Source: a virus
Length of the DNA stretch: 64,000 bases
Virus record (IMG/VR): IMGVR_UViG_3300009285_007322
Reading direction: 5' to 3' (one strand)
In this document: piece by piece, positions 1 to 64,000 of the stretch
How the letters are laid out: the number at the start of each line of letters is the position of its first letter
Numbering within the stretch: the stretch's first letter is position 1
Position numbers and translations under genes: made by a program
Notes under the pieces: generated by a model
What the model was told of the DNA's origin: nothing
The model's input: only the letters and a program-made list of their open reading frames with translations
Databases searched by the model: none

Positions 1-1025
1 TCCTCCTTAAGACTATTGATCAGCGCCGCGATCTTGCCCCGGAAGTCGGTGAACGACGACGTCATTGCATGGGTCGGATCGAATGGCTGACCTTCGCTTC
101 CAAGACTTCTGGCCGCTCCCACAGTAGGAGGAGGAGCAACATATCGCAGCGGCGGAATGTAGTCGCCCAGGATTACCTGGTTGTAGTGCTGCAGGAGCAG
201 GATCGCGATCACATCCGGGAACGCGTAGAAGAACGGAGGCAGGCTCCAGCCTCCCAGGTTCATGTCGATGATGCTCGCGTCCTGGAAACCCAGGTAGAAG
301 AAGCTGGACTCGTCCAGCTCCAGCTCGCAGCCGAGCCGCGCAGAGTCGATGAATTCCCTGGGAGTCTCTCTATGGATCAAAGGATCGCCTGACTTTACCA
401 ACCGGGACACGTCATCCCACTGCCCGCAGTTCACAAAAAGCTTGCGAGCCCCACTGATGGGTTCGTACTTCATCCTGCAGATGGACAGCGGTATCCTGCG
501 CAACTTAGCCCTATGCGCTTCGTCACGATGCCTCATCTCGGCCAGTGCATGCTTCCCTGCCTTGCCGCATGCTGGGCACTTGCCTGTGTAATCCCCTGAG
601 CCAAGATCGTACTTGAACCCGTGATCCGTCATGGCTGTGTATACGTCCGTGCGCGCGCCACATATACACTGGACACTGCGGATGAGCGGAAAGAACAGAT
701 ACACGCAGCTGCCGCCAAAACCCATAGCCTCCAGCAGTGCCAACATGGTCTGGTCGGTCGACGCAAAGTTGCGGTTCAGGAGTTGCCGCGCATTCTTGAT
801 CTCTTCGAGCTTTCCTTCCACCCCCTCGGCGGACTCGACCTCAATCTCGGTCATGAAGTATGAAGTTCCACGGATGATAGCTTGCCGGTATGCCGGACAG
901 GTCATCCATAGGAAAGCCGCCCAGCCGAGAGCCTCCCTGAAATTGACAGGCATGAGTTGACGGGCAAGAGTGTCCGTCATCTTGTCTATCTGTTCAATGG
1001 TCTTCTGCAGGGTGGTGGAAGCCAC
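1..1025 (-). CDS. Probable portal protein (5' part; ORF runs off the left edge of the window)
   Basis: Absent from the ORF track because it has no stop in the window. Hand translation from GTG at 1025 (GAGGTG RBS 5 nt upstream) stays open for 341 codons: MASTTLQKTIEQIDKMTDTLARQLMP..EALGWAAFLWMTCPAYRQAIIRGTSYFMTE..QCICG..KCPACG..GWSLPPFFYAF..ILGDYIPPLRYVAPP. The CDS is solid. The portal call is inference from remembered resemblance to Zn-ribbon-containing portal-like proteins of large uncultured phages. Confidence 0.55.
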   Translation of the reverse strand, partial: MASTTLQKTIEQIDKMTDTLARQLMPVNFREALGWAAFLWMTCPAYRQAIIRGTSYFMTEIEVESAEGVEGKLEEIKNARQLLNRNFASTDQTMLALLEAMGFGGSCVYLFFPLIRSVQCICGARTDVYTAMTDHGFKYDLGSGDYTGKCPACGKAGKHALAEMRHRDEAHRAKLRRIPLSICRMKYEPISGARKLFVNCGQWDDVSRLVKSGDPLIHRETPREFIDSARLGCELELDESSFFYLGFQDASIIDMNLGGWSLPPFFYAFPDVIAILLLQHYNQVILGDYIPPLRYVAPPPTVGAARSLGSEGQPFDPTHAMTSSFTDFRGKIAALINSLKE

Positions 1026-1077
1026 GTGCGCACCTCACTGTTTCCTGCTTCCGACATGGTGCAGGCTATACAGCAAG

Positions 1078-1086
1078 TACTATAAC
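1078..1086 (-). promoter_or_regulatory. Putative -10 element GTTATAGTA upstream of the portal-like gene
   Basis: The identical 9-mer occurs intergenically at 54740-54748 upstream of another minus-strand operon. A related GCTATAGTG lies at 11928-11936. Confidence 0.3.
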
Positions 1087-1133
1087 AGACAGAGGCGTGC
1101 AGACCACTTCCCGCCTATGTAAAGCCTAACAAC

Positions 1134-1161
1134 GGAGAGCGCCCCTTCCGGGGAGCTCTCC
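1134..1161 (-). terminator. GC-rich hairpin with GGAA (GNRA) tetraloop; possible terminator or 3' end of the candidate ncRNA
   Basis: Minus strand GGAGAGC-T-CCCC-GGAA-GGGG-C-GCTCTCC, followed by GTTGTT. Confidence 0.5.
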
Positions 1162-1188
1162 TAAGAGTACTACTGTCTTATTCACTAT

Positions 1189-1272
1189 TTAGGACTGTTC
1201 ACATTTTGTGAACAGGAGTAGAAAATAAACGGACTCAACACCGCCAGTTGCCTTCGGACTGTCTGAGTGCAT
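1189..1272 (-). CDS. Possible 27 aa peptide MHSDSPKATGGVESVYFLLLFTKCEQS inside the structured region
   Basis: AGGAGA RBS 5 nt upstream of the ATG. The ATG lies in the predicted stem. Confidence 0.25.
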   Translation of the reverse strand: MHSDSPKATGGVESVYFLLLFTKCEQS

Positions 1273-1683
1273 AGCAGTCTCCTGGATTTCCCAATCCGTT
1301 GTCTGCTACTCTCCGTGCACCGCGCGACGACCTCAGGTAACAAAAAGGCTCCTGTCCGGATGTAAGCCCCGGACACGGAACCTGAGAACAGGGGTGGACT
1401 TGGAGGTTAGCGGTCGCGATCCGCCGCCTCCGCGTCTCAGGAGTCTCAGGGCCTTCCTGCAGCAGTCCCGTAGCCCTATTCCTGTCCGCTGCGTCCGGCT
1501 GTCGCTTCCGGAACGCCTGGAACGACGCCTGCGCTACGTTGGCCCTATCGCGGGTCTCCGCGCAGCTGTCCAAAGTACAGAACATCTGGTCTGCTTCCTG
1601 CGGTTGGGGAAGAGAGGAGAGAGGAGGAGGGAGCCCGCAGGAAGCAGACCGGATGCCCCATAACAAAGGGACTATCTCAATCT

Positions 1684-1713
1684 ATTATGCCACAAATGCA
1701 TTACATTTTTCAA
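1684..1713 (-). promoter_or_regulatory. sigma70-type promoter TTGAAA-N18-CATAAT with extended -10 TG
   Basis: -35 at 1708-1713 and -10 at 1684-1689, in an AT-rich gap just after the ligase stop. Predicted start is about 1677. Confidence 0.6.
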
Positions 1714-1716
1714 TAC

Positions 1717-3045
1717 TCATCCCTCATGCCGCGCCAGGAACGAAGGAGCCCGCAAAGCTCCGGATCCGAACTGTCCCTGCGCCCGCACCCGTGCCTTCCG
1801 ACCGATCCACTCGTCCGGATTGACCAGCATATCCGCTGCGTCGGTTCTCGAGAACCCTGATCCTACCCGCCCCACAATCGGCCCATCTGGCTCGACGCTA
1901 AACCCGAACCCTCCAGCCCTGGCCGATCTGTCGGAAGTCTCAGCAGGAAAGATCTCCCTTATGTAGACGTCGTACTCGTCCTGTAACTTGTGCTTGATCG
2001 GCGTTCCTCCGGCTTTCGGCCGGAATACCACACCTTCCGATGTTAACGGATGCTTGCCGGCACGTATACGATCCAATAGCTCTCTGGAAAACTCAGGATC
2101 GTCGGACTCCTCCACTGGATGCAGTCTTCCTCCGGTCAGGTCTGCCAATCGTACAAAGTCTCTGCGCAGCTTCTCTCGGGCCGCATCGGGGATATCGGCC
2201 CGTCCGTAGAGCGCGACCAAGAGACGTATGCCCGCATCGCGCTGCCGTTCTCTGGACTTCAACGAAGAAGTATTGAGCAATCCTCCAAGCGCGTGGGCAG
2301 GTATTGCCTTTCCTCTGGCAGTTCCGTACACCTCTCCACGGTACACAGCTCCGCGCATATCTGCCGGAACAGGTACCCTGTCCAGCCCGCCAATCTTCCA
2401 AGTATAGGTCAGAGGCTGCCCGGTCTTCGACTGCCGTACACTGGACACGTCTATACGGTTCTTCAGCAGGCGCACCAGGGCTGCGGCTCCGTCGATCTTG
2501 GGAGAAGCCGCGTACTCGTCTGTCAGATAGGGCTCAGGATCCTTGGCAGACCTGTACTGCGCCTTGCCGTATTTCTTCGCATCCTTGCCGCTGCCTGTGA
2601 CATTGACCAGGAACCAGCTATTGTCTGCCTTCCTGACCAGCATGTATTCCTTCGGGTGCCTGGGATGGATAAGCGCGAAGCGTACCATCCCAGGAGCAGC
2701 GTCAGTTATAACAGCACGTCCCTTGTCCGCCATACTGACAGTTCCGGCTCCTCGTCCTTCCGGAATTGTACCCTCAAATGACCCATACGCGTACCGATGG
2801 ACCGGCTGCTGTATAGCCAGAACACTATCGCCTGGATTCTCAGGAAACCTGTCTTTCGGTATCGCCCACGACAGCAGTCCTGTAGACTTGTCGCCTATAC
2901 GAAGATCGGCATGCTTTCCTGCCCTGCGCGCCAGATGCAGCTGACGGACATAGTCGAACTCGGCTCCCTGCCTGAGCGCCGCCACGTTTCCCTGACGCCT
3001 GGTTGATCCATCGTCTGCGCGCATGTCTGTACAATAGCAGCGCAA
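1717..3045 (-). CDS. LigD-type 3'-phosphoesterase domain fused to an ATP-dependent DNA ligase
   Basis: N-terminal QLH..GKHADLR..SWAIPK..VHRYAYGSFEGTIPEG..GAGTV (LigD PE pattern). Ligase motifs I PKIDG, III GEVY, IV EGVVFR and V IKHK, plus OB domain GRVGSGFS..LRAPSF. The true start may be the GTG near 2990. Confidence 0.85.
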   Translation of the reverse strand: MRCYCTDMRADDGSTRRQGNVAALRQGAEFDYVRQLHLARRAGKHADLRIGDKSTGLLSWAIPKDRFPENPGDSVLAIQQPVHRYAYGSFEGTIPEGRGAGTVSMADKGRAVITDAAPGMVRFALIHPRHPKEYMLVRKADNSWFLVNVTGSGKDAKKYGKAQYRSAKDPEPYLTDEYAASPKIDGAAALVRLLKNRIDVSSVRQSKTGQPLTYTWKIGGLDRVPVPADMRGAVYRGEVYGTARGKAIPAHALGGLLNTSSLKSRERQRDAGIRLLVALYGRADIPDAAREKLRRDFVRLADLTGGRLHPVEESDDPEFSRELLDRIRAGKHPLTSEGVVFRPKAGGTPIKHKLQDEYDVYIREIFPAETSDRSARAGGFGFSVEPDGPIVGRVGSGFSRTDAADMLVNPDEWIGRKARVRAQGQFGSGALRAPSFLARHEG

Positions 3046-3175
3046 GACACATGCTGCAGAAAATGCATATGATATTCAAGCTGCAGAACTCAAAGCTAAG
3101 GAATCGCTTTTTCCCTTCGGGAAACCGCCAGAACATTTACTGCAGAGAATTTTCAACTGGACAGGCCAAAAAGCT

Positions 3176-3213
3176 AAGAAAAAGGCCTGGAGCGGCTCTC
3201 GCCGACAGGCCTT
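3176..3213 (-). terminator. Intrinsic terminator downstream of the tRNA-like gene
   Basis: AAGGCCTG (3182-3189) and CAGGCCTT (3206-3213) form a stem followed by TTTTTCTT on the minus strand. Confidence 0.75.
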
Positions 3214-3222
3214 ATCCGAAGA

Positions 3223-3342
3223 TGGACACGGAAGGATTCGAACCTTCGAGCGGAGTAGTGCGACTGTATGCGCATGGTCCCCGCTGCCGATTTACTGGGC
3301 TACAACTCCCTCGGCCGGCTTCAACCTCTCGCCCACGTGCCC
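3223..3342 (-). tRNA. Non-canonical tRNA-Tyr-like RNA (120 nt) with G3.U70 acceptor, 20 nt anticodon loop and 38 nt variable arm; CCA not encoded
   Basis: Acceptor GGGCACG/CGTGTCC plus A73. D-arm GGC-GAGAGGTTGAA-GCC. Anticodon stem GCCGA/TCGGC with a loop ending CA-GTA-AA. T-arm GAAGG-TTCGAAT-CCTTC, a perfect canonical T-arm of the type found in E. coli tRNA-Tyr. Confidence 0.8.
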
Positions 3343-3347
3343 CCGTA

Positions 3348-3539
3348 CTAGGCCGCGTCCTCCTCCTCGTCCGTCTCTGGACGGGAGGGAAGCGTCATAT
3401 CGCGCCGACGCGCGTCTCTGTCCTCGCGCTTCGGCTTGCGATCATCACGCTTCTGCTGCTGGGCCTCCCGGTTCTGTCTTGCGATCAGTTCCAGGTAGGC
3501 GTCAGCCATACGCGGCCTCTGCTGGAAGAAGGGACTCAC
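3348..3539 (-). CDS. Small highly charged hypothetical protein (63 aa)
   Basis: Tightly packed after the 3541 ORF; stop lies 5 nt before the tRNA-like RNA. Confidence 0.6.
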   Translation of the reverse strand: MSPFFQQRPRMADAYLELIARQNREAQQQKRDDRKPKREDRDARRRDMTLPSRPETDEEEDAA

Positions 3540-3540
3540 G

Positions 3541-3837
3541 TCAAGCGGCTGCCTTTCTGAGCCCCCTCTTCTCTCCAGCCCACATATTCCGGCGCTTCAG
3601 GTCGCGCCGGAACTCGTCAGACCGGAACAGAGAGGCACGCTCCTCAACCTGTTCCGGACTGAATCCACCGAGTCGGTGCAGCGTCTGCACCGCCCGGCGA
3701 TACGCGCTGGCCGCAAAGGAGCTGGCCAGCAGCTGCGAGCGATTCCCGTCTGCCAGGATCGCCCGCTGGAACCGGGGAAGGCCGGTCGGTACTGCGGCTT
3801 TCGCCACCGACCGGATCAGTTTGCGGAAGTGCGTCAC
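3541..3837 (-). CDS. Small basic hypothetical protein (98 aa)
   Basis: GGAGG RBS; 4 nt start-stop overlap with the upstream ORF. Confidence 0.7.
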   Translation of the reverse strand: MTHFRKLIRSVAKAAVPTGLPRFQRAILADGNRSQLLASSFAASAYRRAVQTLHRLGGFSPEQVEERASLFRSDEFRRDLKRRNMWAGEKRGLRKAAA

Positions 3838-4040
3838 GCCTGCACCTCCTCCTTGCCCAGGTTCCTCGAGTCCTTCACCCCCATCACCGGCCAGGGGGTG
3901 TCCACCGGATATCCGGTGGATCGCGCGAACGCAGCCCGCATACGCTTCTTTCTGGCGTACGCGGACTCCTCGGAGGGGTTGTGTGTTCCCCCTCCTTCCA
4001 CCCGCATGGCACGGGTGGAAACTTGACGCTGACGCTTCAT
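3834..4040 (-). CDS. Small basic hypothetical protein (68 aa)
   Basis: ATGA overlap with the upstream ORF. Confidence 0.65.
   Translation of the reverse strand: MKRQRQVSTRAMRVEGGGTHNPSEESAYARKKRMRAAFARSTGYPVDTPWPVMGVKDSRNLGKEEVQA
3901..3920. repeat. Perfect 20 bp palindrome TCCACCGGATATCCGGTGGA
   Basis: All 10 pairs checked; no spacer. Confidence 0.95.
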
Positions 4041-4249
4041 GCTTGGTTCCTCCGATTCGTGGACCCAGGCTTGTGATACCCTTCCTTGTTCCGATCTGAC
4101 GGGAGGGAAGAGATCATCGAGTCATACGCCTTCGCACGCGCTGCGGCCCGTGCAGCAGCCTTCACGTTCGGCCGGTTCCATTCCGGCTTACGCTGGGCTC
4201 CAGGCTTCCGCAGCTTCTTCAGCCCAATGGGCTGGACCTTCTCAGCCAT
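4037..4249 (-). CDS. Small basic hypothetical protein (70 aa, 17 K+R)
   Basis: ATG at 4249 with GAGGAG RBS (shorter than the ORF-track call 4037..4483). Confidence 0.7.
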   Translation of the reverse strand: MAEKVQPIGLKKLRKPGAQRKPEWNRPNVKAAARAAARAKAYDSMISSLPSDRNKEGYHKPGSTNRRNQA

Positions 4250-4368
4250 TCGCTTCTCCTCTGTCCGGTTCCCGCCGGACACGGCTGCCATAATGTCTAT
4301 GGCACTATCCTGCTCACGAAGTGTGCAGGACATTGTCAAGATATTATGCCGCAGAAAACGGGTGTTTT

Positions 4369-5049
4369 TCAGGCTTCCGGAACAGTCCTGAAGATCAGGC
4401 TGCAGGAGCCTTTGGCAGGAACACAGGCCACCAGGAACCCGGCGTACACAGCGGTGTCCGGGTCTTCCACATCGGCCGGACATACTGCAATACGTGAGTC
4501 GGTTTTGTACAAGGGCAGCGAAGCGGACACCTGGAGTATCCGGACATCCCCTGCTGTCATCATCCTACCCTCCACCGTCCGGGTGTCTGGGTCCTCCCCA
4601 TCCTGCATCACACAGAGTACCCACTCGGACAGTGAAGCAACTGGAGGAGCCTGCGCAGCAGGGGCTGCAGAAGCTGCCGACACGGACGATGCCACCGATT
4701 CAGGAACAAGACGACGAAAGCGCTTCCTGGAGATCTCCGTAGTTCCAGGAAACCGAACCTGCCCTGCAGGCTTCAGGTCAATGTCCCCCGGCTTACCAGG
4801 CACGTTCACAGTGCCCAATACAAACGATCCCAGCGTATTCCCCACACTATCTTTGCCTGGGTCTATCCGTTCCACTGTCCTGGAGCTGTACCGACCGCCA
4901 AGGCCCATGTGAGCATCCCGGACCACCTGCACGTTCATGATGGTTTCCGGTTCTATACCGGAAGTCACCACCGGACGCTTGCGGCCGGAAGCGTCTGTGA
5001 CAAACTGCGGAAGATCGTCAGGCATGGTATAGACCTTTCTTGCGGACAA
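4369..5049 (-). CDS. Hypothetical protein (226 aa)
   Basis: Long ORF in the operon direction with an Ala-rich linker. Confidence 0.7.
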   Translation of the reverse strand: MSARKVYTMPDDLPQFVTDASGRKRPVVTSGIEPETIMNVQVVRDAHMGLGGRYSSRTVERIDPGKDSVGNTLGSFVLGTVNVPGKPGDIDLKPAGQVRFPGTTEISRKRFRRLVPESVASSVSAASAAPAAQAPPVASLSEWVLCVMQDGEDPDTRTVEGRMMTAGDVRILQVSASLPLYKTDSRIAVCPADVEDPDTAVYAGFLVACVPAKGSCSLIFRTVPEA

Positions 5050-5070
5050 AAAATAGCACGGATAGTCCGC

Positions 5071-5559
5071 TTAGCAACCCCTTGCTGCGGCGTCCCGCCA
5101 GTACTGGAGTGTGTGTGTGGCTGAAACATCCATCGGAACTCCGGCACTCACCAGCCTTCTGCGATATCCGGCAATTGCCTCCTCCAACGCGCAGCGAGGC
5201 GCATCAAAGTATGCTCTCGGGTCACATGGCCACTGGCGACTACTTTCGTGCACCAACGCCAACAGGTACCGTTTGGGAATATCAGGCGCCTCACACACTT
5301 TCAGGGCCTTGCCGTACTCAGCGTATGCTTCCAGAGCATTCGCAATCCATGTAGCATCAACCTCCATGTACGGAGTGTTCAGAAACCCAGACAATCTGCC
5401 AGCACACCTGCGCAGATTCTCCACCCTGTCCTCCTGCGCACGCTCCGCGGCCTGCACCGATCTCAAAGCGGCTCCTGTGACCTTTGGACACGAACACGGC
5501 TTGTAGGTGATCTTGATCTCAGGCATCGTCTTCTCAGGCATCTTCTTCTCCTGGCACAC
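5071..5559 (-). CDS. Hypothetical protein
   Basis: ORF in the operon direction; the start may be the downstream MPEKT/MPEIK. Confidence 0.7.
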   Translation of the reverse strand: MCQEKKMPEKTMPEIKITYKPCSCPKVTGAALRSVQAAERAQEDRVENLRRCAGRLSGFLNTPYMEVDATWIANALEAYAEYGKALKVCEAPDIPKRYLLALVHESSRQWPCDPRAYFDAPRCALEEAIAGYRRRLVSAGVPMDVSATHTLQYWRDAAARGC

Positions 5560-6032
5560 GTGTGCCGTTCACTCGGTTACCAAGCTGGAAATGGCTCAGA
5601 AACCAGCCCGGAAAGTTCATTCTGGTTTTATAAATCTGTCCCAGATCCGGGATGTGGAGCCATTTTATCCCTGGTTCCTTCCCACACCCTTCTTCCCCTT
5701 TTCGAGTCTTAATCCTGAGTACAGTCTTAAGACTCTCAAAGATATCAAAGATAACAAACAAAACGCGCGGGTACGCGCGTACGCGCGCGACCCTCCCTGC
5801 CAACAGGGTTTCCTGCCACCGACAACCGAACCTTTTCAGGACAGTCGGAAGACCTGACAGGAACTCTGGCCAGCATCTGTCGCAAACCTGTTTCCAGTAA
5901 ACACCAACAGGAGGGCAGCAGGGAAAGGCCTGGGAGCTCGCAGGAGACCTTCGGACGTGTCAGTACATGGGTAAGGGTACAAACTAGGCTGGAAGGGCCT
6001 TCCCAGCCCAATTTCAGCCAGTTGTAGCTGAA

Positions 6033-6641
6033 TCAGCCCGGAACCGAGCTTTTCAGGCAGGAGCTTTCGGACAGTACCTTGCGGCACGCCCGTGCCAGTT
6101 CCAGGGCAGCTGCGTCCGACAGACGCTGACCACACAGGGGTCCGGCAGCATCTGCCAGCCTTGGGAACTTGGCCAGGTCGCACATGTTGGCCAGCGTGGT
6201 AACCGTTCCAATTTCCAGGATACTGAACTCATTGGCCCGTGGCATACCACCAATCCGGAACCACAGGTACGGCTCCAGGGCCTGTACCAGGCTGTCATAC
6301 AGGTAGTCTGCCAGATTGTCTCGTTCCCGGAAGCCATGGATAGTCATCCATGGCTTTTCAGCAAGACGAGTGATCTGGAACATTCCTTCCATTTGCCATT
6401 TCAGCTGGACCAGCTCGGCAGTCCTAGTAGTACTCAGATGCACATGGAACGGAATCCACCCACAATACATTCCAACATCGTTCATGCGATGGAAGGCGTT
6501 GTAGTAGACGCAGTCTCCCCGCTTGTCCAGTTCGACCGTCCAGGGGACATCGATCCCACTACCATGTGACAGTATATTTACCAGGGATTCCCATCCGGGA
6601 CACATCTCTGAGAACGGTCGTATCTTTGGTTTGCTACCCAT
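6033..6641 (-). CDS. Hypothetical protein (202 aa)
   Basis: 1 nt stop/start overlap with the upstream gene; GGAGA RBS. Confidence 0.75.
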   Translation of the reverse strand: MGSKPKIRPFSEMCPGWESLVNILSHGSGIDVPWTVELDKRGDCVYYNAFHRMNDVGMYCGWIPFHVHLSTTRTAELVQLKWQMEGMFQITRLAEKPWMTIHGFRERDNLADYLYDSLVQALEPYLWFRIGGMPRANEFSILEIGTVTTLANMCDLAKFPRLADAAGPLCGQRLSDAAALELARACRKVLSESSCLKSSVPG

Positions 6642-6949
6642 CAGGTCTCCTTTCCTTTTCCAAGTTCAGCCATGATCCTGTCCAGTTCCTTATCCATCTC
6701 CACGTACCATCCACGGAACCTGGCATGCAGTTCCTGCGGACCATCCACTGCGGTCAGTGTTCCTGCGTCCAGATTAACCAGTACAGTCTTCACGGCTGTA
6801 CCAGCAATACCGATAAGATCGTCGACCGCTTGTTCCAGTTTCAGTACTTGCCCCGCTACGGTACCTTCCAGCCGTCTTTCTACGATAGTCTTCTCCAGAT
6901 GTTCCGGAAGCGGCCACAACCCAGCCATGTCGTTGTAGATATTACTCAC
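6641..6949 (-). CDS. Hypothetical protein (102 aa)
   Basis: GTG at 6949 overlaps the upstream TAG. Confidence 0.7.
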   Translation of the reverse strand: MSNIYNDMAGLWPLPEHLEKTIVERRLEGTVAGQVLKLEQAVDDLIGIAGTAVKTVLVNLDAGTLTAVDGPQELHARFRGWYVEMDKELDRIMAELGKGKET

Positions 6950-8241
6950 TATAGGTTCCCTTCGTACAGGGCACTTGCTGCAGCAAGCGCTATCTTGGAA
7001 AGAGCGTGTCCGGCATCGTCCGCTCGGAACCGAGCCCATTCACGATCCTCACGGAAAAGGCCAATTGCCGGCTGATCATCCCAAACCAAGTCGCGCAGAC
7101 CGAATCTGGTAGACGATCCGTACGGTCTTGGCTGCAACGTATCGTTAAAGGTTTCCACCGCTTCCCATTCGCGTTCCGGCGGAACAAGCTTGCAGTCCTG
7201 GTCTTCGTCAACCAGCCTAATGCGCTTGATACCTCCTGTTGACAGCACGAACACTGCAGATACCACAGTGCCGTCCCTGCGGACGATTGTTGTACCTTTG
7301 TCGTGTTCCCACAGCGTTCCGGCATACGTTATCCCTTCGACTATGCGGGCTGCACCGGGAAGCGAGTCAAGCAACATACGGCGTCCGAGTGCACTGCGTA
7401 CCTTCACTTTCCAGGTGTCGAACCTGGGAGCCGTCTCCACACAGTTCATGGAGATATCAACCAGGCCTCCGGAAGAGGTCCTCCACACATCTGCCCGGCG
7501 GCGTACCGTGTCCATGCTGCTTTTCTCCACCTTAAGCCCCCGGAACAGCTCTCTGATCCACGGAGCCCGGTCGAAAGCCACAGAACAGCCGTTCAGGTGT
7601 ATGTCGCTGTTGCAGCCGGTGTCCAGATTCCAGGTTCCTGTACGCAACGTGTAGTCCAGCACAACGTTATCGTGCAAGGCGAGAAATGGAACATGCGACG
7701 CCTTCTTTGGAACAGCAGACTTTGCAGTGGTCTTCGTTGTGTGTTCATACGCATCATACGCTGCCTGAAAAAATCCAGCCATACATACAACAAGATCATC
7801 CGGATTCCTGGATGTGAACAGGCGGAATGGAGGATCGCCCCGGTATACGCGGTGACGCCTGTGTCCAACATTGACCAGTGTCCACACACCTGCATCGGAT
7901 TCGATGCGCACCACGTGCCCTGGGCATCCGGAGCTGACTGTCTGCTTCAGCCTGTCGGTTCTCCAGGTAAAGAGTTCCTGCGGCTGCAGTCTCACCAACT
8001 CCGCACTGTGTGACTTGGCAAGCGTTTCTGGATCAAAGATGTCAGAAAGCGCCAACACCTGGAATGGCCCAACCTCTGCTGTCTTGTCCTGCCCATCCAG
8101 TGACAGATGATCCAGCTTGCCCTTGATTTCCTCCGGCACGTAGTCCTGCTCAAGATTCACATAGCGTCCCTCGGCGCAGCTGTAGAGAGATGCAACGTGC
8201 CAACCGTTATCGAACTTGAATGTCACTTTATACATTCTCAT
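6949..8241 (-). CDS. Hypothetical protein (430 aa)
   Basis: Long ORF coupled to RusA by an ATGA overlap. Confidence 0.8.
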   Translation of the reverse strand: MRMYKVTFKFDNGWHVASLYSCAEGRYVNLEQDYVPEEIKGKLDHLSLDGQDKTAEVGPFQVLALSDIFDPETLAKSHSAELVRLQPQELFTWRTDRLKQTVSSGCPGHVVRIESDAGVWTLVNVGHRRHRVYRGDPPFRLFTSRNPDDLVVCMAGFFQAAYDAYEHTTKTTAKSAVPKKASHVPFLALHDNVVLDYTLRTGTWNLDTGCNSDIHLNGCSVAFDRAPWIRELFRGLKVEKSSMDTVRRRADVWRTSSGGLVDISMNCVETAPRFDTWKVKVRSALGRRMLLDSLPGAARIVEGITYAGTLWEHDKGTTIVRRDGTVVSAVFVLSTGGIKRIRLVDEDQDCKLVPPEREWEAVETFNDTLQPRPYGSSTRFGLRDLVWDDQPAIGLFREDREWARFRADDAGHALSKIALAAASALYEGNL

Positions 8242-8795
8242 ATCAGACTTTCCTTTTTCTGTTCCGGGTGCTGCTCCAACAGCTCCTTAGTCTGTTCCTC
8301 GAAAGGTATCAGCCACACCAGAATACATGTCCTGGGACAGGTCTTCTTTCTGCCGCAGGAGTCCTTCGGCTGACCCTTCCTCTTCCCAGCCCGTATAATG
8401 GGCTTCAGCGGACATCCTCCGCACAGCGGTATTCTGCGGCTGCCATCGTGCCCGCAGATCAGCCGGTCGTTCTTCAGAACGCCCGTGTCCTCGAGTATGT
8501 CTTCGACAGCCTGGTACAGATTGCTCAGGTCGGGAACCGACTCCGAATCGGGTTCCCACGGTCCGAACAGCAGGCACTTCATGACCACAGGGCAGGAGAT
8601 AGGCTCGGATGGCATTTCCTGGGCTTCCAACTGCTTCTTGGCAGCGGTCATGAACCTGCGGGCCTTCTTGCTCATGAAGGGGATGAATGCCATCTTCCCG
8701 GTAGTCTTGGACCTGATCGGAGCCACGCTCTTGCTGTTCTTCAACACAGCCGGCTCGAGATCCAAACGGAACTTCCAGATGCGCAGGTCTTGCAT
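8238..8795 (-). CDS. rusA: RusA-family Holliday junction resolvase
   Basis: PDLSNLYQAVEDILEDTGVLKNDRLI matches the RusA PDxDNxxKxxxDxLxxxGxxxDDxxI pattern; N-terminal P..KNS motif. Confidence 0.75.
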   Translation of the reverse strand: MQDLRIWKFRLDLEPAVLKNSKSVAPIRSKTTGKMAFIPFMSKKARRFMTAAKKQLEAQEMPSEPISCPVVMKCLLFGPWEPDSESVPDLSNLYQAVEDILEDTGVLKNDRLICGHDGSRRIPLCGGCPLKPIIRAGKRKGQPKDSCGRKKTCPRTCILVWLIPFEEQTKELLEQHPEQKKESLI

Positions 8796-9296
8796 CTACG
8801 ACACCAATTGCCGACGCAGTTTGGCTATCTCGGCCCGTATCCCAGCATTCTTGGCTGTTCGTTGCCGGAGGGCACGCTTTGCCTTGTTGGCTTTCATTCT
8901 TTCGGCGTAGCTGTGGCGCTCGCATTCCACAAGTTTGAATCCGACGATTTCCGGAAGGTCGTCCTCGTTCAGCATATCGGACAGATATGTAACCACGGCA
9001 GCCGCCCTACCCCTGGAACCGAATAGTTTGGCGCACTCGAAATCCCGCGTAGACTGCGGGCTATCGCCCCAATGCACCGTCCGCTTGGCCGCCCACTCTC
9101 CGTCCTTGTACTGCAGCGCGTATATCGCCAGGCCAGAGACACCGGAAGCAAGCTCAGGCTGTCCTACGCTTCCCGCAGGTGCACGAAGACTTTCGCGTAC
9201 ATCATTGGAGCTGTCTTCGACAATCTCAGGCCGTTCACGCAGGTGTCTACAAGCGTTGCCGGAATCTCTCCCAGTACTTCCACATTTCCGTGCCAT
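8796..9296 (-). CDS. Hypothetical protein with basic C-terminal helix (start uncertain)
   Basis: Stop abuts the RusA start. The 5' part overlaps the upstream gene, so the real start is probably near 9150. Confidence 0.55.
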   Translation of the reverse strand: MARKCGSTGRDSGNACRHLRERPEIVEDSSNDVRESLRAPAGSVGQPELASGVSGLAIYALQYKDGEWAAKRTVHWGDSPQSTRDFECAKLFGSRGRAAAVVTYLSDMLNEDDLPEIVGFKLVECERHSYAERMKANKAKRALRQRTAKNAGIRAEIAKLRRQLVS

Positions 9297-9811
9297 AGGA
9301 TGAGTTTCTTTCCTGTTTTGGCTTCCAGCCGTTCCTTTTCAGACATGATATGCGTAGCCAGCGTCCTACCCAGATGGACAGCTACCAGGTCCGGATTGCC
9401 CTTGTACGGATGCAGCCTGGGATCCATGTGGGGAGTACGAACCGGGAACTTGGCTTCCGGTTGCACATCGCTTCCCGGCACAGGTGTGCCGTAGCTGTCG
9501 ACTAGTGCAGCTTGCGGAATGCCGATATTTCCGTTGACGGCCTTCACCGGAACCCATACGCTGACGGTATTTGCCTGCCGGGGCCGCAGCTGCAGGAGCA
9601 CGTCCTTGAATACCCGCTCAGCGATTCCAGACAGTTCCGGCATGTACCTTTCGTATGCAGTTTCTATGGGAACCGCTGATGCCTGCAGACCCGCAGGTCT
9701 CGATGGATCCAGCAGTGCAAATGCACCATCCTGCGGAACTTCAGTCCTCTTCATCGTCTGACTCACTGAAGAAACCGGATTCTGTTTCGGCATCCTCTTC
9801 TTCCTCGTCAT
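9164..9811 (-). CDS. Hypothetical protein
   Basis: Long ORF in the operon direction. Confidence 0.7.
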   Translation of the reverse strand: MTRKKRMPKQNPVSSVSQTMKRTEVPQDGAFALLDPSRPAGLQASAVPIETAYERYMPELSGIAERVFKDVLLQLRPRQANTVSVWVPVKAVNGNIGIPQAALVDSYGTPVPGSDVQPEAKFPVRTPHMDPRLHPYKGNPDLVAVHLGRTLATHIMSEKERLEAKTGKKLILWHGNVEVLGEIPATLVDTCVNGLRLSKTAPMMYAKVFVHLREA

Positions 9812-10061
9812 CGGGCAGAACAGGTTTTCTGGTAGGTGAGAGCCCCAGCTCCAGATCCTCGTCCGAAGGCTCTTTCAGCGACAGTACACTTTCTTCCACG
9901 AATGGAGACAGCACCGATCTCTTTTCAAGCTCCAGCCAGTTGGCCTCTACCGCGAACAGGTATCCTGTCTCTGGATCCCTGTACACGTAGAGTTCTGTAA
10001 GTGTGCCGTCTTCAGGGTCCCCGAACAAGAAATGTCCTCTCACCTCTGCCTTGAAACGCAT
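9741..10061 (-). CDS. Acidic hypothetical protein (106 aa)
   Basis: ORF in the operon direction with an acidic tail. Confidence 0.65.
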   Translation of the reverse strand: MRFKAEVRGHFLFGDPEDGTLTELYVYRDPETGYLFAVEANWLELEKRSVLSPFVEESVLSLKEPSDEDLELGLSPTRKPVLPDDEEEEDAETESGFFSESDDEED

Positions 10062-10075
10062 TCAGTGTCCTTTCC

Positions 10076-11923
10076 TCATCCTATGTATTTCTTTGCACGT
10101 CTTGATGGATTCATGGTCGGAGGCATCGTGTACTGCGGAGCATCCGCGGAATCGATTCCGACAGACGCATCGCTCGCGATACCGGTAGCTGCCTTCACAT
10201 TGTCCTGTGCGGAAGGCCGAGGAGCGTTCTTAGTCCATTCCGGCTTGGCGGCTTGCCGCAAGGAATTCGGCATATTCGCCTCCTGGGCCGCTATACGCTT
10301 CCTGGCTTCGGCTTTGGCAATCTCCACCTGATTGGCGGGGGAGCGTGCCTGCGCTGTAGCTAGTTTCGTTCTGTGCTCGGCTTCCAGCTGATTATGTATG
10401 CGCTGGCCCATGGTGGCCTGCGGAGTTCCAGCCCGGTATACAGGATTCGCTGGCGGCGGAATCTGAGCCGGAGCCTGCGCCCTAAACGTGCTGCCAGGAG
10501 CATACCGGGCAACCAGTTCCCTTGGAGACGGAGCTGTCACAAGTCCAGACCTGATAGCCTGTGCATCCCGCCTGGACTGCGTTGCACGAACACCGGCTCG
10601 TGCGTTGGCCGCCTGAGTAGCCTGTTGTTTCCGCGTTGACAGAACAGCCTCGGAAAGCGACTTGGCCATAGCAGACGGACCGGCAGCCTGTGCCGGAACT
10701 CCTGGTTGAGTAGCCCCGGACGTCACAGCAGCTTCAAATGCTGCTTCATTTGGGAATAAGTCACCTTGTCCACTCTGGATAAGATTATTACGTGCTCTTT
10801 CCCTTGCAGCCTGTGCCGGGTCAGGAGGCAGGGCTTCCATCGCAGGAGACGGAGCCAGGAACTCTCCGATGTTCATCGGGACTGTGCGTCCGAAACGCGA
10901 ATCCGGCGTACCGATCAGCTGATTGGTGGCTGCCAGACTCGCATACATTTCCGGATTGATGTTCGCCTGGTCATCAACATGCCGCGTCCAGCGGGCGGCG
11001 TTCCGGTTAGCGTAGAAGGCTTTCTGCAGATCAGCTTGCTTGTCTTTGCTGTTCGCCCACGCATCGGCAGCGTTTAGGCTGGTCTGGCCTCCAACGCCAG
11101 TCTGCAATGCAGGATCCCAGTAGTTGACGTTTCCAGTCTTGTCCTGGTAGAAGAAGCCATGGGCTGGGGCCCGACGTGGAGCAGCAGGAGCAGGATTGTC
11201 CGCTTCCGTTAACTTGGCATTTGTAACGGATGCCATCATTTCATCCGCATGCGCGCCCACTATATTCAGGGCGTCTTCTTTCCCTGCCGCAATCTCCTCT
11301 ACAATCTCGGCTGCCTTGGCTGGATCTTTGGCAAATTGGAATTTACTAGCCAATGCCTGCGCCAGGTATGACTTGGTGGCCGGATACGTGGCAAACGCAA
11401 TTAAACGTTTCATGGCATCAGGGCGCTTGGCAGCAGCTTCTTTAACCGCGTCAGCCCTCTGATCTTGTTTCCAGGCCTTCAGAAATGGAAGAAAACCCGC
11501 CCTGAACTCAGGATCACTCTTACTTAGTTTGGTCCACCGGCTCTCGGTGTTAAACCTGTAGCCTGCCAGCTCGGGATTGTTCTTCTCGAGATACTTGCGT
11601 ATATAAGCCTGCGCTGCGGACTGCATCGATTCGTCGGCGTCTATGTCTTCCCAATCCAGCTCAATGGGTTTCTTAGATTTACCGCCCTCTAATGGTGCTG
11701 ATGCCTTTTCGGGCTGTACTGCCTGTTTACGTGCAGTATCCTCCGCTACCGTTTGTCCGAATCCTGCATTCACCAGGGCATCGAACTCTGATACAGGAGT
11801 GCCATAGGAAACTTGTGGATTTCCAGATGACACATCTATACTTACTGGACGTGCTGTATCCGCGTACTTACCAGTACCCATACGTTGTATCCAATCAGTA
11901 GTCGGACGAAACAGCTCGTCCAT
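10076..11923 (-). CDS. Large Ala/Gln/Pro-rich hypothetical protein (615 aa), possibly a virion internal protein
   Basis: Long ORF; low-complexity helical composition. Function is inference only. Confidence 0.75.
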   Translation of the reverse strand: MDELFRPTTDWIQRMGTGKYADTARPVSIDVSSGNPQVSYGTPVSEFDALVNAGFGQTVAEDTARKQAVQPEKASAPLEGGKSKKPIELDWEDIDADESMQSAAQAYIRKYLEKNNPELAGYRFNTESRWTKLSKSDPEFRAGFLPFLKAWKQDQRADAVKEAAAKRPDAMKRLIAFATYPATKSYLAQALASKFQFAKDPAKAAEIVEEIAAGKEDALNIVGAHADEMMASVTNAKLTEADNPAPAAPRRAPAHGFFYQDKTGNVNYWDPALQTGVGGQTSLNAADAWANSKDKQADLQKAFYANRNAARWTRHVDDQANINPEMYASLAATNQLIGTPDSRFGRTVPMNIGEFLAPSPAMEALPPDPAQAARERARNNLIQSGQGDLFPNEAAFEAAVTSGATQPGVPAQAAGPSAMAKSLSEAVLSTRKQQATQAANARAGVRATQSRRDAQAIRSGLVTAPSPRELVARYAPGSTFRAQAPAQIPPPANPVYRAGTPQATMGQRIHNQLEAEHRTKLATAQARSPANQVEIAKAEARKRIAAQEANMPNSLRQAAKPEWTKNAPRPSAQDNVKAATGIASDASVGIDSADAPQYTMPPTMNPSRRAKKYIG

Positions 11924-12320
11924 CTGGCACTATAGCCTTCACTTCGTCGGGCAGGATGTCGGGGCAGGTCTGCCGCAGGTCGATCAGCAGCGGTTCGTTC
12001 TCCACATCCCGGACCGGAAGCAGATGTCGCACACAGGACGGAACGATCGGAATTTCGGTGGTCTTGCCATGCTGGACGGCAAGCATCATCAGCTCGCCTA
12101 TCCGGTACTGTCTCTTCCCGACCAGTTCCTGGAACGTATCCGGTATCCGAATCACAGACACCAGAAGAGGACCATCCTTCCAGCAGATCTGGGATTCCAG
12201 CATTTTCCGCACGAACCCCAGGGCGGTGCGGCAGCAGAACACCTGCTGGCTGTCGGGGAAGAATTCGACGAACTGCGGACGATCCTTGAGGAGAGCCGTG
12301 CGCACAGACAGGCTGAGCAT
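11895..12320 (-). CDS. Hypothetical protein (141 aa)
   Basis: ATG at 12320, just downstream of the predicted IS right end. Confidence 0.6.
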   Translation of the reverse strand: MLSLSVRTALLKDRPQFVEFFPDSQQVFCCRTALGFVRKMLESQICWKDGPLLVSVIRIPDTFQELVGKRQYRIGELMMLAVQHGKTTEIPIVPSCVRHLLPVRDVENEPLLIDLRQTCPDILPDEVKAIVPDGRAVSSDY

Positions 12321-12331
12321 TCGTGAACCTG

Positions 12332-13510
12332 CTACCTTTCTTGTGCACAGCGATGTGCACGGCAAAGTTCCTGCTTCGTCCCGCCCACAGGCGCAGATGC
12401 TCCTGATTCTGGACAGTCCACAGGCATTACTTCCCGGCTAGCCGCCGGTAGTTGTTGAACCAGGTTCCGAGCCGCATTGAGGTCGCGGTCCAGAACCAGC
12501 CCACAAGCATCGCATTCGAACATGCGCTGCGACAGCTTCAGAGCAGGCTTCACCTGACCGCAATTCGAGCAAGTTTTGGAACTTGGAAACCAGCGGTTGA
12601 CTACATGGATCACGGCGCCGAACGCCGCGGCCTTGTACTCCAGCTGCCTCCGCATTTCACCAAAGGCTTCTTCGGAGACATGTCTGGCCAGTTTTCGATT
12701 TCGAACCATGCCCGCTACCAACAGGTCCTCGATGACCACCGCTTTGTTCTCGCGAAGGATTATCGTGGTCGCCTTGTGCAGAAAGTCCTTGTGGATATTG
12801 GCAATCCGCCAGTGGATCTTGGCTATCCTCTTTGCCGACCTCACCCGGTTCCTGGAGCCCTTGGCTTTGCGCGAGTGCTGGCGCTGCACGCGCCTGAGTT
12901 TGCGTAACTGTTTCTTCAAGGGCTTCGGGGACCGAAACACCTGTCCGGTAGAGAGTGTGATGGATGCTTTGATTCCAAGATCCACGCCGACGCTTCCGGT
13001 TCCCGGCGTTGTCTCCGGAAGTTCGGCATCCATCGATATCGAAACGTACCAGCGGTCAGCCACTCGGCTGACTACTGCACCCTGCCTCTTGCCTTGGAAA
13101 CGCAGGGCCTCGGTCATCTTCACCCAGCCCAGAACAGGAAGATGTATGCGACGACCGTCCACCCTGAACTTGTCATTGGCTACATAAAAGCTGTCCTTCT
13201 GTCCCTTGCGCTTGAACACGGGCCTTTTAGCCGTTCCCCGGAAGAAAGCTGAGAAGCCTCTCTGCAGGTTCTGGAATGGCTGGCTGTGCGCGTCCCTGTG
13301 GATCTCGGCGATCCAAGGAAACTCTTGGTACTTGATCTCGTTGAACTGTTTCTTCAGATCCAGCCCCGATGGCTTGCCTCCGGCCTCGTACTGACTGTTC
13401 CAGGCGGCTAGAGCCCAATTGTAGACGAATCTAGCCGTACCGCAGGCCTTGCGGAAGTACCGCTCCTGACCGCAGGTAGGCTTGAGTTCGATTTTATGGG
13501 CTCTCTGCAC
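12332..13510 (-). CDS. tnpB: RNA-guided endonuclease TnpB (IS607/IS1341 type)
   Basis: N-terminal HTH AHKIELKPT..ARFVYNWAL; RuvC-I VGVDLGIK; RuvC-II VIEDL; Zn finger CSNCG..CDACG; RuvC-III DRDLNAARNL. All three catalytic acids are present. Confidence 0.95.
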   Translation of the reverse strand: MQRAHKIELKPTCGQERYFRKACGTARFVYNWALAAWNSQYEAGGKPSGLDLKKQFNEIKYQEFPWIAEIHRDAHSQPFQNLQRGFSAFFRGTAKRPVFKRKGQKDSFYVANDKFRVDGRRIHLPVLGWVKMTEALRFQGKRQGAVVSRVADRWYVSISMDAELPETTPGTGSVGVDLGIKASITLSTGQVFRSPKPLKKQLRKLRRVQRQHSRKAKGSRNRVRSAKRIAKIHWRIANIHKDFLHKATTIILRENKAVVIEDLLVAGMVRNRKLARHVSEEAFGEMRRQLEYKAAAFGAVIHVVNRWFPSSKTCSNCGQVKPALKLSQRMFECDACGLVLDRDLNAARNLVQQLPAASREVMPVDCPESGASAPVGGTKQELCRAHRCAQER

Positions 13511-13629
13511 TATTCTTCCTTTACAGCCAGAGCATCCTTCAACGCCTTGCGGTAGTTACGGAGGCCGTACAAGCAGGCGTTGAAGGATAGGTAGTCTAGG
13601 TCAGTACTCCTTGCTGTCTGTGCGCACAT
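13510..13629 (-). pseudogene. 39 aa ORF whose C-terminal half resembles the C-terminal helix of IS607 TnpA
   Basis: MCAQTARSTDLDYLSFNACLYGLRNYRKALKDALAVKEE; AGGAGA RBS; its TAG overlaps the tnpB GTG. SFNACLYGLRNYRK resembles the IS607 TnpA FSARLYGLRSYK-type ending (recalled). Confidence 0.6.
13534..13588. repeat. 14 bp perfect inverted repeat ATCCTTCAACGCCT / AGGCGTTGAAGGAT
   Basis: Arms at 13534-13547 and 13575-13588. Confidence 0.9.
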
Positions 13630-13649
13630 TATCTCCTATTTCTGGGTTG

Positions 13650-14468
13650 TCAAATCCTTTTCGCTGTTTCCGGTTCTGCACCTCTGAGCACTACATCTTC
13701 CCGGTTCACCACAGATCCGAACGGAGGAAACGTCAGAGACCGGAACACAGACCTCTCCACAACGAGATCCGGATTCCTCCTGGCTTCGTGCCTGACAGGA
13801 AGTTTGTCAATCTCCTCCGCGGTGAAGCGCCTGGTAACCAGCTGACGCTGGCAGTACACTCCCCGTTTGTACTCCGCAGGATAGTCATTCCAATTGATAC
13901 CCTTCTCAAACAGCATCTCCTGCATCTGGTTCGACGACTTGCCAAACAGTTCCCTGTGGGAATAGAACTGTTGCGCCGCCATCGAGATGCTATTGCGAAC
14001 TGCGTCCTGTTCTCGCCAGAGAAACACGTTCGCCGCTTCGGTCTCGGCAGGAACAACCCATACCCGTGCGTCGAACGTAGGATTCATGCAGGTGACAGAC
14101 GTTCCGAACACAGTCGTGGCATTCCTGTCGAACCACAGGGTAGTCTGCGCAGCCAGCTGCGAAGTCATCTTGGCTATGCGCCCATCGAACCAGATCTGGC
14201 TTTTCGGATTGGGAGCATACCAAACGAATGTGATCTCGTCCGATTGGGTATATCCCAGGAGGGCATTCGTCTCTTCGCAGACACGCAGCATAGTCAGTTC
14301 CATGCAGCGCCTGAAGCTGGAGTCGAACGGCCTTTCCATGTTCCTGGTCAGTCTGTGAAATGCCCGGCCGTCCACCCTGCCCAATACAGGAAGCATGGGC
14401 AGCAGTCTCCTGCCGGACTCCTGTCTCTCGTACGTGCGCATGCGGCTATCCAGCGATCCCGATGCCAC
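13650..14468 (-). CDS. thg1: tRNA(His) guanylyltransferase Thg1-family (Thg1-like 3'-5' polymerase)
   Basis: RMRTYE..RVDGRAFHRLT..PFD..YTQSDEITF..FDGRIAKM..FDARV..WREQDAVRNSI..GINWNDYP..KRG; both metal-binding Asp motifs are present. Confidence 0.93.
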   Translation of the reverse strand: MASGSLDSRMRTYERQESGRRLLPMLPVLGRVDGRAFHRLTRNMERPFDSSFRRCMELTMLRVCEETNALLGYTQSDEITFVWYAPNPKSQIWFDGRIAKMTSQLAAQTTLWFDRNATTVFGTSVTCMNPTFDARVWVVPAETEAANVFLWREQDAVRNSISMAAQQFYSHRELFGKSSNQMQEMLFEKGINWNDYPAEYKRGVYCQRQLVTRRFTAEEIDKLPVRHEARRNPDLVVERSVFRSLTFPPFGSVVNREDVVLRGAEPETAKRI

Positions 14469-14472
14469 GATG

Positions 14473-14868
14473 TCACCTGTATTTGTTCATCGGACATGTT
14501 GTGTGCGGTATAGGAAGGCCCCTAAGCGGCGTACCGTCAGGCGACGGAAGCCTGTCCAGAGGCATATCGGTTATAGCGCACGCAGGCTGGTAGTTGTTGT
14601 CTCTGCATCCCCGCTTCAGGAACGCACACGAATATCCGGCCACAAAATCAGACGCGCACACGTCGAATCCTTCAACGCTGCGGAAGATGCTGACAGGCAG
14701 CATCACTGTCTCTGTGTGCACATTGGCCTTGCACTCGGCATAGCACTCTCTGCACACATGCAGATTTCGAAGTTCCACTCTGAACCCTGGAACCTTGTAC
14801 CTGATAGAACCCAGTCTGCGTCTGTGTCCGCAGCGATGGCATTTTCCATTCCAATATGATTGGAACAT
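14473..14868 (-). CDS. Cys-rich putative Zn-binding protein (131 aa)
   Basis: CHRC..CRECYAEC. Confidence 0.6.
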   Translation of the reverse strand: MFQSYWNGKCHRCGHRRRLGSIRYKVPGFRVELRNLHVCRECYAECKANVHTETVMLPVSIFRSVEGFDVCASDFVAGYSCAFLKRGCRDNNYQPACAITDMPLDRLPSPDGTPLRGLPIPHTTCPMNKYR

Positions 14869-14912
14869 GGTCTTTCCTTTCTTATGAAGCCGGACAGCCG
14901 GACACGACCGGT

Positions 14913-16649
14913 CTATACATTGACTCCAAACCCCAACTTCGGCTGTTCGGTATTCCTGTGCTCAGTATCCGGAGAACTGGCATGCTTGGCATTGGCTGCC
15001 GCCCAGTCCCGCAGATACTTCAAATCCGCGGCTCTTGCCTGCGACAGCGGAACAGTCTCGTTCAGTGCATCCAGCAGCATGGACTGCGTAAGCACTAAGG
15101 ATTCTCCAGGCCTGTACGCGGTGTACATGGCTTCCTGAACCACTGCTTCGATCTCGGCACCTGAATACCCGTTACTTTTGTCTGCAAGCACATCCAGGTC
15201 CCCGACGTTGGCAGTCTGTTCCACAAGATCCAGGTGGATCGTCCAAATGACTTTCCTTTCGACGAAATTAGGCAAGTCAACAAACACGACGGCATCCCAT
15301 CGTCCTAATCTAGTCATTTCAGGAGGAAGTTCAAGAATACTGTTTGCTGTGGCTATGACAAACACATCAGACTTCTTATCGGCCATCCATGTGAGCAATG
15401 TACCGCGAAGTCGATCCGATGTACCGCCATCTGTTTTGCTATTACTTCCGATACCGGACATGCTTTTATCTAGCTCATCCAGCATCAAAACGCATGGAGC
15501 ACTTGCCTCTGCAACAGACAGTGCATTCTTCATATTACGCTCACTGCTGCCGAGAAGCGAGTTGAACAGTGACCCAATGTCCAGACGAATCAGAGGAACC
15601 CCGAACATCTTTGCCGCCATCTTGGCGCACATGGATTTGGCTGTGCCTGGCGGACCTACCAGAAGCACTCCCTTCGGCGGAGCCAGCTTCGTTGACCTGG
15701 CATGCTCACTGAACCCCGCAGCTCTGAACCGAAGCCAGGCCTTCAGCCTGTCCAGTCCTCCGATACGGGACTCGTCTGGAAGATCCTTGATCAGCGACAT
15801 GTAGCCGGCCTTGTTCAGCAGCGCCGCCTTGTCGTTGGACAACGCTCCCAGATCGATGAGCAGTCTTCCCTCGGTTCTGCGTGTGTGACGCATGCCCGCC
15901 TCGATGTGCATCATCAACAGATTGAGCGCCAGCTGGACATGCAGACCGGCCAATGCCTTTCCGCACTCCGCCGAAGCTTCCGCCAAAGGCATACACCTTG
16001 AAGAACCCTCATCGTTGTCGACCAGTTCCATCTCTGTGGAACCGGCGGCCGACATGGTCTGAGCCAGTCGGTCATTGATCGTACGGCTCAGCTCCAGCAC
16101 AGACGGATGACCGGCAGACACCACTGGCATGCATGCCCTGAGGAACTGGTTGTCAATGGGATCGGCAGTAACCAGCAGAACTGTCGCCGGAATCTCCTGG
16201 CTGCAGTGCTGGAGAAGTGCACGACACAGCCTCGGATCGTCTTTCAGGCTGGTGTCCCGCAACACCAGCATGACCATCGTTGATCCAATGGATGCTTCCT
16301 TCAGCCTGGAAACCAGCGTTCCCAGATGCCCCACGGCCTGGAACGGAGCCGCCTGCTTGGTCACTCCTATATACCAGGAAGCCTCTTTGATCACGGAAGC
16401 GGACAGGCACTTATCGGACTTGGGTGCCAGGCTGATGCCGGTCAGGTCCATGTTGATCACCAGTACCGGTTCGGACTTGGTTGTCGGAGCGTGGGCGGCT
16501 CCTATGAAATCTATTGGAGACGCTCCCCACTGAACGAGTCCCATAGGGAGCATCAGATCTATGATGCGTTCGGACTCGAGCACAAGGTTTACGGCGGGAA
16601 CCCTGGCCCGCAGGCACTGCACAAGCTCGTTGTAGGTGGATGCGTACAC
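14913..16649 (-). CDS. AAA+ ATPase, Ycf46-like (degenerate N-terminal domain plus intact C-terminal AAA domain)
   Basis: IGGLDRLKAWL..PKGVLLVGPPGTAKSMCAK (Walker A); LMLDELDK (Walker B); ATAN..LPPEMTRLGRWD..FVDLP (second region of homology); ETVPLS. Confidence 0.88.
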   Translation of the reverse strand: MYASTYNELVQCLRARVPAVNLVLESERIIDLMLPMGLVQWGASPIDFIGAAHAPTTKSEPVLVINMDLTGISLAPKSDKCLSASVIKEASWYIGVTKQAAPFQAVGHLGTLVSRLKEASIGSTMVMLVLRDTSLKDDPRLCRALLQHCSQEIPATVLLVTADPIDNQFLRACMPVVSAGHPSVLELSRTINDRLAQTMSAAGSTEMELVDNDEGSSRCMPLAEASAECGKALAGLHVQLALNLLMMHIEAGMRHTRRTEGRLLIDLGALSNDKAALLNKAGYMSLIKDLPDESRIGGLDRLKAWLRFRAAGFSEHARSTKLAPPKGVLLVGPPGTAKSMCAKMAAKMFGVPLIRLDIGSLFNSLLGSSERNMKNALSVAEASAPCVLMLDELDKSMSGIGSNSKTDGGTSDRLRGTLLTWMADKKSDVFVIATANSILELPPEMTRLGRWDAVVFVDLPNFVERKVIWTIHLDLVEQTANVGDLDVLADKSNGYSGAEIEAVVQEAMYTAYRPGESLVLTQSMLLDALNETVPLSQARAADLKYLRDWAAANAKHASSPDTEHRNTEQPKLGFGVNV

Positions 16650-16661
16650 TCTGCAGATCTC

Positions 16662-16958
16662 CTAGTTCATCGACGGTATTTGTGCTTCCGCAGACTGCTC
16701 GAGTTCCGAATATGACGGCATAGAAAGGGCAGACGGACGCAGACCCAGACATTCATCCACGGCCTCAGTCAGACTGGCCAAACACAGTTCCCAGGAGCTG
16801 CCCTTGCCGAATCCGGCAACATCGATATATACTGTTGGACAGGGTTTACCTTCCGTCCATCCTGCAACTTCGCATTTAACGGACCAGCCATGGCTGTCCG
16901 GACGTTCGAAACGTGCAACTTGAGCCTTAACGGCTTCCACTGCTTCCTGCATGGTCAT
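16662..16958 (-). CDS. Hypothetical protein (98 aa)
   Basis: GGAGG RBS; ATGA overlap with the upstream ORF. Confidence 0.7.
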   Translation of the reverse strand: MTMQEAVEAVKAQVARFERPDSHGWSVKCEVAGWTEGKPCPTVYIDVAGFGKGSSWELCLASLTEAVDECLGLRPSALSMPSYSELEQSAEAQIPSMN

Positions 16959-17233
16959 TTCTGTACCTCCTGCGGTTTGAACAAACTTGGTTCGAACTCT
17001 TGTTGACAATACCGGCAGCGAGCACACCCGTAATCCTTTAAACCGAACGCGTGCGGATGGTCGGCATATCCAACACCTTTAAGCCCGCACGCCGGACACA
17101 GCACACGCCCTGATCGCAGTTTCACCAGTTCCATTTGTTCCTCACACACATCCAGGTACATGCTGAACGTTCCGTCCGGCTGGGCAACAACGGGACCTTG
17201 CAGAATATGCATAATCCCTGTCTGTCGAATCAT
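16955..17233 (-). CDS. Zn-ribbon protein (92 aa)
   Basis: CPAC..CRYC; coupled overlaps on both sides. Confidence 0.65.
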   Translation of the reverse strand: MIRQTGIMHILQGPVVAQPDGTFSMYLDVCEEQMELVKLRSGRVLCPACGLKGVGYADHPHAFGLKDYGCARCRYCQQEFEPSLFKPQEVQK

Positions 17234-17580
17234 CCAAGCAGCTCCAGTAGATTGTCACGTTCCCACTCCAGACACTCGTCTCTGCGCATGTGTGAGAAAA
17301 GAACACGCCCGGACCGGGCGGACTGGACAGTCCACACGCTCCGGGCGGAATCGAATTCCACATTGCTTAGACGCTCGACGCTATCCGGCTTCACCCCGAT
17401 CGCGTCCACCAGGTTGTCGCTGTGCAGGAAGGACACTCCTCCGTGCATCTTATCAATCAGTACGGTTACCCTACCTGAGCGCAGACTCCGGTTCCCACCG
17501 TCTGGTGGAACTCGTCCTTGCGTTTCAGCGGCGACTGCGCCAGCATCTGCGAGCGCAGTTTCCTTGTCGCTTCCAGACAT
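17230..17580 (-). CDS. Small conserved hypothetical protein of the DUF1257/DUF2997 neighbourhood (start uncertain)
   Basis: VLID..GGVSFLHSD..ERLSNVEFD..W..RRDECLEWERD resembles a recalled family (RASxVEP..W..RxxALxxE) found next to this module. Confidence 0.6.
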   Translation of the reverse strand: MSGSDKETALADAGAVAAETQGRVPPDGGNRSLRSGRVTVLIDKMHGGVSFLHSDNLVDAIGVKPDSVERLSNVEFDSARSVWTVQSARSGRVLFSHMRRDECLEWERDNLLELLG

Positions 17581-17675
17581 TGCGTCCCCTTGGCTCCGTC
17601 TACTTCAAGTTCGACAGGCTCGTTCAGGGTCTTGGGAATGCGAATAGATATCTTCACGGGTAAGTCTCCACACAT
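17466..17675 (-). CDS. DUF2997-like protein (69 aa)
   Basis: KISIRI..VELEVDGAKGTQCLEAT matches the VxxxVxGxxGxxCxxxT pattern. Confidence 0.7.
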   Translation of the reverse strand: MCGDLPVKISIRIPKTLNEPVELEVDGAKGTQCLEATRKLRSQMLAQSPLKRKDEFHQTVGTGVCAQVG

Positions 17676-17756
17676 ACAGTTCCGTCCGCCAGTCCGCGCT
17701 TCAGCCAGCCAAGCGTGCCTACCTTGTACCCGCATGCCGGAATGGCTATCGACAGG

Positions 17757-18185
17757 CTATGCATACAGAGTCACCACGATTTCGTCATCCGTTTCATGCC
17801 TGGAAATCACAGGGTATCCCTGGGACTGTTCAGCAAGCAGCGCGGAGTAGTACTCGGCATTCAGCCGACACAGATTCTTTCCAAATACCGTCTGCACCTC
17901 TCCGTTCCAGGTATCGAACGACGGCTGATACACCGATGTCACCGCCGGCACTTCGATAGCTGTTTCGCTATGATCCCGCACCATGGATACATCTGACGAC
18001 GGCGCTACAAGCTGGAAAATCAGATCATATTGTCCCAGCTTCGCCACAATGTCCCCCTTGGCGGTCCTGCCTCCCCAGTAGCGCCCATCCGCGCTCTCCT
18101 CCACAATGGGCGTGAATCGCAGCAGAGCCGCGATCAGCAGATCCTTTCGCGTATACACGTTCCTGATTCTAGTCAAATGGCTCAT
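17757..18185 (-). CDS. DUF1257 (Ycf35-like) protein
   Basis: MSHLTRI..LLIAAL..LNAEYY..QGYPV..VVTL pattern; gene context with DUF2997 and AAA. Confidence 0.7.
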   Translation of the reverse strand: MSHLTRIRNVYTRKDLLIAALLRFTPIVEESADGRYWGGRTAKGDIVAKLGQYDLIFQLVAPSSDVSMVRDHSETAIEVPAVTSVYQPSFDTWNGEVQTVFGKNLCRLNAEYYSALLAEQSQGYPVISRHETDDEIVVTLYA

Positions 18186-18373
18186 GTTTTATTCTCCCTG
18201 CCTTGGTTATTCAGCCAGGCCACAAACTGCCGGTCCCAGTCACTCAGCGTCATCCTGGTAGGATACTCCTGCGGTCGCTGCCGCTGTTCCGATTCCCAGT
18301 ACTCCAGGAACGTTTCCACATCTCTGGAGAAGTTCTCGGCCCAATACCTGCAGCTGAATTCCTGATCCGTCAA
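18182..18373 (-). CDS. Hypothetical protein (63 aa)
   Basis: Overlaps on both sides. Confidence 0.6.
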   Translation of the reverse strand: MTDQEFSCRYWAENFSRDVETFLEYWESEQRQRPQEYPTRMTLSDWDRQFVAWLNNQGRENKT

Positions 18374-19416
18374 ACAGACAGTCCGCCGGTTTCAATCTCG
18401 AGGTTCAGCGGCACGGGTGTGCCGACAACAGCCGCTACCCGATCTGCAGCTCCATCGTCGTACGCGATACTCAATTCCGCTTCAATCCTGTCAGCCGTAT
18501 CGCCGATGCAGTCGCTCACCGAGCGTATGATCTCGTTGTCGTGAATGCCTGCAGGCACAGTACTGTCAAGCTTCCCTCCGAACGATTCCTGCAGTTGTGT
18601 GATCCAGCCGTTGATGGTCGAGTCGTTGGCAAAATTGAGTACCGACATGTTCTCTACGAATTCGCGTACACGGGCCACCGTGCGCTTATTGATTGGTTTG
18701 CCGTTCTCCACCACGACACGCATGGAAGCATAGAACTCCTGCAATCTGCGTACGAGCTCCATACGGCAGCCTGTCACGAATGTGTCGGAAAACTGACGAG
18801 CCTTGTCGACTGCCCTGGACCGCATCTCAGACCAGGCTTCCGCGGCTGCGGCCGCTTCGACATCGTCCAGGCCGGTCAGTCCAGGAGTGTCTGGAGTCTT
18901 CAGTTCAAGCCAGCTGACATCCATGCTGAACGCATTCAACGGCGGAGCCCTGTTCGGAAACTTCAGCAGTACACGGTCGAGCAGCTTCTTCCTGATCTCT
19001 TCGGAAAACCCAGTCTGCCTATCCACAGTCTGCTGCCAGGCTGTACGCATTTCCGACACCGTCCGGTCGAAACCGGACACAAACGACACAGCTGCGCCGG
19101 AAAACTCCTCCTGCCTTACGCGCAGAACCTGCATCAAAGAGGAAAGGCCCTTGACCGGACAGAATCGAAGTCCTACTCCATGTGCCAGCGACAAGGTCTT
19201 GTTTGAAAAGGCTGCACGCGCCTTTTGCTCAATACTCGATATCGGCTTCAGCGCGTCAGCCAGCATAGCGATGGACGGTGCCCGGAACACCGCTCTGTCC
19301 ATCGAGCTGTTCAGATCGAAACCCAGCAGGCCGGGATCCAGCCTGTCCCGGTATCTCGGGTACGAAACGTGCAAAGCACAGCATACGCCATGCTTGGAAA
19401 GAATCTCAAGCCCCAT
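18370..19416 (-). CDS. DUF3150-like protein
   Basis: IEQKARAAFSNKTL..GLRFCP, then long helical regions; size and position upstream of DUF1257/DUF2997/AAA. Family recalled, not searched. Confidence 0.55.
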   Translation of the reverse strand: MGLEILSKHGVCCALHVSYPRYRDRLDPGLLGFDLNSSMDRAVFRAPSIAMLADALKPISSIEQKARAAFSNKTLSLAHGVGLRFCPVKGLSSLMQVLRVRQEEFSGAAVSFVSGFDRTVSEMRTAWQQTVDRQTGFSEEIRKKLLDRVLLKFPNRAPPLNAFSMDVSWLELKTPDTPGLTGLDDVEAAAAAEAWSEMRSRAVDKARQFSDTFVTGCRMELVRRLQEFYASMRVVVENGKPINKRTVARVREFVENMSVLNFANDSTINGWITQLQESFGGKLDSTVPAGIHDNEIIRSVSDCIGDTADRIEAELSIAYDDGAADRVAAVVGTPVPLNLEIETGGLSV

Positions 19417-19831
19417 GCGCGATTGCCTTTCTGTTCTTTCTGGCCTGCCTTGCTACCCACGTCCTATTGGCAATGAAGGCTCCATGTACGCGGGACATGA
19501 CAACTATTTCTGTTTCCGGAACCACCGGAGCCTGCCCGGCGTAGCACGACATTGGACTGGTGTTCTGTCCGCCGTGTTCTCTGGCGCACCTGCACAACGC
19601 ATCGCTGAACCGAATATCCGTGTGCAGTGCCAGTCCATCAAACTTCTGGTCTTTCAGCGTGTACCGCCAGGCTCCCAGCCACATCGAGCCATTGCCCGAA
19701 GGACGGAAGCTGACAAGGATGTCACGGGACGAGGCCGTCAGGACCAGCGGCCCAGAGCTGGTTGAAAATCGCTGCGTCTCCCTGTGCATCAGTCCGACGG
19801 ATGTATCGTCTGTAGTTGTCATTATTTGCAT
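19406..19831 (-). CDS. Hypothetical protein
   Basis: ORF in the operon direction. Confidence 0.6.
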   Translation of the reverse strand: MQIMTTTDDTSVGLMHRETQRFSTSSGPLVLTASSRDILVSFRPSGNGSMWLGAWRYTLKDQKFDGLALHTDIRFSDALCRCAREHGGQNTSPMSCYAGQAPVVPETEIVVMSRVHGAFIANRTWVARQARKNRKAIAHGA

Positions 19832-19925
19832 TGTGTTTGTCTACGTAATCCTGAAGTAAATCACGGTACCGAGCCAACCTGCGCTCAATCCAGGGACGCT
19901 GGTTCTTTGCGAACCTGGGGCGGGC

Positions 19926-20441
19926 TTAGAACTCAAGAGATACGCTCGCTTTTGCCGGCAGGAGTTTCAAGTACGAACTTGGGAAGTTCTCGATCTCTGG
20001 ACATTCCCTAAGCCTTCTGCATTCTGACATCGGGTCTCCGTGCCGAACCACCCTATACAGCCGTCCTTCCAGCACACGTATATCATGCTGGCACACAGGT
20101 TGCTCCGGATCAACAGCCTCGGACGAGTACAGGCTGTCCGGAGATGCGGTAAGAGGACAATCGAAACCCTCCAGATCCAGATCAGACATTGACAGGAACA
20201 AGCGGGAATTGTCCGAGAATCGAAGCGAAAGACATCGGGACATCAAATCTTCGATCTGCCCCGTATACCGCTGACCGGCCAGTACGATTGAAGCCGTAGA
20301 ACTTGTACGCACCTTCCTCGCCACGACTGGGTCCGGAGCCTGAGCCAGCGCACACATCCGTGCACGCAACGCGGCAGAAAGAGCCAGACAGTCTTTGCGT
20401 GTAAGCTTACCTACTGCCGCTGTCAGTTCAGACAGGGACAT
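19926..20441 (-). CDS. Hypothetical protein (171 aa)
   Basis: ATG at 20441 with GGAGG upstream. Confidence 0.65.
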   Translation of the reverse strand: MSLSELTAAVGKLTRKDCLALSAALRARMCALAQAPDPVVARKVRTSSTASIVLAGQRYTGQIEDLMSRCLSLRFSDNSRLFLSMSDLDLEGFDCPLTASPDSLYSSEAVDPEQPVCQHDIRVLEGRLYRVVRHGDPMSECRRLRECPEIENFPSSYLKLLPAKASVSLEF

Positions 20442-20724
20442 TCCTTGCCTCCAAATCTGACGCGAACAACCACGTCTGCCGACGCTCACATCTGTCCCAG
20501 TACGCCACCAGGTACTGTTTACCCAGACCATCCATCATCTGGGCTATAGCTGTTCCAGGACGCTCGATCTCTGTGATCCACACACGGGCTCCCAGTTCGA
20601 AGTCGAAGTGTACGATGCGTGTCGGAATACACAATATCGAACCATCATTCAACTCTACATGAGCATCGTCTGTGCCGGTTCCAATACCAGCTTTATGGAC
20701 GGAGGGGATTTGGTGTACTGGCAC
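20428..20724 (-). CDS. Hypothetical phage protein
   Basis: ELGARVWITEIERPG..QYLVAYW..WL..DL, an SH3-like phage pattern. Confidence 0.55.
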   Translation of the reverse strand: MPVHQIPSVHKAGIGTGTDDAHVELNDGSILCIPTRIVHFDFELGARVWITEIERPGTAIAQMMDGLGKQYLVAYWDRCERRQTWLFASDLEARNVPV

Positions 20725-21563
20725 CAGTGATGCACCTTTCTAAGGTAGTGCTCGTCGTTCATTCCCAGTTCCTTCATCTTTTCCAGCAACCGGTTGGTTG
20801 CGGCTGCAACTTTCTGCGCCTTGTTTGTCTCACTCTTGAAACTGGGACGCAGAACCTGCAGTCCGACTATTCTGCGCATGGATGCCCAGAACGCATCGTA
20901 CCGCAGCAGATCGTACTTGCAGCCTGGAACTCCTCCCGGCGAATACCGTCTGGAAACAAATGACAATAGGCTTTCAGTCATGTCCGGGTATACAGCTACG
21001 TTGCCTGCGTGGCATTCCCGCAGCTGCTCTTCCAGCACCAGCTCCAGACACTCATATACCCTGGAATCGGGAAAGTCTCCGAGCAGCCCTGCCGGACGCA
21101 GAGTAGCCAGCAATTGGGCTTTGAGCGAGTCGACGGGTCCCGTCCACCAAAGATTGCCTGGAGATACGGCCTCGGAAGATGATCCCGAAGGGTACGCCAT
21201 TTCGGTATAGGCCTTCAGGATCTCCGGATGATGGAAATGATGGACGGCCCTGTGAGGACCGTCCCTGTGTGCATTGTGCTGTATGCGCTCCAACGGGGAC
21301 ACCGGGTTTTCGGACCCAGCGTCGTATACCAGTTCCAGCAGTCCGGAGAGGGTACTTCTGGATGCAGGGAAAGCATCTGACCATAGGGGACTGCCGGTCC
21401 TGAGATGTCTCTGGAATGGACCGGCAGCCCCGGCAGCCAGATCGGCGTTCACCGCTAGAAACGCGGCGAGCGTCGCATCCCCTACAGCCTCGGCGACTGT
21501 GGGAAAATACGGCAACCGCCCGTTGGCTATGCGGTAGTACGCCCAACCTGCCATTGGACTCAA
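20655..21563 (-). CDS. Hypothetical protein (302 aa)
   Basis: Long ORF; 4 nt overlap with the upstream gene. Confidence 0.75.
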   Translation of the reverse strand: MSPMAGWAYYRIANGRLPYFPTVAEAVGDATLAAFLAVNADLAAGAAGPFQRHLRTGSPLWSDAFPASRSTLSGLLELVYDAGSENPVSPLERIQHNAHRDGPHRAVHHFHHPEILKAYTEMAYPSGSSSEAVSPGNLWWTGPVDSLKAQLLATLRPAGLLGDFPDSRVYECLELVLEEQLRECHAGNVAVYPDMTESLLSFVSRRYSPGGVPGCKYDLLRYDAFWASMRRIVGLQVLRPSFKSETNKAQKVAAATNRLLEKMKELGMNDEHYLRKVHHWCQYTKSPPSIKLVLEPAQTMLM

Positions 21564-22909
21564 CCTATCTTATGGATCTGGAGAGCAGCACAGACCGCTT
21601 CTGTCACTTTGCGCTGGAGTTCCTCAGGATCTATCGGAGGTTCGGCGGGCTGAGAGCATAAAGCCTGCATCTCAAAGAACATAGCGTCACGAAGGGTACG
21701 TGCCGCATCCTCCGCCGCGGAGATGAACTTTCCGACCATAGTTACAGTTCCTGGAAGATCGGCCCGCAGTTTGTCCTTCAAATCATCCACGGGGGGAAGC
21801 ACGGTCCAGTGTCGTTCTGTAAGACGTTCCGCCGCTTCGGCATCTAAGGTCTCAGAGCTGCGCCGGGGACGCTTCTCCTTGCCATTGCCGCTATCTGTGA
21901 TTCCGGCGGCGGCCGTGGGGGCAGCGGCTGAGGGGGCTGCAACCGGAATCTCCTTAGCGGCTTCTTCTTCCGATACCGGAGATGCCGCAGCAACTGGCTG
22001 TGCAGTTTCCGCTGTTTCCGGCACTGCCGGCACCGAAGCGGACTTGTCCACGAAGTCAACCGAGGAAGGTTCCTGTGCCGGAACCGGCGGAACCACAATG
22101 GACATAGTTTTTGCGGCTGCTTTGCGTGCGGCCACTGCCTGCGCAACCGGCCGATCGGCCGGAGGACGGAGAGGAGCAGGAGGAGTAGGGGGAACAGGCG
22201 TCGGTGGGGCACTGGGGGCCTCCACCGACAGATGCGAAGGTTCAGTCTTTGCGCCCACGGACGCGGCTGGTTTGATAGCCATAGCTTCTTCCTTTGTTCT
22301 GAATTTATCGCCTACGTATGATTGCATCGGATTGCTGCCCCCGCGGGACAGTGACGTCAGCGCTTCACAGAACATGTATCGGTTTGCGGGATCGGGCAAG
22401 TCTGCCAGAACTCTGCCGGGAACTTTCAGGGTACATTGTGCCCACCGTTCCCGGTCGAATGTGCAGGTCTCGAACCTGTCATCCTTGAACTTGAGCGGAG
22501 ATGGCGGAAGCTGCAGCGTTTTGATGCGCGTCAACTGCAGCACGCCTATCGGATCGCACGATCCCTCCGCAGACTTGATGCAACAGATGCCAGTTACAAA
22601 CCCATCAGCTTCGCTGATGTCAATTGAAAACGATCCACCGTGCTGGTCGTACACCAGTTGCAGCACACGTGCCAGCTCTGCCCTGTTATCTATCTTCCAC
22701 GTGGCCTGTGCCGGGGAAGACGCGAATCCAAGATCGTAATCCACCAGAAGCGGAATGGCTTCTGAACATGAAGATACGGTTCTGGACGTCTCTGTAATCA
22801 TGCTGGCCCGACTACCGTGGACGTACAGGTACACACACCACGTGTCATCCTGCGCGGCCACATTGGCGTTCCGGGCCAGCAGGTCGTACACCGAGCAGTT
22901 GAACGTCAT
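21560..22909 (-). CDS. Hypothetical protein with Pro/Ala-rich linker (449 aa)
   Basis: Long ORF with coupled overlaps. Confidence 0.8.
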   Translation of the reverse strand: MTFNCSVYDLLARNANVAAQDDTWCVYLYVHGSRASMITETSRTVSSCSEAIPLLVDYDLGFASSPAQATWKIDNRAELARVLQLVYDQHGGSFSIDISEADGFVTGICCIKSAEGSCDPIGVLQLTRIKTLQLPPSPLKFKDDRFETCTFDRERWAQCTLKVPGRVLADLPDPANRYMFCEALTSLSRGGSNPMQSYVGDKFRTKEEAMAIKPAASVGAKTEPSHLSVEAPSAPPTPVPPTPPAPLRPPADRPVAQAVAARKAAAKTMSIVVPPVPAQEPSSVDFVDKSASVPAVPETAETAQPVAAASPVSEEEAAKEIPVAAPSAAAPTAAAGITDSGNGKEKRPRRSSETLDAEAAERLTERHWTVLPPVDDLKDKLRADLPGTVTMVGKFISAAEDAARTLRDAMFFEMQALCSQPAEPPIDPEELQRKVTEAVCAALQIHKIG

Positions 22910-23613
22910 CTGCTTTTGGCTTTCAGGTTCACCGCCAGGCCAACCTCAGGGTACAGCGAGGTAGCATACGGCAGCTTGATAGGATTGACTCCCTGTTTCC
23001 AATGTGATACCTTGTTCCACATCCATGCGATCCTGGCTGTTTTCTGCAAAGGAGGGCACGGAGATGAAACAGGAAGACCCCACTTGGTCATCACAGGCTT
23101 GTACCCCGTCCCGCGCTGGCCATTGGTGAGTTCCGTCACTGCGGACATCAGTTCCTGTACCGTTCCGATGTCCGGAGAGATTCCGTTGGTCTCGGACAGG
23201 CACCAGGCCAGCCGACAGATGTCCAGCCATTCGAACGCTTCCAAAGCTCCCGGCACAAGTGTGCCGAGAAACCGGGCCTGGAATTCCGGATTGTATGTGA
23301 CCAGTAACGGAGTCATGTTGCGTTTTGCGATTTCTTCCAGAAGCAGGTCAAAGATACGGACGAATGTCTCTTGTGGTACTCCGGCCAGTTCCCGGTATTC
23401 GTTTTCCGTCATGGCCAGGAACTTGGCAGCGGTAGCTACCTTATCATCCGGAACGCTCCAGATATTGCTTAGCAGAACCGGCGTACTCACTGCAGGAGGA
23501 CGCATGCACACAGCAGACACCACGTCATCCGATCCTACGCCCGTGGTCTCCACGTTGATGAACACGGGGAAGCACCCCGAAAGCACTTGCTGCCAGGCTG
23601 TTATCTCATTCAC
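22906..23613 (-). CDS. DnaQ/DEDDh exonuclease-fold protein, apparently inactive
   Basis: VFINVETTG (ExoI DxETTG with D to N); LVTYNPEFQARFL (ExoII HNxxFD with D to Q); WLDICRLA. Confidence 0.6.
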   Translation of the reverse strand: MNEITAWQQVLSGCFPVFINVETTGVGSDDVVSAVCMRPPAVSTPVLLSNIWSVPDDKVATAAKFLAMTENEYRELAGVPQETFVRIFDLLLEEIAKRNMTPLLVTYNPEFQARFLGTLVPGALEAFEWLDICRLAWCLSETNGISPDIGTVQELMSAVTELTNGQRGTGYKPVMTKWGLPVSSPCPPLQKTARIAWMWNKVSHWKQGVNPIKLPYATSLYPEVGLAVNLKAKSR

Positions 23614-24304
23614 TGACGGCTACCTCGTATCCGTGTTGCAGGTTATCCAGATTGGAAGATATGTACCAATGCCCAAGATCTCCCGGATCCACACACCATA
23701 CCCCTTGTCCGTACCACCAGTTTGCATCCCTGAGTACGAATCCACCATACTCCTCTGCCGGAGGAGACTTGGTAGAATCCAATTCCGGACGCACATACAC
23801 ATGCGCCGACCGTTTCGACGACAGCAAAAACCGGGGGATGTACGCCGGATAGATGTTCTCTATCTTTCCTCCAGCCGCCTCGTACGATTCCATGCAGGTC
23901 TCACATATCTCGAGCGAATGTGCCGCCTGCCTGTCCTGGACGTCTAACGGATTTTCTCCGGAAAGCTCGACAGATATATCAATCCGGGAAGCATCTTCAG
24001 TTCGGTACAGGTCCTCCGAATGCGCATGTCTGCCTTTACGAGCGCCGCTGCGGATCACCAGCACGGGATCGTCTGCAAACATAAGTTTGTGGAGTTCATC
24101 TCCGGACGACGATGCCTTCGAAACAGCTGTCGGACGGTACGGCGGAATCTCCCTGTACAGCCACCGACCTTTGCCCCTGGCTCGGAAAGCCCTCAGCCGC
24201 ACAAGATCTGCCCGTACACTGGCATGTTCACTATCCAGCAGCTTACCTGCCCAGCAGTACAGCCAGTGTCCCGGATCAAGGCGTCTCAGATGGTCTATCA
24301 GCAT
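23606..24304 (-). CDS. Hypothetical protein (232 aa)
   Basis: ORF in the operon direction. Confidence 0.7.
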   Translation of the reverse strand: MLIDHLRRLDPGHWLYCWAGKLLDSEHASVRADLVRLRAFRARGKGRWLYREIPPYRPTAVSKASSSGDELHKLMFADDPVLVIRSGARKGRHAHSEDLYRTEDASRIDISVELSGENPLDVQDRQAAHSLEICETCMESYEAAGGKIENIYPAYIPRFLLSSKRSAHVYVRPELDSTKSPPAEEYGGFVLRDANWWYGQGVWCVDPGDLGHWYISSNLDNLQHGYEVAVSE

Positions 24305-25235
24305 CCATCACCTGTCCTTTCGGAAGTTCGACTTCGCCGGTTGCGGCCAGCTTGCCCATCCACCGGCGGAAGATATCCTTGACGCAAATACCAACAGTAC
24401 CGCTGCATCTCGGAACCAGTATGCGACCGCGGAGTCTCTGCATGAGTCTGGTCAGTCTTCCTTCCCTGCGACTGCACAGTTTGTCCGGACCTTCCATTGC
24501 TGGAAGCAGTCCGGCGGCGTGCATTCCTTCCAGCAGTTTTCTGGCGGAAGCCTTGTCCATATGCTGGGCACGCACGATACCGGAAAGCATATGCTCGGCT
24601 TTGTCCGGCCACACTTCTCCCATCGTTTCCAGCATGTACGGCATGAACAGCACATATTGAAGGATTACGTACGAAAGCATTGCTCCGAACACTGTAGACG
24701 CCTCTGCGAGCTCAGGTGTGGAGAACAGGTTCTCCGACGCAGCCACCATCGCTTCCCAAGCCCTATCCTGTTCTGTCAGACACAGGGTATACATCATCAC
24801 CACCCTGTACAGCGCAGAACCATCCTCGCTGTATTCCGGCTTGTGAAACATGGCCAGCTCGGCGGCCACCGGAATGCAGAAGCGCAGAATAGGAAGCATG
24901 TCCCTGGCGGCCGAGTAGGCCAGCCTGAATTTCCTGTCCTTGTCCGCGACTTCCGCAAATCCGGACAACATCGCCGAATATCGGCGAAGCATGAGCTGCT
25001 CTACCGAATCCAACTGCGCCATCACGGCTGCGCCCGGACCACCAGCGGAGCCCCTGTTGTCACATACCGCTGCACACATGCTACACACACTCCTTTTAGA
25101 TTGAGTCTGTATTTGCCGCTGCCACAGGTAAGGCACGTGCCCTTTTCCAGCATATTCGTGTGCCTGGATCTCGAACACTTGTCCGGGGAAGCTCCGCAGT
25201 CGAAGCACATCTCCCGTTCTGAGTTCCGTGGACAC
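24276..25235 (-). CDS. Hypothetical helical protein (start uncertain)
   Basis: Long ORF; the 5' end overlaps the upstream gene. Confidence 0.65.
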   Translation of the reverse strand: MSTELRTGDVLRLRSFPGQVFEIQAHEYAGKGHVPYLWQRQIQTQSKRSVCSMCAAVCDNRGSAGGPGAAVMAQLDSVEQLMLRRYSAMLSGFAEVADKDRKFRLAYSAARDMLPILRFCIPVAAELAMFHKPEYSEDGSALYRVVMMYTLCLTEQDRAWEAMVAASENLFSTPELAEASTVFGAMLSYVILQYVLFMPYMLETMGEVWPDKAEHMLSGIVRAQHMDKASARKLLEGMHAAGLLPAMEGPDKLCSRREGRLTRLMQRLRGRILVPRCSGTVGICVKDIFRRWMGKLAATGEVELPKGQVMDADRPSETP

Positions 25236-25879
25236 TTTCCGACATACTCATGCATCAGCCTGCGGTTTGCAGCACGCAAACCCGAGCACTCGAACACATT
25301 AGCCAAGGATGGATGTCCATGCTGATTCGCCGTCAATCCGACGGCAAGCCGCATTCGATGCAGATCGTACGGCCGGGGACGCGAACATGCCGCAACCAGT
25401 CGTATTCCGACAGCTTTGCGCAGAACACTTGCTGCCATACGCTCGCTGAGCCGCACACGCAGCTCCGTCCCGAAATCGGGACCGGCTTCCACCAGCATAG
25501 ACAGATTCCATCTGCAGCTGTCCGGCTCCGGCCCGCCGTTTCCCACCAGCACAGTCTGCGGAATATCCCTGTATCCGGCATCGGCCATAGAGCATGGAAG
25601 ATACCCGGAGGCCAATGCCGGAAGCCAGCCGCACACAGTGTGCTCAAGCAAACGCTTCAATATGGAATCGGCTGGCAGCCCAACATGCTTGGACACAAGA
25701 TCAGACCATATGTCTTCACCTATGCCGGTAGCCCTGGACAGGCAGCGACACAGTGCGGCAGCCTGTATATCCAGGAACGATGCCGTGCGTCCGATATCGC
25801 ACAGGCACACGGCATTAGATGCCAGAAGCATGTCATCGGGAACACGTCTCAGAGCCCTGACGCCGTCATGCACATTCAA
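25022..25879 (-). CDS. Hypothetical protein with Cys-rich C-terminus
   Basis: CFDC..CLTC..CVAC. Confidence 0.65.
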   Translation of the reverse strand: MNVHDGVRALRRVPDDMLLASNAVCLCDIGRTASFLDIQAAALCRCLSRATGIGEDIWSDLVSKHVGLPADSILKRLLEHTVCGWLPALASGYLPCSMADAGYRDIPQTVLVGNGGPEPDSCRWNLSMLVEAGPDFGTELRVRLSERMAASVLRKAVGIRLVAACSRPRPYDLHRMRLAVGLTANQHGHPSLANVFECSGLRAANRRLMHEYVGKCPRNSEREMCFDCGASPDKCSRSRHTNMLEKGTCLTCGSGKYRLNLKGVCVACVQRYVTTGAPLVVRAQP

Positions 25880-25883
25880 GTTC

Positions 25884-26744
25884 CTAATTCTCGACAGGCG
25901 TTGCGCCGACTGCGAACCTGGTCCTGATTTCGTTCAGCATCGTATCGATGCCATCGAACGGATAATCGCTCTTGCCGCACATCACATGAACAGCATTGGC
26001 CAGCGAAATGCTTTCAGAGATGGTTCCGTGCAACACAGTTTCAAGAGCCGACAACGCTTCAATGACATCCTGGTCATCGGAGCCGTCCGAGGTGAACAGG
26101 GCATCGGCGAAATCGGTGGTCAGCCTCTCGTTGAAAGCCTTGCTCTCGGCCGCGCAGTCCCTGGACAGCTTAGCCACCTTCTTCCGGGCCTTGTCCAGAT
26201 GCTGCTTCAGCTCGCCGGGTTCGCCAGGTTCCCCGGAACCTGATCCTTCTCCGGTTCCCTCGACCAGTTCGCCATCCTCGCCGATCAGCACGCTCATCGG
26301 AGTGCCTGCGCGCAGTTTCAGCGCGATGTCTCGCACTTCCAAATCAGTGTACCGATCCTCCAGGAAACGCTGCAAAAGCATCTCTCGAAACGGTTCTGCA
26401 TTATCTGACGCCAATTCACGAACAGTACTCCACTGCATACCCTTACTGCACACAGCGCGCAGGTCTCCGATCTCGAAGGCTTCGAACACTTGCCGGCAGT
26501 AGCGCAGGAGACGTTCCTTGATACCTGTTTCACGGGAAGCCGCCTCTGCAGGTTTCTCGATTTCGAACGATGCCTTCATCTTGGCAAGCACAGCTCCCGC
26601 CTGCCAGTAGGTAATGGTGTTCACAGTTTCAAGCTGTGTCTGGACTGTGCGCAGATATGCGTACAGCCCCTCCAGTGTGTCAGGAAGCACCAGGTCCTTC
26701 TTGGAGACAAGCAGATTTTCCGCGATCACAAGATCAGCCGCCAT
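25884..26744 (-). CDS. Hypothetical protein (286 aa), possible DNA-binding plus coiled coil
   Basis: ATG at 26744 with GAGG upstream. Confidence 0.75.
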   Translation of the reverse strand: MAADLVIAENLLVSKKDLVLPDTLEGLYAYLRTVQTQLETVNTITYWQAGAVLAKMKASFEIEKPAEAASRETGIKERLLRYCRQVFEAFEIGDLRAVCSKGMQWSTVRELASDNAEPFREMLLQRFLEDRYTDLEVRDIALKLRAGTPMSVLIGEDGELVEGTGEGSGSGEPGEPGELKQHLDKARKKVAKLSRDCAAESKAFNERLTTDFADALFTSDGSDDQDVIEALSALETVLHGTISESISLANAVHVMCGKSDYPFDGIDTMLNEIRTRFAVGATPVEN

Positions 26745-27157
26745 ACATCCTCGCTTTCTTTCAGTTCCTTCAGCGGACAGACGAAGTACGTCGTGTCTTC
26801 GACTGTAACGCTGACACACACTTCAGACATGACTGTGGAAGTAAGAGCCACAAACCAGTCGCATTTGGGGAGCATCGTGCGAAACAGCGCCAGACCATTT
26901 TTCTTCGCGTGTCTCAGCAGCAAGGCTGGCAACTTGCCTGTCAGAATGTTGGAACCCTGAAGCCTTCCAGGATGCACATAGATGTCCGCAAGATCATCGG
27001 AAGCTTCCCGGAGCCTGCGCTGCAGGTTCAGCTTCATGGAATCTACCGACAGTTTCTTTGCCTCTGTACCAGCCGCCTCGGCCAACTTACGGAATCTTAC
27101 AGCCCCCCTGCGCAGTGCTTCCAGGTCGGACGCTGTGACCTGTCCTATATCGTTCAA
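26726..27157 (-). CDS. Hypothetical protein (143 aa)
   Basis: Coupled to the RecA-like gene. Confidence 0.7.
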   Translation of the reverse strand: MNDIGQVTASDLEALRRGAVRFRKLAEAAGTEAKKLSVDSMKLNLQRRLREASDDLADIYVHPGRLQGSNILTGKLPALLLRHAKKNGLALFRTMLPKCDWFVALTSTVMSEVCVSVTVEDTTYFVCPLKELKESEDVWRLIL

Positions 27158-28578
27158 TCCGACTCTCCTGCCAGCGACACTTCCTGAACGTCGTCCTCGG
27201 ATTCGTCATCTTCCAGAGACTTGGCAGCCGCAGCTTTGCGCTCTGCGTCGTCTTCTGCAGCCATCTTCACCAACGCTGAACGGTGAATCTGCAGGATATC
27301 GTCTTCGGACCGACTGGCCCACTCGTCATCTTCTTCGGGTCCGAGCCACAAGCCTCCGGACAGCGACAGCGGTACTCTATACGGAGTAGCGAACACCGGC
27401 TCTGCATTCAGGTTGACCCGCTCCCGAAGCAGATCACGCAGGGCCACATCGGCCAGAAGCGCCGGCCCTGCTTCCTTGTGACTGGCTTTCGTGCACTTGT
27501 ATTTCTCCAGCCACTCCGAGTCGGTTCCGCTACGGCCGGCTTTCTTGACCGAGAACGTAAGCTGGTCCTTCTCCACTTTGAAAATCCCTTCCAGGCAGGA
27601 TGCTGCCTTGTCTGAAAGGTCGGCCAGCAGTTGTAGCATGGAATACTGCCACTGGAAGCTGTAGCTGCGGAACGGCAGGCCGTTGGCTGTCACGTCGCAC
27701 GGCACTACCAATGAAATGTCGCGCTGGGTGTTGTTGGACTGTTTCTCCTGCGACACCCGGATCAGCGGCAAACGCTCGTCCCTGTATTTCCAATACGCGT
27801 ACTTTTCCATACGCAGCGCCACAGACTTGGCGTATCCAGAGAACGACCCGCCTGTAGCCTTGCGTTCTTGGCTTTCCAGCAGATTGCGTTCCTGCTGCAG
27901 ACCAACAATGGTCAGAGGAAGTTCAGGCAGGAACAACGAGATGGCCTGCTGCAGCGCCATCTGCTGGATGTACGTGGCCTTGGCTGTGGAGAAACCTGGA
28001 TCGGCCTTGCCTTGCTTCATATCGCTGATGTGCTTGGCACCCAGTGCCGAACCCAAGGTATCTATCCCGATCAAGATAGGCCGACCCTTCATTGCCTTGT
28101 CGTTGCGGAGGGCACTCAGCACGCTCTGCAGCTGTACTGAAAAGCACTCCACCACGGTCGACGGATACACGTATACCCGGTTGCGGTAGGCAATCGGATT
28201 TCCGATGTAGGCCTGAGCCGTGCGGGGCTCGTGCTTGTTCTCCAGATCGAAGTAGATGACCAGTCCCCCGCACGACAGGAACGCACGAGCCATGAACCAG
28301 AACATACTGCTCTTGGCAGACGCAGTAGTGCCCTGGATGGTGATGATTCTGTGCAGCGGAATGCCTGTCTGTCCCAGGATGTACTCGAACGGGAAGCAGT
28401 CCACCGGAATCACATGTGTCTGCGTGATTCCGGAGTCACGCACAGCGTGCCCGGACATCGCATTGGCGATTGAAGCCGGGATGTTCTGCTTGATCAGCTT
28501 CTTCGCCAGGCTCTTGCTGCTGCTGGCTATCAAATTACGCAGGATCGGTTCTGCTGTCATCGGTTCCTTTCTTGTCAA
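27154..28578 (-). CDS. recA: RecA/UvsX-like recombinase
   Basis: GIPLHRIITIQGTTASAKSS (Walker A variant); IYFDLENK; LIGIDTLGS (Walker B); GGSFSGYAKSVALRM resembles RecA GGxAxxFYASVRL. Confidence 0.75.
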   Translation of the reverse strand: MTRKEPMTAEPILRNLIASSSKSLAKKLIKQNIPASIANAMSGHAVRDSGITQTHVIPVDCFPFEYILGQTGIPLHRIITIQGTTASAKSSMFWFMARAFLSCGGLVIYFDLENKHEPRTAQAYIGNPIAYRNRVYVYPSTVVECFSVQLQSVLSALRNDKAMKGRPILIGIDTLGSALGAKHISDMKQGKADPGFSTAKATYIQQMALQQAISLFLPELPLTIVGLQQERNLLESQERKATGGSFSGYAKSVALRMEKYAYWKYRDERLPLIRVSQEKQSNNTQRDISLVVPCDVTANGLPFRSYSFQWQYSMLQLLADLSDKAASCLEGIFKVEKDQLTFSVKKAGRSGTDSEWLEKYKCTKASHKEAGPALLADVALRDLLRERVNLNAEPVFATPYRVPLSLSGGLWLGPEEDDEWASRSEDDILQIHRSALVKMAAEDDAERKAAAAKSLEDDESEDDVQEVSLAGESD

Positions 28579-28643
28579 ACTGTATATACTTGCGCATAAG
28601 TGTATGCGGACAAACTCCTACATATCCGTGCATGAGTGCAGAG

Positions 28644-28677
28644 GAAACTGTCCGGCACAGATGTGCCGGACAGTTCC
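28644..28677 (-). terminator. 13 bp perfect hairpin after the YubB-like gene; probable terminator
   Basis: AACTGTCCGGCAC (28646-28658) and GTGCCGGACAGTT (28663-28675), 4 nt loop. Confidence 0.6.
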
Positions 28678-28685
28678 GTTGCCGT

Positions 28686-29243
28686 TTACCCGCCTCTACA
28701 GCCTCTGTAGTCGTCTACCTTCCACTCCCTGGATACGGTTCCGGCTGTCCAGGGCACGGACTCGTCGTACCAATCCTCGGCAGACAGACAGGAGAATCCG
28801 CCTGCGAACCCCATCCCGCCCTCAAAGTACTCCAGATGCAAAGTACACTTGGGAAACCGTCGATGGAGCTCTGGGATCACCGGACAAGGCGGCTGCCACG
28901 CTGTCCGGAACGAGACGCACACCAGGCCATCTACATCCCTGCGTACTACGTTATACGCTCCCCACTTGGTCCCCCAGTGATCAATGCACCACTCGTGCCC
29001 TCCGCTATTGAACCCGTCTTTGGCATCGGGCCCATACTTCTTGTGAAACGCTTCGTATCCAAGCGCAATGTACTCGTTGTCTAGATCCGCATACGCTTTT
29101 GGATACGGGATGACTACTGAAAAGTCAAATGCCGGTTCAGACGAAGCCGCTCCGATGGCAGTCAAAAGCGCAGCTACTTCCTCTTCCGGCCCGGTCACAT
29201 ACAAATCGTTGCAACAGTGATTAGGCATTGTATCCCCGGTCAC
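28686..29243 (-). CDS. DUF1281 / YubB ferredoxin-like domain protein
   Basis: MPNHC.N.L..FDF..IP.P..WCIDHWGTKW..F.TAW.PP..RFP..L.Y.E.GMGF.G. Confidence 0.85.
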   Translation of the reverse strand: MTGDTMPNHCCNDLYVTGPEEEVAALLTAIGAASSEPAFDFSVVIPYPKAYADLDNEYIALGYEAFHKKYGPDAKDGFNSGGHEWCIDHWGTKWGAYNVVRRDVDGLVCVSFRTAWQPPCPVIPELHRRFPKCTLHLEYFEGGMGFAGGFSCLSAEDWYDESVPWTAGTVSREWKVDDYRGCRGG

Positions 29244-30610
29244 CCCAGATCAACAGTCGGAAGATCAGCAACATCAACAGCAGCCGCCGGATCAAACAGA
29301 TGTGCTTCCTGCGTCTCTCCCAGATGAGGAAGCTGTTCCATCTCCGGCGGAACAGCAGACACTGGAGTCACAGCCGGCTTCGGAAAAGCAGACAGCGGAA
29401 CAGAACGCAACTGTGTCCCTTGTGGGCGTACCGTGGACGGAGGCCTGGGAGGGACCGGTCCGCGGTTGACCGTAGACGGCAGAGCTGCTGGCGCTTTCGG
29501 AGCCTGACTGGGCATAGCCGAGAACGAAGGCGGAATGCGTTGCGGAGCGCCTGCCTGATTCGGAACAGTGGATTGTGTTCTGCCCGTTGTGGGAAGACCA
29601 GGCGCCCTGGATGGAGCAGCCGGAGCCGGAACAGGCGCTGCTTCCTCGGCCTGTTGATTGCCTTCGAACAGCGTCACAGCCTTGCCCAGATCGATCTGGG
29701 TTGGAGTAAGCATCGGTTCGAAGTTGGATCCAATCAGGCCAAAGCCGATGAGCTCGTCCGTGAGAATTGTGCTCAAGGCCTGCATGACCTCGGTATGCGT
29801 CGGGATCTTGTAGATAGCATTCTCTGCGTCTCCAGACCACGGACGCCACTGCGAAGCAGACCACTCGGTATCCAACGCAAGAGGCTCTCCGAGCTGAACG
29901 GTGTAGGCAGGAGTGGCTGAACCGACATCGCGGCTCAGTACGATCAAACTGCCTCCAGCGCAGCTCACATAATCACCGAACTGAGACTGTTCGAGCGAAT
30001 ACGCGCGCTTGTCACCGCTGGCAGGAACCACGCGCGCCGCAAACAACTTCTCGCGCAACTTGCGCATGGCGCTGGAGGTCATGTTCACTACGCAGTACCG
30101 GAACGGATTGCCGTCGCGATCCCGCACAGGCTGCCCGCCAAGATGGTACAGCAGAGACTGCACCAGGGTCATTGTTGTGACCGAAATCCAGGACTGTCCA
30201 AATTTATTGGGCAGGAAATCCGTCCGGAGCCCGGTGTACCCCTTGCCCTGCATCTCCTTGCATTTGCGTACCATGGTCGAAATACGATGGGCAACGGAGA
30301 CCGCAGGCGATGGAACTGCAGCTTCATCTGGCTCGCCTTCCTCTTTGGACATCGAACTCAGCATGTGAACTGCATTGCCGGTGAAGATCTGTACGGCATC
30401 CAGCTCGTAGTGCTGATCGCCCATGCGTGCCGAGTTGTCGGGCAGATCGCTCTCGAAATCTACCCACGGACACTCCGCACCATTCTCGAACGCCGGCAGG
30501 ACACGGAGCATCATGTCTCCCTTGTCCGACGGCTTGTACAGGGGAACCTTGCCGGTGATCTGGTTCACGGGACCACTGTACGAACTACCGACACTTGGAC
30601 CGCGCTTCAT
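29240..30610 (-). CDS. Probable single-stranded DNA-binding protein (gp32-like)
   Basis: MLRVLPAF N-terminal pattern, Pro-rich linker, acidic tail; lies between the polymerase and recombinase genes. Inference. Confidence 0.45.
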   Translation of the reverse strand: MKRGPSVGSSYSGPVNQITGKVPLYKPSDKGDMMLRVLPAFENGAECPWVDFESDLPDNSARMGDQHYELDAVQIFTGNAVHMLSSMSKEEGEPDEAAVPSPAVSVAHRISTMVRKCKEMQGKGYTGLRTDFLPNKFGQSWISVTTMTLVQSLLYHLGGQPVRDRDGNPFRYCVVNMTSSAMRKLREKLFAARVVPASGDKRAYSLEQSQFGDYVSCAGGSLIVLSRDVGSATPAYTVQLGEPLALDTEWSASQWRPWSGDAENAIYKIPTHTEVMQALSTILTDELIGFGLIGSNFEPMLTPTQIDLGKAVTLFEGNQQAEEAAPVPAPAAPSRAPGLPTTGRTQSTVPNQAGAPQRIPPSFSAMPSQAPKAPAALPSTVNRGPVPPRPPSTVRPQGTQLRSVPLSAFPKPAVTPVSAVPPEMEQLPHLGETQEAHLFDPAAAVDVADLPTVDLG

Positions 30611-30906
30611 TCTTTCACTTCTCCTTTGGTCTTCGTTTCAGGCAGAGCATATGCGCTCAGCCACTTATGGAATGTAGGAACAAGTACGCCACCCGACACA
30701 AAACTCGACACATACAATCTGTACATGCAAGATGCGTGTCTTATCACAGCTTCTCTAAGGGTCTCACCCCTGGTGCGCAGCTCGCCGTCTGAGCACACCC
30801 ACATGTACTGCCACTCGACCCTTCCATCCAGTTTCCAGCGAGTATCGTCGGGCTTGACTTTGCAGTTGCATCCATAGATGTAGTCCAACACTTCAGAATC
30901 GGACAT
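30607..30906 (-). CDS. Hypothetical protein (99 aa)
   Basis: ATG at 30906; stop overlaps the next start. Confidence 0.5.
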   Translation of the reverse strand: MSDSEVLDYIYGCNCKVKPDDTRWKLDGRVEWQYMWVCSDGELRTRGETLREAVIRHASCMYRLYVSSFVSGGVLVPTFHKWLSAYALPETKTKGEVKE

Positions 30907-30919
30907 CTCCTGCAAACCG

Positions 30920-33034
30920 TCAGGCTGCTTTGGCTGCGGCAGCTTTGGCTGCCTTTTCCGCTTCGGCACGTTCTTTAAGCTCCTTCGCTCTTTCAGGAGT
31001 CCACACCATAAGGCATCCATCGTCATCAGTCAAGCGCTCAGCCTCCTTGTACCACCTGGCCATTAGCACACTCGACGCCTTGATCTTCACATCGGGAAGA
31101 ACACGGTGCATGCTGGTACACAGGACATCCTCCACGTGCGCCGCAAACTCAGTGTGCTGTACCGGAGTCCACAGAAGCGGAACCTCCTGTATCACCTCGT
31201 CATGAATGAAGTCCACGGTACGCCATCCCTCCACGTAGCCTTCCCACAGCCCCACCTTGGCTCCGTCGGCCGACGGACCCTGGAACTGCATGTTGGTGGC
31301 TGCGCAGTAGGTGCAGTTGCGTTTCAGGCGTCCGGACACCAGCCGGCACTCGTACGCCGACACCTCGGACTGAGCTTTGAAGATGTCATCAGGCTCCCAT
31401 CCTTCGATGGACAGGAAAGACGCCAGGTCGGACAGCGTGCGCACTTTGGGATCCTGCATCTTGTGCCTGGACAGCCACATGGCGATATTGCGGCTGGTCC
31501 AGTACTCGTCGACACGGGGTTGCAGGTGCTGCTTCATTTCCGGGAAGGACTCTGTCCACAGCTCTTTCAGCTCCTTGGCGTCATCGATAGATATGCTTAC
31601 TTTGTAGTTTCTTGCATACGCTACAAAGGTTGCAGCCCCAAGACCACCTGGAAACCCGAATAGAGCCGCTTTAGCCCGCTGGCGAAACGCTTTTCTTTCT
31701 TCATTGTCTTTGTCGTTCGGATCAAAATACTTGCCCACTTTTGTAGCAAGGATGTCTCCGAACCAGTAGTGCAGGTCCACGCCTTCGTTGATCAGCTCGC
31801 GCATCTTCGACCTGCCGAACCTGCTCCAGCACGACTGTGCCAGAGCACACAGCTCCAGCTGCGCGAAGTCGGTAGCCAGGAACAGGTACCCGTCCTCGGG
31901 GATGTAAATCCCGCGGAGTCCTCCGTCCTTCGGCATGTTCTGGATATTGGGATCGCTGCACGACGTGCGTCCGGTCTTCATCAGCGGAGAGAACCTGGGA
32001 TGTACCCGGCCATCCGGGCCGACCTTGGCCGGGTTGAGGTAGGTCTTGCGCATTTTCCTGGCATGCTCGTAATCGCGCGAGATCCTGAGCCAGTTCGGCA
32101 CAGGTATGCCGCGCACGATCAGTGCCAGGTCCAGTGTCTTCTTCTCTGTACTGATGGCCTTGCTGGGGGTCTTGGGCAGCCTGACGTCGTACTGCTCTTC
32201 GAGAGCATGAAGCAGTTCCTGCTTCCGCAGCAGCACTCCAGGAGGAGAAGACGATCCTTCGATATTGGGATCGCCCGGTGCTATGCCAAACACCTGCAGC
32301 AGCATGTACAGCCGCCGCTGCTCCTTTACGAACACCTCCGACAGTTCCTTGAACCTGTCCATATCCACGCGCATACCGCGCGCGGATATGTCTGACAGCG
32401 CGAAGTAGCCGCAGGTGTTGATATCCTCGGTCGGGTACGGCTCCGGTATCTTCGCCCAATCCTCGACTGTGGCTATGACATCGTACGAGCCGTACCAGAC
32501 CTGGTCCATAGAGAGTTGCTTGTCCTGGCGGAAGCTCAGGGACAAACCCTTGTCCTTCTCCATCTCCCAGCCCACCTGCCTGCGGGTGAGCTCCGCAAGG
32601 TTCATCTTGCCCAAGTACGTGCCCTCCTGCAAGCTGTGCAGGATGCCTCGGATCTCCATGTCGACCAGTCGGTTTTCCGCCATCACCTTGGTCAGCGGAC
32701 CGTACGGCCATCCGAGTACGCGGCAGTCGAAGGGAGCGTTGAAGAACACCCACACGGTAGAAGGGTAGTTCGTGTCGATGTAGTCCAGCGCCTCGGAGAA
32801 ATGGCGCCAGTGAACGAACAGGATCTCGTCCGACATGTCCCCCGAAATCTGGAGCATGACCGGGCGTATGGGCACTCCCTTCTCCAGCGGCTCCGTCTCG
32901 GTGTCGAGTCCCAGAGCCCTGCAGGATGCGAATGGCATTGGATCGCCAGGCAGCCACTGCCTGGCACGCCAGAACCTTCCGCCAGGACCCTGCACCTGGA
33001 CCTCTCCTGGAAAGAGACAGACCGGATAAGACAT
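30920..33034 (-). CDS. polA: Family A DNA polymerase with 3'-5' exonuclease domain
   Basis: ExoI LDTET, ExoII FNAPFD, ExoIII YGSYDV; TGRTSCSDPNIQNMP; motif A DFAQLEL; motif B RQRAKAALFGFPGG (Phe at the 762-equivalent position); motif C IHDEV. Confidence 0.95.
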   Translation of the reverse strand: MSYPVCLFPGEVQVQGPGGRFWRARQWLPGDPMPFASCRALGLDTETEPLEKGVPIRPVMLQISGDMSDEILFVHWRHFSEALDYIDTNYPSTVWVFFNAPFDCRVLGWPYGPLTKVMAENRLVDMEIRGILHSLQEGTYLGKMNLAELTRRQVGWEMEKDKGLSLSFRQDKQLSMDQVWYGSYDVIATVEDWAKIPEPYPTEDINTCGYFALSDISARGMRVDMDRFKELSEVFVKEQRRLYMLLQVFGIAPGDPNIEGSSSPPGVLLRKQELLHALEEQYDVRLPKTPSKAISTEKKTLDLALIVRGIPVPNWLRISRDYEHARKMRKTYLNPAKVGPDGRVHPRFSPLMKTGRTSCSDPNIQNMPKDGGLRGIYIPEDGYLFLATDFAQLELCALAQSCWSRFGRSKMRELINEGVDLHYWFGDILATKVGKYFDPNDKDNEERKAFRQRAKAALFGFPGGLGAATFVAYARNYKVSISIDDAKELKELWTESFPEMKQHLQPRVDEYWTSRNIAMWLSRHKMQDPKVRTLSDLASFLSIEGWEPDDIFKAQSEVSAYECRLVSGRLKRNCTYCAATNMQFQGPSADGAKVGLWEGYVEGWRTVDFIHDEVIQEVPLLWTPVQHTEFAAHVEDVLCTSMHRVLPDVKIKASSVLMARWYKEAERLTDDDGCLMVWTPERAKELKERAEAEKAAKAAAAKAA

Positions 33035-33046
33035 GTTTTTCCTAGA

Positions 33047-33721
33047 TCAAGAGTTTGCCTTGGTTTCCGGCAGATCAGTACGGCAAAGCGCAGCAGCTTC
33101 GGACACATCTGCCATGAATTTGTTCAGCAGCTGCTCTACTACAACAGCTGGTCCATGGAACTTGGATTCGTGTCCGGCTAGCGCATCTGCCACCTTATCA
33201 ATTTTGTCCTCTAGGTCATGAATCGAAATACGCATACTGGAGAATCGTGTCGTAAGTTGAGCGTTAAACGCGGCATATGCATCGTCCTGCTTCTTCTCAA
33301 TCAGTTCAAGCGCGTTGTTGGAACACAGCTCCAGACGTGACACGTCTGCCCTAAGCGCATTTAGCTGTGTAGTCACACCGCTGTCACAGCCTTGGGGATT
33401 CCCGGTCGTCTTGGGCTTCGCCGGCCGTACGGCATACATCTTACCGATCTTCCATCCATGGCGTTTTGCCAGGTACGCCACATTGTTCTGCGTGACCTTG
33501 GTTTCAAAAAATACAGAGGCCTTCTCAGCCAGCTGAGCCTGCGTAACTGAAGTCCACAGATTCCGGCAAGCCTCGAGAAATTTCTCCAGCCGCTGCGTCA
33601 GATCGTCCGACAGGCGATTGAGCGTAATTTTCTTCTTTTCCGGAACCTCAGATGCTGCAGTTTGTTCCTGCTGGATAGGTTCAGTATGTTCGTCCATCGT
33701 TCTCTTTCCTTCATTCGTCAT
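33047..33721 (-). CDS. Hypothetical protein, possible HTH plus coiled coil
   Basis: ORF in the operon direction. Confidence 0.75.
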   Translation of the reverse strand: MTNEGKRTMDEHTEPIQQEQTAASEVPEKKKITLNRLSDDLTQRLEKFLEACRNLWTSVTQAQLAEKASVFFETKVTQNNVAYLAKRHGWKIGKMYAVRPAKPKTTGNPQGCDSGVTTQLNALRADVSRLELCSNNALELIEKKQDDAYAAFNAQLTTRFSSMRISIHDLEDKIDKVADALAGHESKFHGPAVVVEQLLNKFMADVSEAAALCRTDLPETKANS

Positions 33722-34964
33722 CTTCGGGATCCTCCAGGACCTCGAAGCCCTGGAGCAGTTCTTCCGAACTCATTTGCGGCCTGTCTCCGGCCAGCGTAGT
33801 CAATAGCTGTGTTCCATGTGTATCGAGCAAGCTTTTCAGATACGATGCCGAACACTCGGCAGGATCCGGTCCCGGATTGGGAAGATACACCGGAACTACG
33901 CCTCTCGGAAAGATCTTCTGGCTGTGCAGTGTCTCTGCCAGCTTGAAGGTCTCCTCGGAAGCTTCCGGGTCCAGCATCACAAGCGCTCCGGCATTCTGCG
34001 AGAAGGCCACGTTCATGATAGCCATCTGCGCCTGGGAAACCGTCTTGCCGAACAGAGCAAGCGCAGGACATCCCACACGGAACGCATCGAACACACCTTC
34101 CACGATCACCACCGTGTTACCCAGCAGGGCGCGGTCCAGGTTGAACAGGGACCTGGACTTATCCAGGCGCGGACCGAAGAAGTACTTGGGTTCCCGTCCG
34201 GAAGGAGGGTCATAGGGAGTACGTCCCTGCCAGCCTACCAGTCTGCGTCCCTGAATCACGGGCACTACGATACGCTCGCCCCACAACCTGCCGAACTGCT
34301 GCTCCCACTTCACCTCCTGTCCGTGTGACTTCAGTTCCTCGACCTCTGCATCCGACATCTTCCGGTACACAGCTCCGTTGGGACTGTATCCGGCTCCGTA
34401 CTCCGCCTGCAGCGTATAGGGATCGAATGCCCTGGAATCCAGGTAGTCCAGCACATGCGCCGGAACTTCCGAGGAAGTCAACGGATAGCAGGGCTCAGGA
34501 AGCGTGTCCTCTTCGGACGCGAACAGGAAACTGTAGCCGTCGACCTTTCGAGGAGAGAACCCGGTCGACAGATCGATTGGCGGACCGTCGGTGAGTTTCA
34601 GATCCCTGATCCACTTCGCGAACTCAGGAGCTTCGTGGTTGCAGTGCTCGTTGTGGCACACGCACACGAACGGAGAGAAATTCACCAGGCCCTTGCGGTT
34701 TGGAACCCGCACCTTCGCTCCAGCAAGGTGACAGAAGAACAACCGCCTGCGCTTGTCTCCGCAGAACGGACAGTTCATCCGGTAAGACTCTCCCCAGTGT
34801 TCCACTGTGGGAAAGGCCTTCCTGCCGTTGTATCCTGCACGGGCCGGAGCCTGCGAGTAGGACGCCGGCTCGCACTCGCTCACAACCTCTGCCGACGGGT
34901 CCGCCCGTTTCAGGATGCCGAACAGGTAGTCATTGATCATGGTCCTGTTCCACGTTTGTGCCAA
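33711..34964 (-). CDS. dnaG: DnaG-type DNA primase
   Basis: Zn finger CPFC..CHNEHC; VGWQGR; KY; TOPRIM VIVEGVFDA..ALFG..MLDPEA. Confidence 0.9.
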   Translation of the reverse strand: MAQTWNRTMINDYLFGILKRADPSAEVVSECEPASYSQAPARAGYNGRKAFPTVEHWGESYRMNCPFCGDKRRRLFFCHLAGAKVRVPNRKGLVNFSPFVCVCHNEHCNHEAPEFAKWIRDLKLTDGPPIDLSTGFSPRKVDGYSFLFASEEDTLPEPCYPLTSSEVPAHVLDYLDSRAFDPYTLQAEYGAGYSPNGAVYRKMSDAEVEELKSHGQEVKWEQQFGRLWGERIVVPVIQGRRLVGWQGRTPYDPPSGREPKYFFGPRLDKSRSLFNLDRALLGNTVVIVEGVFDAFRVGCPALALFGKTVSQAQMAIMNVAFSQNAGALVMLDPEASEETFKLAETLHSQKIFPRGVVPVYLPNPGPDPAECSASYLKSLLDTHGTQLLTTLAGDRPQMSSEELLQGFEVLEDPEDDE

Positions 34965-35169
34965 ATGCGGTTTTCAGCACATCCTCGGGACATAGCCGCC
35001 AACACACTAGTCCATCCTGGGACAGTCCTAGCTGTACAAAGCCCTTCTCGGTAAGCTCGATCTGATCCAGCCATACCACCTTCTCGTCACTGATCTCGTC
35101 CTTCAGGATGTAGCACATCAGGACTACAGCCAGGAGTGCAGCCAGCAGGACAATCAGTATGCTCTTCAT
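34930..35169 (-). CDS. Small membrane-anchored protein (79 aa)
   Basis: N-terminal hydrophobic helix ILIVLLAALLAVVLMCYIL. Confidence 0.55.
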   Translation of the reverse strand: MKSILIVLLAALLAVVLMCYILKDEISDEKVVWLDQIELTEKGFVQLGLSQDGLVCWRLCPEDVLKTAFGTNVEQDHDQ

Positions 35170-35188
35170 CGACTTTAGGCTTTCGCCA

Positions 35189-35386
35189 CTATCGCAGATC
35201 ATCTTCCGTGTCCTCGTCCAAGATTGCATCCTCTTCGGCACTCTCCCTCATGCATTCATCGCATATATCCAGACCCGCCTCGCACGGATCTCCGCACTCG
35301 TCGCACAAGTTCCCGTTTCCGTTACAGCAGAAACAGCGCTTTCCGTTGGCGAACACTCCTTCTCCGTCGCAGTCGTCGCAGATCAT
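35189..35386 (-). CDS. Cys-rich Zn-finger protein with DnaJ-like CxxCxGxG repeats (65 aa)
   Basis: CDDCDGEG..CFCCNGNG..CDEC..CDEC; GGA RBS. Confidence 0.6.
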   Translation of the reverse strand: MICDDCDGEGVFANGKRCFCCNGNGNLCDECGDPCEAGLDICDECMRESAEEDAILDEDTEDDLR

Positions 35387-35400
35387 TCCTGTTCTCCGTG

Positions 35401-35946
35401 TTATCCGTGGTTCTTTCTGTACTGCTCGCACTCGGCTAACCACCCTGCTTTGTTTCCGGTAATCAGGTATGGACTTGCCCAACTCAGTACCGCTATAGCG
35501 TTGGACAGCCAGACGAAGCCTTCTCCGCGGCTACCCCACAAGTCAGGCACTCCCAGACCATCGGCTAAAGTCTGAATGCTCGCCCCGTACATCTCCTCCA
35601 CCACTTCCGGACCGTGGGCGAATATCCAGTCCAGGTTCGCCTTCTGCCGCCTGGCGGACTCCTGCTCGTCCTTCCACTCTTTCAGCTTGTCCAGCCTGCC
35701 GCTCTCTATCAGGGTCAGATGCTTCTCTTCGTACCACGAGTGCTGCCCACTGCCTTTAAGATGCAAAGTATACTGCGGTCTGCTGTATCCCCCGTACTCC
35801 GGGCCATACTGGTCCGCATAGCTGCCGAGCACAATCGCGTCACAGTCTGACGGGAAATGACTCCTGCACGACCCTTGATCCTTGGCCACACGCACCAAAT
35901 CTCCCCTGTGGAACTTCTGTTCGGTCTGCGCTTGTTCTCTCGTCAT
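35401..35946 (-). CDS. Hypothetical phage protein (181 aa)
   Basis: KFHRGDLVRV..SH..AIV.GSYADQYG; coupled to the helicase. Confidence 0.75.
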   Translation of the reverse strand: MTREQAQTEQKFHRGDLVRVAKDQGSCRSHFPSDCDAIVLGSYADQYGPEYGGYSRPQYTLHLKGSGQHSWYEEKHLTLIESGRLDKLKEWKDEQESARRQKANLDWIFAHGPEVVEEMYGASIQTLADGLGVPDLWGSRGEGFVWLSNAIAVLSWASPYLITGNKAGWLAECEQYRKNHG

Positions 35947-37328
35947 TCCAAAGTGTCCTCATCGTCTTCGTCGAAATCGGACAACGTCTCCATGCCCGAA
36001 GACGGGTCCATAGGAACTAACAGCTGGGCGTCTCCATCCAGCGTGAACGTCTGGATGTATCCTGGCTCCACATCGCGGGACACATCCAGCTTGTACGTGA
36101 TCGTATGATCCTTCACATTCAGCCTAGTGGACACGAATGCCGAGTCCACGTACGCGCTGAGCATCCTGTTCTCCGCAGCGTTGCCGCAAGTAAGATTGGA
36201 AATGTTGTCGGCCTGCTTGGATGTGGCAACAGCTGCAGCCATCTGCATAAGCACAAACACACGTGTCCCAAGATCCTGGGCCATTCGTTTCAGCATCAGA
36301 AAGTGTGCCAGCTCCTGCGACCGCATCTCGGCTCCATCCATCCTGCGACCGCTGGCCATCATAGCTGCCTTCACCCTGTCCCACATGTCGCGCCACCAGT
36401 CCAGGATGATCAGAGATGGAATCGGCCTACCCTTGCGGGCAAAGTTGTCCAGAAGGATCTTCTTGATTGAATCGGCTCCGTGATTCAGGGCCGACGGATC
36501 ATCGAAGCTCTCCGCGGCGTATGGAAAGAAATGCTGCCTCCATGCCGGTATGCCTGCTTCCAGCCTGGCACGCACGTCGGGCTTGAGCTGACTGAACGAT
36601 TCCACACCTTCCCAGTCCGACTTCCTGGAATCCGACGCCATCAGGTACACGCGTGTGGCCAGATTGCCTTTGGCGCGCTGCTCGAAGTTCATGTACAGGA
36701 CATCGAGCATTTTGGCGACCATGCACTTGGCCAGCTGGATGGACAGCAACGTCTTGCAGGACTTCAACGGACTTACCAGCATGGTCAGGGTCTCGGACGG
36801 CGGCAAGCCTCCGAATGGGCAGTCGAACAGGGGAAAACCCAGACGTATCTTGGGCTCTGCCAGCAGGAACTGTTCCCCATCTTCTGCGAACAGGTCCAAA
36901 GGCGCCGGGCTGGATCCGGTGTTCAGGTCTCGAATGTGCGATAGACTGGCGATTACACGATCTACCGCTCCGGGCGTGTCCAGGTCCTCGTAGTTCTCGA
37001 GCACGCGCTGAGCCGCATAGGACTTCAGCGAATCCAGGCAGAAGCGCTGGGTGGGAACTTCGGACTCCGACACATGGCGAATCAGCTGCGCGACTGCGCC
37101 GCTGTAGGCCGGAGCATCGGATTTGACAGCGAACAGCACCTGCTGACGGAACAGGTCCGGTGCGGCATGCAGTCCGGAAGCCTGCGTCTTGCGTATGGCA
37201 CGCCAGAGGCACGCGTACACAGGATCCGGGGTAGGCGGAGCATCTGCACACCTCAGCAGCTCGGGCAGGCGCTCGGGCCACTTCAGAGCTGCGTGCAGGA
37301 AGCAGAGAGTGACACTGCGAGGGTCCAA
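35943..37328 (-). CDS. dnaB: DnaB-like replicative helicase (divergent)
   Basis: TMLVSPLKSCKT (Walker A variant); LYMNFEQ; LIILDW (Walker B); LKRMAQDLGTRVFVLMQ (H3). Likely TTG start at 37328 with GGAGA RBS; the ORF track extends to 37649. Confidence 0.75.
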   Translation of the reverse strand: MDPRSVTLCFLHAALKWPERLPELLRCADAPPTPDPVYACLWRAIRKTQASGLHAAPDLFRQQVLFAVKSDAPAYSGAVAQLIRHVSESEVPTQRFCLDSLKSYAAQRVLENYEDLDTPGAVDRVIASLSHIRDLNTGSSPAPLDLFAEDGEQFLLAEPKIRLGFPLFDCPFGGLPPSETLTMLVSPLKSCKTLLSIQLAKCMVAKMLDVLYMNFEQRAKGNLATRVYLMASDSRKSDWEGVESFSQLKPDVRARLEAGIPAWRQHFFPYAAESFDDPSALNHGADSIKKILLDNFARKGRPIPSLIILDWWRDMWDRVKAAMMASGRRMDGAEMRSQELAHFLMLKRMAQDLGTRVFVLMQMAAAVATSKQADNISNLTCGNAAENRMLSAYVDSAFVSTRLNVKDHTITYKLDVSRDVEPGYIQTFTLDGDAQLLVPMDPSSGMETLSDFDEDDEDTLE

Positions 37329-37846
37329 AAGCCTGTCTCCACATCTGGTGGCAGAACTGTTCGCACATAAGGCAGGCCGACATACTCGGCCATCATTCCG
37401 GGCAGCCTTTCGCCGCGCAGCCTGTCGGCGTCCTGCCGGCAGGCAGACAAGAGAAGAACATACCGCAAGATCAGCGGAGCATTTTGCCAGTATCCGGCGG
37501 AAGACACCGACAGCACCCCTTCGTAGGCAGCGGTCGGATACTTGGGGAACGAATCCAGGAATGCGTCGGACATCCGCCCCGACATCAGAGTCCACATTGT
37601 CAGCACGTTCGCGCTGTTCCGGCAGTGGGCACGACAGGTCTTCAGCCAATACATGTACCAGCCCAGTGCATGTTTTCCCGGCAATCCGTTGTCTTCAAAC
37701 TTGCGCTCAAGCGACGCGAACCGGGGTTGCTCGCGCAGATGAACTCCAAGGCCGAGGGAACCGCTGGACAGTGCCCAGTATATCTCCCTCAAACCTGGAG
37801 GCGGCAGGTGCGAAATGTCAGGCAGGTTAGGTCGGATCGATCCCAT
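37283..37846 (-). CDS. Hypothetical protein (187 aa)
   Basis: AGGTGAGG RBS; directly upstream of the helicase. Confidence 0.65.
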   Translation of the reverse strand: MGSIRPNLPDISHLPPPGLREIYWALSSGSLGLGVHLREQPRFASLERKFEDNGLPGKHALGWYMYWLKTCRAHCRNSANVLTMWTLMSGRMSDAFLDSFPKYPTAAYEGVLSVSSAGYWQNAPLILRYVLLLSACRQDADRLRGERLPGMMAEYVGLPYVRTVLPPDVETGFWTLAVSLSASCTQL

Positions 37847-37853
37847 TCGGCCC

Positions 37854-38066
37854 TCACCTTACAGTTCCCTTTACGATAATGCCGTCCCTGATTACAGCGG
37901 ACGCATACCAGCGATGCGGTTCCGGATAATGCGGTCCCTCCAGACACACCTGTCCGTCCCGCTGCTCTTCGAACAGCCCGCCAGGTTGGAATGTGGCTAC
38001 CTGTTGCCCACTGGCCACTGCTTCCTTGAGCGACTTCTTGAACTTGAAATTGATTACGGTATACAT
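37854..38066 (-). CDS. Conserved small phage protein (70 aa)
   Basis: MYT..NFK.KK.LKEAV..QPG..EGPHYP.PH.WYA pattern. Confidence 0.8.
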   Translation of the reverse strand: MYTVINFKFKKSLKEAVASGQQVATFQPGGLFEEQRDGQVCLEGPHYPEPHRWYASAVIRDGIIVKGTVR

Positions 38067-38407
38067 CAGTCTCTGTTCTCTTGCTCGATGTGCGTTTCAG
38101 TGTCTGTCAACGGCCACGCACCCTCTGCCGAGTATGCGCACTTCATGCGGTCAACCGGCACGTCGCCAGTCCACCACGCCCTGCCCCATTCGTTGTGGTG
38201 ATCGGGCAGCATTTGTACCGGTGTGACACACTCAACACGCATTATGACCTTGCGCCCGACCTTCATTGCCCACGCCATTGCGGCTTGCAACGTGTCAAAC
38301 CCACGTACCGGGGCGTTGATTCGGCCCGTCTGCCGGTATGCCTTCACCAGCTTGCCCGTCGTAACATGAAACAGTGAACAAGGAGGTGAAGCACACTCTC
38401 TATACAT
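38066..38407 (-). CDS. Hypothetical phage protein (113 aa)
   Basis: LFHVTT..Y..TG.I..PVRGF. Confidence 0.7.
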   Translation of the reverse strand: MYRECASPPCSLFHVTTGKLVKAYRQTGRINAPVRGFDTLQAAMAWAMKVGRKVIMRVECVTPVQMLPDHHNEWGRAWWTGDVPVDRMKCAYSAEGAWPLTDTETHIEQENRD

Positions 38408-38634
38408 CAGCCTCTATCCTCCTGCTCGATGTATGGTTCGATACCTACAAGCCACAATCCGCTACTACTGGTGAAATCGTCCATCATCAGGTAGTCTCCC
38501 AGGATGCGGGCGGCCTCCCCTTCATCTACACCAGACATCAGTGCATTGGCATCGTCCTCTTCCATATCGATGACAACGTCATACACCACCTCTTCGGTGG
38601 CCTTGACGTGCACTTTCACTTTCTTAGGATCCAT
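38407..38634 (-). CDS. Acidic hypothetical protein (75 aa)
   Basis: Coupled to the next gene. Confidence 0.65.
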   Translation of the reverse strand: MDPKKVKVHVKATEEVVYDVVIDMEEDDANALMSGVDEGEAARILGDYLMMDDFTSSSGLWLVGIEPYIEQEDRG

Positions 38635-38662
38635 TGCTGTTGCTCCATCTTATCTAGATACA

Positions 38663-40117
38663 TCAGGTTATCCGCTGGACAATCCAGCCTTCCTTTCTGT
38701 ACCTTGCCATTCTTGCTTCGGACCTTCGTTCAAACCCACTGAACCGGTCGTAGAAGTCGATCAGGACCGCACAATCCTTACCGTCGGTCTTCCTGGCCAA
38801 TCGTCCACCTATCTGGATACATGCGATCTCATTGACAGTGCCGTCTGCACGCACCAGCCACTTGAGCTGCTTGAAGTCCATAGCTTCCCGCCAGACAGGC
38901 GTGGCGATGACCTTCTTCAGCTTCGCACTCTCGAAATCGGTGCGGCTTCCGTCCGCGTCTATGCGGAACTTGGGAAGATGCTTCCATCCAGGAGGAAGAA
39001 GCTGTCTTTCCAGCAGTTCCTCCTCGCGCTCTCCGGACGGCTGCCTGAACACGCACGTGTAGTCCGGAAGTAACCTATGTATGTTCAGCACATGCTCCAG
39101 CGTTCGGCACACGATCAGAGTCTGGTCGTCTTCCGGAATATCCCGGCACAGGTGTGCCAGAAGCCCATTCCGAGGACGATTGCACCAGATGCCCACTTTC
39201 TCCTTCACGAAATCCGGCTTGTTTTCCAGACCTTCGGGACCTTGCGCTTCATACACGTACACGTACAGCGGCACATTGGCGCCGGTGTCCACGCTGAACC
39301 GGTACGACAGGTCGACCTTGACCTTTCCGCACAGGGCTTCGATAGCCATGTCAGACTTGTCATGTCTTCCCTTGGGAGTAGCCGAGAAACCATATACCCG
39401 CTTGCCTGCAAGAGCCAGCAAACGTTCAAAAGACTTATCCGATCCCGCTCCATGCACCTCGTCAATCAGCACAATGTCGATGTTGTCTGCGGGAAGGCGA
39501 TGCAGACTCTTGTCGGCCAGGACATAGATATCTGCATCAAAGCAGGAAGAGTTGGCTCTGAGCAGGCACACCGTCTTCTCCGGAACACCCGTCCTGACAC
39601 GATCGTAGATACTGTCGCGTGCGTCTCCCTTGAAAGTCACGACCGCTACTTTGGACTTGCCGCAGGCGCGCAGGAACTGGACGATGGTCTCAGTCTTGCC
39701 AAGACCCGTGGCCGCCTTGATGGTGGCACGGCGTTCCGTGCCCATGACCTGCAGAATCTCTGGTTGTCCCGGACGCAGATCTACCGATAGCTGCGACAGG
39801 TCGAGGGGCTCCGGCTTTGTACTCAGGTCCATTACCGTATAGGCTACACGCAGCTTTGCCAAACCGTCTGAAATCCGGTCCAGCAAGCCAGGATACGAAT
39901 ACCCGACCTGATGCTGATCGGTAGAATCCTTGTCCAGCGTGTAGAGCTGTTCCTCGCGTACTACCGGACGTCTATCCACCCGCCAGTTGCCGGAAGCGGT
40001 AAGGACGGGCTGCTGCAGGACCATGCGGCGCTTGAATCCAAGCAGGTGCTCGAGTTCAGGTATCCATGGGTCCACCAGCACATAGGCGTCCGCAACCACA
40101 ACCGTTGTCTGTCTCAC
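38663..40117 (-). CDS. Superfamily 2 helicase (UvsW/XPB-like)
   Basis: AATGLGKT (I); LIDEVH (II); FSATP (III); IQIGGRLAR (VI). GTG at 40117 overlaps the upstream TGA. Confidence 0.92.
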   Translation of the reverse strand: MRQTTVVVADAYVLVDPWIPELEHLLGFKRRMVLQQPVLTASGNWRVDRRPVVREEQLYTLDKDSTDQHQVGYSYPGLLDRISDGLAKLRVAYTVMDLSTKPEPLDLSQLSVDLRPGQPEILQVMGTERRATIKAATGLGKTETIVQFLRACGKSKVAVVTFKGDARDSIYDRVRTGVPEKTVCLLRANSSCFDADIYVLADKSLHRLPADNIDIVLIDEVHGAGSDKSFERLLALAGKRVYGFSATPKGRHDKSDMAIEALCGKVKVDLSYRFSVDTGANVPLYVYVYEAQGPEGLENKPDFVKEKVGIWCNRPRNGLLAHLCRDIPEDDQTLIVCRTLEHVLNIHRLLPDYTCVFRQPSGEREEELLERQLLPPGWKHLPKFRIDADGSRTDFESAKLKKVIATPVWREAMDFKQLKWLVRADGTVNEIACIQIGGRLARKTDGKDCAVLIDFYDRFSGFERRSEARMARYRKEGWIVQRIT

Positions 40118-40383
40118 GATTCCACTGTTTCCTTGCTTTTGATGTCGGAAGCTGATTTGGCGTCTTCCCACGCCTGCTTCAGCGGACTTTTCTCTGGAAG
40201 ATCTGGGAAGTCCTTACTAGCGTACTTGTTCAGACAGTCCTTGTGTGCCACAAGATCAGAGCCGCATCCCGCGACACTGAACCGCTGGATAGTTTTACCC
40301 AGTAGGATTTCTGCAAGGAAAGACTCGCCGCACAGCGCACATTGTCCAAGCCCTGAAATTCCAGGCATTCCATACACGCTCAT
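40114..40383 (-). CDS. Zn-finger protein (89 aa)
   Basis: CALC..HKDC. Confidence 0.6.
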   Translation of the reverse strand: MSVYGMPGISGLGQCALCGESFLAEILLGKTIQRFSVAGCGSDLVAHKDCLNKYASKDFPDLPEKSPLKQAWEDAKSASDIKSKETVES

Positions 40384-40515
40384 AAATTTCCCGCAGGAGA
40401 CCACTGGCTTTAGCCAGATGAGACGTGCGGGTCTCCTTTCACTACGTGCTTGACTTGTGCTGAATATGATATTCTAGTAAGATCTGAGACCATTGAACCC
40501 TGCTCTCCTGCTGTC

Positions 40516-40743
40516 CTATTCTTTATTGTTGTCCAGATCTTGCAGCAGATCCTCGACTATGTAGGGTTCAGCTATCTCGATCATAAGCTGCAGAGATGCC
40601 TTGTAGAACTTGCCGGTGTCTGCCTGAAATACGGAGATCTCTTCAGGAAGGCACACATGGTCGTACAGATCTCCTACGTCCTCCATGCGCTTGGCGTCTT
40701 CGTCATCAAGGAACCCATAGTCCAGCCATCTTGCTATCTTCAT
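40516..40743 (-). CDS. Acidic hypothetical protein
   Basis: ATGA overlap. Confidence 0.65.
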   Translation of the reverse strand: MKIARWLDYGFLDDEDAKRMEDVGDLYDHVCLPEEISVFQADTGKFYKASLQLMIEIAEPYIVEDLLQDLDNNKE

Positions 40744-40991
40744 TGCGATGCTTCCTCCGTATTCTCCTGCTCCAGGTCGCGAACGTATGCCGGATCGGCT
40801 TCATAGATTGAGAACTCCACGCTCCCTGCGTAAACCTTACCATCTTCCCCTTCGAATACACACTCTCCGACTATCTCCCAGGAGCAGGCATCGTCCAGAC
40901 ATTGTCCGACGTCCTCGAAAAGCTGTTCCGTTGTGTCTATCATGTGTGGCCGCAGGATCTTGCCAGACCTAATCCAACGTCTGATCTTCAT
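40740..40991 (-). CDS. Hypothetical protein (83 aa)
   Basis: ATGA overlaps. Confidence 0.65.
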   Translation of the reverse strand: MKIRRWIRSGKILRPHMIDTTEQLFEDVGQCLDDACSWEIVGECVFEGEDGKVYAGSVEFSIYEADPAYVRDLEQENTEEASQ

Positions 40992-41185
40992 TTTTCTGTT
41001 TTCTCCGGTACTTCGATGAACATGCGACAGGTTCCAGTCTGCTCGTCCATCAGACTGGCAGTATGACACAATATACCTACATCGTTCCTACACAGGAAAC
41101 GAGCGCACTTGCCGCTCTTCGGACAATCGGCGTCATGGCAGCGGCATATGTCCGAAGACAGTCGCCAGCGCTTATCTACCGCCAT
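40988..41185 (-). CDS. Small Cys-rich protein (65 aa)
   Basis: DICRC..C..CARF..C. Confidence 0.6.
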   Translation of the reverse strand: MAVDKRWRLSSDICRCHDADCPKSGKCARFLCRNDVGILCHTASLMDEQTGTCRMFIEVPEKTEK

Positions 41186-41499
41186 ACAGACACCTCCGCT
41201 TCAGGATTCTCGCTACAGGCCTGCAGATACTGTTCCATGAATTCGAGCAGCCCTGCGTACGAACCCCAGCCATTTGGCGGATTGAGTGCCCTGAACTTAT
41301 CTGGCTCAGCCTTCAGTCTGGCCACGGCTGCAGTCAACGGCTCAATCAGCTGACGGGCGAGCGTAATTCCGATCTCCTCTGGATGCCACAGCTCCATAAG
41401 GATGCCGGCAGCTTCGGCCATATTTTGCAGATTGTGTGTGACATTACCGTTGTAGATCGTACATGGGCGCACAGCTTTCAAGTATACATCAAGACTCAT
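41176..41499 (-). CDS. Conserved phage hypothetical protein (107 aa)
   Basis: MSLDVYL..NVTHNL..MA..L..NP.NGWGSY, a widespread phage family pattern. Confidence 0.85.
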   Translation of the reverse strand: MSLDVYLKAVRPCTIYNGNVTHNLQNMAEAAGILMELWHPEEIGITLARQLIEPLTAAVARLKAEPDKFRALNPPNGWGSYAGLLEFMEQYLQACSENPEAEVSVWR

Positions 41500-41722
41500 C
41501 CTGGCAACCCTTTTTCTTCAGACACAACGTGTCAATGCTCATTTCTCGGCAAGCCTTAGCCATGAAGTTAAGTAGCGAGCTTCTGGTCCATAGCCATATC
41601 GTGCCCTGCATCTCGTCTGGGTACCGATCTTCTGCCGCCCGGTTCGCAGCAGAAAAGCTATCATACTCTCCGAGTGAATAGACAAACTCGTTGTCTACAG
41701 ATAGATAGTATGCCTGCTTCAT
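41489..41722 (-). CDS. Hypothetical protein
   Basis: ORF in the operon direction. Confidence 0.6.
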   Translation of the reverse strand: MKQAYYLSVDNEFVYSLGEYDSFSAANRAAEDRYPDEMQGTIWLWTRSSLLNFMAKACREMSIDTLCLKKKGCQDES

Positions 41723-42027
41723 CAGAACACCCCGCTTCCGTGGAAATCAGGCATCTTCGGCAGACTATGCGGGTCAAGTCCTTTGAACTCCGCCAGGATA
41801 CATAGCACTTGCCGCAAGTTCTCGATCTGCTTTCGAGTGTACGGCCGTTTCCCCACTCTGGAATCTATGTATGCGTCGGCCGGCTGTTCGGCGAACAATC
41901 TGCCAATCATTCCTCCACCTACTGCAACATACAACACAGTCTGCATGGTGCCTATGTTCCAGTGTTGCCCATAGTCGCGGCACGCGTCCCATACGATTTC
42001 AGAGTCAAGCTTTAGTGGGTTTTCCAT
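41722..42027 (-). CDS. Hypothetical protein
   Basis: 1 nt overlap with the next gene. Confidence 0.65.
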   Translation of the reverse strand: MENPLKLDSEIVWDACRDYGQHWNIGTMQTVLYVAVGGGMIGRLFAEQPADAYIDSRVGKRPYTRKQIENLRQVLCILAEFKGLDPHSLPKMPDFHGSGVF

Positions 42028-42232
42028 CCCGTTCCTCTGCGTGCATATCGTCTGCGATATCCCGTGCCATGCGCAGACCTTCCATGCATTTGTCCAGATA
42101 TATCATTTCCTGGTATGCCTCATAGCTCTTCCTGAACATCCTGTCTTCGTGCAGCCTCCCATGTGCCTTACCGAGACGATTCAGTAAAGCACTAAGGGTA
42201 CGCCTACACCACCGCGCTTTAGATTTTGCCAT
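42005..42232 (-). CDS. Small basic hypothetical protein (75 aa)
   Basis: GAGGA RBS before the ATG at 42232. Confidence 0.55.
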   Translation of the reverse strand: MAKSKARWCRRTLSALLNRLGKAHGRLHEDRMFRKSYEAYQEMIYLDKCMEGLRMARDIADDMHAEERDGKPTKA

Positions 42233-42620
42233 AGGTTCCTCGTTCCGGCTGTTCGGCTTTACGACGTTCCCGGTTTGCCTCAACAAGAATGCCAATCAGC
42301 ACATCCACATCTTCCGGCGAGATCTCCCAATATGTGTTCGCAGCGTCGTCATACCTGGAACTTTCCAGCGGATAGCTGTGGAGCGCAGGGAATGCCTGCG
42401 GAAAAGGCTTTCCGTTCCACGCGGTCTTCCAGACATCACCTGCATACACTTCAGTATCGAAACTGACGGGAAACAGCTCGGTGCGCATATACTCTCCGTC
42501 CGTACCTACCTTCCGTCCTACTACAAACAACGAGATCACGCCGAGTTCCCGCGCGTCCTCTGCGGATATCACAGTTCCGGGAGCGCACTTTGGAACATCG
42601 TCTGCCAGTATGCGTTTCAT
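42219..42620 (-). CDS. Hypothetical protein (133 aa)
   Basis: ATGA overlap with the Rad50-like gene. Confidence 0.65.
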   Translation of the reverse strand: MKRILADDVPKCAPGTVISAEDARELGVISLFVVGRKVGTDGEYMRTELFPVSFDTEVYAGDVWKTAWNGKPFPQAFPALHSYPLESSRYDDAANTYWEISPEDVDVLIGILVEANRERRKAEQPERGTYGKI

Positions 42621-44197
42621 ATCTTCTCCAGCCTGTAGAACACGTCGCCCGTTACCCGTATTTCCTGAGTATTCAACACGATCGGCAGGCTATGCTCGTG
42701 AGCAAAAACACGCAACATATCTGTGACAGCCGCTGCACGAATTCCGAGCGAACCTGTGATATCGTCCAGAATCAGGAAGGGAATAGGCTTCAGAGTGTGC
42801 GCGATTGCCAGCCGCAGGCACAATGCCGCGATCATGGTTTCACCTTCAGACAGCTCCTGCGCCTTTACCGGACCGTCTGAACGCACAAGCGTGATTCCGA
42901 CTGTAGTGTCGTATTGCATCTCGGCATGCATCCCGCACAGGCACAGGTAGTCGGTGGCGGCTCCGAGCACTCCGGAACTGACCGTCTCTACCAACTGCTT
43001 CTCCACCGACTGCATCCCGGAAGGAAGCACACAGTCCTGCAACAGCTCCAGCCTTGCCAGATAGCTGGACAGCCTGTCAGTTTCTTCTGCTCCGGCTGTC
43101 CGGCCTGCTTCTGCGCGCTCAGCCAATGTCAGCGCGGCCATAAGGTTCCTACAGGCATCTGCTGCCGCTCCGGCAGCATTACGGAGATCGTCAACATAGC
43201 GAAGGTAAGTCTCGGCCTTATCCTTGTCGGACCGAGACACCACAGGCGCAACCGCAAGACCGCGATATTCGTCAAGCAACCCCCGTAGTTCCTTGATAGG
43301 GGCTCCCGCCTTCACTGCTTCCGCATATCGGCCTGCCTGCTCCAGCAGGCGCGCCAGCGTGGGGGACGCCTCAAGCATGCGGCCTGAACCTATATAGGCT
43401 TCAATCTCTGAAGCTATCTGTCCGGCCATGCCGTACAGAGAAGCTTCGTCTACCAGGCGACATACCTCTTTCTCCGACAGAGCGAGCACAGGCTTAAGGA
43501 TCTTCTCCAGATCACGAATCTGTTCTTCCACATCGGATGCCAACCTGGCAGACAGCACAGCCCGACACACCGCTTCAGATTCGCCAGCTGCGGCGAGTTC
43601 TGCTTCTGCGGCGGCTCGAGCTTCGTCGGCCTTTGCGACTTGCATCCGCAGGTCTTCCAGATCAACAGGAACAGCCAAAGACCGCTGTGCCTCCACTGCC
43701 AATCTGCCCCGAACCGACGACACTTCCGACGACACCAGGTCGGAGAACCGGCTGGTGGAACTGCCGATAGCGGCGCGCATGGTGGACAGGAACGAGCTGG
43801 ACAGCTGCATGTTGGCCTGCAGCTTCATTCCGCTGCAGTAGCACAGCTCCGCCAGATCTGTGGCCGGAATACCGGTCATCATTGCCACACGTTCCTTGAT
43901 CGGACCGGACCCGGATACGGTCTGATCCTCCAGAAGCCGTACCGAGGCTCCTGAACGGAGAATTGACATGGTCTGCAAATCGTTGTCCAGCGTCACGCCC
44001 ATCTGGGACTTCTTCCCGAGACAGTCATTGGTACGCTTGGAAGGCATGCGTCCGGCCAGCAGCAGGAACAGAATGTCCCTTGTGCGCATGGTCTTTCCTG
44101 AACCGATAGGTCCAGTGATCACGTTCAGGCCGGGTACAAAATCGAACGAGACGTCCGGTAAGCCAGACAATCCCCTTGCGTATAGCTGTTTCAACAT
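42617..44197 (-). CDS. Rad50/SbcC/gp46-like ABC ATPase with coiled coil; C-terminal motifs degenerate
   Basis: GLNVITGPIGSGKT; long helical insert; signature LSEGE; Walker B LILDDITGSL; H-loop IVLNTQ. Confidence 0.82.
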   Translation of the reverse strand: MLKQLYARGLSGLPDVSFDFVPGLNVITGPIGSGKTMRTRDILFLLLAGRMPSKRTNDCLGKKSQMGVTLDNDLQTMSILRSGASVRLLEDQTVSGSGPIKERVAMMTGIPATDLAELCYCSGMKLQANMQLSSSFLSTMRAAIGSSTSRFSDLVSSEVSSVRGRLAVEAQRSLAVPVDLEDLRMQVAKADEARAAAEAELAAAGESEAVCRAVLSARLASDVEEQIRDLEKILKPVLALSEKEVCRLVDEASLYGMAGQIASEIEAYIGSGRMLEASPTLARLLEQAGRYAEAVKAGAPIKELRGLLDEYRGLAVAPVVSRSDKDKAETYLRYVDDLRNAAGAAADACRNLMAALTLAERAEAGRTAGAEETDRLSSYLARLELLQDCVLPSGMQSVEKQLVETVSSGVLGAATDYLCLCGMHAEMQYDTTVGITLVRSDGPVKAQELSEGETMIAALCLRLAIAHTLKPIPFLILDDITGSLGIRAAAVTDMLRVFAHEHSLPIVLNTQEIRVTGDVFYRLEKI

Positions 44198-44697
44198 ATC
44201 TGTAGAATAAACCTGTGCTTAGACCGACGGACAAAGTCCCTGCCTAGCTCGGCAATGATCCTGTCCTCCAGCAATTTCAGATGCTCGTCAGTCGGGTAGT
44301 GTGAGTCTTTGGCCGGATACAATTCGACCATCGGCCTACAGCCTGGAACTGCAACATGTTTGATCTCCCGGCACACCTGTGCCAGTTCATCGCTGTCTAG
44401 GAACATCAGGACATAGTTGGCAAGGATAGCTGTAGCCCATGTTACGGGGCACGGCAGTAAATCGTGCCCCAGCATACATGCACGAACATCTGTGACATCA
44501 GGACAGGCATCAACGGCAACGACAGTTGCTCCGAGGTGCTGCAGGTACCGAGCATTTCTTCCGTTGCCACAGCCCAGATCAAGCACACGGTTACCAGCTT
44601 TACCAAGCAACAGCCTCGCGTACTTTCTGAGATATGGAGTTGGATCTGTTCTTCCGCACCGCACACACCATCTGTCGTTCATGTACTGTCGACTCAC
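44191..44697 (-). CDS. Class I SAM-dependent methyltransferase
   Basis: VLDLGCGNGRNARYL..VVAVD..ILANYVLMFL. Confidence 0.9.
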   Translation of the reverse strand: MSRQYMNDRWCVRCGRTDPTPYLRKYARLLLGKAGNRVLDLGCGNGRNARYLQHLGATVVAVDACPDVTDVRACMLGHDLLPCPVTWATAILANYVLMFLDSDELAQVCREIKHVAVPGCRPMVELYPAKDSHYPTDEHLKLLEDRIIAELGRDFVRRSKHRFILQIC

Positions 44698-45458
44698 AGC
44701 AGATTCCTGACATATTCCAAGTTGTGCTCGATCATGGAGCGTGCCGCTGCCTCCGCGAACGCCGGATCGGCCGTGGATTTAAGTACCGTGTCCCGCAGAA
44801 CGTCGTGCGCTTCTGGAACCCGACCGCATACTCCCTGTACGCGAAACGATCCGGGATCGGCGGTCTGCACCAAAGGCACCAGGGTATCCTTGTCCAGGAT
44901 GGATACAGTCCTGACAGGATCCGGAAACGGAACAACTGTTTCACATGGAACCAGAGGTCCTCCGTCGCGGGTTGTCCAGAACATTGGCATTCCGGGTGCA
45001 AATCTTGGAACAGCCCCTTCCAATGTCCAACCATCGGACTGCAGCAATACAGCATTGGGGAACACATTAAGCAATTCCGCTGCCGCCCGGGCTTGTCCCC
45101 TGTTTACCCACACACATCGGGTCCACAGCATTTCGCTGGACAACATGCGTTTCACAGAGGACACGTCCGCAATAGACGCCAGGACTGGAAGAGGAGCTAC
45201 GCACCAGTGTGCTGGAAAGTCCGCAAACGATCCCGGTCTTACCAATATATGCAGCGCGCTGTCGCCAAGCCAGGCAGCCATTGTCTCGAAATGTTCATCA
45301 GGCGCGAGACTGGTGAAAGGTTCTACCAGTACACACGCTTCGAAAGTCTGCACCAATGCTGCGTCACGCCCTGAAAACGGAGGCATCTGGTACATCTTCC
45401 CGCTCGACAGGTCCAGAAGCGGAAGTCCCGGACCGTTGATCAGAATCTCTATGCCCAT
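44694..45458 (-). CDS. Hypothetical protein (254 aa)
   Basis: ATG at 45458 with AGGA RBS; coupled to the methyltransferase. Confidence 0.7.
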   Translation of the reverse strand: MGIEILINGPGLPLLDLSSGKMYQMPPFSGRDAALVQTFEACVLVEPFTSLAPDEHFETMAAWLGDSALHILVRPGSFADFPAHWCVAPLPVLASIADVSSVKRMLSSEMLWTRCVWVNRGQARAAAELLNVFPNAVLLQSDGWTLEGAVPRFAPGMPMFWTTRDGGPLVPCETVVPFPDPVRTVSILDKDTLVPLVQTADPGSFRVQGVCGRVPEAHDVLRDTVLKSTADPAFAEAAARSMIEHNLEYVRNLL

Positions 45459-45681
45459 TTGGTATGTTTCCTGTGTAGAAATATTTCCATATAAAGTCAC
45501 CAAACTCACGAACAACAATCTGGTTATTGTGCAGCACGCCTACATACTGCTGTCTATCTGAATCCCATTGTGAGTACACAGGTTCATCTGCACACCACAT
45601 ACCATGCTCGTTGTCAGGCTCTGAATGCACTGTCGGCAGATTCTTCCAGTCCGAAATTTCTAGCCTTCTCGATCTCGCCAT
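45364..45681 (-). CDS. Hypothetical protein (3' end overlaps the next gene)
   Basis: Plausible composition; fills the gap. Confidence 0.4.
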   Translation of the reverse strand: MARSRRLEISDWKNLPTVHSEPDNEHGMWCADEPVYSQWDSDRQQYVGVLHNNQIVVREFGDFIWKYFYTGNIPNGHRDSDQRSGTSASGPVEREDVPDASVFRA

Positions 45682-45871
45682 TGGCGCTGTCTTCCGTTTT
45701 CGCCCTTTCTTTGTTCAATACAGATTCTTCTGGCTGGGGCATTTGAACTGTGTCAGGGTTTGTTTGCTCCGTACGCCGTACGGCTGACACAATATGGGAA
45801 AGCACGTCGTGCCGCATCATCCGAAGAACTATATGGCGCATTCTTCGGCGACTTTCCCACATGTACTGCAT
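45614..45871 (-). CDS. Hypothetical protein
   Basis: First ORF of the leftward operon. Confidence 0.4.
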   Translation of the reverse strand: MQYMWESRRRMRHIVLRMMRHDVLSHIVSAVRRTEQTNPDTVQMPQPEESVLNKERAKTEDSANGEIEKARNFGLEESADSAFRA

Positions 45872-45949
45872 ACCGAACTACAGTAAAGCCTAAGTGCTCT
45901 TCCTTTCAGGATGCTGGAAACATTCACGAAATCGTAAAACAGATGACAC

Positions 45950-45980
45950 GGCGAAGCCTCCATACGGAGTAAGCTTCGCC
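45950..45980 (+). promoter_or_regulatory. Hairpin in the terminase leader
   Basis: GGCGAAGC-CTCC-ATAC-GGAG-TAA-GCTTCGCC, ending 12 nt before the ATG at 45993. Confidence 0.45.
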
Positions 45981-45992
45981 TTCCAATGGATT

Positions 45993-47840
45993 ATGCCGCA
46001 AAACACACCAGTTTTTAAGCAGACTCCGAAGCCGGAAAAGGTATCGGACGCCGATCTGATCAACCTGTTCCAGAAATGTCTGGATGCCCTGGTACAGCGA
46101 GCAAGAGCCGGTGTCCGCAACCTTGCGGACTATACCTTTATGCTGAACATGGAAGGGCACCCCATGTCGGTGGCCCGGTTCCCCATGTTCCACGAGATGT
46201 TCGATTCCCTGCCTGTTCTGTCCGAAATCTGGCTCACGGCCCGCCAAGTTGGAAAGACCTTCCAGGGAGTAGCAGCCGATATCGTAGAAAGGTTGTCCAG
46301 GTCCGGTACCAGGAGCCTGATAGTAACTCCACTATTCAGCCAGGCGGCACGCATCAGTAAGGAAATCACCGCTCCAATGCTGGCCAATAGCATGTTTAGG
46401 GACGAAATCGTAACCCTCGCTTCTAAACAAACAGTATTGAGACGGACGTATTGCAACCAAAGTACCGACACCTACAGCTACGCCCTCCTGGACGTATTAC
46501 GCATACGAGGCATTACAGGTATCGACCGGTTGTGGGTAGACGAGATCCAGGGAGTCCGCGAAGACATCCTGCCCATCATCGAACAGACGCAGGCCGCTCG
46601 TCCGTACACCGGATGGAAACGCTATACAGGAACTCCGCTGTCTACTGGAAACCTGGCCGAAGTTCTGTGGCAAAAGAGTTCGCAGGGAGAACAGGTGATT
46701 CGCTGCGGCTGCGGAAAATGGAACATAGGCGCCGTCGACCACGATCTGCTGAACATGATCGGTCCATTATGTCCAATATGCGTGAAATGCGGCAAGCCCC
46801 TGGATATTATGAAACAGATCTTCGTGCCTCGCTACCGGGAGCGGGAAGAGGAGTTCCGAGGCAGGCACATCAGCCAGGTACTGCATCCGCTGCACGCGTG
46901 CATCCCGCTACAGTGGCGCAAACTTCGTAAACTGATGGCCGATCCTCAATTCCCGAAGTACCAGTTGTACAATGAGGTGCTCGGCGTGTCGTTCGACAGC
47001 GCCGACCGGATGATAGACAAACCCACCCTGCAGGCAGTATGCGACCTTGGACCGAACACGCTGGAAGAGGCCAGGAAGAAACGCAGGGAGCTTTCCATAT
47101 GCGGCATAGGCATAGACTGGGGCGGAGGAGGAGACACACATTCCTGGACCAAACTGGTGTTCGGGGGCATTAAATCCGGAACCTCCGACCTGCACGTTCA
47201 CCATATGCTGTCTCTTCCGCAGTCCATGAATCCTGCGGCGCAGGCGGCAGAGGTCCTTAAACTGATCTCCATCTACAATCCGGCCATCTTCGCACACGAC
47301 TATACCGGAGCAGGCTGGCTTTTCGAGACTCTGGGATTCGGACAGGATCTGGACCCGCACATAGTCTGGCCATTCACCTACGGCTACAGCCCCAACAGGG
47401 AAGTAGTGTACGCGAACGTGGCAGAGAAAGGTTCGAGAGCCAGTCTGCACCTGGATCATACCAGAAGCCTGTTTGCCATGTTCACAGCCATCCGTGGAGG
47501 AAAGATCCGGTTTCCGGACTACGACATGCAGCGTATGCAGGATAGCTACGCTAGGCCAGTAGACGATTTCCTGGCAGTGTTCGCGGAACGCCGTCCTTCT
47601 GTAAGAGGAGGAGACATCCTTACGGTTAAGCGGGATCCCGGGCATAGCGACGACTTCGCCCACGCTACCAATTTCCTGGCAACTGCCTGCTGGTACAGAG
47701 TAGGATCGTATCCGTCTGTTCCGGATACATCCAACGGATCCCGATTAAGCCATACCCAGGAAGAGCTGGAACAGATGGACGGACAATGGGTACTGCCGGA
47801 ACGAGAAACGTACGAAGATTCAGGGCCGTACACAGCCTAA
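45993..47840 (+). CDS. terL: Terminase large subunit
   Basis: TARQVGKT (Walker A); LWVDEIQ (Walker B); YTGTP (coupling motif); CGCGKWN..CVKCGKPL Zn finger; YNEVLG; GIDWGGG and DDFAHA RNase H-like nuclease motifs. Confidence 0.93.
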   Translation: MPQNTPVFKQTPKPEKVSDADLINLFQKCLDALVQRARAGVRNLADYTFMLNMEGHPMSVARFPMFHEMFDSLPVLSEIWLTARQVGKTFQGVAADIVERLSRSGTRSLIVTPLFSQAARISKEITAPMLANSMFRDEIVTLASKQTVLRRTYCNQSTDTYSYALLDVLRIRGITGIDRLWVDEIQGVREDILPIIEQTQAARPYTGWKRYTGTPLSTGNLAEVLWQKSSQGEQVIRCGCGKWNIGAVDHDLLNMIGPLCPICVKCGKPLDIMKQIFVPRYREREEEFRGRHISQVLHPLHACIPLQWRKLRKLMADPQFPKYQLYNEVLGVSFDSADRMIDKPTLQAVCDLGPNTLEEARKKRRELSICGIGIDWGGGGDTHSWTKLVFGGIKSGTSDLHVHHMLSLPQSMNPAAQAAEVLKLISIYNPAIFAHDYTGAGWLFETLGFGQDLDPHIVWPFTYGYSPNREVVYANVAEKGSRASLHLDHTRSLFAMFTAIRGGKIRFPDYDMQRMQDSYARPVDDFLAVFAERRPSVRGGDILTVKRDPGHSDDFAHATNFLATACWYRVGSYPSVPDTSNGSRLSHTQEELEQMDGQWVLPERETYEDSGPYTA

Positions 47841-47921
47841 TACCTGCAGACCGGAACCGCGCACATACGTCGCACAGGCAATCGGGCTATATTAGGGCGA
47901 GCAAGCATCACGGAGCGCACA

Positions 47922-48983
47922 ATGAATCCGTTTGTCGACATCTATCACGACAAGAGCAAGACTGTCCTGCAGCAGATCATGGCGGATCGTCCGGATCTGC
48001 CGCCGTTCGTGGTGCAGCATCGCGCTATGACAGATGACGAGATCGCTCATCTTTCTTCTGCAGAGTTCGCCGACATGCGCAACCGCATGTTTCCCATCTG
48101 CTCGCGCGCAGAGACCTGGAACAGCATTGCGTATTTTAATCGCCAGCCCCTGGTGGAGAAAAAGGCTGTGCTTTCACCGGAGTCCTTCGCGGCCAGAGAA
48201 ATGATTCGGGAAACCCTTGCCAAGGCTGCCTCTCTGTGGGGGCTTGACGACGAAGAGGTCGAAATGCTGTCCAAGCAGGTCACACTAAGGGTTCCCAAGA
48301 AAGCCGAAACAGACAACATCATAGAGTTCCATGGCACATCTGTGCCGGTGACTGACGCCATTTCCGGCAAAACGGTAGTGGCTCAGTTCCTGGAATGCGC
48401 TTCGGATATGCCAGAGAGCGAGCGGCGTAGCACTGCCACGTGTGTGCTCAAGGCCGCGAGCTCCGTCGACACGGTAGTTCCGGAAGCCCAGATCCGTACG
48501 CTGCTGCAGCACGCAGGCGCGGCCACCTGTACCAGGGAAGACGCCCTGTCCGTGCTGGACGGCGTCATCCCGTACATTCCTCACTACGCAGAGGCCGCCA
48601 AGACCACCAGAAACGTACGAGACTGCCTGCGCAAAATGCCGGAAGGCTCGCTCATGCAGCCAAATGACGTGAATGCCATGGTGGATTCTCTCGAAAGTAT
48701 CTCTCACCGGTACGATATCCGCCACGCCGCTGTGGCAGAAGGCCTGCGGCGCATCACCACTGCGGACATCGAGGCCGAGATGGCCGAACAGGCGGATATG
48801 GTGAAGCTGCCCGGGGGTATCATGGCACGCAAGAGCGCCATCGCCGAAAACGCAATGACCCTCAGCGATATGATGCACAACCTGTACCAGGTTGAAGCCC
48901 ACCGTCCGGAAGACATCGTGACTGCGCTGGGTAAGCTCACCCCCAGGGAAATCCTGCCGCTCCGCAACCATATCGGGGCATGA
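47922..48983 (+). CDS. Hypothetical head-morphogenesis-region protein (353 aa)
   Basis: FAD..RMFPI..AETW.S..YF motif; follows terminase. Function is inference. Confidence 0.7.
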   Translation: MNPFVDIYHDKSKTVLQQIMADRPDLPPFVVQHRAMTDDEIAHLSSAEFADMRNRMFPICSRAETWNSIAYFNRQPLVEKKAVLSPESFAAREMIRETLAKAASLWGLDDEEVEMLSKQVTLRVPKKAETDNIIEFHGTSVPVTDAISGKTVVAQFLECASDMPESERRSTATCVLKAASSVDTVVPEAQIRTLLQHAGAATCTREDALSVLDGVIPYIPHYAEAAKTTRNVRDCLRKMPEGSLMQPNDVNAMVDSLESISHRYDIRHAAVAEGLRRITTADIEAEMAEQADMVKLPGGIMARKSAIAENAMTLSDMMHNLYQVEAHRPEDIVTALGKLTPREILPLRNHIGA

Positions 48984-48984
48984 C

Positions 48985-50892
48985 ATGGCCAATGGCGGAC
49001 CCACTTCTGCACAGACGTCGTCCGACGTAGACCGGCTCAGCGTACAGCAGCAGGTCGGATCGGCCTTCTCCGGTCTTGGCCAGTTCGACGACTGGCAGCA
49101 GCAGGCGTCAAATGCGCTGGCCCAACTGTCTCCATTCCTGAACATCGCCAAATCCATCTGGGGACAGCAGTACACTGTCGACGCCCTGGGGAACAAGACC
49201 AAGATCGGCGCCGGCTCGAACATTCCGGGGCAGAACTGGATCGATCTACAAGACCGCAGATTCTATGCTGGACTGTTCGAGCCGCTAAAGCAGGAGCGTG
49301 AAGACCAGAAGCACGATCTGCTGGTTAACTGGTACATCAACGTCCGTGGCTTCTCTCCCGAACGCGCCGAACAGGCAGCCTCCGGCTGGTCTATAGAGAG
49401 GGGCGCGTTAACCCTGGCCAAGATATTCCAGGACTGGGGACTGGACAAGGTAGTCAACGGCTTCCTGCAGCGCGAAGGAATCAACACCGCGTCCTACAGT
49501 CCTGGAGACGACCGGCGCAAGACGGCTGTAGTGAATCTGGTTTCAAGAATGTATAAGGCCGCGTCCGGACTGTCGGCCGACAGCCCTTTCCAGGGAGCAA
49601 TATCCAGCAAGCACATGCAAACCATGCTGGAGCTGTACGAACGCGGTGCCTTCCGCAACCTTATGCGCATGCCCGGTGTGTTCGACATGGCGGGCAAGTT
49701 AACCGAATACGGCTCCATGATGGTGGATCAGGACATACGGTCCAAGGCCAGCAATGTAAGAATACTGACGCAGTTGACCGGACAGACAGATCCTGTGAAA
49801 GCTGTCGGACTGATGAAGACCGTGTTCGGCGACCGGTTTGTGGCTGCACTCGGCAAGCCCGGAATAGGAAAAGCCATGGGCACGTACTATCAGGCCGCAA
49901 GACTGGCTGGTGTGACTGACCCTACCCAGATGGTAGCGTTACTCGGCAACCTGAGCAGGATCACAGGACGTACGGATCCAAGCGTGCTGATGGCTATGGC
50001 AAGCCAGAAACTTAGCTTCGACAAGCTGGGAATGGCCGGAAACCCTGACCAGTGGAACAAATGGACGATGAAACTGACAGCGGACGCTGTCAACAGCGAA
50101 GCCATGAAGCACGCCGGAGCAGCCGCCGCAGCACTGGAACACCAGTACGGAAGATCCGCAGCCTGGAACATAATGCAGGATGTCCTGCGCCAAGGTTCCA
50201 GGTACAGGTATGGTTTCCTGTCCGAGGCCAACAAGCTGCTTGATCCAGAGTACAGGCTGAAGCCGCAAGACGTGGAAGCCATGATGAGCCATCCTTCCGC
50301 TCAGGCCTTCGTATCCAGCGGACTGGCACTGCCGGCGTTGACCACCATAGGAGCGGCGCGCATGTGGAACCAGCTCCGAAGCATCAGTCCATGGATCGCA
50401 CGGCACGGCAACGCCATCCTGCAACGCTACGGAGGCTTTGGCAGGGAACAGGTGCAGGCATATGCCAACAGCCTCGGAGCTCGACCGCAGGAACTGGCAC
50501 AGATTCTGAAGCACACTGATGATGTAGCCAGGCAGGTGAACGCCGATCCAGACGCCTTGTACGGAATGATCAGCACATCGTCCAACTACTCCAGGCGCAT
50601 GAACTTCCTGAAGGAAGCAGAACGTCGTGGAAAAGATGTGTATTACAGCGTAGGACAAGCTCCGGACTCCGGATTCAGGGGGGCAGCCAAGGCTATTGAC
50701 GAAGGCAGTGGAGTTGCTGGAATTCTGCAGAGTATCCTTGGAGGCGGCGAAATAGACAGAAGTGCAATAGATACGCCGCCTGGAAAAAAGGTAGAGGTGG
50801 CGCCCTTGCGCACAGAACCTGCGGAACCCGCTCCGGCACCGAAGCTGCCACAGCCTGGCGAACCACCTAAACTGGAACCTACCAAGCAATGA
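48985..50892 (+). CDS. Large hypothetical protein (635 aa), possible virion/ejection protein
   Basis: Long Ala/Gly-rich helical ORF with a Pro-rich tail. Confidence 0.75.
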   Translation: MANGGPTSAQTSSDVDRLSVQQQVGSAFSGLGQFDDWQQQASNALAQLSPFLNIAKSIWGQQYTVDALGNKTKIGAGSNIPGQNWIDLQDRRFYAGLFEPLKQEREDQKHDLLVNWYINVRGFSPERAEQAASGWSIERGALTLAKIFQDWGLDKVVNGFLQREGINTASYSPGDDRRKTAVVNLVSRMYKAASGLSADSPFQGAISSKHMQTMLELYERGAFRNLMRMPGVFDMAGKLTEYGSMMVDQDIRSKASNVRILTQLTGQTDPVKAVGLMKTVFGDRFVAALGKPGIGKAMGTYYQAARLAGVTDPTQMVALLGNLSRITGRTDPSVLMAMASQKLSFDKLGMAGNPDQWNKWTMKLTADAVNSEAMKHAGAAAAALEHQYGRSAAWNIMQDVLRQGSRYRYGFLSEANKLLDPEYRLKPQDVEAMMSHPSAQAFVSSGLALPALTTIGAARMWNQLRSISPWIARHGNAILQRYGGFGREQVQAYANSLGARPQELAQILKHTDDVARQVNADPDALYGMISTSSNYSRRMNFLKEAERRGKDVYYSVGQAPDSGFRGAAKAIDEGSGVAGILQSILGGGEIDRSAIDTPPGKKVEVAPLRTEPAEPAPAPKLPQPGEPPKLEPTKQ

Positions 50893-51569
50893 TCCAGGAA
50901 GAGCTAAAGAAAGCTGGAGGGATCTTCGCCGATCCCATGACGCTGGGAACACCTGCGCTGGTGCTGGCTATCCAGTTGTTCGACGAAGACTGTCTCGAGT
51001 GGGACCCTGTGTTCCTTGAGGAAGCTATAAAAGAGCGCACCGGGGCAACCATTCACGAAGACGTCATGCAGCGACTGCAAGCGCTGGCTTCCGTACTGGC
51101 ATCCGACCGTTTCTTCACCAGTCCGGAAGTGTTCCACATCGTCTGCGCATCGGTATTGGATCCGGACAGTTCGCCGGAACAGATGCGCGCAGCTCCGTCT
51201 CCGCTGGAGCTGACATGGACATGTGTAGAAGTACAGCTGCTTCTTGGCGGAGAGTACAGCGCGTCGTACTTCTCTCCCCAGGTGCGCCGGTACTGTGGAA
51301 CGGCCTTGATGTCCGAAGGGCTGTACAGGGCCCCAGAACACCTGGCGTTCGCAGACTTCCCTCCGAGCAGATATCCTGCACAAGCTTCCCAGGACGAAAC
51401 TCTGGCCATGGCTTTCGAGCAGGACCAGCAAGCCACACTGGCAGAAATACGTTCGTCTGTGAATGTACTGGTAAAACTCTACCGCCAGCAGCTATCTCAA
51501 CTGGCTCAGTACGGCGGCAACACGAAAATGTTCGAGAAGCTGTCAGGCGTCAAGACCGAACAATCCTGA
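50889..51569 (+). CDS. Hypothetical protein (226 aa)
   Basis: ATGA overlap; its stop overlaps the convergent gene by 20 nt. Confidence 0.75.
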   Translation: MIQEELKKAGGIFADPMTLGTPALVLAIQLFDEDCLEWDPVFLEEAIKERTGATIHEDVMQRLQALASVLASDRFFTSPEVFHIVCASVLDPDSSPEQMRAAPSPLELTWTCVEVQLLLGGEYSASYFSPQVRRYCGTALMSEGLYRAPEHLAFADFPPSRYPAQASQDETLAMAFEQDQQATLAEIRSSVNVLVKLYRQQLSQLAQYGGNTKMFEKLSGVKTEQS

Positions 51570-52356
51570 TCGGCTTATCCGGACGTAGAACTGCGGACGA
51601 ATTCAAACCTACTCCTGTGGGAATCTCTACCCTTCCGGCTATACGCATCACATCTTTGGCATCCAACTTGTTGGCTTCCATCATGCGCTTTCCATTCATT
51701 CCTGCCAGGATCTGGATACGCAGGTTGTAGGGAACGTCGGTGGCTCGCAGGATAGTTGCGATCTCGCCTTCGGTCAGCATCGGAAACCTCTGAAGGAAGT
51801 ACTTGATATTCACTTCCTCGGGCAAGCCATCCGCCGTATACGCTCCACGCTCCTTGGTCAGGTCGCCCTTCTGCCAGGCCAGGTTGTCGGTAATGCGCTG
51901 CATAGCCCTCGGAACATGGTCCATCTTCAGCGCTGATTCCTGCTGATGCTTGGCTGTGCGCCAGGCGGTGCTGAGCTTGGTTATCAGCTCCTGGGTCTGT
52001 GACTTCACGTGTGCAGGGACAACAACTCCACGAGATTCCGCAGAGTACATGCTTTGCAGCATTTGTGCACAGTCCCTGGCAAAATTCCTGACCTCTTCGG
52101 CGGTTTTGCGGTGGATCTTACCATCCTTGGTCTGCAGGGTTACGAACCCTTCCTTGGCACAGACATTGTCTATGTGTGCCAGCTTGCTCTTGAAGACATT
52201 GGGAACCTTGTAGAGCGTAGTTTTCGGCTTTTCCTCTGCAGGTTTGGGCTGCTCAGTCGGTACCTGTTCCTGGATGGGCACCGGAACTGCCGGAACATCT
52301 GGTACAACAGCCGACACTGGTGCTACAACCGGCGTTTCCACAGTCTGGTCTGTCAT
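51550..52356 (-). CDS. Hypothetical protein (268 aa)
   Basis: ATGA overlap with the upstream ORF. Confidence 0.75.
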   Translation of the reverse strand: MTDQTVETPVVAPVSAVVPDVPAVPVPIQEQVPTEQPKPAEEKPKTTLYKVPNVFKSKLAHIDNVCAKEGFVTLQTKDGKIHRKTAEEVRNFARDCAQMLQSMYSAESRGVVVPAHVKSQTQELITKLSTAWRTAKHQQESALKMDHVPRAMQRITDNLAWQKGDLTKERGAYTADGLPEEVNIKYFLQRFPMLTEGEIATILRATDVPYNLRIQILAGMNGKRMMEANKLDAKDVMRIAGRVEIPTGVGLNSSAVLRPDKPIRIVRS

Positions 52357-52802
52357 CGGACGTTTCCTTTCTGATTCCTGTCGATTCCTGTGAGCACATG
52401 CATTCCTGACACCGGTACATATACCGGGGATACACTGGTAAGACTGCAGAAGTCAGCCTGCACGAACAACAGCCGGGTGGACTGGACAGTGTCGCCGGAA
52501 GGCAGGATCACGTGACCCGGAAGCAGAGCCGAAGCTTTCACCGAACCCGCACCGGTCCGGACCACTGTGTCTGGAAGGGCATACATGCGTCGGCTGCCGT
52601 GTTCGGCAGACACTACCAGCAGCTCGATCACCGTACCAGTTCCATGTGCCGGAACAATACGTACCCTGGCCTGAACACGGTTCAGGCTGTCCGGATGGAA
52701 AGCCTGTACGGAGACTTCCTTGAATAGCAGGCGTCGAAGCTGAACGCGAGATCCGGCAGAGTCGACTTGGCAGTCGTCCGGCACACCTGTGCCGCCGATC
52801 AT
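52353..52802 (-). CDS. Stand-alone Hint (intein-like) domain protein lacking splicing residues (149 aa)
   Basis: GVPDDCQVDSAGSRVQLRRL..VSVQAFHPDS..ARV parallels Hint block A. VVRTGAGSVKASALLPGHVI parallels TxxGwxxAxxLxxGDxI. C-terminal FCSL..SGMHVLT parallels YDL..GixVHN. Cys1, the block B His and the terminal His-Asn are all replaced. Confidence 0.55.
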   Translation of the reverse strand: MIGGTGVPDDCQVDSAGSRVQLRRLLFKEVSVQAFHPDSLNRVQARVRIVPAHGTGTVIELLVVSAEHGSRRMYALPDTVVRTGAGSVKASALLPGHVILPSGDTVQSTRLLFVQADFCSLTSVSPVYVPVSGMHVLTGIDRNQKGNVR

Positions 52803-53584
52803 ACCGATCCGGAGGGGCGGGCCTGCAGTTTGTCGATGATCGTCTGGATCCTCGAACTCACTGCGGCGGGTGTCAGCTTCAGCCGTCTGGCTATTTCCTG
52901 TTTCTGCAGAAGCTTGCTTCCGCCATATCCTGTAGTCCATTCGAATATCTTTCGGCTCTTTGGATCCAGGTCGTGGTATACATAGTCCCGCCATGGATCG
53001 TTGCTTTCGTCAGGTGCTCCCTGGAGGAGCGTGTCGCCCTTTTCGGTCTCCAGTCCGGCTTCGGAGATTTCCTTGAACGCGGCCGAGGCCAGATTGATCC
53101 TGCTCTTGCTCAGTCCAGTCTGTTCGGACAGCGTCCCGATGTCCGGTTCGAATCCTTCCGTGTCCTCGAACTCGCGTACCGTGTCTCGCAGTAAGATAGC
53201 ATCCATACGCGAGCGTTCCGGCAATCTCACTGCAGCTGCCCTGTCCGCAGCCACGCGCTGCAGACGCTGAAGGTGGGAATGCACATAGGTACTTAGCTGC
53301 GCTTTCTTCCCGTCTTTGTTCGGATCGAACTGTCTGACAGCCTCCGAAGCCAGTATCCTGGCCTTCGTCCGTAATTCCTGCCTGCCACCGCCGTACGCAT
53401 TCAAGCCCCGCTGAATACTTGGCTCCAGCGTGCGCATGACCGTGTCGAAGTCCTTCTGCTGTCCTGTAGCCTTCCAGGCCGAGTATGCATCAGACAGGTT
53501 CGGGAGATTCGACTGCTTTTCCGGAGTTTCCTCTGCCCGCGGCAGCAAGTCCGGACTCTGTGAGTTCTTTAGCTTTGGCAGCAT
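52799..53584 (-). CDS. sigma70-family RNA polymerase sigma factor
   Basis: Region 2 EAVRQFDP..LSTYV; VRLPE; region 3 PDIGTLSEQTGLS; region 4 LDPKSRKIF..QEIARRLKLTPAAVS. Confidence 0.88.
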   Translation of the reverse strand: MLPKLKNSQSPDLLPRAEETPEKQSNLPNLSDAYSAWKATGQQKDFDTVMRTLEPSIQRGLNAYGGGRQELRTKARILASEAVRQFDPNKDGKKAQLSTYVHSHLQRLQRVAADRAAAVRLPERSRMDAILLRDTVREFEDTEGFEPDIGTLSEQTGLSKSRINLASAAFKEISEAGLETEKGDTLLQGAPDESNDPWRDYVYHDLDPKSRKIFEWTTGYGGSKLLQKQEIARRLKLTPAAVSSRIQTIIDKLQARPSGSV

Positions 53585-53673
53585 TTGTGGACCTCAGCCG
53601 GATAACAGGGATATCGCCGGCTTCGGCGATGCCCTTGCTGTGCAGATACCTGACTACAGACACATCCACGATA

Positions 53674-54360
53674 CTACTCCGACACTACCGCGAACGAACA
53701 CAGGTTCTCAATGTCCGCGGATATTGCCTCCAGGAGCTGGCTCTCCAGTTCCGGAGACTCCTTGGACAACCATACTGTAACCGATGTCTCGAAATCCTGC
53801 ACACTGGTGGACACGTCGTCCAGTTCCGCCACAGTGCGTATTCCAAGCAGCTCCCTGAACTCTCCGGAAGATACACGAAACACATCGGTGGGAACAACAG
53901 CCTGCACATCGGGATCGGTCAATGTGACTGTCAGCGTCAACCTAAGACTGTCCTGCTGGTCCTCCCTATCCACATTCAGCGTACCTATCTGGGAGCCTGT
54001 TCTGTACATGCGCAGAGGAATAGACACCGAGTCCGGTACAGACACCGATGCGGACACATCAGATGCAGTATCCAGAGCTTCCAGTGCACTTTGGATGGAC
54101 GTCAACCACTTTCCCATAGTCTCGGACGAATCCAGTTCCAATTCAAGCCCTGATGCCCGATACCAGCCGGGAGCTGTCAGATCCGAATCGGGATAGTTGT
54201 GCAGATCGGCTTCCGTACATACTCTGGCGAAAGCAGGAGACCCGAAACCGGCACGAACCAGGAACACAGCAGGATCCGATAAGTTGTCCGATTCCGACAG
54301 CCACAGCTGCAGAATGGAAGGGCTTCCATACTCCAAAGTCTTTCCGAGAGTTGTAGACAT
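53674..54360 (-). CDS. Acidic hypothetical protein (228 aa), probably structural
   Basis: ORF in the operon direction. Confidence 0.7.
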   Translation of the reverse strand: MSTTLGKTLEYGSPSILQLWLSESDNLSDPAVFLVRAGFGSPAFARVCTEADLHNYPDSDLTAPGWYRASGLELELDSSETMGKWLTSIQSALEALDTASDVSASVSVPDSVSIPLRMYRTGSQIGTLNVDREDQQDSLRLTLTVTLTDPDVQAVVPTDVFRVSSGEFRELLGIRTVAELDDVSTSVQDFETSVTVWLSKESPELESQLLEAISADIENLCSFAVVSE

Positions 54361-54364
54361 TTCG

Positions 54365-54703
54365 TCAAGTCCCGAGACTTATGATCTGCACCAGCACACT
54401 GATCAGTAGGATTACAACGTTAGCTACCGTGAGCGTCGTCATGAATCCACGTCTAACTGCCCGATCATCCAACACCACTATGGCACTTTCCATAAGTACT
54501 TCCACCCCTGTACCTATGGATTTGATATACGAAAGCTGGGCCTCCATCATATCGTTCATAGCCGTATGGGCCGCACACACCTTCGTTCCTGGCGAATCAC
54601 GATGCAGGTCGTGCAGTGCCTTATCGGCCGAATCCCGCGCTTTCCTGCTGGACTGCAAGGCGATGCTCATCGACTTCGACAGAACCTTGTCGCTGACGGC
54701 CAT
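54365..54703 (-). CDS. Protein with C-terminal transmembrane helix (112 aa), holin-like candidate
   Basis: FMTTLTVANVVILLISVLVQIISL. Confidence 0.6.
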   Translation of the reverse strand: MAVSDKVLSKSMSIALQSSRKARDSADKALHDLHRDSPGTKVCAAHTAMNDMMEAQLSYIKSIGTGVEVLMESAIVVLDDRAVRRGFMTTLTVANVVILLISVLVQIISLGT

Positions 54704-54739
54704 TATCTGTCCCTTTCGTAGCCAGCTAAAAGCTATGGA

Positions 54740-54748
54740 TACTATAAC
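54740..54748 (-). promoter_or_regulatory. Putative -10 element GTTATAGTA
   Basis: Identical to 1078-1086; intergenic. Confidence 0.3.
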
Positions 54749-54870
54749 CCCGGGCCTTGCCCTTATGTAGGAGCAAGGCCCGGGGACGGCAGCAACAAGT
54801 AAGTTCCTATGGGAACTTCAGCTTGCTGCTTGCAGCCTGCTTGTGCGCTTGATCTACGATACGTACAAAC

Positions 54871-55317
54871 TCAGACGCCAGCATTGCGTTTCCTTTCGCA
54901 CGTCGCCGTACAGCTACATTCTGGACCATCTGCCCTGTCTTCGTCAACTGGTAGCTCTTTCTGTCCGAACTGCTTCCAGTCCGGCATGTCCGCCAATTCC
55001 TTCGGAAGCCAGCTGCGCTTGATCATCTCCTCATAGTGCAAGACAAACATGGCATTGCACATGATCGCCGCCATGTGATCTTCACTCGCGTCTCCCTGCC
55101 TGTATTGCATCAGATGACGTTCCAGACTGGTAATACACCTGGAGATCGGCATTCCCTTGGCCCAGTTCCATGCAGCGTACTTGCGTGCTCCATCCCGCAG
55201 CCAGTTCCCCAACCGCTCTGCGGCGAATGGACTGGACAGGTCCGGCCTGGATTTGCTGTCTGCAGTATCCCGCACAGCTCCTGTATCGAATTGTTCGCGC
55301 TTTCCGGAATCATGCAT
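54871..55317 (-). CDS. dATP/dGTP diphosphohydrolase-domain (DUF5664-type) protein
   Basis: F.TGAVRD..K.RPDL..GARKY..WNW.KGMP..SLERHL..EDHMAAIMCNAMF. Confidence 0.88.
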   Translation of the reverse strand: MHDSGKREQFDTGAVRDTADSKSRPDLSSPFAAERLGNWLRDGARKYAAWNWAKGMPISRCITSLERHLMQYRQGDASEDHMAAIMCNAMFVLHYEEMIKRSWLPKELADMPDWKQFGQKELPVDEDRADGPECSCTATCERKRNAGV

Positions 55318-55885
55318 GTCGGATATCTTTCCAGCTATCGTTCTCAGCCAGTTCCAGCAAACCTTCCATATCGATGCCAAAGCCTCCCCAGAACCTCCAG
55401 TTGTATGGCGTGTCAGCGCTCGAATACATGAGCACGCAAGGAACCCCTGCCATGACCGCTGCAGCCACATTCGCAGGGCTGTCGTCGACAACCACATCAG
55501 GACCGATCTTGAGGTAGATCTGCATCTTGGAAGACGAAGCCTCGAGCAGGACAGCAGCAACGTCAGGAAACAGTTCAGCGATCTGTTTCGCAGTCCTTTC
55601 ATGAATAGCTTTGTCCCTGCAGGTGGCGATCCAGACATCGTGTCCTTTCCGGCACAGCTGTGCCACAAATGCCTGAGCTCCTGAACGCACAGGCAGGGTA
55701 CACATGAACTCAGGATCCGAGAACAGCTCATACACACGAGCACGCACATCCTGCTGGATAGTGGTAAAACACCAATCGCGGGCGTCCAGCATCGTATGCT
55801 GTCCAGGACGCCCCAGATCGCTGCATGCCCTTTCGAGCACAGGCATTTCCAGCAATGTAGAGTCGAGATCGACCACGAATTTCAT
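55310..55885 (-). CDS. HAD-superfamily 5'(3')-deoxyribonucleotidase-like phosphatase
   Basis: VDLDSTL (motif I); IATCR (II); K..VVVDDSP.N (III/IV). Confidence 0.85.
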   Translation of the reverse strand: MKFVVDLDSTLLEMPVLERACSDLGRPGQHTMLDARDWCFTTIQQDVRARVYELFSDPEFMCTLPVRSGAQAFVAQLCRKGHDVWIATCRDKAIHERTAKQIAELFPDVAAVLLEASSSKMQIYLKIGPDVVVDDSPANVAAAVMAGVPCVLMYSSADTPYNWRFWGGFGIDMEGLLELAENDSWKDIRHA

Positions 55886-55911
55886 CCCGGGCCTTCCTGG
55901 AATCAATCCGT

Positions 55912-56955
55912 TCAGACGCCATCGCCGAGTTTAATCGGCCATTGGTTCGTCAACCCATGCTTATGGGTGAAGAAGCACAGAAGCTGTTCGGGACTGCTGT
56001 TCCTGTGCAGCCGGAACCTGCTGAACTGGTTGTTGCCGATCATCGACGGGCACATCACAATGCTGCTGGACAGCATTGCATGATGATGCCAATGCCCCGT
56101 GAATGCGTACACGAAGTCCTTCTCGGTTCCAGACCTGGCCTTATGCTCCTGGTCGAACGTGGACTCGATAGGATAGTACGGAACACGGTTGTTCATGTTG
56201 ACCTCGCCACTGTGCGTCAGAAGGCAGTTCCAGCCTTCCACATCGGCAATGGTCATGATCGACTGCGGGATATGCCACTCCACGTTCTCGAGATTGGCAG
56301 TGTACCCCTGGGCAATCAGGTACACAGACATGTCCCAGTTGCGGTCTGCCGTCATCTTGGTGACCGGCTTCTTGCCTTCCCTGCCGTGGTTGCCGCACAG
56401 ACCCCACACACGCACCTTCTCGAAATGGGATGCCAGAGAAGTAATCTGCATGGCGAACTGCATACCGACCTTGGGTACTGCTACCGGCATCGGCATAGAT
56501 ACTCCGTAGGACTCCTCCTGCGGATGGATCTTGCCGCAGAACCAGTCACCCAGGCTCCAAATGTCCAGAGCAGGAACGCGAGACGCCTGCCGCATAATAT
56601 TCGTCAGCTCGACCGTCTTCTTCGCAGTTACATCCATGCGCTTGACGAATGTGTTCCAGTCGTACTGCGCAAGCCCTTCCATCTCTTCCAGACGCACAAC
56701 CTCTTCGGCGTGCGCGTCCGTGACCACCAGCACTGCATGCAGCGGATCGTGCTTCAGATTGGGTTTGCCATACCTGATCGGAGTCTGAGGCTCGAATGCC
56801 TGAATGGCATCCTTCACTTCGCGGAACAGCATCTGATCTGTGCCCTGCTGTCCGCGAAGCTCCCGGTTCTCGGCTTCCAGCTTGGCGATGTAGTTGCGAT
56901 CTGCGATGGACGAACCCGTCCTGTCCGAATCGGATGCGAATTGAGATCTGTTCAT
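55912..56955 (-). CDS. Calcineurin-like metallophosphoesterase
   Basis: TDAH; LGDW; GNHGR; LTH; GHWH. All five motifs are present. Confidence 0.9.
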   Translation of the reverse strand: MNRSQFASDSDRTGSSIADRNYIAKLEAENRELRGQQGTDQMLFREVKDAIQAFEPQTPIRYGKPNLKHDPLHAVLVVTDAHAEEVVRLEEMEGLAQYDWNTFVKRMDVTAKKTVELTNIMRQASRVPALDIWSLGDWFCGKIHPQEESYGVSMPMPVAVPKVGMQFAMQITSLASHFEKVRVWGLCGNHGREGKKPVTKMTADRNWDMSVYLIAQGYTANLENVEWHIPQSIMTIADVEGWNCLLTHSGEVNMNNRVPYYPIESTFDQEHKARSGTEKDFVYAFTGHWHHHAMLSSSIVMCPSMIGNNQFSRFRLHRNSSPEQLLCFFTHKHGLTNQWPIKLGDGV

Positions 56956-56964
56956 GACTTCTCC

Positions 56965-57426
56965 TTAGATATCCCTGACGCCCGACACCGTAGACAACGC
57001 CCACTCCTTGGTGGCCGGAGTACACCAGTACAGTTGCTTACCCTTACGTACCTGGAAGACTCTGAATTCGGGATCCGCGATCACCTTTCGAAGATAGGCG
57101 GAGGAATATCCCTGCACCATTCTGGTTCCTATGAACTCTGCCTGACTCAAAATCTCGTCGTCCGTGAGAGAGGTCACGGCCTTGCGAACACATTCCCTGG
57201 TACACTGCTCAGGAGACAGCTTCTCAGGAACTGCAGACGGCACCGAAACTGCCGTATGCTGTTGGCCTGTTCCCTTTGGAACCAGTCCCATCCGTTTGAT
57301 GCCTCGACGAGCTGCTCGTTCGCAGAACCCGCCCACTTTAGCGACCCTGTTTGACATCCCACACAAGCTTCGTTCGCTTTCCAGTTCCTGCCTGTGAGCT
57401 TTGATCCATTCGATGATCCGTCCCAT
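56965..57426 (-). CDS. Hypothetical protein, possibly DNA-binding
   Basis: AGGA RBS; ORF in the operon direction. Confidence 0.65.
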   Translation of the reverse strand: MGRIIEWIKAHRQELESERSLCGMSNRVAKVGGFCERAARRGIKRMGLVPKGTGQQHTAVSVPSAVPEKLSPEQCTRECVRKAVTSLTDDEILSQAEFIGTRMVQGYSSAYLRKVIADPEFRVFQVRKGKQLYWCTPATKEWALSTVSGVRDI

Positions 57427-57498
57427 TCCTGTTCCTTTCCGTTTACAGAAAGGCCCGCATATCCGGAATGGACATGCGGGCCTGATCTGTCTGCCTAC

Positions 57499-58302
57499 TT
57501 ACTTCGCCATGGACTGATCTGTGACTACGGTCGTATCTTTGACAGTGCCGTCTGCCTGGGTCTCCTTGACCACAGACACCAAAGACTGCGCACCGGATGC
57601 CACCGCGCCGTACACGGTGAACTTGGACAGCTCACCTACAACATCCTTAACCACACCGCCCACGGCGCCGGTGATCGCCACGATACCGTCAGAACGCACT
57701 TTGATCAGGTTGGCCGAGCCAGCCCAGTGCTTCTCGAGCGAAGTGCCGAGTCCAATATTGATCTTCTCGATAACGGAAGCCTGACCAGCGTACTTGGCCA
57801 CGATGGTACCAGCATCCCTGGACACCCCGCCTGTAGCTTCGTCGACAGAGAACGAGAACCCTTCGCGGTTGTCACGTACGCCAAGCATGGTACCAGGAAC
57901 CGCAGGATCGAAGCCCAGCAGATTACCGATCTTCAGCGTCAGCTTCTTGAACCCGCCTCCCAGCGTCTGCATGCTGGCCCATTTGGTCATGGTCTCATAG
58001 TCCTCAGCCAGCGGAACTTCCTGGTCCTTGACCTTGATGGTGGCCAGACTGCCGTCGGGATTACGAGCCCAATTGCGGCAGTTCTGATAGTGAACCAGTC
58101 CGGTGTCCTGAATCTGACTGAACTGCTCCGGAACGCTGGTGGCGCCGGTCTTGATCGCAGTGACCAGCACATCCTCTGTGACATTGTCGCTGTTGGGGTT
58201 TTGCAGGGCCGCATTCACACCGGCCTGGTAAGCCGCACGAGGTGTAGTGCAGCCTGCGAGCACGAGACACACAAGACCGATTCCGACAAGCAGCTTCTTC
58301 AT
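57499..58302 (-). CDS. Lipoprotein (267 aa)
   Basis: MKK plus hydrophobic segment plus lipobox LAGC (Cys18); GGAGAAGG RBS. Confidence 0.85.
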   Translation of the reverse strand: MKKLLVGIGLVCLVLAGCTTPRAAYQAGVNAALQNPNSDNVTEDVLVTAIKTGATSVPEQFSQIQDTGLVHYQNCRNWARNPDGSLATIKVKDQEVPLAEDYETMTKWASMQTLGGGFKKLTLKIGNLLGFDPAVPGTMLGVRDNREGFSFSVDEATGGVSRDAGTIVAKYAGQASVIEKINIGLGTSLEKHWAGSANLIKVRSDGIVAITGAVGGVVKDVVGELSKFTVYGAVASGAQSLVSVVKETQADGTVKDTTVVTDQSMAK

Positions 58303-58384
58303 TCTAACCTTCTCCTTGTTTGTTCCTTCCGAGGCTTTTCCGTCGGAAGAGGTTGGCGTATCTATAAGATAGCGTCTCCGGGGC

Positions 58385-58576
58385 TCAAGTCATCAGCATG
58401 TACACGCCGATGCCTGCCACTATGATCGGTAAAGCGGCAGCTGGCCCTACCATGCTCGTCACTACCCCTACAAGTGCCCCTACAAGCAGGCACCGTCCAA
58501 CAAAGTGTACAGTCCGCCTCTGACGATGCTCGCGGGATCGCGGGTCGCGGAACCATTGCGGATATCTTCCGCCCAT
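58385..58576 (-). CDS. Small two-TM membrane protein (63 aa), holin-like candidate
   Basis: AGGAGG RBS; basic N-terminus followed by two hydrophobic segments. Confidence 0.6.
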   Translation of the reverse strand: MGGRYPQWFRDPRSREHRQRRTVHFVGRCLLVGALVGVVTSMVGPAAALPIIVAGIGVYMLMT

Positions 58577-58584
58577 ATCGCCTC

Positions 58585-58878
58585 CTACGCCTGCCAATAT
58601 TCCACAGGCTCGTCTCCACTGTCCGAATCGTTGCAGCCGCACTCGTGCTCGATCTCGATGTCATCAAGCGTGGACGCACGTCGCACGAATAGGTCAGCAA
58701 GGGCCTTACGTGCGTTCCAGTTTCCATTGCCTTCCATGATTGTAATGGTACGACCTTCGTTGTTCACATACGTGAGAAGCACCTGGACATCGCCGAACTC
58801 GGCAAGCTGCCTAGTCAGGTGTACAATGGCTGCGCCAATCTCTTCATCAGTCATGCCTTCGATGTCCCGTGTTCCCAC
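58585..58878 (-). CDS. Hypothetical protein (97 aa)
   Basis: AGGAG RBS; GTG start. Confidence 0.65.
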   Translation of the reverse strand: MGTRDIEGMTDEEIGAAIVHLTRQLAEFGDVQVLLTYVNNEGRTITIMEGNGNWNARKALADLFVRRASTLDDIEIEHECGCNDSDSGDEPVEYWQA

Positions 58879-58889
58879 GTCAGTACTCC

Positions 58890-59606
58890 TTAGCGGAAGT
58901 TGAGTGCCTTCGGTACTCGCACACGCACAGGATTGCCGTCTACCACTCCTATGTAGATCATGCCATCTGTTCCATCATTAACTGGAAATCCTCCCTGAAC
59001 CACGCCATCCAGCGCACCCCCTTCGTAGGAAATCAACGCTGTTCCATCAGGACGCCTGACGGCCGACAGTGCCGCCTGGTCGTAGTTAGGTTTCTGCCTG
59101 ACCGGTTCGGAAACAGCGGTTTCAGCTGCAGTACCAGCAGCCTGCGGGACTGGAAGCCTCGGCGATTCCAGAAGAGTGTCCATCCACGACGGACGTTCAG
59201 CGTCCTCCAGTGGTGCTCTGACGGGAAGAGAAGCAGGTTTGGAGAACACTTCCTTCCGTGTCGGAGCTGGTGGCACAGGTGTGCCGGAAATCTCCGGAAA
59301 CTCCATGTCCTTGACAATGGTGCACCGGCGGTTGTACAGGGGAATCACAGAGTCCCCGACCTTGATCACCACCGGAGTTCCGTCCGGATTCGTGGCCACC
59401 GTCTCATCTATCACGATTCCACTTTGTCCAGAGAACGTATTGGTTCTGGACAGAATCTCCACAGCACCGCTGCTGAGTGCAGTCTTCAGGATATCTGAAG
59501 ACACTGGAGAACTACGAATCAAAGAAGGCTGATCAGGACGAGGGCGTGACACAATGCAGCCAGCGAGCAAGAGAGAAGCAACGATACATACCTGGAGACT
59601 TTTCAC
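58890..59606 (-). CDS. Pro-rich lipoprotein (238 aa)
   Basis: Lipobox LAGC (Cys17). Confidence 0.8.
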   Translation of the reverse strand: MKSLQVCIVASLLLAGCIVSRPRPDQPSLIRSSPVSSDILKTALSSGAVEILSRTNTFSGQSGIVIDETVATNPDGTPVVIKVGDSVIPLYNRRCTIVKDMEFPEISGTPVPPAPTRKEVFSKPASLPVRAPLEDAERPSWMDTLLESPRLPVPQAAGTAAETAVSEPVRQKPNYDQAALSAVRRPDGTALISYEGGALDGVVQGGFPVNDGTDGMIYIGVVDGNPVRVRVPKALNFR

Positions 59607-59685
59607 TTGTGTTCTTTCCTTTGGTTGTCAATACCGTATCATTTCTACAAGCATATTCAAACAAAGACAACTGCGATATCACCTC

Positions 59686-59931
59686 CTACGGCATTACGCC
59701 GCCTGTACGCGATGGATCTGCCGACATTTGCCGTTCCAGCAGATTCACTTTCTGCTGCGGCTCGCGCATCTCGCTCCTGCGCTCGGACACGCCTTCCGCC
59801 AACGTATCTGCGCGGACCAGTAGATAACTCATCAACGCCAGACCGAGAGCAGCAATGATAAACAGAGACCTGCGCATCTCCACCACCCAGTCTCGCAATT
59901 CACGCTCATGCTTCTTACTCATGGTGTTCAC
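59686..59931 (-). CDS. Single-TM protein with C-terminal coiled coil, i-spanin-like candidate
   Basis: SLFIIAALGLALMSYLLV followed by a heptad-like segment; upstream of a lipoprotein. Confidence 0.5.
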   Translation of the reverse strand: MNTMSKKHERELRDWVVEMRRSLFIIAALGLALMSYLLVRADTLAEGVSERRSEMREPQQKVNLLERQMSADPSRTGGVMP

Positions 59932-60014
59932 CTGATGTCGTGCGCCCCGCTGCCGTCCGCATCGTCGTACCTCCTGCGGGCACCATGCCCGGTGTTACGC
60001 TACCACGCGCGCGG

Positions 60015-60170
60015 TCACTTCGCCACGGGTCGCAGGCCCAGAGCCTGCTCCAGCGTCTCCACGCGTGCCCGTAGCTGCGGCACGCTGTTCTCGCTGCCGG
60101 GGTTCGCGGCCACCGCCGTGCGCTTTGCCTTGCGGGGCAGGTACTCGCTCTTGTCGTGTCGGTGCGTCAT
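60015..60170 (-). CDS. Small hypothetical protein (51 aa)
   Basis: ATGA overlap; LRARVETLEQAL coil typical of tail-fibre-associated peptides. Confidence 0.6.
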   Translation of the reverse strand: MTHRHDKSEYLPRKAKRTAVAANPGSENSVPQLRARVETLEQALGLRPVAK

Positions 60171-60571
60171 GCGGGCCACTCCACGTTGACCGCGGCCACC
60201 GCCGCCGCGTCTGCCGCCAGGTCGATCCGGTCTGCCGCCGCGTCCTCTGCCGTCGTGCATGCGTGGATCCAGGCGGCGCACTCCTCGGCCTGGGCCGCGG
60301 CGTAGACTCCCAGCGCACAGTTGATCTGCGCCCAGTCCGGCCAGCGGTCCAGGATGCGCCGCGCGCACTCCATGCGGTTCGCCGTGATGGCGCGCGTTTT
60401 CAGTTCGGCCAGCGTGGGCGGGGGTGGCGCGGGCGGGTCGGGCTGCACGATGTAGCCAAACCGGGCTAGCGTCGCCTCGTCCTCGTTGCCGGTCCAGTGC
60501 CAGGCCTCGTCAGACCAGCGGCGGCCGGGCGTGATGGTGCGGAGTTGGCCGGATGGGGTGAGGATGGTCAT
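60167..60571 (-). CDS. Tail fibre assembly-like protein
   Basis: PPPTLAELKTRAI..W.Q.N..A..V.AV..W pattern at the end of the tail-fibre module. Confidence 0.6.
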   Translation of the reverse strand: MTILTPSGQLRTITPGRRWSDEAWHWTGNEDEATLARFGYIVQPDPPAPPPPTLAELKTRAITANRMECARRILDRWPDWAQINCALGVYAAAQAEECAAWIHACTTAEDAAADRIDLAADAAAVAAVNVEWPA

Positions 60572-60572
60572 G

Positions 60573-61397
60573 TCAGTACACCGCCCATTTGGTGTTCAGA
60601 TAGCCCTCGATCTCCGCGATGTCAGCAGCCGACACGCCGGCACTATGTTGGTACATCAGGCATTCCCCGACCCATCCATATAGCGGATAGGTGGCAGACG
60701 CGCCCGGCGCTCCAACCGAGACTCCGAGCAGGGGTATCCCGCCCAGACTCATCGCCGTTTCCAGCCCCCATGTGTACGCGTCTGGGGCGACACTGTAGGC
60801 GAGGCTGCCATTGATGAATATCCCCATGCTGCCTGCGCCCCCCCCGGCATTGCGCATGTCGTGCCGGAACAGCGCCATCGGCGCCATCGCCGCTCCCGTA
60901 GTGTAGCTCTTCCCGCCAAGCGGCCCGCTGCCGTAGGTCCCAATGCCGTAGTACGCCCCATTGGCTGCCAGGTAGCGCAGCGATGACCGCGTACTCGTGG
61001 CCGTGTTCAAGCTGAACACGCCGCACAATTGCCAGTCTGGCAGAGTCTGCTGTTTGGCCAGGACAAAGATGGTGGCGCGGCACCAGTTTCCGGCCGCGCC
61101 AAACGGGTCGCCAGGCACGACCAGAGACCGCGTACCGGGGGAGTTCAGAGCAGCCAGCCCGTTCTGTATGCTGGTCTTGTAGTAGGGCCGCAGGGCGGCT
61201 GTGGCCTGCGACGCGTTGTAGCCGTTGCCCGAGAGATCGGGCAGGGTCTGCACTGTGTCGCCATCATTGTACCCCACCAGCTCGGATGGGTCATACCAGG
61301 CTGACGGCAGCAGCCCACCATCGGCCGTCGGGCTGGCTGGCGTCCACGCCCCGCCCCGCGTCCGCGCGGCCCTGAGTTGTGCCTGCCAGTGCTGCAT
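60573..61397 (-). CDS. LamG/concanavalin A-like lectin-domain protein (receptor-binding candidate)
   Basis: WYD..D.D.V..DLSGNG.NA.Q..RP..NG..L..G.VGE..Y..IE.YL..KW. Confidence 0.8.
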   Translation of the reverse strand: MQHWQAQLRAARTRGGAWTPASPTADGGLLPSAWYDPSELVGYNDGDTVQTLPDLSGNGYNASQATAALRPYYKTSIQNGLAALNSPGTRSLVVPGDPFGAAGNWCRATIFVLAKQQTLPDWQLCGVFSLNTATSTRSSLRYLAANGAYYGIGTYGSGPLGGKSYTTGAAMAPMALFRHDMRNAGGGAGSMGIFINGSLAYSVAPDAYTWGLETAMSLGGIPLLGVSVGAPGASATYPLYGWVGECLMYQHSAGVSAADIAEIEGYLNTKWAVY

Positions 61398-61400
61398 GGA

Positions 61401-63293
61401 TTACGCCTTCTCCCAGCAGACCATTCGATACCCGCTCGCCTCGCGCCACAGCACGAAGCCCACCGACGCCGCGGCAATGTCGGCCAGGTCGTCGGTGGCG
61501 TCCGCAGTGACGCCGGTCGTCGTAGTCGCATAGGCCCCTGCGATGATGCCAGAACAGCCCTCGCCAATCTCCAGGCCAGAGGGCGTGATCCCGGTCCAGA
61601 TCCCGGTGCGGGTGACTGTGTGGTGTGCCCCGGCCACGAGCGCTGGCGCCCAGGCCCCGGCTCCCGCAGACGGCAGCGCCACCAAGCAGGCGGTGCGCTC
61701 TACCGTCGCGCTCGCGGTCCAGCGGAGCCGGTCCCCGGCAGTCGTGCCGGTGGACTTGGGCACCAGCGCGGTATCCGTCGCGTGTACGTGGTCCCGGCGG
61801 GCTGCGGTCATGGCCGTGCCAGGTGCCGCCGTGCCGTTGTTCGCCGGGTTGGTCGCGTCGAACAGGACCTTGTCGGTGCGGGCCGTCTCGCCGTTGGCGA
61901 TGCCGAGCAGGTTCAGCAGCCCCGCGCCTGGGGCCGTCGCCTGCGGAGCAAACCCCACTGCGCTGGTAGTCGCGACGGCGATGTTGTCCCCGCCGTTGGT
62001 GTGCGACGCGGCATGTGCAGCGGGCGCGCCGGCCGCAACGTCAGTCTGGTGCCAAACCGCCGCGCCAACCGTCGCGTCTACGCACACATACTCGTTGTCG
62101 GCAGTGATGTCGATCCACCGGGACCCCACCGCGTAGCCGTCGCCGCTATCGTCCGTCACCGCGGGCGCCGCCGTGGCGTCGCGCTTGTGGAGCAGCACCG
62201 TGTAGGTCGCCGAGCCGGTGCTCAGCAGCTCCTGTTGCGCCGCCGTGAACGTGCCCTTGGGGATGGCGTTCGCGGCCAGCGTGCCCTGCGCCGCCGTGGC
62301 GTAGTCTCCGCTGGCGGTGTAGGCCGCGCTGCCCAGTCCAAGGGCCGTCTTGACTTCTGCGAGGGTGTGACGTATCCACAGGCCGAAGGGCGTTGCGTTG
62401 CCCAGCAGAAAATCGTGCTCTGCGGTTGGGGCTTCGATGCCTGAGTGCGAACTGGACACGGCCGCGCCAGCGTGGGCAGCGGGCGTGAAGTCACCAGTCG
62501 CGGCGTAGGCCGCGCTCCCCAGGCCCAGGATCGTCTTGACTTCCGCCAGCGTCTTGCGGACCCACGAACCAAACGGCGTGGCGTTGCCGACTGCAAAGTC
62601 ATTCTCTGCGGTGGGCGCCTGGATGCCGCTGTGGCTCGTGCTGACGGCGGCCCCGGCGTGCGCGGCAGCCGTGTACAAAGTGTCGAAGTAGGTCTTGAGC
62701 CAGGCCTTGACCTGCGTGCCGGTCTTGACGCAGTACACCCACACCGCGCCGATGTACTGCCCAACCTCAAAGCGGTTGGCGTCGGCCAGGGCATCGCCGT
62801 CGGCGGTGGTGCGGGTGACGGTCTCTGCAAATAGAGCTGCATGCGCTTCGTCGTCCGCATCGTGCGCGTCGACCAGATCCTGCGCCTCTCCTGCCAGTGC
62901 GTATGACTCCACCACAGCCACCGGAACTGTACCGTGCGGCTGAGGTGCCCAGGATATATCTGCAGTACCGGAGGCAATCCACTTCTCAGATGTATTGTCC
63001 CAGATACCTATCCACAAACTGGCAGTTTCTTCGCTATTCCTGAACAAGCTCAACAGCAGCGCCGTATTCAGATCAATAGAGGCGGATCCGTCTCCGTCTG
63101 CAACCATCAGCTCTGTTGGAACCACCACCCTCTGCTTCCTGTAGGACAGAGGACGGGCACCGTCGGCTATGTGTAACCAGGCCGAAATGCCTCCAAGATC
63201 CGTTCCGGACGTGACAAAATCGATAGTGTCCCAGAGAAACAATGTCCCCGAGACCGTCAGAGTCGATCCGGATACTGCCAGAGTTACACTCAT
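61401..63293 (-). CDS. Tail fibre / baseplate-attached receptor-binding protein (630 aa)
   Basis: Ala/Thr/Gly-rich; internal 62 aa duplication; PAVTDDSGDGYAVGSRWID and AARRDHVH motifs common in tail fibres. Confidence 0.75.
   Translation of the reverse strand: MSVTLAVSGSTLTVSGTLFLWDTIDFVTSGTDLGGISAWLHIADGARPLSYRKQRVVVPTELMVADGDGSASIDLNTALLLSLFRNSEETASLWIGIWDNTSEKWIASGTADISWAPQPHGTVPVAVVESYALAGEAQDLVDAHDADDEAHAALFAETVTRTTADGDALADANRFEVGQYIGAVWVYCVKTGTQVKAWLKTYFDTLYTAAAHAGAAVSTSHSGIQAPTAENDFAVGNATPFGSWVRKTLAEVKTILGLGSAAYAATGDFTPAAHAGAAVSSSHSGIEAPTAEHDFLLGNATPFGLWIRHTLAEVKTALGLGSAAYTASGDYATAAQGTLAANAIPKGTFTAAQQELLSTGSATYTVLLHKRDATAAPAVTDDSGDGYAVGSRWIDITADNEYVCVDATVGAAVWHQTDVAAGAPAAHAASHTNGGDNIAVATTSAVGFAPQATAPGAGLLNLLGIANGETARTDKVLFDATNPANNGTAAPGTAMTAARRDHVHATDTALVPKSTGTTAGDRLRWTASATVERTACLVALPSAGAGAWAPALVAGAHHTVTRTGIWTGITPSGLEIGEGCSGIIAGAYATTTTGVTADATDDLADIAAASVGFVLWREASGYRMVCWEKA
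62295..62666 (-). repeat. Two imperfect tandem 186 bp (62 aa) repeats in the tail fibre
   Basis: AAHAGAAVSTSHSGIQAPTAENDFAVGNATPFGSWVRKTLAEVKTILGLGSAAY vs AAHAGAAVSSSHSGIEAPTAEHDFLLGNATPFGLWIRHTLAEVKTALGLGSAAY; the units start at 62666 and 62480. Confidence 0.92.
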
Positions 63294-63305
63294 CCGCTAT
63301 TCACC

Positions 63306-63776
63306 TCAGACCGGCACATCTGTGCCGATGTCCGGTTTTGCCGCCAGTCCGCGTACCTGCAGGTCTACCTTGGTGGCGGCCCTGAATGCAGATCCACCAC
63401 CAATACGCAGCGCTCTGTACATCAGATGTGCGAACAGCATCCTGCGCAGCATCCTGAACAGGCCTCCCATCACTATAAGCCCTATCCATCCTCCGGCATC
63501 CTGGAAGATGATCCTGAAGCAGTTCCTGCGGAATCTGCGGTCAGCGGCCTTCCTGTCTGCCGCTGTGCGCCCGACACAGTAGTCGACGTCATGGACATCG
63601 GCTGCCGGTGTGAGCTTGGTTCCCCTGTCGATCGCTTCGCGGGCATCCGGTTCCCAACGTTCCGGACCTATGCCATTCTGAAGAGACTTGCGCTGATCCT
63701 CGGTGAGTATGAACCAAGCGGATGGCACTTCCAGCCGGTATCCGGATACATTCGCACGGCTGCGAGTGCTGTCCAT
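63306..63776 (-). CDS. Phospholipase A2-like (HD motif) phage protein (156 aa)
   Basis: NGIGP..AADVHDVDY..DRKAADRRFRRN parallels the NGCG..ACxxHDxxY..RxxAD pattern; hydrophobic C-terminal segment. Confidence 0.55.
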   Translation of the reverse strand: MDSTRSRANVSGYRLEVPSAWFILTEDQRKSLQNGIGPERWEPDAREAIDRGTKLTPAADVHDVDYCVGRTAADRKAADRRFRRNCFRIIFQDAGGWIGLIVMGGLFRMLRRMLFAHLMYRALRIGGGSAFRAATKVDLQVRGLAAKPDIGTDVPV

Positions 63777-63778
63777 GT

Positions 63779-64000
63779 CTAGGCCTCCAACGCCGTCGCG
63801 CGAATGACCGCGTGAGTCGCGCTGACCACTTCGACACTCCAATCGGAAAAAGCTGCACCGGCATCGGCCCAGGCTGCGGCGGCGGTACCTCCGTAGCCGA
63901 GTACGGTAAACCCGGTCACAGTTGGAATAGCGACCGTTTGTGCACCGGTCGTGTGGATATTGACTATACCGGGTCTGGTAGGCACAATGGCCATACTGGT
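63779..64000 (-). CDS. Hypothetical structural protein (possibly the 3' end of a longer ORF entering from the right edge)
   Basis: The frame is open to the window edge; beta-rich composition. Confidence 0.5.
   Translation of the reverse strand, partial: TSMAIVPTRPGIVNIHTTGAQTVAIPTVTGFTVLGYGGTAAAAWADAGAAFSDWSVEVVSATHAVIRATALEA

What the first reader, a model, noticed from the sequence alone, without database searches (positions are those of the whole stretch)
1134..1677. Candidate ~545 nt highly structured non-coding RNA with its own promoter, between the ligase and portal genes
Seen in the sequence: a good sigma70-type promoter (1684-1713) fires leftward into a 650 bp gap with no credible long ORF. 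The gap is packed with stems: a 21 bp stem at 1583-1655 (16 bp perfect); CGCGG/CCGCG (1549-1562); GTCG-TTCC/GGAA-G-CGAC (~1502-1527); GGAGG..GCGG/CCGC..CCTCC (1402-1431); CTCAGGT..TGTCCGG/CCGGACA..ACCTGAG (1332-1387); a three-tier nested stem GTGCA/TAGCAG/GGATT closed by GGGA (1267-1320); CTGTTCACA/TGTGAACAG (1195-1215); and a terminal stem with GGAA (1134-1161). Both GNRA tetraloops read correctly only on the minus strand. The 5' TAGTCCC can pair with GGGACTG at 1463-1469. Established knowledge: phages carry large ornate ncRNAs (GOLLD, ROOL) often near tRNAs, and phi29 uses a prohead RNA for packaging. Inference: this may be a new large RNA class, and its position next to the portal-like gene raises a packaging or structural role.
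Basis: partly seen in the sequence, partly recalled or inferred. Interest (0 to 1): 0.85.

Follow-up and report, generated by a model that had tools for sequence, protein, structure and literature searches.

The report
Phage leader hairpin with C/U loop
The gap between this phage's ligase and portal genes is a non-coding promoter-to-terminator unit, and the only part shared with related phages is a ~110-base RNA hairpin with a long C/U-only loop, so it looks like a small regulatory or leader RNA and not a new giant structured RNA.

Summary
A strong sigma70-type promoter (1713-1684, minus strand) fires into a 691-bp gap full of inverted repeats, and no ORF there is credible. The long ORFs have no homologues, and indels break them in a ~92 %-identical wastewater relative. 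No Rfam family matches.

The reading as one new ~545-nt ornate RNA class is only partly supported. Only the first ~110 nt recur in related phages. They comprise the promoter, a 15-28 bp GC-rich stem, a 23-73 nt G-poor C/U loop that always contains UCCUCCU, and a U/C-rich tail. Five other lineages carry this at the same place upstream of the portal gene. Their stems differ in sequence but stay paired: 88/90 cells paired, both-sided changes at 11/15 positions.

Downstream of the hairpin, four of the five relatives carry a conserved ~55-aa protein gene. This phage has ~430 nt of unique non-coding sequence ending in a hairpin. That segment is better conserved (91-95 %) than the flanking genes (83-88 %) in one near relative. 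Its folding excess on the transcribed strand is not exceptional for this genome, and the covariation evidence is equivocal.

Best reading: a cassette leader or small RNA whose exposed anti-Shine-Dalgarno-like loop pairs with purine-rich ribosome-binding sites. No expression data were obtained. An earlier scan entry described similar C/U-loop hairpins on other DNA.

The parts
1684..1713 (-). Sigma70-type promoter: -35 TTGAAA (1713-1708), TG (1692-1691), -10 CATAAT (1689-1684). The -35 starts 3 nt after the ligase stop (1719-1717).
   Evidence: 10/12, TG present. The -10 block GGCATAAT is invariant in six lineages, and TGTGGCATAATAGA is identical in the window and L020.
1665..1677 (-). Inferred transcription start (~1677) and short 5' leader. 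It contains GUUAY, which recurs in L051, L052 and L023.
   Evidence: The start is inferred from the spacing to the -10 box; no RNA data. Leader lengths are 11-17 nt in the six lineages.
1583..1655 (-). Long hairpin: 21-bp arms (1655-1635 / 1603-1583), extendable to 28 bp with G-U pairs (1664-1575). The 31-nt loop (1634-1604) has a 29-nt C/U-only run (1634-1606) that contains CCUCCU.
   Evidence: The same architecture with different stem sequence occurs in L020, L022, L051, L052 and L023.
1572..1582 (-). U-rich tail (UUCUGUACUUU) after the hairpin, a possible partial intrinsic terminator. It would give an RNA of ~105-115 nt.
   Evidence: U/C-rich tails follow the hairpin in all six lineages. 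Termination itself is inferred.
1162..1571 (-). Lineage-specific non-coding 'cargo' segment with many local stems (e.g. 1332-1386, 1267-1320, 1402-1431). The hexamer CTCAGG/CCTGAG occurs 4 times.
   Evidence: No homologue in relatives. It is 91-95 % identical in wastewater contigs against 83-88 % for the flanking genes. ORFs on both strands are broken by indels. z is -2.89 (minus) and -4.60 (plus).
1134..1161 (-). Terminal GC-rich hairpin with a GGAA loop, the likely 3' end of the unit. The U-tract after it is weak.
   Evidence: I2. It is unchanged in the wastewater variant, whose similarity stops at ~1119. Relatives have clean terminators at the same relative position.
1026..1133 (-). Portal gene's own upstream region: candidate -10 TATAGT (1084-1079), SD GAGGTG (1036-1031), GTG start at 1025.
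   Evidence: Seen in the sequence. A CATAGT/TATACT-type box sits at the same place in L018, L019, L020, L022, L023 and L052. Inferred.
1717..2985 (-). LigD-type ATP-dependent DNA ligase (422 aa as called; a TTG at 3045 would give 442 aa).
   Evidence: Pfam LigD_N 7e-14; PHROG 114; P0001 is 100 % identical.
3..1025 (-). N-terminal 341 aa of the 646-aa portal protein (full length in L001 6961-8901).
   Evidence: Foldseek top 50 hits are all phage portals, best E 1e-5, TMq 0.15-0.32. There are no Pfam, PHROG or PDB sequence hits.

Best explanation
The gap is a separate, non-coding transcription unit on the minus strand, laid out like a moron cassette: its own strong host-type promoter, a leader, a cargo and a terminal hairpin. 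The portal gene's own promoter follows. The conserved, functional core is the leader: ~13 nt, then a long GC-rich stem that holds a 31-nt G-poor C/U loop open, then a U-rich tail. I propose that this hairpin acts as a partial intrinsic terminator. It would release an ~105-115-nt small RNA and also let some transcripts run on into the cargo. The single-stranded loop (repeats of CCUCC/CUCCU, the core of the 16S anti-Shine-Dalgarno sequence) would then base-pair with purine-rich ribosome-binding sites, of host or phage mRNAs in trans or of the cassette's own cargo in cis, and block translation initiation. In this phage the usual protein cargo (a ~55-aa protein in relatives) is replaced by ~430 nt of non-coding, locally structured RNA of unknown role. 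Shown: promoter, hairpin, loop composition, conservation and covariation, absence of coding. Inferred: transcription start, termination, and the pairing function.
For: Promoter 10/12 with an extended -10. The hairpin region folds with z -6.45. The same promoter-hairpin-tail layout occurs upstream of the portal gene in five other lineages whose portal proteins are only 47-51 % identical. Each hairpin folds with z -3.5 to -7.3. Stems are 15-28 bp, loops 23-73 nt, and all loops contain UCCUCCU; four of the six loops have 0-1 G, L051 has 2, and the 73-nt L022 loop has 11 G because it holds an internal GC hairpin. Counting pairs from the stem base, 88/90 cells are paired with both-sided changes at 11/15 positions, against 42/84 cells and 2-4 positions when the partner is slid. 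L052 versus L023 shows two compensatory double changes and no disruptive change. The loop motif is kept while the stems diverge, as expected for a seed region. There is one copy per locus. No sigma70-like promoter lies between the hairpin and the small ORFs in L051, L020 and L022, so the hairpin heads the cassette. Non-coding: no homologues for either long frame, the frames are broken in the near relative, and the relatives' small-protein family is absent from the window. In the near relative, substitutions at 1321-1560 keep 7 predicted pairs and break 4 on the minus strand, against 1 kept and 11 broken on the plus strand. SCI is 0.951 on the minus strand and 0.921 on the plus strand. Precedent: CU-rich motifs of LhrC, including one in its terminator structure, bind target mRNA and impede translation (PMC4132741).
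Against: There are no expression data. All holders of the sequence are DNA runs, and the groundwater metatranscriptomes hold none of its words. The window's U-tail is weak, and the loops are far larger than in canonical terminators. CCUCCU in a C/U-only loop is expected fairly often by chance, and almost any SD is complementary to it, so the target cannot be named. The two closest portal relatives (71 % and 66 %) lack the hairpin in the sequence held. Only six lineages are known; none is in IMG/VR, INPHARED or 185,579 genomes. For the 430-nt cargo the minus-strand z-score lies within the genome background, and its higher identity could reflect recent cassette exchange and not selection.
Confidence: 0.5

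Rival explanations
1. One reading: the whole 1677-1134 transcript is one large, ornate, functional RNA of a new class (GOLLD/ROOL-like), possibly acting in packaging like phi29 pRNA.
For: The promoter-to-hairpin unit is ~545 nt. It is non-coding. It has many stems and two minus-strand GNRA loops that are unchanged in the near relative. 1119-1560 is 91-95 % identical where the flanking genes are 83-88 %. SCI is higher on the minus strand. Several C-G to U-G changes are valid only on the minus strand.
Against: No Rfam match. The 3' 430 nt have no homologue in any relative at the same locus, and four of the five hairpin-bearing relatives carry a small protein gene there. The minus-strand z of -2.89 lies within the genome background. 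About ten substitutions break predicted pairs, and the proposed 5'-to-1463 pairing is lost. The portal gene has its own promoter after the unit's hairpin, so adjacency says little.
Confidence: 0.13
2. Purely cis-acting leader or attenuator. The hairpin is a conditional terminator, or a Rho-loading (rut-like) C/U tract held in a loop, that sets how much transcription reaches the cassette cargo. It has no trans-acting role.
For: The hairpin lies between the only detectable promoter and the cargo ORFs in L051, L020 and L022. In L051 only ~68 nt separate it from the ORF start. U/C-rich tails follow it in all six lineages. [quoted passage not shown] The 5' leader can pair with the tail in most lineages.
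Against: In the window there is no ORF to regulate, yet the element is intact and has the longest stem. Loops of 23-31 nt in four of the six lineages are short compared with the ~80-nt rut regions described in PMC12691595. No candidate regulator is conserved; the small protein is absent here.
Confidence: 0.22
3. DNA-level element: a replication origin, packaging site or recombination hot spot built from inverted repeats (cruciforms), a polypurine/polypyrimidine tract (triplex-prone) and repeated CTCAGG hexamers that bind a protein.
For: The stems exist on both strands, and the plus strand of 1134-1570 has the stronger z (-4.60). The hexamer occurs 4 times in 120 bp. The site is next to the portal gene. 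The purine/pyrimidine tract is conserved.
Against: The strong promoter is conserved just upstream, the U-rich tail occurs on one strand only, and the loop is C/U specifically on the transcribed strand in all six lineages. Wobble-type changes fit the minus-strand RNA only. There is no AT-rich unwinding region and there are no iterons shared with relatives.
Confidence: 0.08
4. One or more small proteins are encoded in the gap: the 116/143-aa frame 1585/1666-1235, the 63-aa frame 1376-1185, the 27-aa frame 1272-1189 with a good SD, or a plus-strand frame 1229-1663.
For: Gene callers called the 116-aa ORF in 7 of 10 contigs. The 27-aa ORF has AGGAG 6 nt upstream of its ATG. All seven substitutions at 1243-1321 are synonymous in the plus frame.
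Against: No homologues. The +2 (after 1513) and +1 (after 1390) indels put stops in both long frames. One variant has a stop in the 63-aa frame. The 27-aa frame loses its stop and collects non-synonymous changes. The plus frame has no start codon before 1394 and is preceded by stops in the window. C/U-only tracts cannot contain stop codons, so frames that stay open across the loop mean nothing.
Confidence: 0.05

Closest known systems
C/U-rich-loop regulatory sRNAs of bacteria (LhrC of Listeria, PMC4132741; also RNAIII/Rsa-type and SprX-type C-rich loops, from my own knowledge)
   Same: Own promoter, short RNA ending in a hairpin, and exposed C/U-rich motifs complementary to Shine-Dalgarno regions. 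In LhrC one motif sits in the terminator structure.
   Different: Here there is one very long loop (23-73 nt, nearly pure C/U) instead of short UCCC-type motifs. The element is phage-encoded, heads a variable cargo cassette, has no sequence or Rfam relationship, and has no shown target.
alpha-r8 / suhB sRNA family (Rfam RF00519), the lead from earlier scan note e1-1109065
   Same: A small RNA whose conserved feature is a pyrimidine-rich, anti-SD-like loop.
   Different: No match to that covariance model, even at E <= 10 in the window or E <= 1 in five relatives. Different host context (uncultured groundwater and wastewater phages).
Phage leader RNAs and 5'-UTR-derived sRNAs just downstream of early promoters (HK022 put, lambda nut, IsrK of Gifsy-1; from my own knowledge)
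   Same: A conserved structured RNA placed directly after a strong host-type promoter and before downstream genes, with possible short and long transcript forms.
   Different: No sequence or structure similarity. put and nut have small defined loops. No antitermination partner is identified here.
Rho utilisation sites with CU-rich tracts (cfa 5' UTR, PMC12691595)
   Same: A G-poor C/U tract in a 5' leader, partly presented by a stem-loop.
   Different: Most loops here are much shorter than the ~80-nt rut regions described in that paper, and they are followed by a terminator-like stem and U-tail.
GOLLD, ROOL and phi29 pRNA
   Same: Phage-borne and non-coding; the primary transcript could be several hundred nt.
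   Different: No covariance-model match. There is no multi-domain architecture conserved across lineages, and only ~110 nt are shared.

Membership tests
Large ornate phage RNAs (GOLLD, ROOL) and other Rfam families | Match to the family covariance model | tested here: not met
   0 matches at gathering score in 64 kb. At E <= 10 on 900-1900 there are only weak miRNA-precursor-like hits to the long hairpin (best 27.5 bits against a gathering score of 100).
Large ornate phage RNAs (as a kind) | A large multi-helix architecture conserved with covariation across diverged lineages | tested here: not met
   Only the 5' ~110 nt recur. 1026-1582 has no blastn or nhmmer hit in 11 related loci.
phi29-type prohead RNA | Match to the pRNA model, and a role in the packaging motor | tested here: not met
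   No Rfam hit. The packaging role is not testable here; the portal gene has a separate promoter.
alpha-r8 / suhB sRNA (RF00519) | Match to the family covariance model | tested here: not met
   No hit at E <= 10, nor at E <= 1 in L020, L022, L051, L052 and L023.
Trans-acting sRNA with C/U-rich seed (functional class) | Own promoter and a compact RNA ending in a hairpin | tested here: met
   Promoter 10/12 plus TG. Predicted RNA of 84-128 nt in six lineages. Expression is not shown.
Trans-acting sRNA with C/U-rich seed (functional class) | Single-stranded seed conserved while the scaffold varies | tested here: met
   The loops are unpaired in all six MFE folds and share UCCUCCU. The stems co-vary: 11/15 positions, 88/90 cells paired.
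Trans-acting sRNA with C/U-rich seed (functional class) | Demonstrated pairing with a target mRNA | not testable with these tools
   The host is unknown, and the complementarity to GGAGG-type sites is generic.
Intrinsic (Rho-independent) terminator | GC-rich stem, small loop (3-8 nt), then a U-tract | tested here: inconclusive
   The stem and U/C-rich tail are present in all six lineages. The loops of 23-73 nt fall outside the scanner's definition, so it does not call them.
Rho utilisation (rut) site | Unstructured C-rich, G-poor stretch of about 80 nt | tested here: inconclusive
   G-poor and C-rich: met. Length: 23-38 nt in four lineages, 62-73 nt in two.
Protein-coding gene (ORF 1235-1666 or others) | Frame kept open and under purifying selection in relatives; homologues exist | tested here: not met

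The most novel reading that the evidence does not exclude
This small clade of uncultured phages carries a dedicated RNA that mimics the ribosome's anti-Shine-Dalgarno sequence many times over in one large open loop. It would act as a general blocker or sponge of ribosome-binding sites (host shut-off or timing of phage gene classes). In the window's lineage it has acquired a ~430-nt conserved, structured non-coding cargo in place of the usual small protein, which would be a new composite phage RNA.
Probability: 0.15. Interest if true: 0.7.

Novelty: new member of a known kind. Interest (0 to 1): 0.45.

Why it matters
Phage-encoded regulatory RNAs are poorly catalogued, above all in uncultured environmental phages. 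This is a cleanly delimited element absent from Rfam, with helix-level covariation across six lineages and an unusual design: a long stem that keeps a nearly pure C/U tract single-stranded directly behind a strong early-type promoter. If the loop does pair with ribosome-binding sites, it would be a simple RNA route to translational control or host shut-off. It also shows a cassette whose leader is kept while the cargo is swapped between a small protein and non-coding RNA. The report also corrects an over-reading: most of the claimed 545-nt 'ornate RNA' has no support from comparative data.

Tried and rejected
1. Alternative genetic code: all three stop codons occur in every frame of the gap. 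Rejected.
2. tRNA or tmRNA: none in the window.
3. DGR template or other repeat of the gap elsewhere in the window: only self hits.
4. Close phage records: no INPHARED match for 1-3100. IMG/VR has no relative of the ligase or portal, and none of two 23-24-nt core words.
5. The promoter-only pattern in IMG/VR gave 26 loci, all unrelated.
6. The pattern GGCATAATA-N36-66-TCCTCCTCTCT in JGI metagenomes gave 42 loci. Only 5 are true: three are the same phage and two are L052/L023-like. In 185,579 genomes it gave 19 loci, all chance, so there is no host clue.
7. Ten contigs of the same phage are identical in the gap (one has 4 substitutions), so they are useless for covariation.
8. The phage of ligase relative P0002 is not syntenic; a methyltransferase follows its ligase.
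9. A decayed copy of the relatives' ~55-aa protein in the gap: tblastn and an HMM find nothing. One of the five seed sequences for that HMM (the L052 copy) was cut in the wrong frame.
10. Leader-peptide idea for ORFs spanning the C/U loop: starts are inconsistent, L023 has a stop in the loop, and C/U tracts cannot contain stops anyway. Rejected.
11. Column-based covariation tools could not be used because MAFFT does not put the arms in register. I counted pairs from the stem base in a script instead.
12. RNA evidence: the 'RNA-Seq' wastewater runs are flagged as probably DNA and are kept only as contigs. The groundwater metatranscriptomes hold none of the words.

Full report
**The locus.** The window's left end carries two minus-strand genes. 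One is a LigD-type DNA ligase at 1717-2985/3045 (Pfam LigD_N 7e-14; PHROG 114). The other is the start of a 646-aa protein at 1025-3, full length in L001. That protein has no Pfam, PHROG or PDB sequence match. A model built from 14 homologues (pLDDT 66) hits only phage portal proteins in Foldseek: the top 50 are all portals, best E 1e-5, with low TM-scores (TMq 0.15-0.32). Between the two genes lie 691 bp (1026-1716).

**The observation.**
- The promoter is real as a consensus match: TTGAAA, 18 nt, TG, CATAAT at 1713-1684 on the minus strand, 10/12.
- All three stop codons occur in every frame, so recoding does not rescue a gene.
- The 544 nt fold better than dinucleotide shuffles on both strands: z -4.05 (minus) and -3.72 (plus).
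- Splitting the region is informative. The 113 nt at 1565-1677 give z -6.45. The remaining 437 nt give -2.89 (minus) and -4.60 (plus).
- Twelve other 437-nt windows of this phage give -1.23 +/- 1.28 on the minus strand, with three at -2.6 to -2.8. The 3' part is therefore not exceptional on the strand that would be transcribed.
- Rfam gives nothing at gathering score in the whole window. On 900-1900 at E <= 10 there are only weak miRNA-precursor-like hits to the long hairpin. ARAGORN finds no tRNA.

**Coding.**
- Some gene callers marked a 116-aa ORF (1585-1235), the same frame as 1235-1666.
- The 143-aa frame has no relatives among 1.84 billion representatives, apart from a fragment of itself and two low-complexity hits. 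The open plus-strand frame 1229-1660 has none either.
- Four wastewater runs hold short contigs 91-95 % identical to 1119-1560. They carry +1 after 1169, +1 after 1390 and +2 after 1513.
- I rebuilt the variants from the difference tables. Both long frames then run into stops. One variant puts a stop in the 63-aa frame (1376-1185). The 27-aa frame with a good SD (1272-1189) loses its stop and collects non-synonymous changes.
- One oddity remains. All seven substitutions at 1243-1321 are synonymous in the plus frame. That frame has no start codon before 1394 and is preceded by two stops in the window, so I treat this as unexplained and not as a gene.

**Relatives.**
- The same phage occurs in many groundwater and soil data sets. 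Its gap is letter-for-letter identical in 9 of 10 contigs; the tenth differs at 4 positions. These copies say nothing about covariation.
- Portal homologues exist in only about 14 other clusters. I fetched nine of their contigs and one ligase relative.
- By blastn, tblastx and nhmmer, nothing in them resembles 1026-1582.
- The very start of the gap does recur. In L020 (ligase 53 %, portal 50 % identical, same ligase-gap-portal order) the -10 region TGTGGCATAATAGA is identical. It is followed by a hairpin with a completely different GC-rich stem and a 38-nt loop made only of C and U.
- The same layout is present upstream of the portal gene in L022, L051, L052 and L023. A metagenome scan also found it in two further JGI contigs that are copies of the last two.

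**The conserved hairpin element.**
- Each hairpin folds far better than shuffles: z -3.5 to -7.3.
- Across the six lineages, leaders are 11-17 nt, stems 15-28 bp and loops 23-73 nt. Four loops have 0-1 G and L051 has 2. The 73-nt L022 loop has 11 G because it contains an internal GC hairpin.
- Every loop contains UCCUCCU, and every hairpin is followed by a U/C-rich tail. The predicted RNA is 84-128 nt.
- Counting pairs from the stem base, 88 of 90 cells are standard pairs, and 11 of 15 positions show changes on both sides. Sliding the partner by 1-2 nt gives about 50 % pairing and 2-4 such positions.
- The close pair L052/L023 differs by two compensatory double changes and three G-C to G-U changes, with none disruptive.
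- This is good evidence for a selected RNA (or single-strand) hairpin whose loop sequence matters. There is one copy per locus. It matches no Rfam family in any relative.

**What follows the hairpin.**
- L020, L022 and L051 (and L021, which lacks the hairpin in the sequence held) carry a conserved 52-57-aa protein (blastp 3e-12 and 2e-10). A clean terminator follows it in L020 and L051 and by eye in L022, and then a second promoter-like site in L020 and L022. L052 appears by eye to have a copy as well; L023 has a different 68-aa ORF next to the portal.
- No sigma70-like site lies between the hairpin and these ORFs in L051, L020 or L022. In L051 only ~68 nt separate them. The hairpin is therefore the leader of a promoter-to-terminator cassette.
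- The window has the same frame: promoter, hairpin, terminal hairpin 1134-1161, then a TATAGT box and the portal start. Its cargo is ~430 nt of unique non-coding sequence, and the small-protein family is absent from all 64 kb.
- The two closest portal relatives (71 % and 66 %) show no hairpin in the little upstream sequence held, so the cassette is patchy.

**Is the 430-nt cargo a structured RNA?**

In favour:
- In the low-depth wastewater relative it is 91-95 % identical, while pieces of the portal and ligase genes at similar depth are 83-88 %.
- The similarity stops at ~1119, just outside the terminal hairpin.
- Both minus-strand GNRA loops and the 1260-1314 and 1411-1464 blocks are unchanged.
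- Between 1321 and 1560, substitutions keep 7 predicted pairs and break 4 on the minus strand, against 1 kept and 11 broken on the plus strand.
- The structure conservation index of the three-sequence alignment is 0.951 (minus) against 0.921 (plus); column shuffles give 0.906 and 0.895, sd 0.02.

Against:
- The strand asymmetry could come from a G-to-A mutation bias.
- About ten substitutions break predicted pairs, above all at 1174-1260 and 1466-1468.
- The higher identity could be recent cassette exchange.
- The z-score is ordinary for this genome.
- There is only one diverged relative.

I rate a dedicated structured cargo RNA as possible but unproven.

**Mechanism.**
- A long stem that forces a G-poor C/U tract to stay single-stranded, right after a strong promoter and before a U-rich tract, fits a short RNA made by partial termination, with the loop as the active site.
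- CCUCCU is the core of the 16S anti-Shine-Dalgarno sequence. CU-rich motifs, including one in a terminator structure, are the target-binding sites of LhrC (PMC4132741).
- I therefore favour pairing with purine-rich ribosome-binding sites, in trans or on the cassette's own ORFs.
- The element is intact in the window, where there is no ORF to control. That argues for a function beyond cis translational control.
- The main rival is a purely cis attenuator, possibly Rho-dependent, since CU-rich tracts can be part of rut sites (PMC12691595). Four of the six loops are short for that.
- A DNA-level role is least likely. The C/U strand, the tail and the promoter are all consistently oriented.

**Earlier scan notes.** Note e1-5357981 described the same hairpin in this window, and I confirm its anatomy. 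Note e1-1109065 described comparable C/U-loop hairpin sRNAs in another genome and pointed to the alpha-r8/suhB family. That model does not match here.

**Verdict.** The interpretation as a new large ornate RNA with a packaging role is not supported beyond the existence of a non-coding unit. What is solid is a new, narrowly distributed small leader/sRNA element with a conserved C/U loop. No expression data were available.

Noticed in passing
L021 5681-6279, L022 8165-8920, L051 8318-8992 (ORFs run off the loci): Four to five genes downstream of the portal, relatives encode a giant 1900-2300-aa protein. In L021 and L022 it has Pfam RNA_pol_Rpb2_6 and Rpb1_2 hits plus intein hits, and in L022 also a LAGLIDADG hit, which suggests a fused beta-beta' multisubunit-type RNA polymerase. 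No Pfam record is held for the L051 ORF.
   Followed up: no
L020 3529-3687, L022 3087-3260, L021 503-670, L051 3273-3440; by eye also L052 ~3236-3400: A conserved 52-57-aa protein (motif R.G[NH].AVE ... RRLV) with no Pfam or PHROG match sits just upstream of the portal gene in several relatives and is absent from this window.
   Followed up: partly
L021 ~676-760: A tRNA-like sequence ending in CCA lies between the small protein gene and the portal gene of this relative.
   Followed up: no
window 1332-1450: The hexamer CTCAGG/CCTGAG occurs four times (1332, 1381 inverted, 1436, 1445). Segment 1380-1387 has three alternative pairing partners, which allows either mutually exclusive helices or protein-binding repeats.
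   Followed up: partly
window 1169-1390, plus strand: All seven substitutions at 1243-1321 against the wastewater variant are synonymous in the plus frame. In the variant, TAG at 1190 becomes TGG, TAA at 1226 becomes CGA, and a +1 indel opens a plus-strand frame of at least 97 codons that is closed in the window. Unexplained.
   Followed up: partly
window 60001-62000: GC content jumps to 0.69, against ~0.56 in the rest of the window.
   Followed up: no
window 4001-4437: This stretch has the strongest plus-strand folding excess among the 12 background windows (z -3.6). It lies in the region of small basic ORFs next to the tRNA-like element that other notes flagged.
   Followed up: no
window 1-3100 in public runs: The same phage, with an identical gap, is present in groundwater and soil metagenomes from about ten studies. 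Diverged relatives (portal ~82-87 % nt identity) occur in 2025 wastewater libraries.
   Followed up: partly

What the first reader, a model, noticed from the sequence alone, without database searches (positions are those of the whole stretch)
1583..1655. Long inverted repeat presenting a 28 nt pure purine/pyrimidine loop complementary to purine bulges downstream
Seen in the sequence: arms GGTCTGCTTCCTGCGG (1588-1603) and CCGCAGGAAGCAGACC (1635-1650) extend to 21 bp with one G-T. The loop contains only G/A on the plus strand (1606-1633), which reads CUCCCUCCUCCUCUCUCCUCUCUUCCCC in the minus-strand RNA. This loop contains CUCUCC and UCUCCU, exact complements of two unpaired strands of the 1267-1320 domain (GGAGAG 1314-1309 and AGGAGA 1283-1278), and multiple anti-Shine-Dalgarno CCUCC motifs. 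Inference: the loop could form an intra- or intermolecular kissing contact (as in pRNA rings or RNA cages), act as an anti-SD sponge on host or phage mRNAs, or form an H-DNA/cruciform at the DNA level.
Basis: partly seen in the sequence, partly recalled or inferred. Interest (0 to 1): 0.6.

Follow-up and report, generated by a model that had tools for sequence, protein, structure and literature searches.

The report
Phage RNA hairpin displaying pyrimidine loop
A groundwater phage carries, between its DNA-replication genes and its portal gene, a very stable RNA hairpin that holds a 31-base stretch of almost pure C and U open as a single strand; the feature is real and far from chance, but the proposed pairing with downstream bulges is no better than chance and its partner is still unknown.

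Summary
The arms at 1583-1603 and 1635-1655 pair over 21 positions with one mismatch. Their 16-bp perfect core is the longest hairpin-type repeat in the 64 kb window. The 28-nt purine run in the loop is the longest purine or pyrimidine run in the window.

On the minus (gene-sense) strand the stem extends to 27 pairs (1576-1662). Four of these are G-U pairs that exist only in that RNA, so this is most likely an RNA element and not a DNA structure. It starts about 15 nt after the only strong sigma70-type promoter in the window. It opens a non-coding, unusually structured 550-650 nt transcript at the boundary between the replication and structural modules.

- **Kissing with the bulges:** the loop-to-bulge complementarity is at chance level, and one proposed partner is predicted to be paired.
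- **H-DNA:** mirror symmetry is no better than in shuffled tracts.
- **Anti-Shine-Dalgarno pairing:** it remains possible, but only at the level of base composition.
- **Rho loading:** the loop is also the strongest C-over-G patch in the window, so a Rho-type protein partner is a serious rival.

No divergent homologue could be fetched, so conservation is untested. No Rfam family matches. The scan noted the surrounding RNA on this same window, not on other DNA.

The parts
1684..1713 (-). Sigma70-type promoter candidate (TTGAAA, 18 nt, TG-n-CATAAT). The predicted start is near 1677, about 15 nt before the base of the hairpin.
   Evidence: It is one of only two sites in the 64 kb (both strands) with at least 10 of 12 matches, and the only one with an extended -10 TG. 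It lies in an AT-rich patch 4 nt after the ligase stop codon. Not tested experimentally.
1576..1662 (-). Full RNA hairpin on the minus strand: 11 pairs (4 of them G-U), a C-A mismatch (1651/1587), 16 perfect pairs, and a 31-nt loop.
   Evidence: Energy is -46.6 kcal/mol on the minus strand against -41.0 on the plus strand. Pair probabilities are 0.9-1.0, except 0.56 for the outermost pair. The chance of the 7 extra Watson-Crick or G-U pairs is 0.0013.
1583..1603 (.). Left arm of the inverted repeat (perfect core 1588-1603). It is the 3' arm of the minus-strand RNA stem.
1635..1655 (.). Right arm of the inverted repeat (perfect core 1635-1650). It is the 5' arm of the minus-strand RNA stem.
   Evidence: The arm sequence has no other close copy in the window.
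1604..1634 (-). 31-nt loop: 18 C, 10 U, 1 G and 2 A in the RNA, with a 28-nt pure pyrimidine core at 1633-1606. It is predicted to be fully single-stranded.
   Evidence: 17 YC dinucleotides, 2 CCUCC, 4 CUCC. Searches give P(unpaired) of about 1.0 in both the 558-nt and the 691-nt context.
1120..1575 (-). Rest of the non-coding, unusually structured gap that the hairpin heads (context, not part of the hairpin).
   Evidence: Folding z-score is -3.8 (minus strand) and -5.1 (plus strand), against -0.05 to -1.45 for four coding controls. Codon scores of the gap ORFs are about 0, against 0.17-0.29 for genes. Three population SNPs are structure-neutral.
1134..1161 (-). GC-rich 12-bp hairpin with a GGAA loop, followed by a weak U-rich tail. 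It may be the 3' end of the transcript or part of the portal leader.
   Evidence: (I6). The terminator scan did not call it.

Best explanation
**What it is.** The inverted repeat is the DNA image of an RNA hairpin on the minus, gene-sense strand (1662 to 1576).
- A 27-pair stem of about -47 kcal/mol closes a 31-nt loop made almost only of C and U.
- C and U cannot pair with each other, so the loop cannot fold on itself. It is held out as an obligate single strand.
- The hairpin is the first structural element, about 15 nt from the predicted start, of a promoter-driven, non-coding, unusually structured transcript of 550-650 nt.
- That transcript separates the phage's replication module (PolA, primase, helicase, RusA, Thg1, ligase) from the portal gene.

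**How it most likely works (inferred).** The loop is a docking strand for a partner that reads single-stranded pyrimidines.
- I commit to pairing with purine-rich, Shine-Dalgarno-type RNA tracts of phage or host mRNAs. This is the way C-rich hairpin loops of small regulatory RNAs occlude ribosome-binding sites.
- The long stem would serve to keep the loop open and to stabilise the 5' end.

**Shown and inferred.**
- Shown: the anatomy, the strand, the non-coding and structured context, and the promoter-like site.
- Inferred: the transcript itself, the partner, and the regulatory effect.

**Odds.**
- About 0.65 that it is a minus-strand RNA element of a non-coding transcript or leader.
- About 0.3 that the partner is SD-type RNA.
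For: - Nested extremes: the longest inverted repeat and the longest purine/pyrimidine run of the window lie one inside the other.
- Strand-specific stem: the extension uses four G-U pairs that exist only on the minus RNA, with a chance of 0.0013.
- Open loop: P(unpaired) is about 1.0 in the full-length context.
- Promoter: the best sigma70-like site of the window lies directly upstream on the same strand. All flanking genes are on the minus strand.
- Non-coding gap: codon scores are about 0. The plus-strand ORF has no homologues among 1.84 billion representatives. The minus-strand ORF has only same-population variants.
- Structured gap: the rest of the gap has z -3.8 without the hairpin, while coding controls do not go below -1.45.
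- SD-type motifs: the loop holds 2 CCUCC and 4 CUCC motifs. The phage's genes use GGAG/GAGG-type ribosome-binding sites. Initiation regions pair with the loop better than coding segments do (Mann-Whitney p = 0.005).
Against: - No divergent homologue could be obtained, so neither the stem nor the purity of the loop has been tested for conservation or covariation.
- The loop's actual sequence pairs with initiation regions no better than shuffled loops of the same composition.
- CCUCC is not enriched over what a C/U tract of this composition gives (about 1.5 expected, my arithmetic).
- No target stands out. The best is the initiation region at 3837, with a 9-nt match that is not significant after multiple testing (my arithmetic). 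There is no complementarity of 14 nt or more between the gap RNA and the rest of the window.
- Known anti-SD loops are 6-12 nt (established knowledge). Simple SD pairing does not need 28 pure pyrimidines or a 27-bp stem.
- There are no expression data. The folding z-score does not tell the strands apart.
Confidence: 0.3

Rival explanations
1. The loop is a loading or trapping site for a protein that reads single-stranded pyrimidines, above all the termination factor Rho (S1 or cold-shock-type proteins are alternatives). Rho would bind the YC-rich loop just after translation of the ligase operon ends. It would then either stop transcription before the late (portal) genes or, because the stem blocks threading, be held unproductively.
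For: - The 78-nt windows around the hairpin have C/G ratios up to 2.2. That is the top 0.1% of all minus-strand windows in 64 kb, on a strand that is otherwise G-rich.
- The loop has 17 YC dinucleotides and a single G.
- It lies 83-113 nt after the last stop codon of the replication operon, at a boundary between temporal modules.
- Rho's primary sites bind 5'-YC and C>G-biased sites (PMC12360218). A simple polypyrimidine repeat is reported to act as an artificial Rho terminator (Guerin 1998; only the title was seen in the reference list).
Against: - Natural rut sites are about 60-80 nt of unstructured RNA (established knowledge). Here only 31 nt are open, and the RNA directly 3' of the loop is locked in a 27-bp stem.
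- The RNA downstream is G-rich and structured.
- A strong promoter that fires straight into a terminator needs an extra assumption.
- The host and its Rho are unknown.
Confidence: 0.2
2. The stem is the functional part. A 27-bp double-stranded RNA would be an RNase III processing site, or a stabiliser that separates the ligase-operon message from the downstream RNA, as in T7 early mRNAs. The loop composition would then be secondary.
For: - The stem has 27 pairs with one internal mismatch, which is longer than the roughly 20 bp RNase III needs (the requirement is established knowledge).
- The only Rfam near-hits are miRNA-precursor models, that is, Dicer/RNase III-type hairpin shapes.
- It lies at an operon junction.
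Against: It does not explain the statistically exceptional 28-nt pure pyrimidine loop. Cleavage cannot be tested here.
Confidence: 0.15
3. It is a promoter-proximal, cis-acting element that makes RNA polymerase resistant to termination over the long late operon. It would work as a nut/boxA-like site for Nus factors or as a put-like RNA.
For: - It is the first element after a strong constitutive-type promoter at the head of the structural genes.
- The loop starts GCUCCCUC, which loosely recalls boxA GCUCUUUA (5 of 8; boxA recalled from memory).
- A -10-like GATAGT sits at about +2 to +7, the kind of element that pauses sigma70 at lambdoid late promoters (recalled from memory).
- put and nut elements are promoter-proximal RNA elements (PMC12360218).
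Against: - The resemblances are weak, and no Rfam match was found.
- A second promoter-like site with an operator-like palindrome lies nearer the portal gene.
Confidence: 0.1
4. One reading: the loop makes an intra- or intermolecular kissing contact, or is a disordered linker, within a large self-assembling phage RNA of the ROOL/GOLLD kind.
For: - The context fits. It is a phage, a structured RNA of about 550 nt with its own promoter, and about 1.5 kb from a tRNA-like gene.
- ROOL and GOLLD are phage RNAs near tRNA islands. They form cages held by kissing loops and contain a disordered loop (PMC12286853).
Against: - The complementarity to the named bulges is at chance level, and one bulge is predicted to be paired.
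- There is no Rfam hit to ROOL, GOLLD or pRNA even at E up to 10.
- No covariation data are available.
Confidence: 0.08
5. It is a DNA-level element: H-DNA or an intrastrand triplex, a cruciform, a replication origin, or a packaging or recombination site at the edge of the replication module.
For: - It combines a purine-pyrimidine tract, an inverted repeat and a neighbouring AT-rich patch next to replication genes.
- Earlier notes of this scan read polypyrimidine tracts near phage replication genes as possible origins, and triplex-type repeats as BoxC/PIT elements.
Against: - Mirror symmetry is no better than in shuffled tracts.
- No matching third tract exists, by direct reading of the sequence.
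- No iterons were found.
- The cumulative GC skew has no turn here.
- The repeat is single-copy.
- The stem extension pairs only as RNA G-U.
- A 31-nt loop disfavours cruciform extrusion (established knowledge).
Confidence: 0.07

Closest known systems
C-rich or anti-SD hairpin loops of regulatory RNAs (for example S. aureus RNAIII and RsaE, B. subtilis RoxS, enterobacterial ChiX; recalled from memory)
   Same: A stable stem presents a C/U-rich single strand that is complementary to Shine-Dalgarno sequences. CCUCC and CUCC motifs are present in the loop.
   Different: - Those loops are 6-12 nt. This one is 31 nt with a 28-nt pure pyrimidine run, on a 27-bp stem.
- It sits at the 5' end of an RNA of about 550 nt.
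- No specific target was found beyond a composition effect.
YrlB/Yrn2-type bacterial Y RNAs (PMC4201824)
   Same: [quoted passage not shown] In Salmonella it sits in an RNA-repair operon with the RtcB ligase, as I recall it. Here the hairpin and a tRNA-like RNA flank a ligase gene.
   Different: - No TROVE/Ro60 protein is among the 31 ORFs scanned.
- The GNCGAA Ro-binding motif is absent.
- The loop is large, not small.
- The tRNA-like RNA has an ordinary acceptor stem with CCA, not a Y RNA stem.
- No Rfam Y RNA hit was found.
ROOL and GOLLD large phage RNAs (PMC12286853)
   Same: Phage-encoded, near tRNA genes, large and highly structured, with a disordered loop or linker and kissing-loop contacts.
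   Different: No match to either covariance model, even at E up to 10. The proposed kissing complementarity here is at chance level. Assembly is untested.
Rho utilisation (rut) sites, for example lambda tR1
   Same: A C-rich, G-poor single-stranded RNA just after the end of translation at a boundary between phage temporal modules. It is the strongest C>G patch of the window.
   Different: Only 31 nt are open, and they are enclosed by a long stem. In lambda tR1 the hairpin (boxB) lies between two open rut halves, not around them (recalled from memory).
BoxC / PIT intrastrand-triplex DNA repeats and H-DNA
   Same: A purine-pyrimidine tract combined with a hairpin-forming repeat.
   Different: It is single-copy. 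It has no mirror symmetry beyond chance. No third matching tract is present.

Membership tests
Any Rfam family (including ROOL, GOLLD, phage pRNA, Y RNA, 6S) | Score at or above the family's gathering threshold against its covariance model | tested here: not met
   no match in the whole window at the gathering threshold; on 900-1800 at E up to 10, only miRNA-precursor and other chance hairpin matches appear (best 27.5 bits against a threshold of 100).
Bacterial Y RNA (YrlB type) | Long hairpin closed by a pyrimidine-rich loop | tested here: met
   The description of the family is from PMC4201824. The loop here is large, whereas the family's loop is described as small.
Bacterial Y RNA (YrlB type) | Ro60 (TROVE-domain) gene within a few kb on the same strand | tested here: not met
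   No TROVE hit among the 31 ORFs scanned with Pfam, which include every main-strand ORF of 400 aa or more. Smaller ORFs and the part of the phage outside the window were not scanned.
Bacterial Y RNA (YrlB type) | GNCGAAN0-1G motif near the 5' end (presumed Ro-binding site) | tested here: not met
   The motif is absent from 1677-1576 on the minus strand (sequence; motif from PMC4201824).
Intrinsic (Rho-independent) terminator | GC-rich stem, loop of 3-8 nt, followed by a U run | tested here: not met
   One search does not call it. The loop is 31 nt, and only three U follow the stem.
H-DNA / intrastrand triplex (BoxC/PIT) | Mirror-repeat symmetry of the purine-pyrimidine tract, or a third matching tract | tested here: not met
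   the best perfect mirror arm is 6 nt, and 79% of shuffled tracts do as well. No third tract is seen on reading the sequence. The repeat is single-copy.
Rho utilisation site | C>G bias with many YC dinucleotides in untranslated RNA | tested here: met
   C/G ratio up to 2.2, the top 0.1% of minus-strand windows, and 17 YC dinucleotides in the loop.
Rho utilisation site | About 60-80 nt of unstructured RNA, and Rho-dependent termination downstream | tested here: inconclusive
   Only 31 nt are predicted open, and the flanks are in a 27-bp stem. Rho dependence cannot be tested with these tools.
Anti-SD regulatory RNA | Complementarity to ribosome-binding sites of specific targets beyond what composition gives | tested here: not met
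   the real loop gives -11.84 and shuffled loops give -11.75 +/- 0.67 kcal/mol. The best single site has a 9-nt match, which is not significant. Only targets inside this window could be tested.
RNase III substrate | About 20 bp or more of nearly continuous double-stranded RNA | tested here: met
   27 pairs with one mismatch. Cleavage itself is not testable here.
Protein-coding sequence | Codon usage like the phage's genes, or homologues | tested here: not met
   - the three gap ORFs score -0.013, -0.006 and 0.025, against 0.17-0.29 for genes.
- the plus-strand ORF has no homologues.
- the minus-strand ORF has only 97%-identical variants from the same population.

The most novel reading that the evidence does not exclude
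The hairpin is an RNA decoy. A phage non-coding RNA would display a protected, obligately single-stranded C/U tract that titrates a host factor which reads such tracts. The factor could be Rho, held at its primary sites but unable to thread because of the 27-bp stem; that would make an RNA counterpart of the anti-Rho protein Psu. Or it could be ribosomal S1 or the 30S subunit. Either way the RNA would reprogramme host termination or translation at the switch to late genes. It might do so as part of a new class of large phage RNAs comparable to ROOL and GOLLD.
Probability: 0.1. Interest if true: 0.8.

Novelty: new variant of a known kind. Interest (0 to 1): 0.45.

Why it matters
Phage-encoded large non-coding RNAs (ROOL, GOLLD) are abundant, are now known to self-assemble, and still have no function. 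This locus would add an unrelated RNA of about 550 nt from an uncultivated groundwater phage lineage. Its most conspicuous part is a simple, testable device: a rigid stem that displays 28 pure pyrimidines.

If the partner proves to be Rho, S1 or the ribosome, or Shine-Dalgarno tracts, it would show a new way for a phage to control the switch between replication and structural gene expression. If the loop is only a spacer, the feature is a curiosity.

At present the case rests on one phage population without comparative support, so the interest is moderate.

Tried and rejected
**Homologue searches**
- GenBank phages with the gap by blastn and with 20 kb by megablast: nothing.
- IMG/VR with the ligase, the portal fragment, the portal alignment A2 and the ligase alignment A1. 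The only hits were ligase relatives of 33-47% identity, without synteny or any similar tract.
- JGI metagenome contigs with A1. This gave three contigs of the same phage, 100% identical over the gap, and distant non-syntenic relatives.
- GTDB genome contigs with A2 and A1: nothing.
The contigs that carry the portal relatives of 45-72% identity (P0122-P0133), and the ligase relative P0005 on the same 16-kb contig as P0125, could therefore not be fetched.

**Protein-collection look-ups of ORFs spanning the gap**
- The minus-strand ORF gave only three population SNPs, all outside the hairpin.
- The exact-sequence look-up of the other ORFs found nothing.
- The plus-strand ORF had no homologues.

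**Readings rejected**
- Intrinsic terminator.
- Protein-coding sequence.
- MITE or dispersed repeat.
- Triplex or H-DNA design.
- Antisense regulator with a long target in the window.
- Specific kissing with 1267-1320.
- Y RNA membership.

**Other checks that led nowhere**
- Similar hairpins in distant ligase loci (L011, L012, L020): none.
- Guerin 1998 could not be read.

Full report
**Context**

The window is part of an uncultivated phage.
- Nearly all genes lie on the minus strand.
- Reading along that strand, a replication and nucleic-acid module comes first: family A DNA polymerase, primase, helicase, an SMC/Rad50-like protein, RusA, Thg1, TnpB and an AAA+ protein.
- The module ends with a gene that combines a LigD-type 3'-phosphoesterase domain with an ATP-dependent ligase (1717-3045).
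- A 691-nt gap follows (1716-1026).
- After the gap comes a 646-aa protein whose only named relative is the portal protein of Salmonella phage Arash, at 22% identity.
- The finding lies in this gap, at the boundary between the replication and structural modules.

**Check of the observation**

The inverted repeat is as described.
- The arms are 1583-1603 and 1635-1655: 21 nt, one mismatch, 31 nt between them.
- The 16-bp perfect core is the longest hairpin-type inverted repeat in the 64 kb; the next are 14, 14 and 13 bp.
- The 28-nt pure purine run at 1606-1633 is the longest purine or pyrimidine run in the window. The next is 17 nt, and 0.5% of first-order Markov simulations reach 28.
- The two extremes are nested exactly, which chance does not explain.
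- The arm sequence has no other copy in the window.

**Strand and molecule**

On the minus strand the stem continues beyond the repeat.
- The order is 11 pairs, a C-A mismatch, then 16 pairs, spanning 1662-1576. The energy is -46.6 kcal/mol, against -41.0 for the plus strand.
- Seven of the outer pairs lie beyond the DNA repeat. Four of them are G-U pairs, which would be A-C mismatches on the plus strand and in DNA.
- Seven consecutive Watson-Crick or G-U pairs occur by chance with a frequency of 0.0013 in this sequence.
- This is the best evidence that selection acts on the minus-strand RNA. The folding z-score of the whole gap does not tell the strands apart.
- Directly upstream on the minus strand lies a sigma70-type site, TTGAAA-18-TGnCATAAT (1713-1684). 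It is one of only two sites in the window with at least 10 of 12 matches, and the only one with an extended -10.
- The predicted start near 1677 puts the hairpin about 15 nt from the 5' end.
- Read-through from the ligase operon would also carry the hairpin on this strand.

**The gap is non-coding and structured**
- The ORFs that span the gap have codon scores of -0.013, -0.006 and 0.025. Genes score 0.17-0.29, and out-of-frame gene sequence scores -0.15 to -0.33.
- Their translations look like noise.
- The plus-strand ORF has no homologue among 1.84 billion representatives.
- The minus-strand ORF has only variants from the same population.
- Without the hairpin, 1120-1575 still folds with z -3.8 on the minus strand. 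Four coding controls give -0.05 to -1.45.
- The population variants reveal three SNPs: 1434 C>U, 1315 C>U and 1249 A>G on the minus strand. All are neutral for the predicted fold: one changes a C-G pair to U-G, and two fall in unpaired positions. This is weak support only.

Kissing with the 1267-1320 bulges:
- The two hexamers exist. However, the 456-nt rest of the gap holds 4 loop-complementary hexamers against a background mean of 3.0, and 34% of segments have at least 4. There is no 8-mer.
- The best loop-to-rest duplex is equalled by 28% of other segments.
- AGGAGA at 1283-1278 is predicted to be paired (P unpaired 0.06-0.08), and GGAGAG at 1314-1309 is ambiguous.

Anti-SD pairing:
- The loop has two CCUCC and four CUCC motifs.
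- Initiation regions pair with it better than coding segments do (p = 0.005). Shuffled loops of the same composition do equally well.
- No single target is significant. The gap RNA has no complementarity of 14 nt or more to the rest of the window.

H-DNA or cruciform:
- The best perfect mirror arm is 6 nt, as in 79% of shuffled tracts.
- There is no third tract of the BoxC/PIT kind. That lead came from earlier notes of this scan.
- There are no iterons and no turn in the GC skew.

**What else the loop could be**
- The loop is predicted to be fully unpaired in every context. With 18 C, 10 U, 1 G and 2 A it cannot fold on itself.
- The windows around it have the strongest C-over-G excess of the minus strand (top 0.1%), with 17 YC dinucleotides. 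This is the signature that Rho's primary binding sites read (PMC12360218).
- It also lies 83-113 nt after the last stop codon of the replication operon.
- Against a plain Rho terminator: only 31 nt are open, the 3' flank is locked in the stem, and a strong promoter fires into it.
- The 27-bp stem also fits an RNase III site. The only Rfam near-matches are miRNA-precursor shapes.
- A promoter-proximal antitermination element (nut/boxA-like or put-like) for the late operon is a further possibility with weak support.

**Comparison with known families**
- No Rfam family matches, so it is not ROOL, GOLLD, pRNA, 6S or a Y RNA by the models.
  - Here the hairpin and a tRNA-like RNA (tRNA model 37.3 bits, 3223-3342) flank a ligase gene.
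  - Membership fails on three counts: no TROVE protein among the 31 ORFs scanned, no GNCGAA motif, and a large loop.
- In context it recalls ROOL and GOLLD, which are phage RNAs near tRNA genes with a disordered loop (PMC12286853).
- In working principle it recalls C-rich anti-SD loops of small RNAs, but it is about three times larger.

**Limits**
- No divergent homologue of the gap could be obtained. The same phage occurs 100% identical on three JGI contigs.
- IMG/VR, GenBank phages and GTDB genomes hold no syntenic relative.
- Conservation, covariation and expression are therefore untested, and the function is inferred from one sequence.

**Verdict**
- The feature is real and non-random. It is most likely a minus-strand RNA hairpin that displays a single-stranded pyrimidine tract at the head of a new phage non-coding RNA or leader (about 0.65).
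- For the partner I favour SD-type purine tracts (about 0.3) over Rho or another protein (0.2). The rest: processing only (0.15), antitermination (0.1), kissing or assembly (0.08) and DNA-level roles (0.07).
- The interest is moderate.

Noticed in passing
window 1195-1215: A perfect 8-bp palindrome, CTGTTCAC-ATTTT-GTGAACAG. Its TTCACA halves serve as the -35 hexamers of two back-to-back promoter-like sites, one on each strand. It looks like an operator on a second promoter nearer the portal gene.
   Followed up: partly
window 3223-3342 (minus strand): The tRNA-like RNA scores 37.3 bits against the Rfam tRNA model (threshold 29) in the permissive search. It has a 20-nt insert in the anticodon loop and a long variable arm. 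The gathering-mode scan of the whole window and ARAGORN both missed it.
   Followed up: partly
window 13534-13588: A 14-bp perfect inverted repeat with a 27-nt loop, in the short gap between thg1 and tnpB. It is tied with the 28646-28675 repeat as the second-longest hairpin-type repeat of the window.
   Followed up: no
L020 1777-1870: An AT-rich phage has a ligase C-terminus 55% identical to this one. It carries a C/T-rich tract of about 90 nt, including runs of 20 and 24 pure pyrimidines, in a long non-coding stretch about 1.4 kb after the ligase. No flanking inverted repeat is present. Whether it is analogous is unknown.
   Followed up: partly
window 1249, 1315, 1434: Three polymorphic sites in the phage population, inferred from six variants of a spuriously called 116-aa ORF (P0138-P0143). 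They occur in six of the eight possible combinations, which suggests recombination within the population.
   Followed up: partly
L001-L003 (locus starts): Three independent metagenome contigs of this phage all end 210-825 nt upstream of the ligase start, near the tRNA-like gene.
   Followed up: no
window 60001-62000: GC content rises to 0.69, against about 0.56 elsewhere.
   Followed up: no

What the first reader, a model, noticed from the sequence alone, without database searches (positions are those of the whole stretch)
3223..3342. Chimeric tRNA-like RNA: tRNA-Tyr body, alanine identity acceptor, blocked anticodon and giant variable arm
Seen in the sequence: GGGCACG UG GGC GAGAGGUUGAA GCC G GCCGA [GGGAGUUGUAGCC CAGUAAA] UCGGC [38 nt variable hairpin AGCGGGG..UGCG CAUACAGU CGCA..CUCCGCU C] GAAGG UUCGAAU CCUUC CGUGUCC A. 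The acceptor, D and T arms are perfectly paired, so this is not simple decay. The anticodon loop carries a 13 nt insertion (a second UUGUAG inside a GGG/CCC mini-hairpin) and A at position 33. Established knowledge: G3.U70 with G1:C72, G2:C71 and A73 is the AlaRS identity set also used by tmRNA; GUA plus a long variable arm marks bacterial tRNA-Tyr. Inference: the RNA could be alanylated but unable to decode, acting as a tmRNA-like or non-ribosomal Ala donor, an anticodon-nuclease decoy, or a T-box/RelA/EF-Tu modulator. Alternatively it is a tRNA with a novel short intron that would insert Ala at Tyr codons.
Basis: partly seen in the sequence, partly recalled or inferred. Interest (0 to 1): 0.85.

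Follow-up and report, generated by a model that had tools for sequence, protein, structure and literature searches.

The report
Phage tRNA mimic matching sigma gene
A groundwater phage carries a tRNA-shaped RNA gene that cannot read codons, occurs in two very different versions in one phage population, and in one version ends in 21 bases exactly complementary to the phage's own sigma-factor mRNA, which suggests a tRNA-scaffolded antisense regulator more than an alanine carrier.

Summary
Window 3223-3342 (minus strand) folds as a complete class II cloverleaf (Rfam tRNA 37.3 bits). It has a 20-nt loop at the anticodon position, a 38-nt variable arm, G3.U70 and A73. ARAGORN does not call it.

Three new facts change the reading:

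1. **Two alleles.** Near-identical contigs of the same phage carry a second, 102-nt allele B at exactly this spot, and both alleles occur in the same samples. B keeps all 15 acceptor, D and T pairs, one through a change on both sides. It has G3:C70, a 6-nt T loop, no Tyr-like loop remnant and no Rfam tRNA score. The alanine identity set is therefore not conserved.
2. **No relatives.** Related phages lack the element, and no other relative turned up in viral, metagenome or genome collections.
3. **A match to the sigma gene.** The last 21 nt of allele A (T loop to position 72, including U70) are exactly complementary to the mRNA of the phage's own sigma-70-family gene (53145-53165). This is the longest repeat in the window. 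Phages without the element match 15-16 of 21.

Best reading (about 0.4): a tRNA-derived, non-decoding RNA acting as a trans antisense regulator of sigma mRNA. The main rival is a decaying tRNA relic.

The scan has noted other phage tRNA look-alikes with A33 and giant arms on other DNA, but not this family.

The parts
3223..3342 (-). tRNA-like RNA gene, allele A (120 nt). In RNA numbering: acceptor 1-7/113-119, D arm 10-26, anticodon-position arm 28-57 with a 20-nt loop, variable arm 58-95, T arm 96-112, A73 at position 120.
   Evidence: Identical in 7 independent contigs.
3286..3315 (-). Arm at the anticodon position. A 5-bp stem GCCGA/UCGGC closes 20 nt. The GGG/CCC mini-hairpin has an 8-nt loop AGUUGUAG, followed by unpaired AGUAAA.
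   Evidence: Allele B keeps only the mini-hairpin part.
3248..3285 (-). 38-nt variable arm: an outer 7-bp stem and an inner UGCG/CGCA hairpin. The inner hairpin is also present in allele B.
3224..3244 (-). 21-nt 3' segment of the RNA (positions 99-119): last two bases of the T stem 5' strand, T loop, T stem 3' strand, acceptor 3' strand including U70. It is exactly complementary to the sigma mRNA.
53145..53165 (-). Target site inside the sigma-factor ORF. The codons (GA)G GAC ACG GAA GGA TUC GAA CC(G) encode E-D-T-E-G-F-E-P. The minus-strand mRNA is complementary to RNA positions 99-119.
52799..53584 (-). Phage sigma-70-family factor gene (261 aa).
   Evidence: PHROG 351 'RNA polymerase sigma factor', E = 2.5e-11. 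Homologues are named 'specialized sigma subunit' and carry PF04539. Weak region 4/HTH hits.
3176..3213 (-). Terminator-like hairpin (8-bp stem AAGGCCUG/CAGGCCUU) plus a U run, ending the transcription unit just after the RNA.
   Evidence: Sequence. Resembles terminator-bearing RNAs in Rfam. The simple scan does not list it because the loop exceeds 8 nt.
3348..3509 (-). Last of four small ORFs upstream (53 aa as called; 63 aa from an upstream GTG at 3539). Its stop lies 5 nt before the RNA. Its last codons belong to the polymorphic patch.
3214..3343 (.). Polymorphic patch. In allele B genomes these 130 nt are replaced by 109 nt. Linked changes at 3378, 3380 and 3386.

Best explanation
The element is a phage RNA gene descended from a class II tRNA (the Leu/Tyr/Ser type) that no longer decodes.

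**Shown**
- Both alleles keep the acceptor, D and T stems, while the anticodon-position arm and the variable arm differ freely.
- Allele A's 3' 21 nt are exactly complementary to the coding region of the phage's own sigma-factor mRNA.

**Inferred mechanism**
- The RNA is transcribed at the end of the four-ORF operon.
- Host tRNA-processing enzymes cut it out: RNase P at G1, plus 3' trimming.
- The tRNA core gives it a stable, protected shape.
- In allele A the T loop starts pairing with the sigma mRNA, and the pairing spreads through the T stem and the acceptor 3' strand into a 21-bp duplex.
- The duplex would block ribosomes inside the ORF or expose the mRNA to a duplex-specific or tRNA-specific nuclease. 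Candidates are RNase III, or RNase P acting as with an external guide sequence.
- The result would be to limit or time sigma-factor expression.

On this reading G3.U70 is a by-product of matching the Asp codon GAC, not an alanine signal. Allele B would be a weak or null regulatory variant.
For: **1. The gene is real and maintained.**
- Rfam tRNA 37.3 bits.
- All 15 acceptor, D and T pairs are standard in both alleles, although 6 pairs differ. 2:71 changed on both sides (GC to AU) and five changed on one side.
- Seven random substitutions in those 30 stem bases keep all pairs in 0.02% of trials with any base change, and in 4% with transitions only.
- Outside these stems and the T loop the alleles differ by many substitutions and indels.

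**2. The complementarity is real.**
- It is exact over 21 nt and is the longest direct or inverted repeat in the 64-kb window.
- My arithmetic: about 3e-6 such matches are expected by chance.
- Predicted duplex energy is -43.4 kcal/mol, against a mean of -12.5 (sd 3.8) over all window sites.
- Cofolding still gains 16.8 kcal/mol after the RNA's own stems are opened.

**3. The target is a regulator.** It is a sigma-70-family gene, and both genes are transcribed from the same DNA strand.

**4. The match goes with the element.**
- The site matches 21/21 in this phage and 20/21 in a 98%-identical strain.
- It matches only 15-16/21 in four 67-74% relatives.
- One of these, L108, comes from the same samples as the ligase relative whose syntenic site lacks the RNA. 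That phage also scored nothing with the model built from the two alleles.

**5. Two apparent recent changes both increase the match.**
- One of only two point differences between the two strains' sigma genes is AAG (Lys, the commoner residue in relatives) to ACG (Thr) inside the site.
- U70 in allele A stands where allele B, and the similar acceptor stem of the phage's own tRNA-Ile, have C70.

**6. A precedent exists.** A phage antisense RNA matured by RNase P is known (C4 of P1/P7), and a guide pairing with an mRNA makes that mRNA an RNase P substrate (PMC11143913).
Against: - Allele B does not keep the pairing. Its 3' end matches 15/21, with 12 contiguous pairs including one G.U. Its duplex energy of -24.5 kcal/mol is barely above the next-best sites at -22.7, and the cofolding gain is only 4.3 kcal/mol.
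- The sigma site is identical in samples holding both alleles, and in one sample where only B was seen. So there is no covariation, and the pairing is not needed for the phage to persist.
- The 21 nt are locked in the RNA's own T and acceptor stems, so pairing needs unfolding.
- There is only one lineage and no RNA data. No RNA sequencing run holds the locus.
- Part of the match comes free. The conserved sigma motif G-x-E-P fits the universal T-loop sequence, which explains the 15-16/21 baseline.
- Short-tract gene conversion between the two sites cannot be excluded.
Confidence: 0.4

Rival explanations
1. It is a decaying phage tRNA gene. A class II tRNA picked up by the phage lost its anticodon loop to insertions and is drifting. 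Allele B is a more decayed copy brought in by recombination. The sigma match comes from the G-x-E-P/T-loop coincidence plus short-tract gene conversion or chance, and has no function.
For: - Allele B has a 6-nt T loop, a weak D stem (G:C, G.U, U.G) and no Rfam tRNA score even at E up to 10. Its best fold is not a cloverleaf: -42.0 against -29.9 kcal/mol.
- Related phages do without the element.
- This phage population shows several other patches of dense divergence, at 4200-4300, 5300-5600 and 5800-6600, so patchwise recombination is common here.
- Five of the seven stem changes are C to U opposite G, which keeps a wobble pair without any selection.
- Both alleles persist at similar depth.
Against: - All 15 core pairs survive in both alleles, including one two-sided change.
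- Allele A keeps every base needed for the tRNA elbow.
- A 21/21 match, the longest repeat in the window, is hard to reach by drift (about 3e-6 expected by chance).
- Gene conversion has no flanking homology to start from.
- Two independent recent changes both raise the match.
Confidence: 0.25
2. It is a bait or sponge for a host factor that acts on tRNA, such as an anticodon nuclease or another tRNA-targeting defence, or for a tRNA-binding enzyme. The conserved acceptor/T core gives recognition, the odd anticodon-position hairpin presents a look-alike loop, and allele turnover reflects an arms race.
For: - Phage tRNAs are known counter-defences. T5-like tRNA-Tyr acts against retron-Eco7 PtuAB (PMC11555353). 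Anticodon-loop variants evade anticodon nucleases (PMC10264068) and PARIS (PMC11464382), both listed.
- Both alleles show U-G-U in the apical loop: UGUA (Tyr-like) in A and UGUU (Asn-like) in B.
- Two strongly different alleles coexist.
- The phage also carries a Thg1-like tRNA 5'-end repair enzyme.
- Earlier notes of this scan describe other phage tRNA look-alikes with A33 and giant arms (unchecked here).
Against: - No defence system or host is known.
- In the published cases the phage tRNA must still decode, and this RNA cannot.
- The loop motif is short and could be chance.
- This reading does not explain the 21-nt sigma match.
Confidence: 0.15
3. One reading: allele A is charged with alanine by AlaRS through G3.U70. 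As a class II body with A73 it might instead be charged by LeuRS. It would then act as a non-decoding aminoacyl carrier or as a modulator of EF-Tu, T-box or RelA.
For: - G1:C72, G2:C71, G3.U70 and A73 are all present in allele A.
- Established knowledge: G3.U70 is enough for AlaRS to charge even acceptor/T minihelices.
- The tRNA elbow is intact in allele A.
Against: - Allele B has G3:C70 and A2:U71.
- No CCA is encoded, whereas the phage's real tRNA-Ile does encode it.
- U70 is explained equally well by the sigma match.
- No partner enzyme for a non-ribosomal alanine transfer was seen among about 70 ORFs scanned.
- ARAGORN found no tmRNA and Rfam no tmRNA family in the window.
Confidence: 0.08
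4. The two 21-nt copies are a DNA-level recombination site (inversion or att-like), or the RNA is a true decoding tRNA once a short intron is removed.
For: - Exact short repeats with sharp borders are typical of site-specific recombination cores.
- The 3' ends of tRNA genes are common att sites.
Against: - No integrase or invertase domain was found in the ORFs scanned.
- The copy lies inside a conserved stretch of the sigma ORF without any indel.
- No alternative junctions appear in four runs.
- No species-representative genome carries a tRNA with this 3' end.
- Intron reading: 13 nt fits no bacterial intron class, the phage shows no splicing enzyme, and allele B lacks the would-be exon part of the loop.
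Confidence: 0.05

Closest known systems
C4 antisense RNA of phages P1 and P7 (Hartmann et al. 1995, cited in PMC11143913)
   Same: It is a phage-encoded antisense regulator. It is cut from a longer transcript by host RNase P because its ends mimic a tRNA acceptor stem, and it acts by base pairing with a phage regulatory mRNA.
   Different: - C4 is 77 nt and not a full cloverleaf.
- It pairs through loops with sites on its own transcript, not with a sigma gene 50 kb away.
- Processing and pairing of the present RNA are inferred, not shown.
External guide sequences for RNase P (Forster and Altman 1990; PMC11143913)
   Same: The 3' part of a tRNA (acceptor 3' strand plus T arm) pairs with an mRNA, so that the hybrid looks like a pre-tRNA and can be cut by RNase P. 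The complementary 21 nt here are exactly that part of the molecule and are followed by the unpaired A73.
   Different: - EGSs are engineered, and I know of no natural case.
- Here the guide strand is occupied by its own 5' strand.
- No CCA is encoded.
- Cleavage is untested.
Class II tRNAs (bacterial tRNA-Leu, Tyr, Ser; Rfam RF00005)
   Same: - 7-bp acceptor stem.
- 3-bp D stem with the long D loop carrying G18 and G19.
- Canonical T arm.
- Long variable arm.
- A73, as in Leu and Tyr.
   Different: - A 20-nt loop instead of a 7-nt anticodon loop.
- A at the would-be position 33.
- A 38-nt variable arm, where my recollection is about 13-21 nt for known class II tRNAs.
- No CCA, and not called by ARAGORN.
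- Allele B has a 6-nt T loop and no tRNA score.
Phage tRNAs that counter tRNA-targeting defences: T5-like tRNA-Tyr against retron-Eco7 (PMC11555353); tRNA-Lys variants against PARIS and PrrC (PMC11464382, PMC10264068)
   Same: These are phage-borne tRNA genes with altered anticodon loops. They evolve fast and have roles beyond codon supply.
   Different: Those tRNAs still decode, and their rescue needs the anticodon. This RNA cannot decode.
tRNA-like domain of tmRNA
   Same: An acceptor stem with G3.U70 plus a T arm, with no anticodon. Allele B's predicted fold (acceptor, one long connecting helix, T arm) has the same outline.
   Different: - No mRNA-like reading frame and no pseudoknots.
- ARAGORN found no tmRNA and Rfam no tmRNA family in the window.
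- G3.U70 is absent from allele B.
Phage tRNA look-alikes with A33 and giant variable arms noted earlier in this scan (e1-3451191, e1-2903477, e1-3509812)
   Same: A phage tRNA-shaped gene with A in place of U33 and an oversized variable arm, read as a non-decoding mimic.
   Different: - Those are Lys(UUU)-type families of gut phages with 53-87-nt arms.
- No sequence relation was found to this element.
- None was reported to match a phage gene.
- They are unchecked AI notes.

Membership tests
Canonical tRNA (Rfam RF00005) | Cloverleaf with 7-bp acceptor, D arm, T arm and the conserved elbow bases | tested here: met
   Allele A scores 37.3 bits (gathering score 29) with all 71 model positions matched. 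U8, A14, G18, G19 and the UUCGAAU loop are read from the sequence. Allele B has no hit at E up to 10.
Canonical tRNA (Rfam RF00005) | 7-nt anticodon loop with U33 and a purine at 37 on a 5-bp stem | tested here: not met
   Allele A has a 20-nt loop. ARAGORN finds no tRNA. Allele B can be drawn with a 7-nt loop GUGUUAG only if an A.C mismatch in the stem is accepted.
Canonical tRNA (Rfam RF00005) | Mature 3' CCA end and aminoacylation | not testable with these tools
   No CCA is encoded: A73 is followed by UCU. The phage's own tRNA-Ile encodes CCA.
Bacterial tRNA-Tyr | GUA anticodon in a normal loop | tested here: not met
   GUA occurs twice (in UUGUAG and in CAGUAAA) but never in a 7-nt loop with U33. 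The CAGUAAA part is absent from allele B.
Bacterial tRNA-Tyr | Body closer to Tyr than to other class II tRNAs | tested here: not met
   The model built from both alleles scores tRNA-Leu genes that share the T arm at 28-33 bits and the one tRNA-Tyr at 27 bits. The set is small and biased, and no tRNA-Ser was in it.
AlaRS substrates (tRNA-Ala, tmRNA) | G3.U70 in the acceptor stem, helped by A73 and G2:C71 | tested here: inconclusive
   Present in allele A and absent in allele B, which has G3:C70 and A2:U71. Charging itself cannot be tested here.
tmRNA | tRNA-like domain joined to a tag reading frame and pseudoknots | tested here: not met
   ARAGORN finds no tmRNA and the Rfam gathering scan has no hit. 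A 120-nt RNA has no room for a tag frame.
Intron-bearing tRNA | Group I intron (bacteria) or bulge-helix-bulge motif (archaea) at the insertion | tested here: not met
   The extra 13 nt are far too short for a group I intron, and no intron family hit was found. No 3-4-3 bulge-helix-bulge can be drawn (sequence). The gene set and the terminator look bacterial.
Trans-acting antisense RNA | Extended complementarity to a target mRNA beyond chance | tested here: met
   21/21 to the sigma mRNA. It is the longest repeat of the window and the top non-self duplex at -43.4 kcal/mol.
Trans-acting antisense RNA | Pairing kept across variants (covariation of RNA and target) | tested here: not met
   Allele B matches 15/21, and the sigma site does not change with it. 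Within the A lineage, the Lys-to-Thr change raises the match from 20 to 21.
Trans-acting antisense RNA | Expression and an effect on the target | not testable with these tools
   No RNA run holds the locus.

The most novel reading that the evidence does not exclude
A phage uses a complete tRNA scaffold as the carrier of an antisense sequence. The host's tRNA-processing enzymes cut the RNA out. Its T loop and acceptor 3' strand then pair over 21 nt with the phage's own sigma-factor mRNA. The hybrid is cut by RNase P as a natural external guide sequence, or it blocks translation, and this sets the timing of the phage transcription programme. The coexisting allele B would be a natural regulatory variant.
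Probability: 0.25. Interest if true: 0.85.

Novelty: new variant of a known kind. Interest (0 to 1): 0.6.

Why it matters
**If the pairing works**
- It would be the first case I know of in which a whole tRNA fold serves as the vehicle for a trans-antisense sequence aimed at a phage sigma factor.
- It could also be the first natural counterpart of Altman's external guide sequences.
- It would add a new job to the list of things phage tRNA genes do, beside codon supply and escape from tRNA-cutting defences.
- It would suggest searching odd phage tRNAs for matches to phage genes.

**If the pairing does not work**
- The locus still shows that a striking 'alanine identity' in one sequence can vanish in the next allele.
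- It also documents two coexisting alleles, more than 30% diverged, of an RNA gene in an otherwise 98-100% identical phage population.

Tried and rejected
- **Phage records.** blastn of the locus and of the RNA matched only the T arms of unrelated tRNAs. E. coli genomes gave nothing.
- **IMG/VR.** The exact 25-mer found nothing. The ligase protein found no relative. The three hits of a degenerate pattern were chance matches in coding DNA.
- **Metagenome and genome pattern scans**. They returned ordinary tRNAs, tmRNA ends, and alleles A and B themselves. No host tRNA has this 3' end, so an att-site reading has no support.
- **Synteny.** Ligase relatives at 53-58% identity lack the element. Neither ARAGORN, my scan nor the model R1 found a tRNA or tRNA-like gene in any relative's locus.
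- **Own genome.** No whole genome is held.
- **Expression.** No RNA run holds the locus. Both read-laying runs went to allele structure.
- **Covariation of the sigma site with allele B.** Looked for and not found.
- **Other antisense targets.** No further match of 12 nt or more was found for either allele.
- **Link to neighbouring genes.** The downstream gene is a LigD-phosphoesterase/DNA ligase fusion that is common in phages and present in relatives without the RNA. I drop the idea of an RNA-repair pair.
- **Thg1-like and TnpB genes.** They lie 9-11 kb away, and nothing links them to this RNA.
- **Intron, tmRNA and Y-RNA readings.** The first two are rejected in the membership table. Y RNA is rejected because the ends of this RNA form the acceptor stem, not a Ro-binding stem.

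Full report
**What is there.**
The element lies on the minus strand at 3223-3342. It reads as a full cloverleaf:
- a 7-bp acceptor stem with G3.U70 and discriminator A73;
- a 3-bp D stem with a class II type D loop;
- a 5-bp stem at the anticodon position that closes 20 nt instead of 7;
- a 38-nt variable arm;
- a textbook T arm.

The Rfam tRNA model scores it at 37.3 bits over all 71 positions. The MFE fold is the cloverleaf. ARAGORN calls no tRNA anywhere in the window, and the fast-filtered Rfam run missed it. My scan for a canonical T arm plus a perfect acceptor finds only this locus in the window. No CCA is encoded.

The RNA sits 5 nt after the stop of the last of four small ORFs and directly before a terminator-like hairpin.

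**Where it comes from.**
The window is part of a 102.8-kb groundwater metagenome contig with phage-type genes:
- family A DNA polymerase, primase and helicases;
- a LigD-phosphoesterase/DNA ligase fusion just downstream of the RNA;
- a Thg1-like enzyme;
- a TnpB;
- a sigma factor.

No whole genome is held.

**Two alleles.**
Ten near-identical contigs from different samples were fetched through the ligase. Six carry the window's version, allele A, without a single change. Three carry a 102-nt allele B at exactly the same place, between the same stop codon and the same terminator. In the tenth the spot is masked by N. JGI metagenomes hold one more contig of each allele.

Public contigs show 130 nt replaced by 109 nt at 3214-3343. 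Both forms occur in the same runs at similar depth: 9.6 against 11.8, and 2.5 against 3.9. Of the 56 differences between an allele B contig and the window over 5.1 kb, 54 fall in 3200-3399. Other strain pairs show further dense patches elsewhere, so patchwise exchange is common in this population.

**What the alleles share.**
All 15 acceptor, D and T pairs are standard pairs in both alleles. Six pairs differ: 2:71 changed on both sides (GC to AU) and five changed on one side. Seven random changes in those 30 stem bases would keep every pair in 0.02% of trials with any base change, and in 4% with transitions only. The core stems have therefore been under selection in both lineages.

**What the alleles do not share.**
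Allele B differs in these ways:
- it has G3:C70, so the alanine determinant is gone;
- its T loop has 6 nt;
- it gets no Rfam tRNA score;
- it is predicted to fold with a long connecting helix in place of a D arm: -42.0 against -29.9 kcal/mol for the cloverleaf.

**No wider family.**
- Phages related through the ligase (53-58% identity) have a small ORF, or a small ORF and a terminator, directly before the ligase, with no RNA gene.
- Searches of phage records, IMG/VR, JGI metagenomes and one genome per prokaryote species found only ordinary tRNAs, tmRNA ends and the two alleles themselves.
- Among tRNAs sharing the T arm, a covariance model of the two alleles scores tRNA-Leu slightly above tRNA-Tyr. 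'Class II tRNA-derived' is as far as the evidence goes.

**The unexpected link.**
While looking for antisense targets, I found that RNA positions 99-119 of allele A recur exactly, in inverted orientation, at 53145-53165. These positions run from the last two bases of the T stem 5' strand through the T loop and T stem to position 72. This is the longest direct or inverted repeat in the whole window; the next longest are 16-18-nt copies of a palindromic motif. By my arithmetic about 3e-6 such matches are expected by chance.

The copy lies inside a 261-aa ORF on the minus strand, which is a sigma-70-family factor:
- PHROG 351, E = 2.5e-11;
- homologues named 'specialized sigma subunit' and carrying PF04539.

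Both genes are read from the minus strand, so the two transcripts are complementary. The predicted duplex is -43.4 kcal/mol, eight standard deviations beyond the window-wide mean. Cofolding still gains 16.8 kcal/mol after the RNA's own stems are opened.

**Is the match more than a by-product?**
The site encodes E-D-T-E-G-F-E-P. The conserved G-x-E-P of sigma region 3 happens to fit the universal T-loop sequence, and this explains a baseline.
- Four relatives of 67-74% protein identity match 15-16 of 21. One of them comes from the same samples as the ligase relative whose syntenic site lacks the RNA.
- This phage matches 21 of 21. A 98%-identical strain matches 20 of 21.
- The two strains' sigma genes differ by only two point changes and one 12-nt indel. 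One of those point changes is AAG (Lys, the commoner residue in relatives) to ACG (Thr) inside the site, which completes the match.
- On the RNA side, U70 pairs with the A of the Asp codon. Allele B has C70 there, and so does the similar acceptor stem of the phage's own tRNA-Ile. The G3.U70 'alanine' pair may therefore be a consequence of the match.
- Given the peptide, the phage's codon usage would produce these exact codons with probability 0.006.

**What weakens the antisense reading.**
- Allele B matches only 15 of 21. Its duplex energy of -24.5 kcal/mol is close to the next-best sites, and the cofolding gain is 4.3 kcal/mol.
- The sigma site is identical in runs holding both alleles, and in a run where only B was seen. 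There is no covariation, and the pairing is not essential.
- The pairing strand is buried in the RNA's own helices.
- There are no RNA data, and only one lineage is known.

**Verdict.**
*Shown:*
- a real, selected, non-decoding tRNA-derived RNA gene at the end of an operon;
- two coexisting, strongly diverged alleles;
- an alanine identity set that is not conserved;
- an exact 21-nt complementarity of allele A to the phage sigma-factor mRNA.

*Inferred:*
- maturation by the host's tRNA enzymes;
- antisense action on sigma expression, possibly through RNase P as with an external guide sequence, or through RNase III or a translational block.

I put about 0.4 on that mechanism. The rivals are:
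- 0.25 on a decaying relic whose match arose by short conversion;
- 0.15 on a bait for tRNA-targeting host factors;
- 0.08 on an alanine-charged (or leucine-charged) carrier;
- 0.05 on a DNA recombination site or an intron-bearing tRNA.

**Comparison with known systems.**
- *C4 antisense RNA of P1/P7.* It works most like this phage antisense RNA, which RNase P matures, and like engineered external guide sequences (PMC11143913).
- *Canonical tRNA.* It is not a member of the decoding tRNAs, because the anticodon loop test fails.
- *tRNA-Tyr, tmRNA and intron-bearing tRNAs.* It is not a member of any of these.
- *Counter-defence phage tRNAs.* It resembles them only in being a fast-evolving phage tRNA gene (PMC11555353, PMC10264068, PMC11464382).
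- *Earlier notes of this scan.* They describe other phage tRNA look-alikes with A33 and giant arms on other DNA. They are unrelated in sequence, and I did not check them.

Noticed in passing
window 9473-9490, 28652-28669, 39141-39158, 44368-44384, 48333-48348, 52777-52794, 59271-59288, 63311-63327: A palindromic motif of the form CCGGCACA-NN-TGTGCCGG recurs at least eight times. One copy lies just past the stop of the sigma gene. It could be a family of terminator hairpins or a regulator binding site.
   Followed up: no
L054 3051-3127 (minus strand), about 4 kb before window position 1: The phage carries one canonical tRNA-Ile(UAU) with an encoded CCA. Its acceptor stem (UGGCACG/CGUGCCA) resembles that of the tRNA-like RNA at positions 2-7 and 66-69 and 71.
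   Followed up: partly
window 13650-14468 (-): A Thg1-like tRNA-His guanylyltransferase / 3'-5' polymerase gene: PF04446 at 93 bits, PHROG 4717 at E = 3.8e-75. It lies next to a TnpB gene at 12332-13510. A phage tRNA 5'-end repair function is possible.
   Followed up: partly
window 54871-55749 (-), 55310-55906 (-): One ORF carries the N-terminal domain of dATP/dGTP diphosphohydrolases (PF18909, 68 bits). From memory, this domain is linked to 2-aminoadenine (Z) genomes. An overlapping ORF in another frame has a weak 5'-nucleotidase hit. I did not look for PurZ.
   Followed up: no
window 4200-4399, 5300-5699, 5800-6699: Near-identical strain contigs show further short patches of dense divergence, up to about 18% over 200 nt, in an otherwise 99-100% identical background. 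This points to frequent patchwise recombination in this phage population.
   Followed up: partly
window 60001-64000: G+C rises from about 0.56 to 0.69 and 0.62. The ORFs there have no Pfam hit. Glycosyl- and methyltransferase genes follow beyond the window end.
   Followed up: no
window 1717-3045 (-): A fusion of the LigD 3'-phosphoesterase domain with an ATP-dependent DNA ligase. It is widespread in uncultured phages: 146 relatives, many of them with extra domains.
   Followed up: partly
L102 3553-3564 (sigma gene of a 98%-identical strain): A 12-nt in-frame duplication (DESN repeated) in the acidic linker of the sigma factor distinguishes two strains.
   Followed up: no
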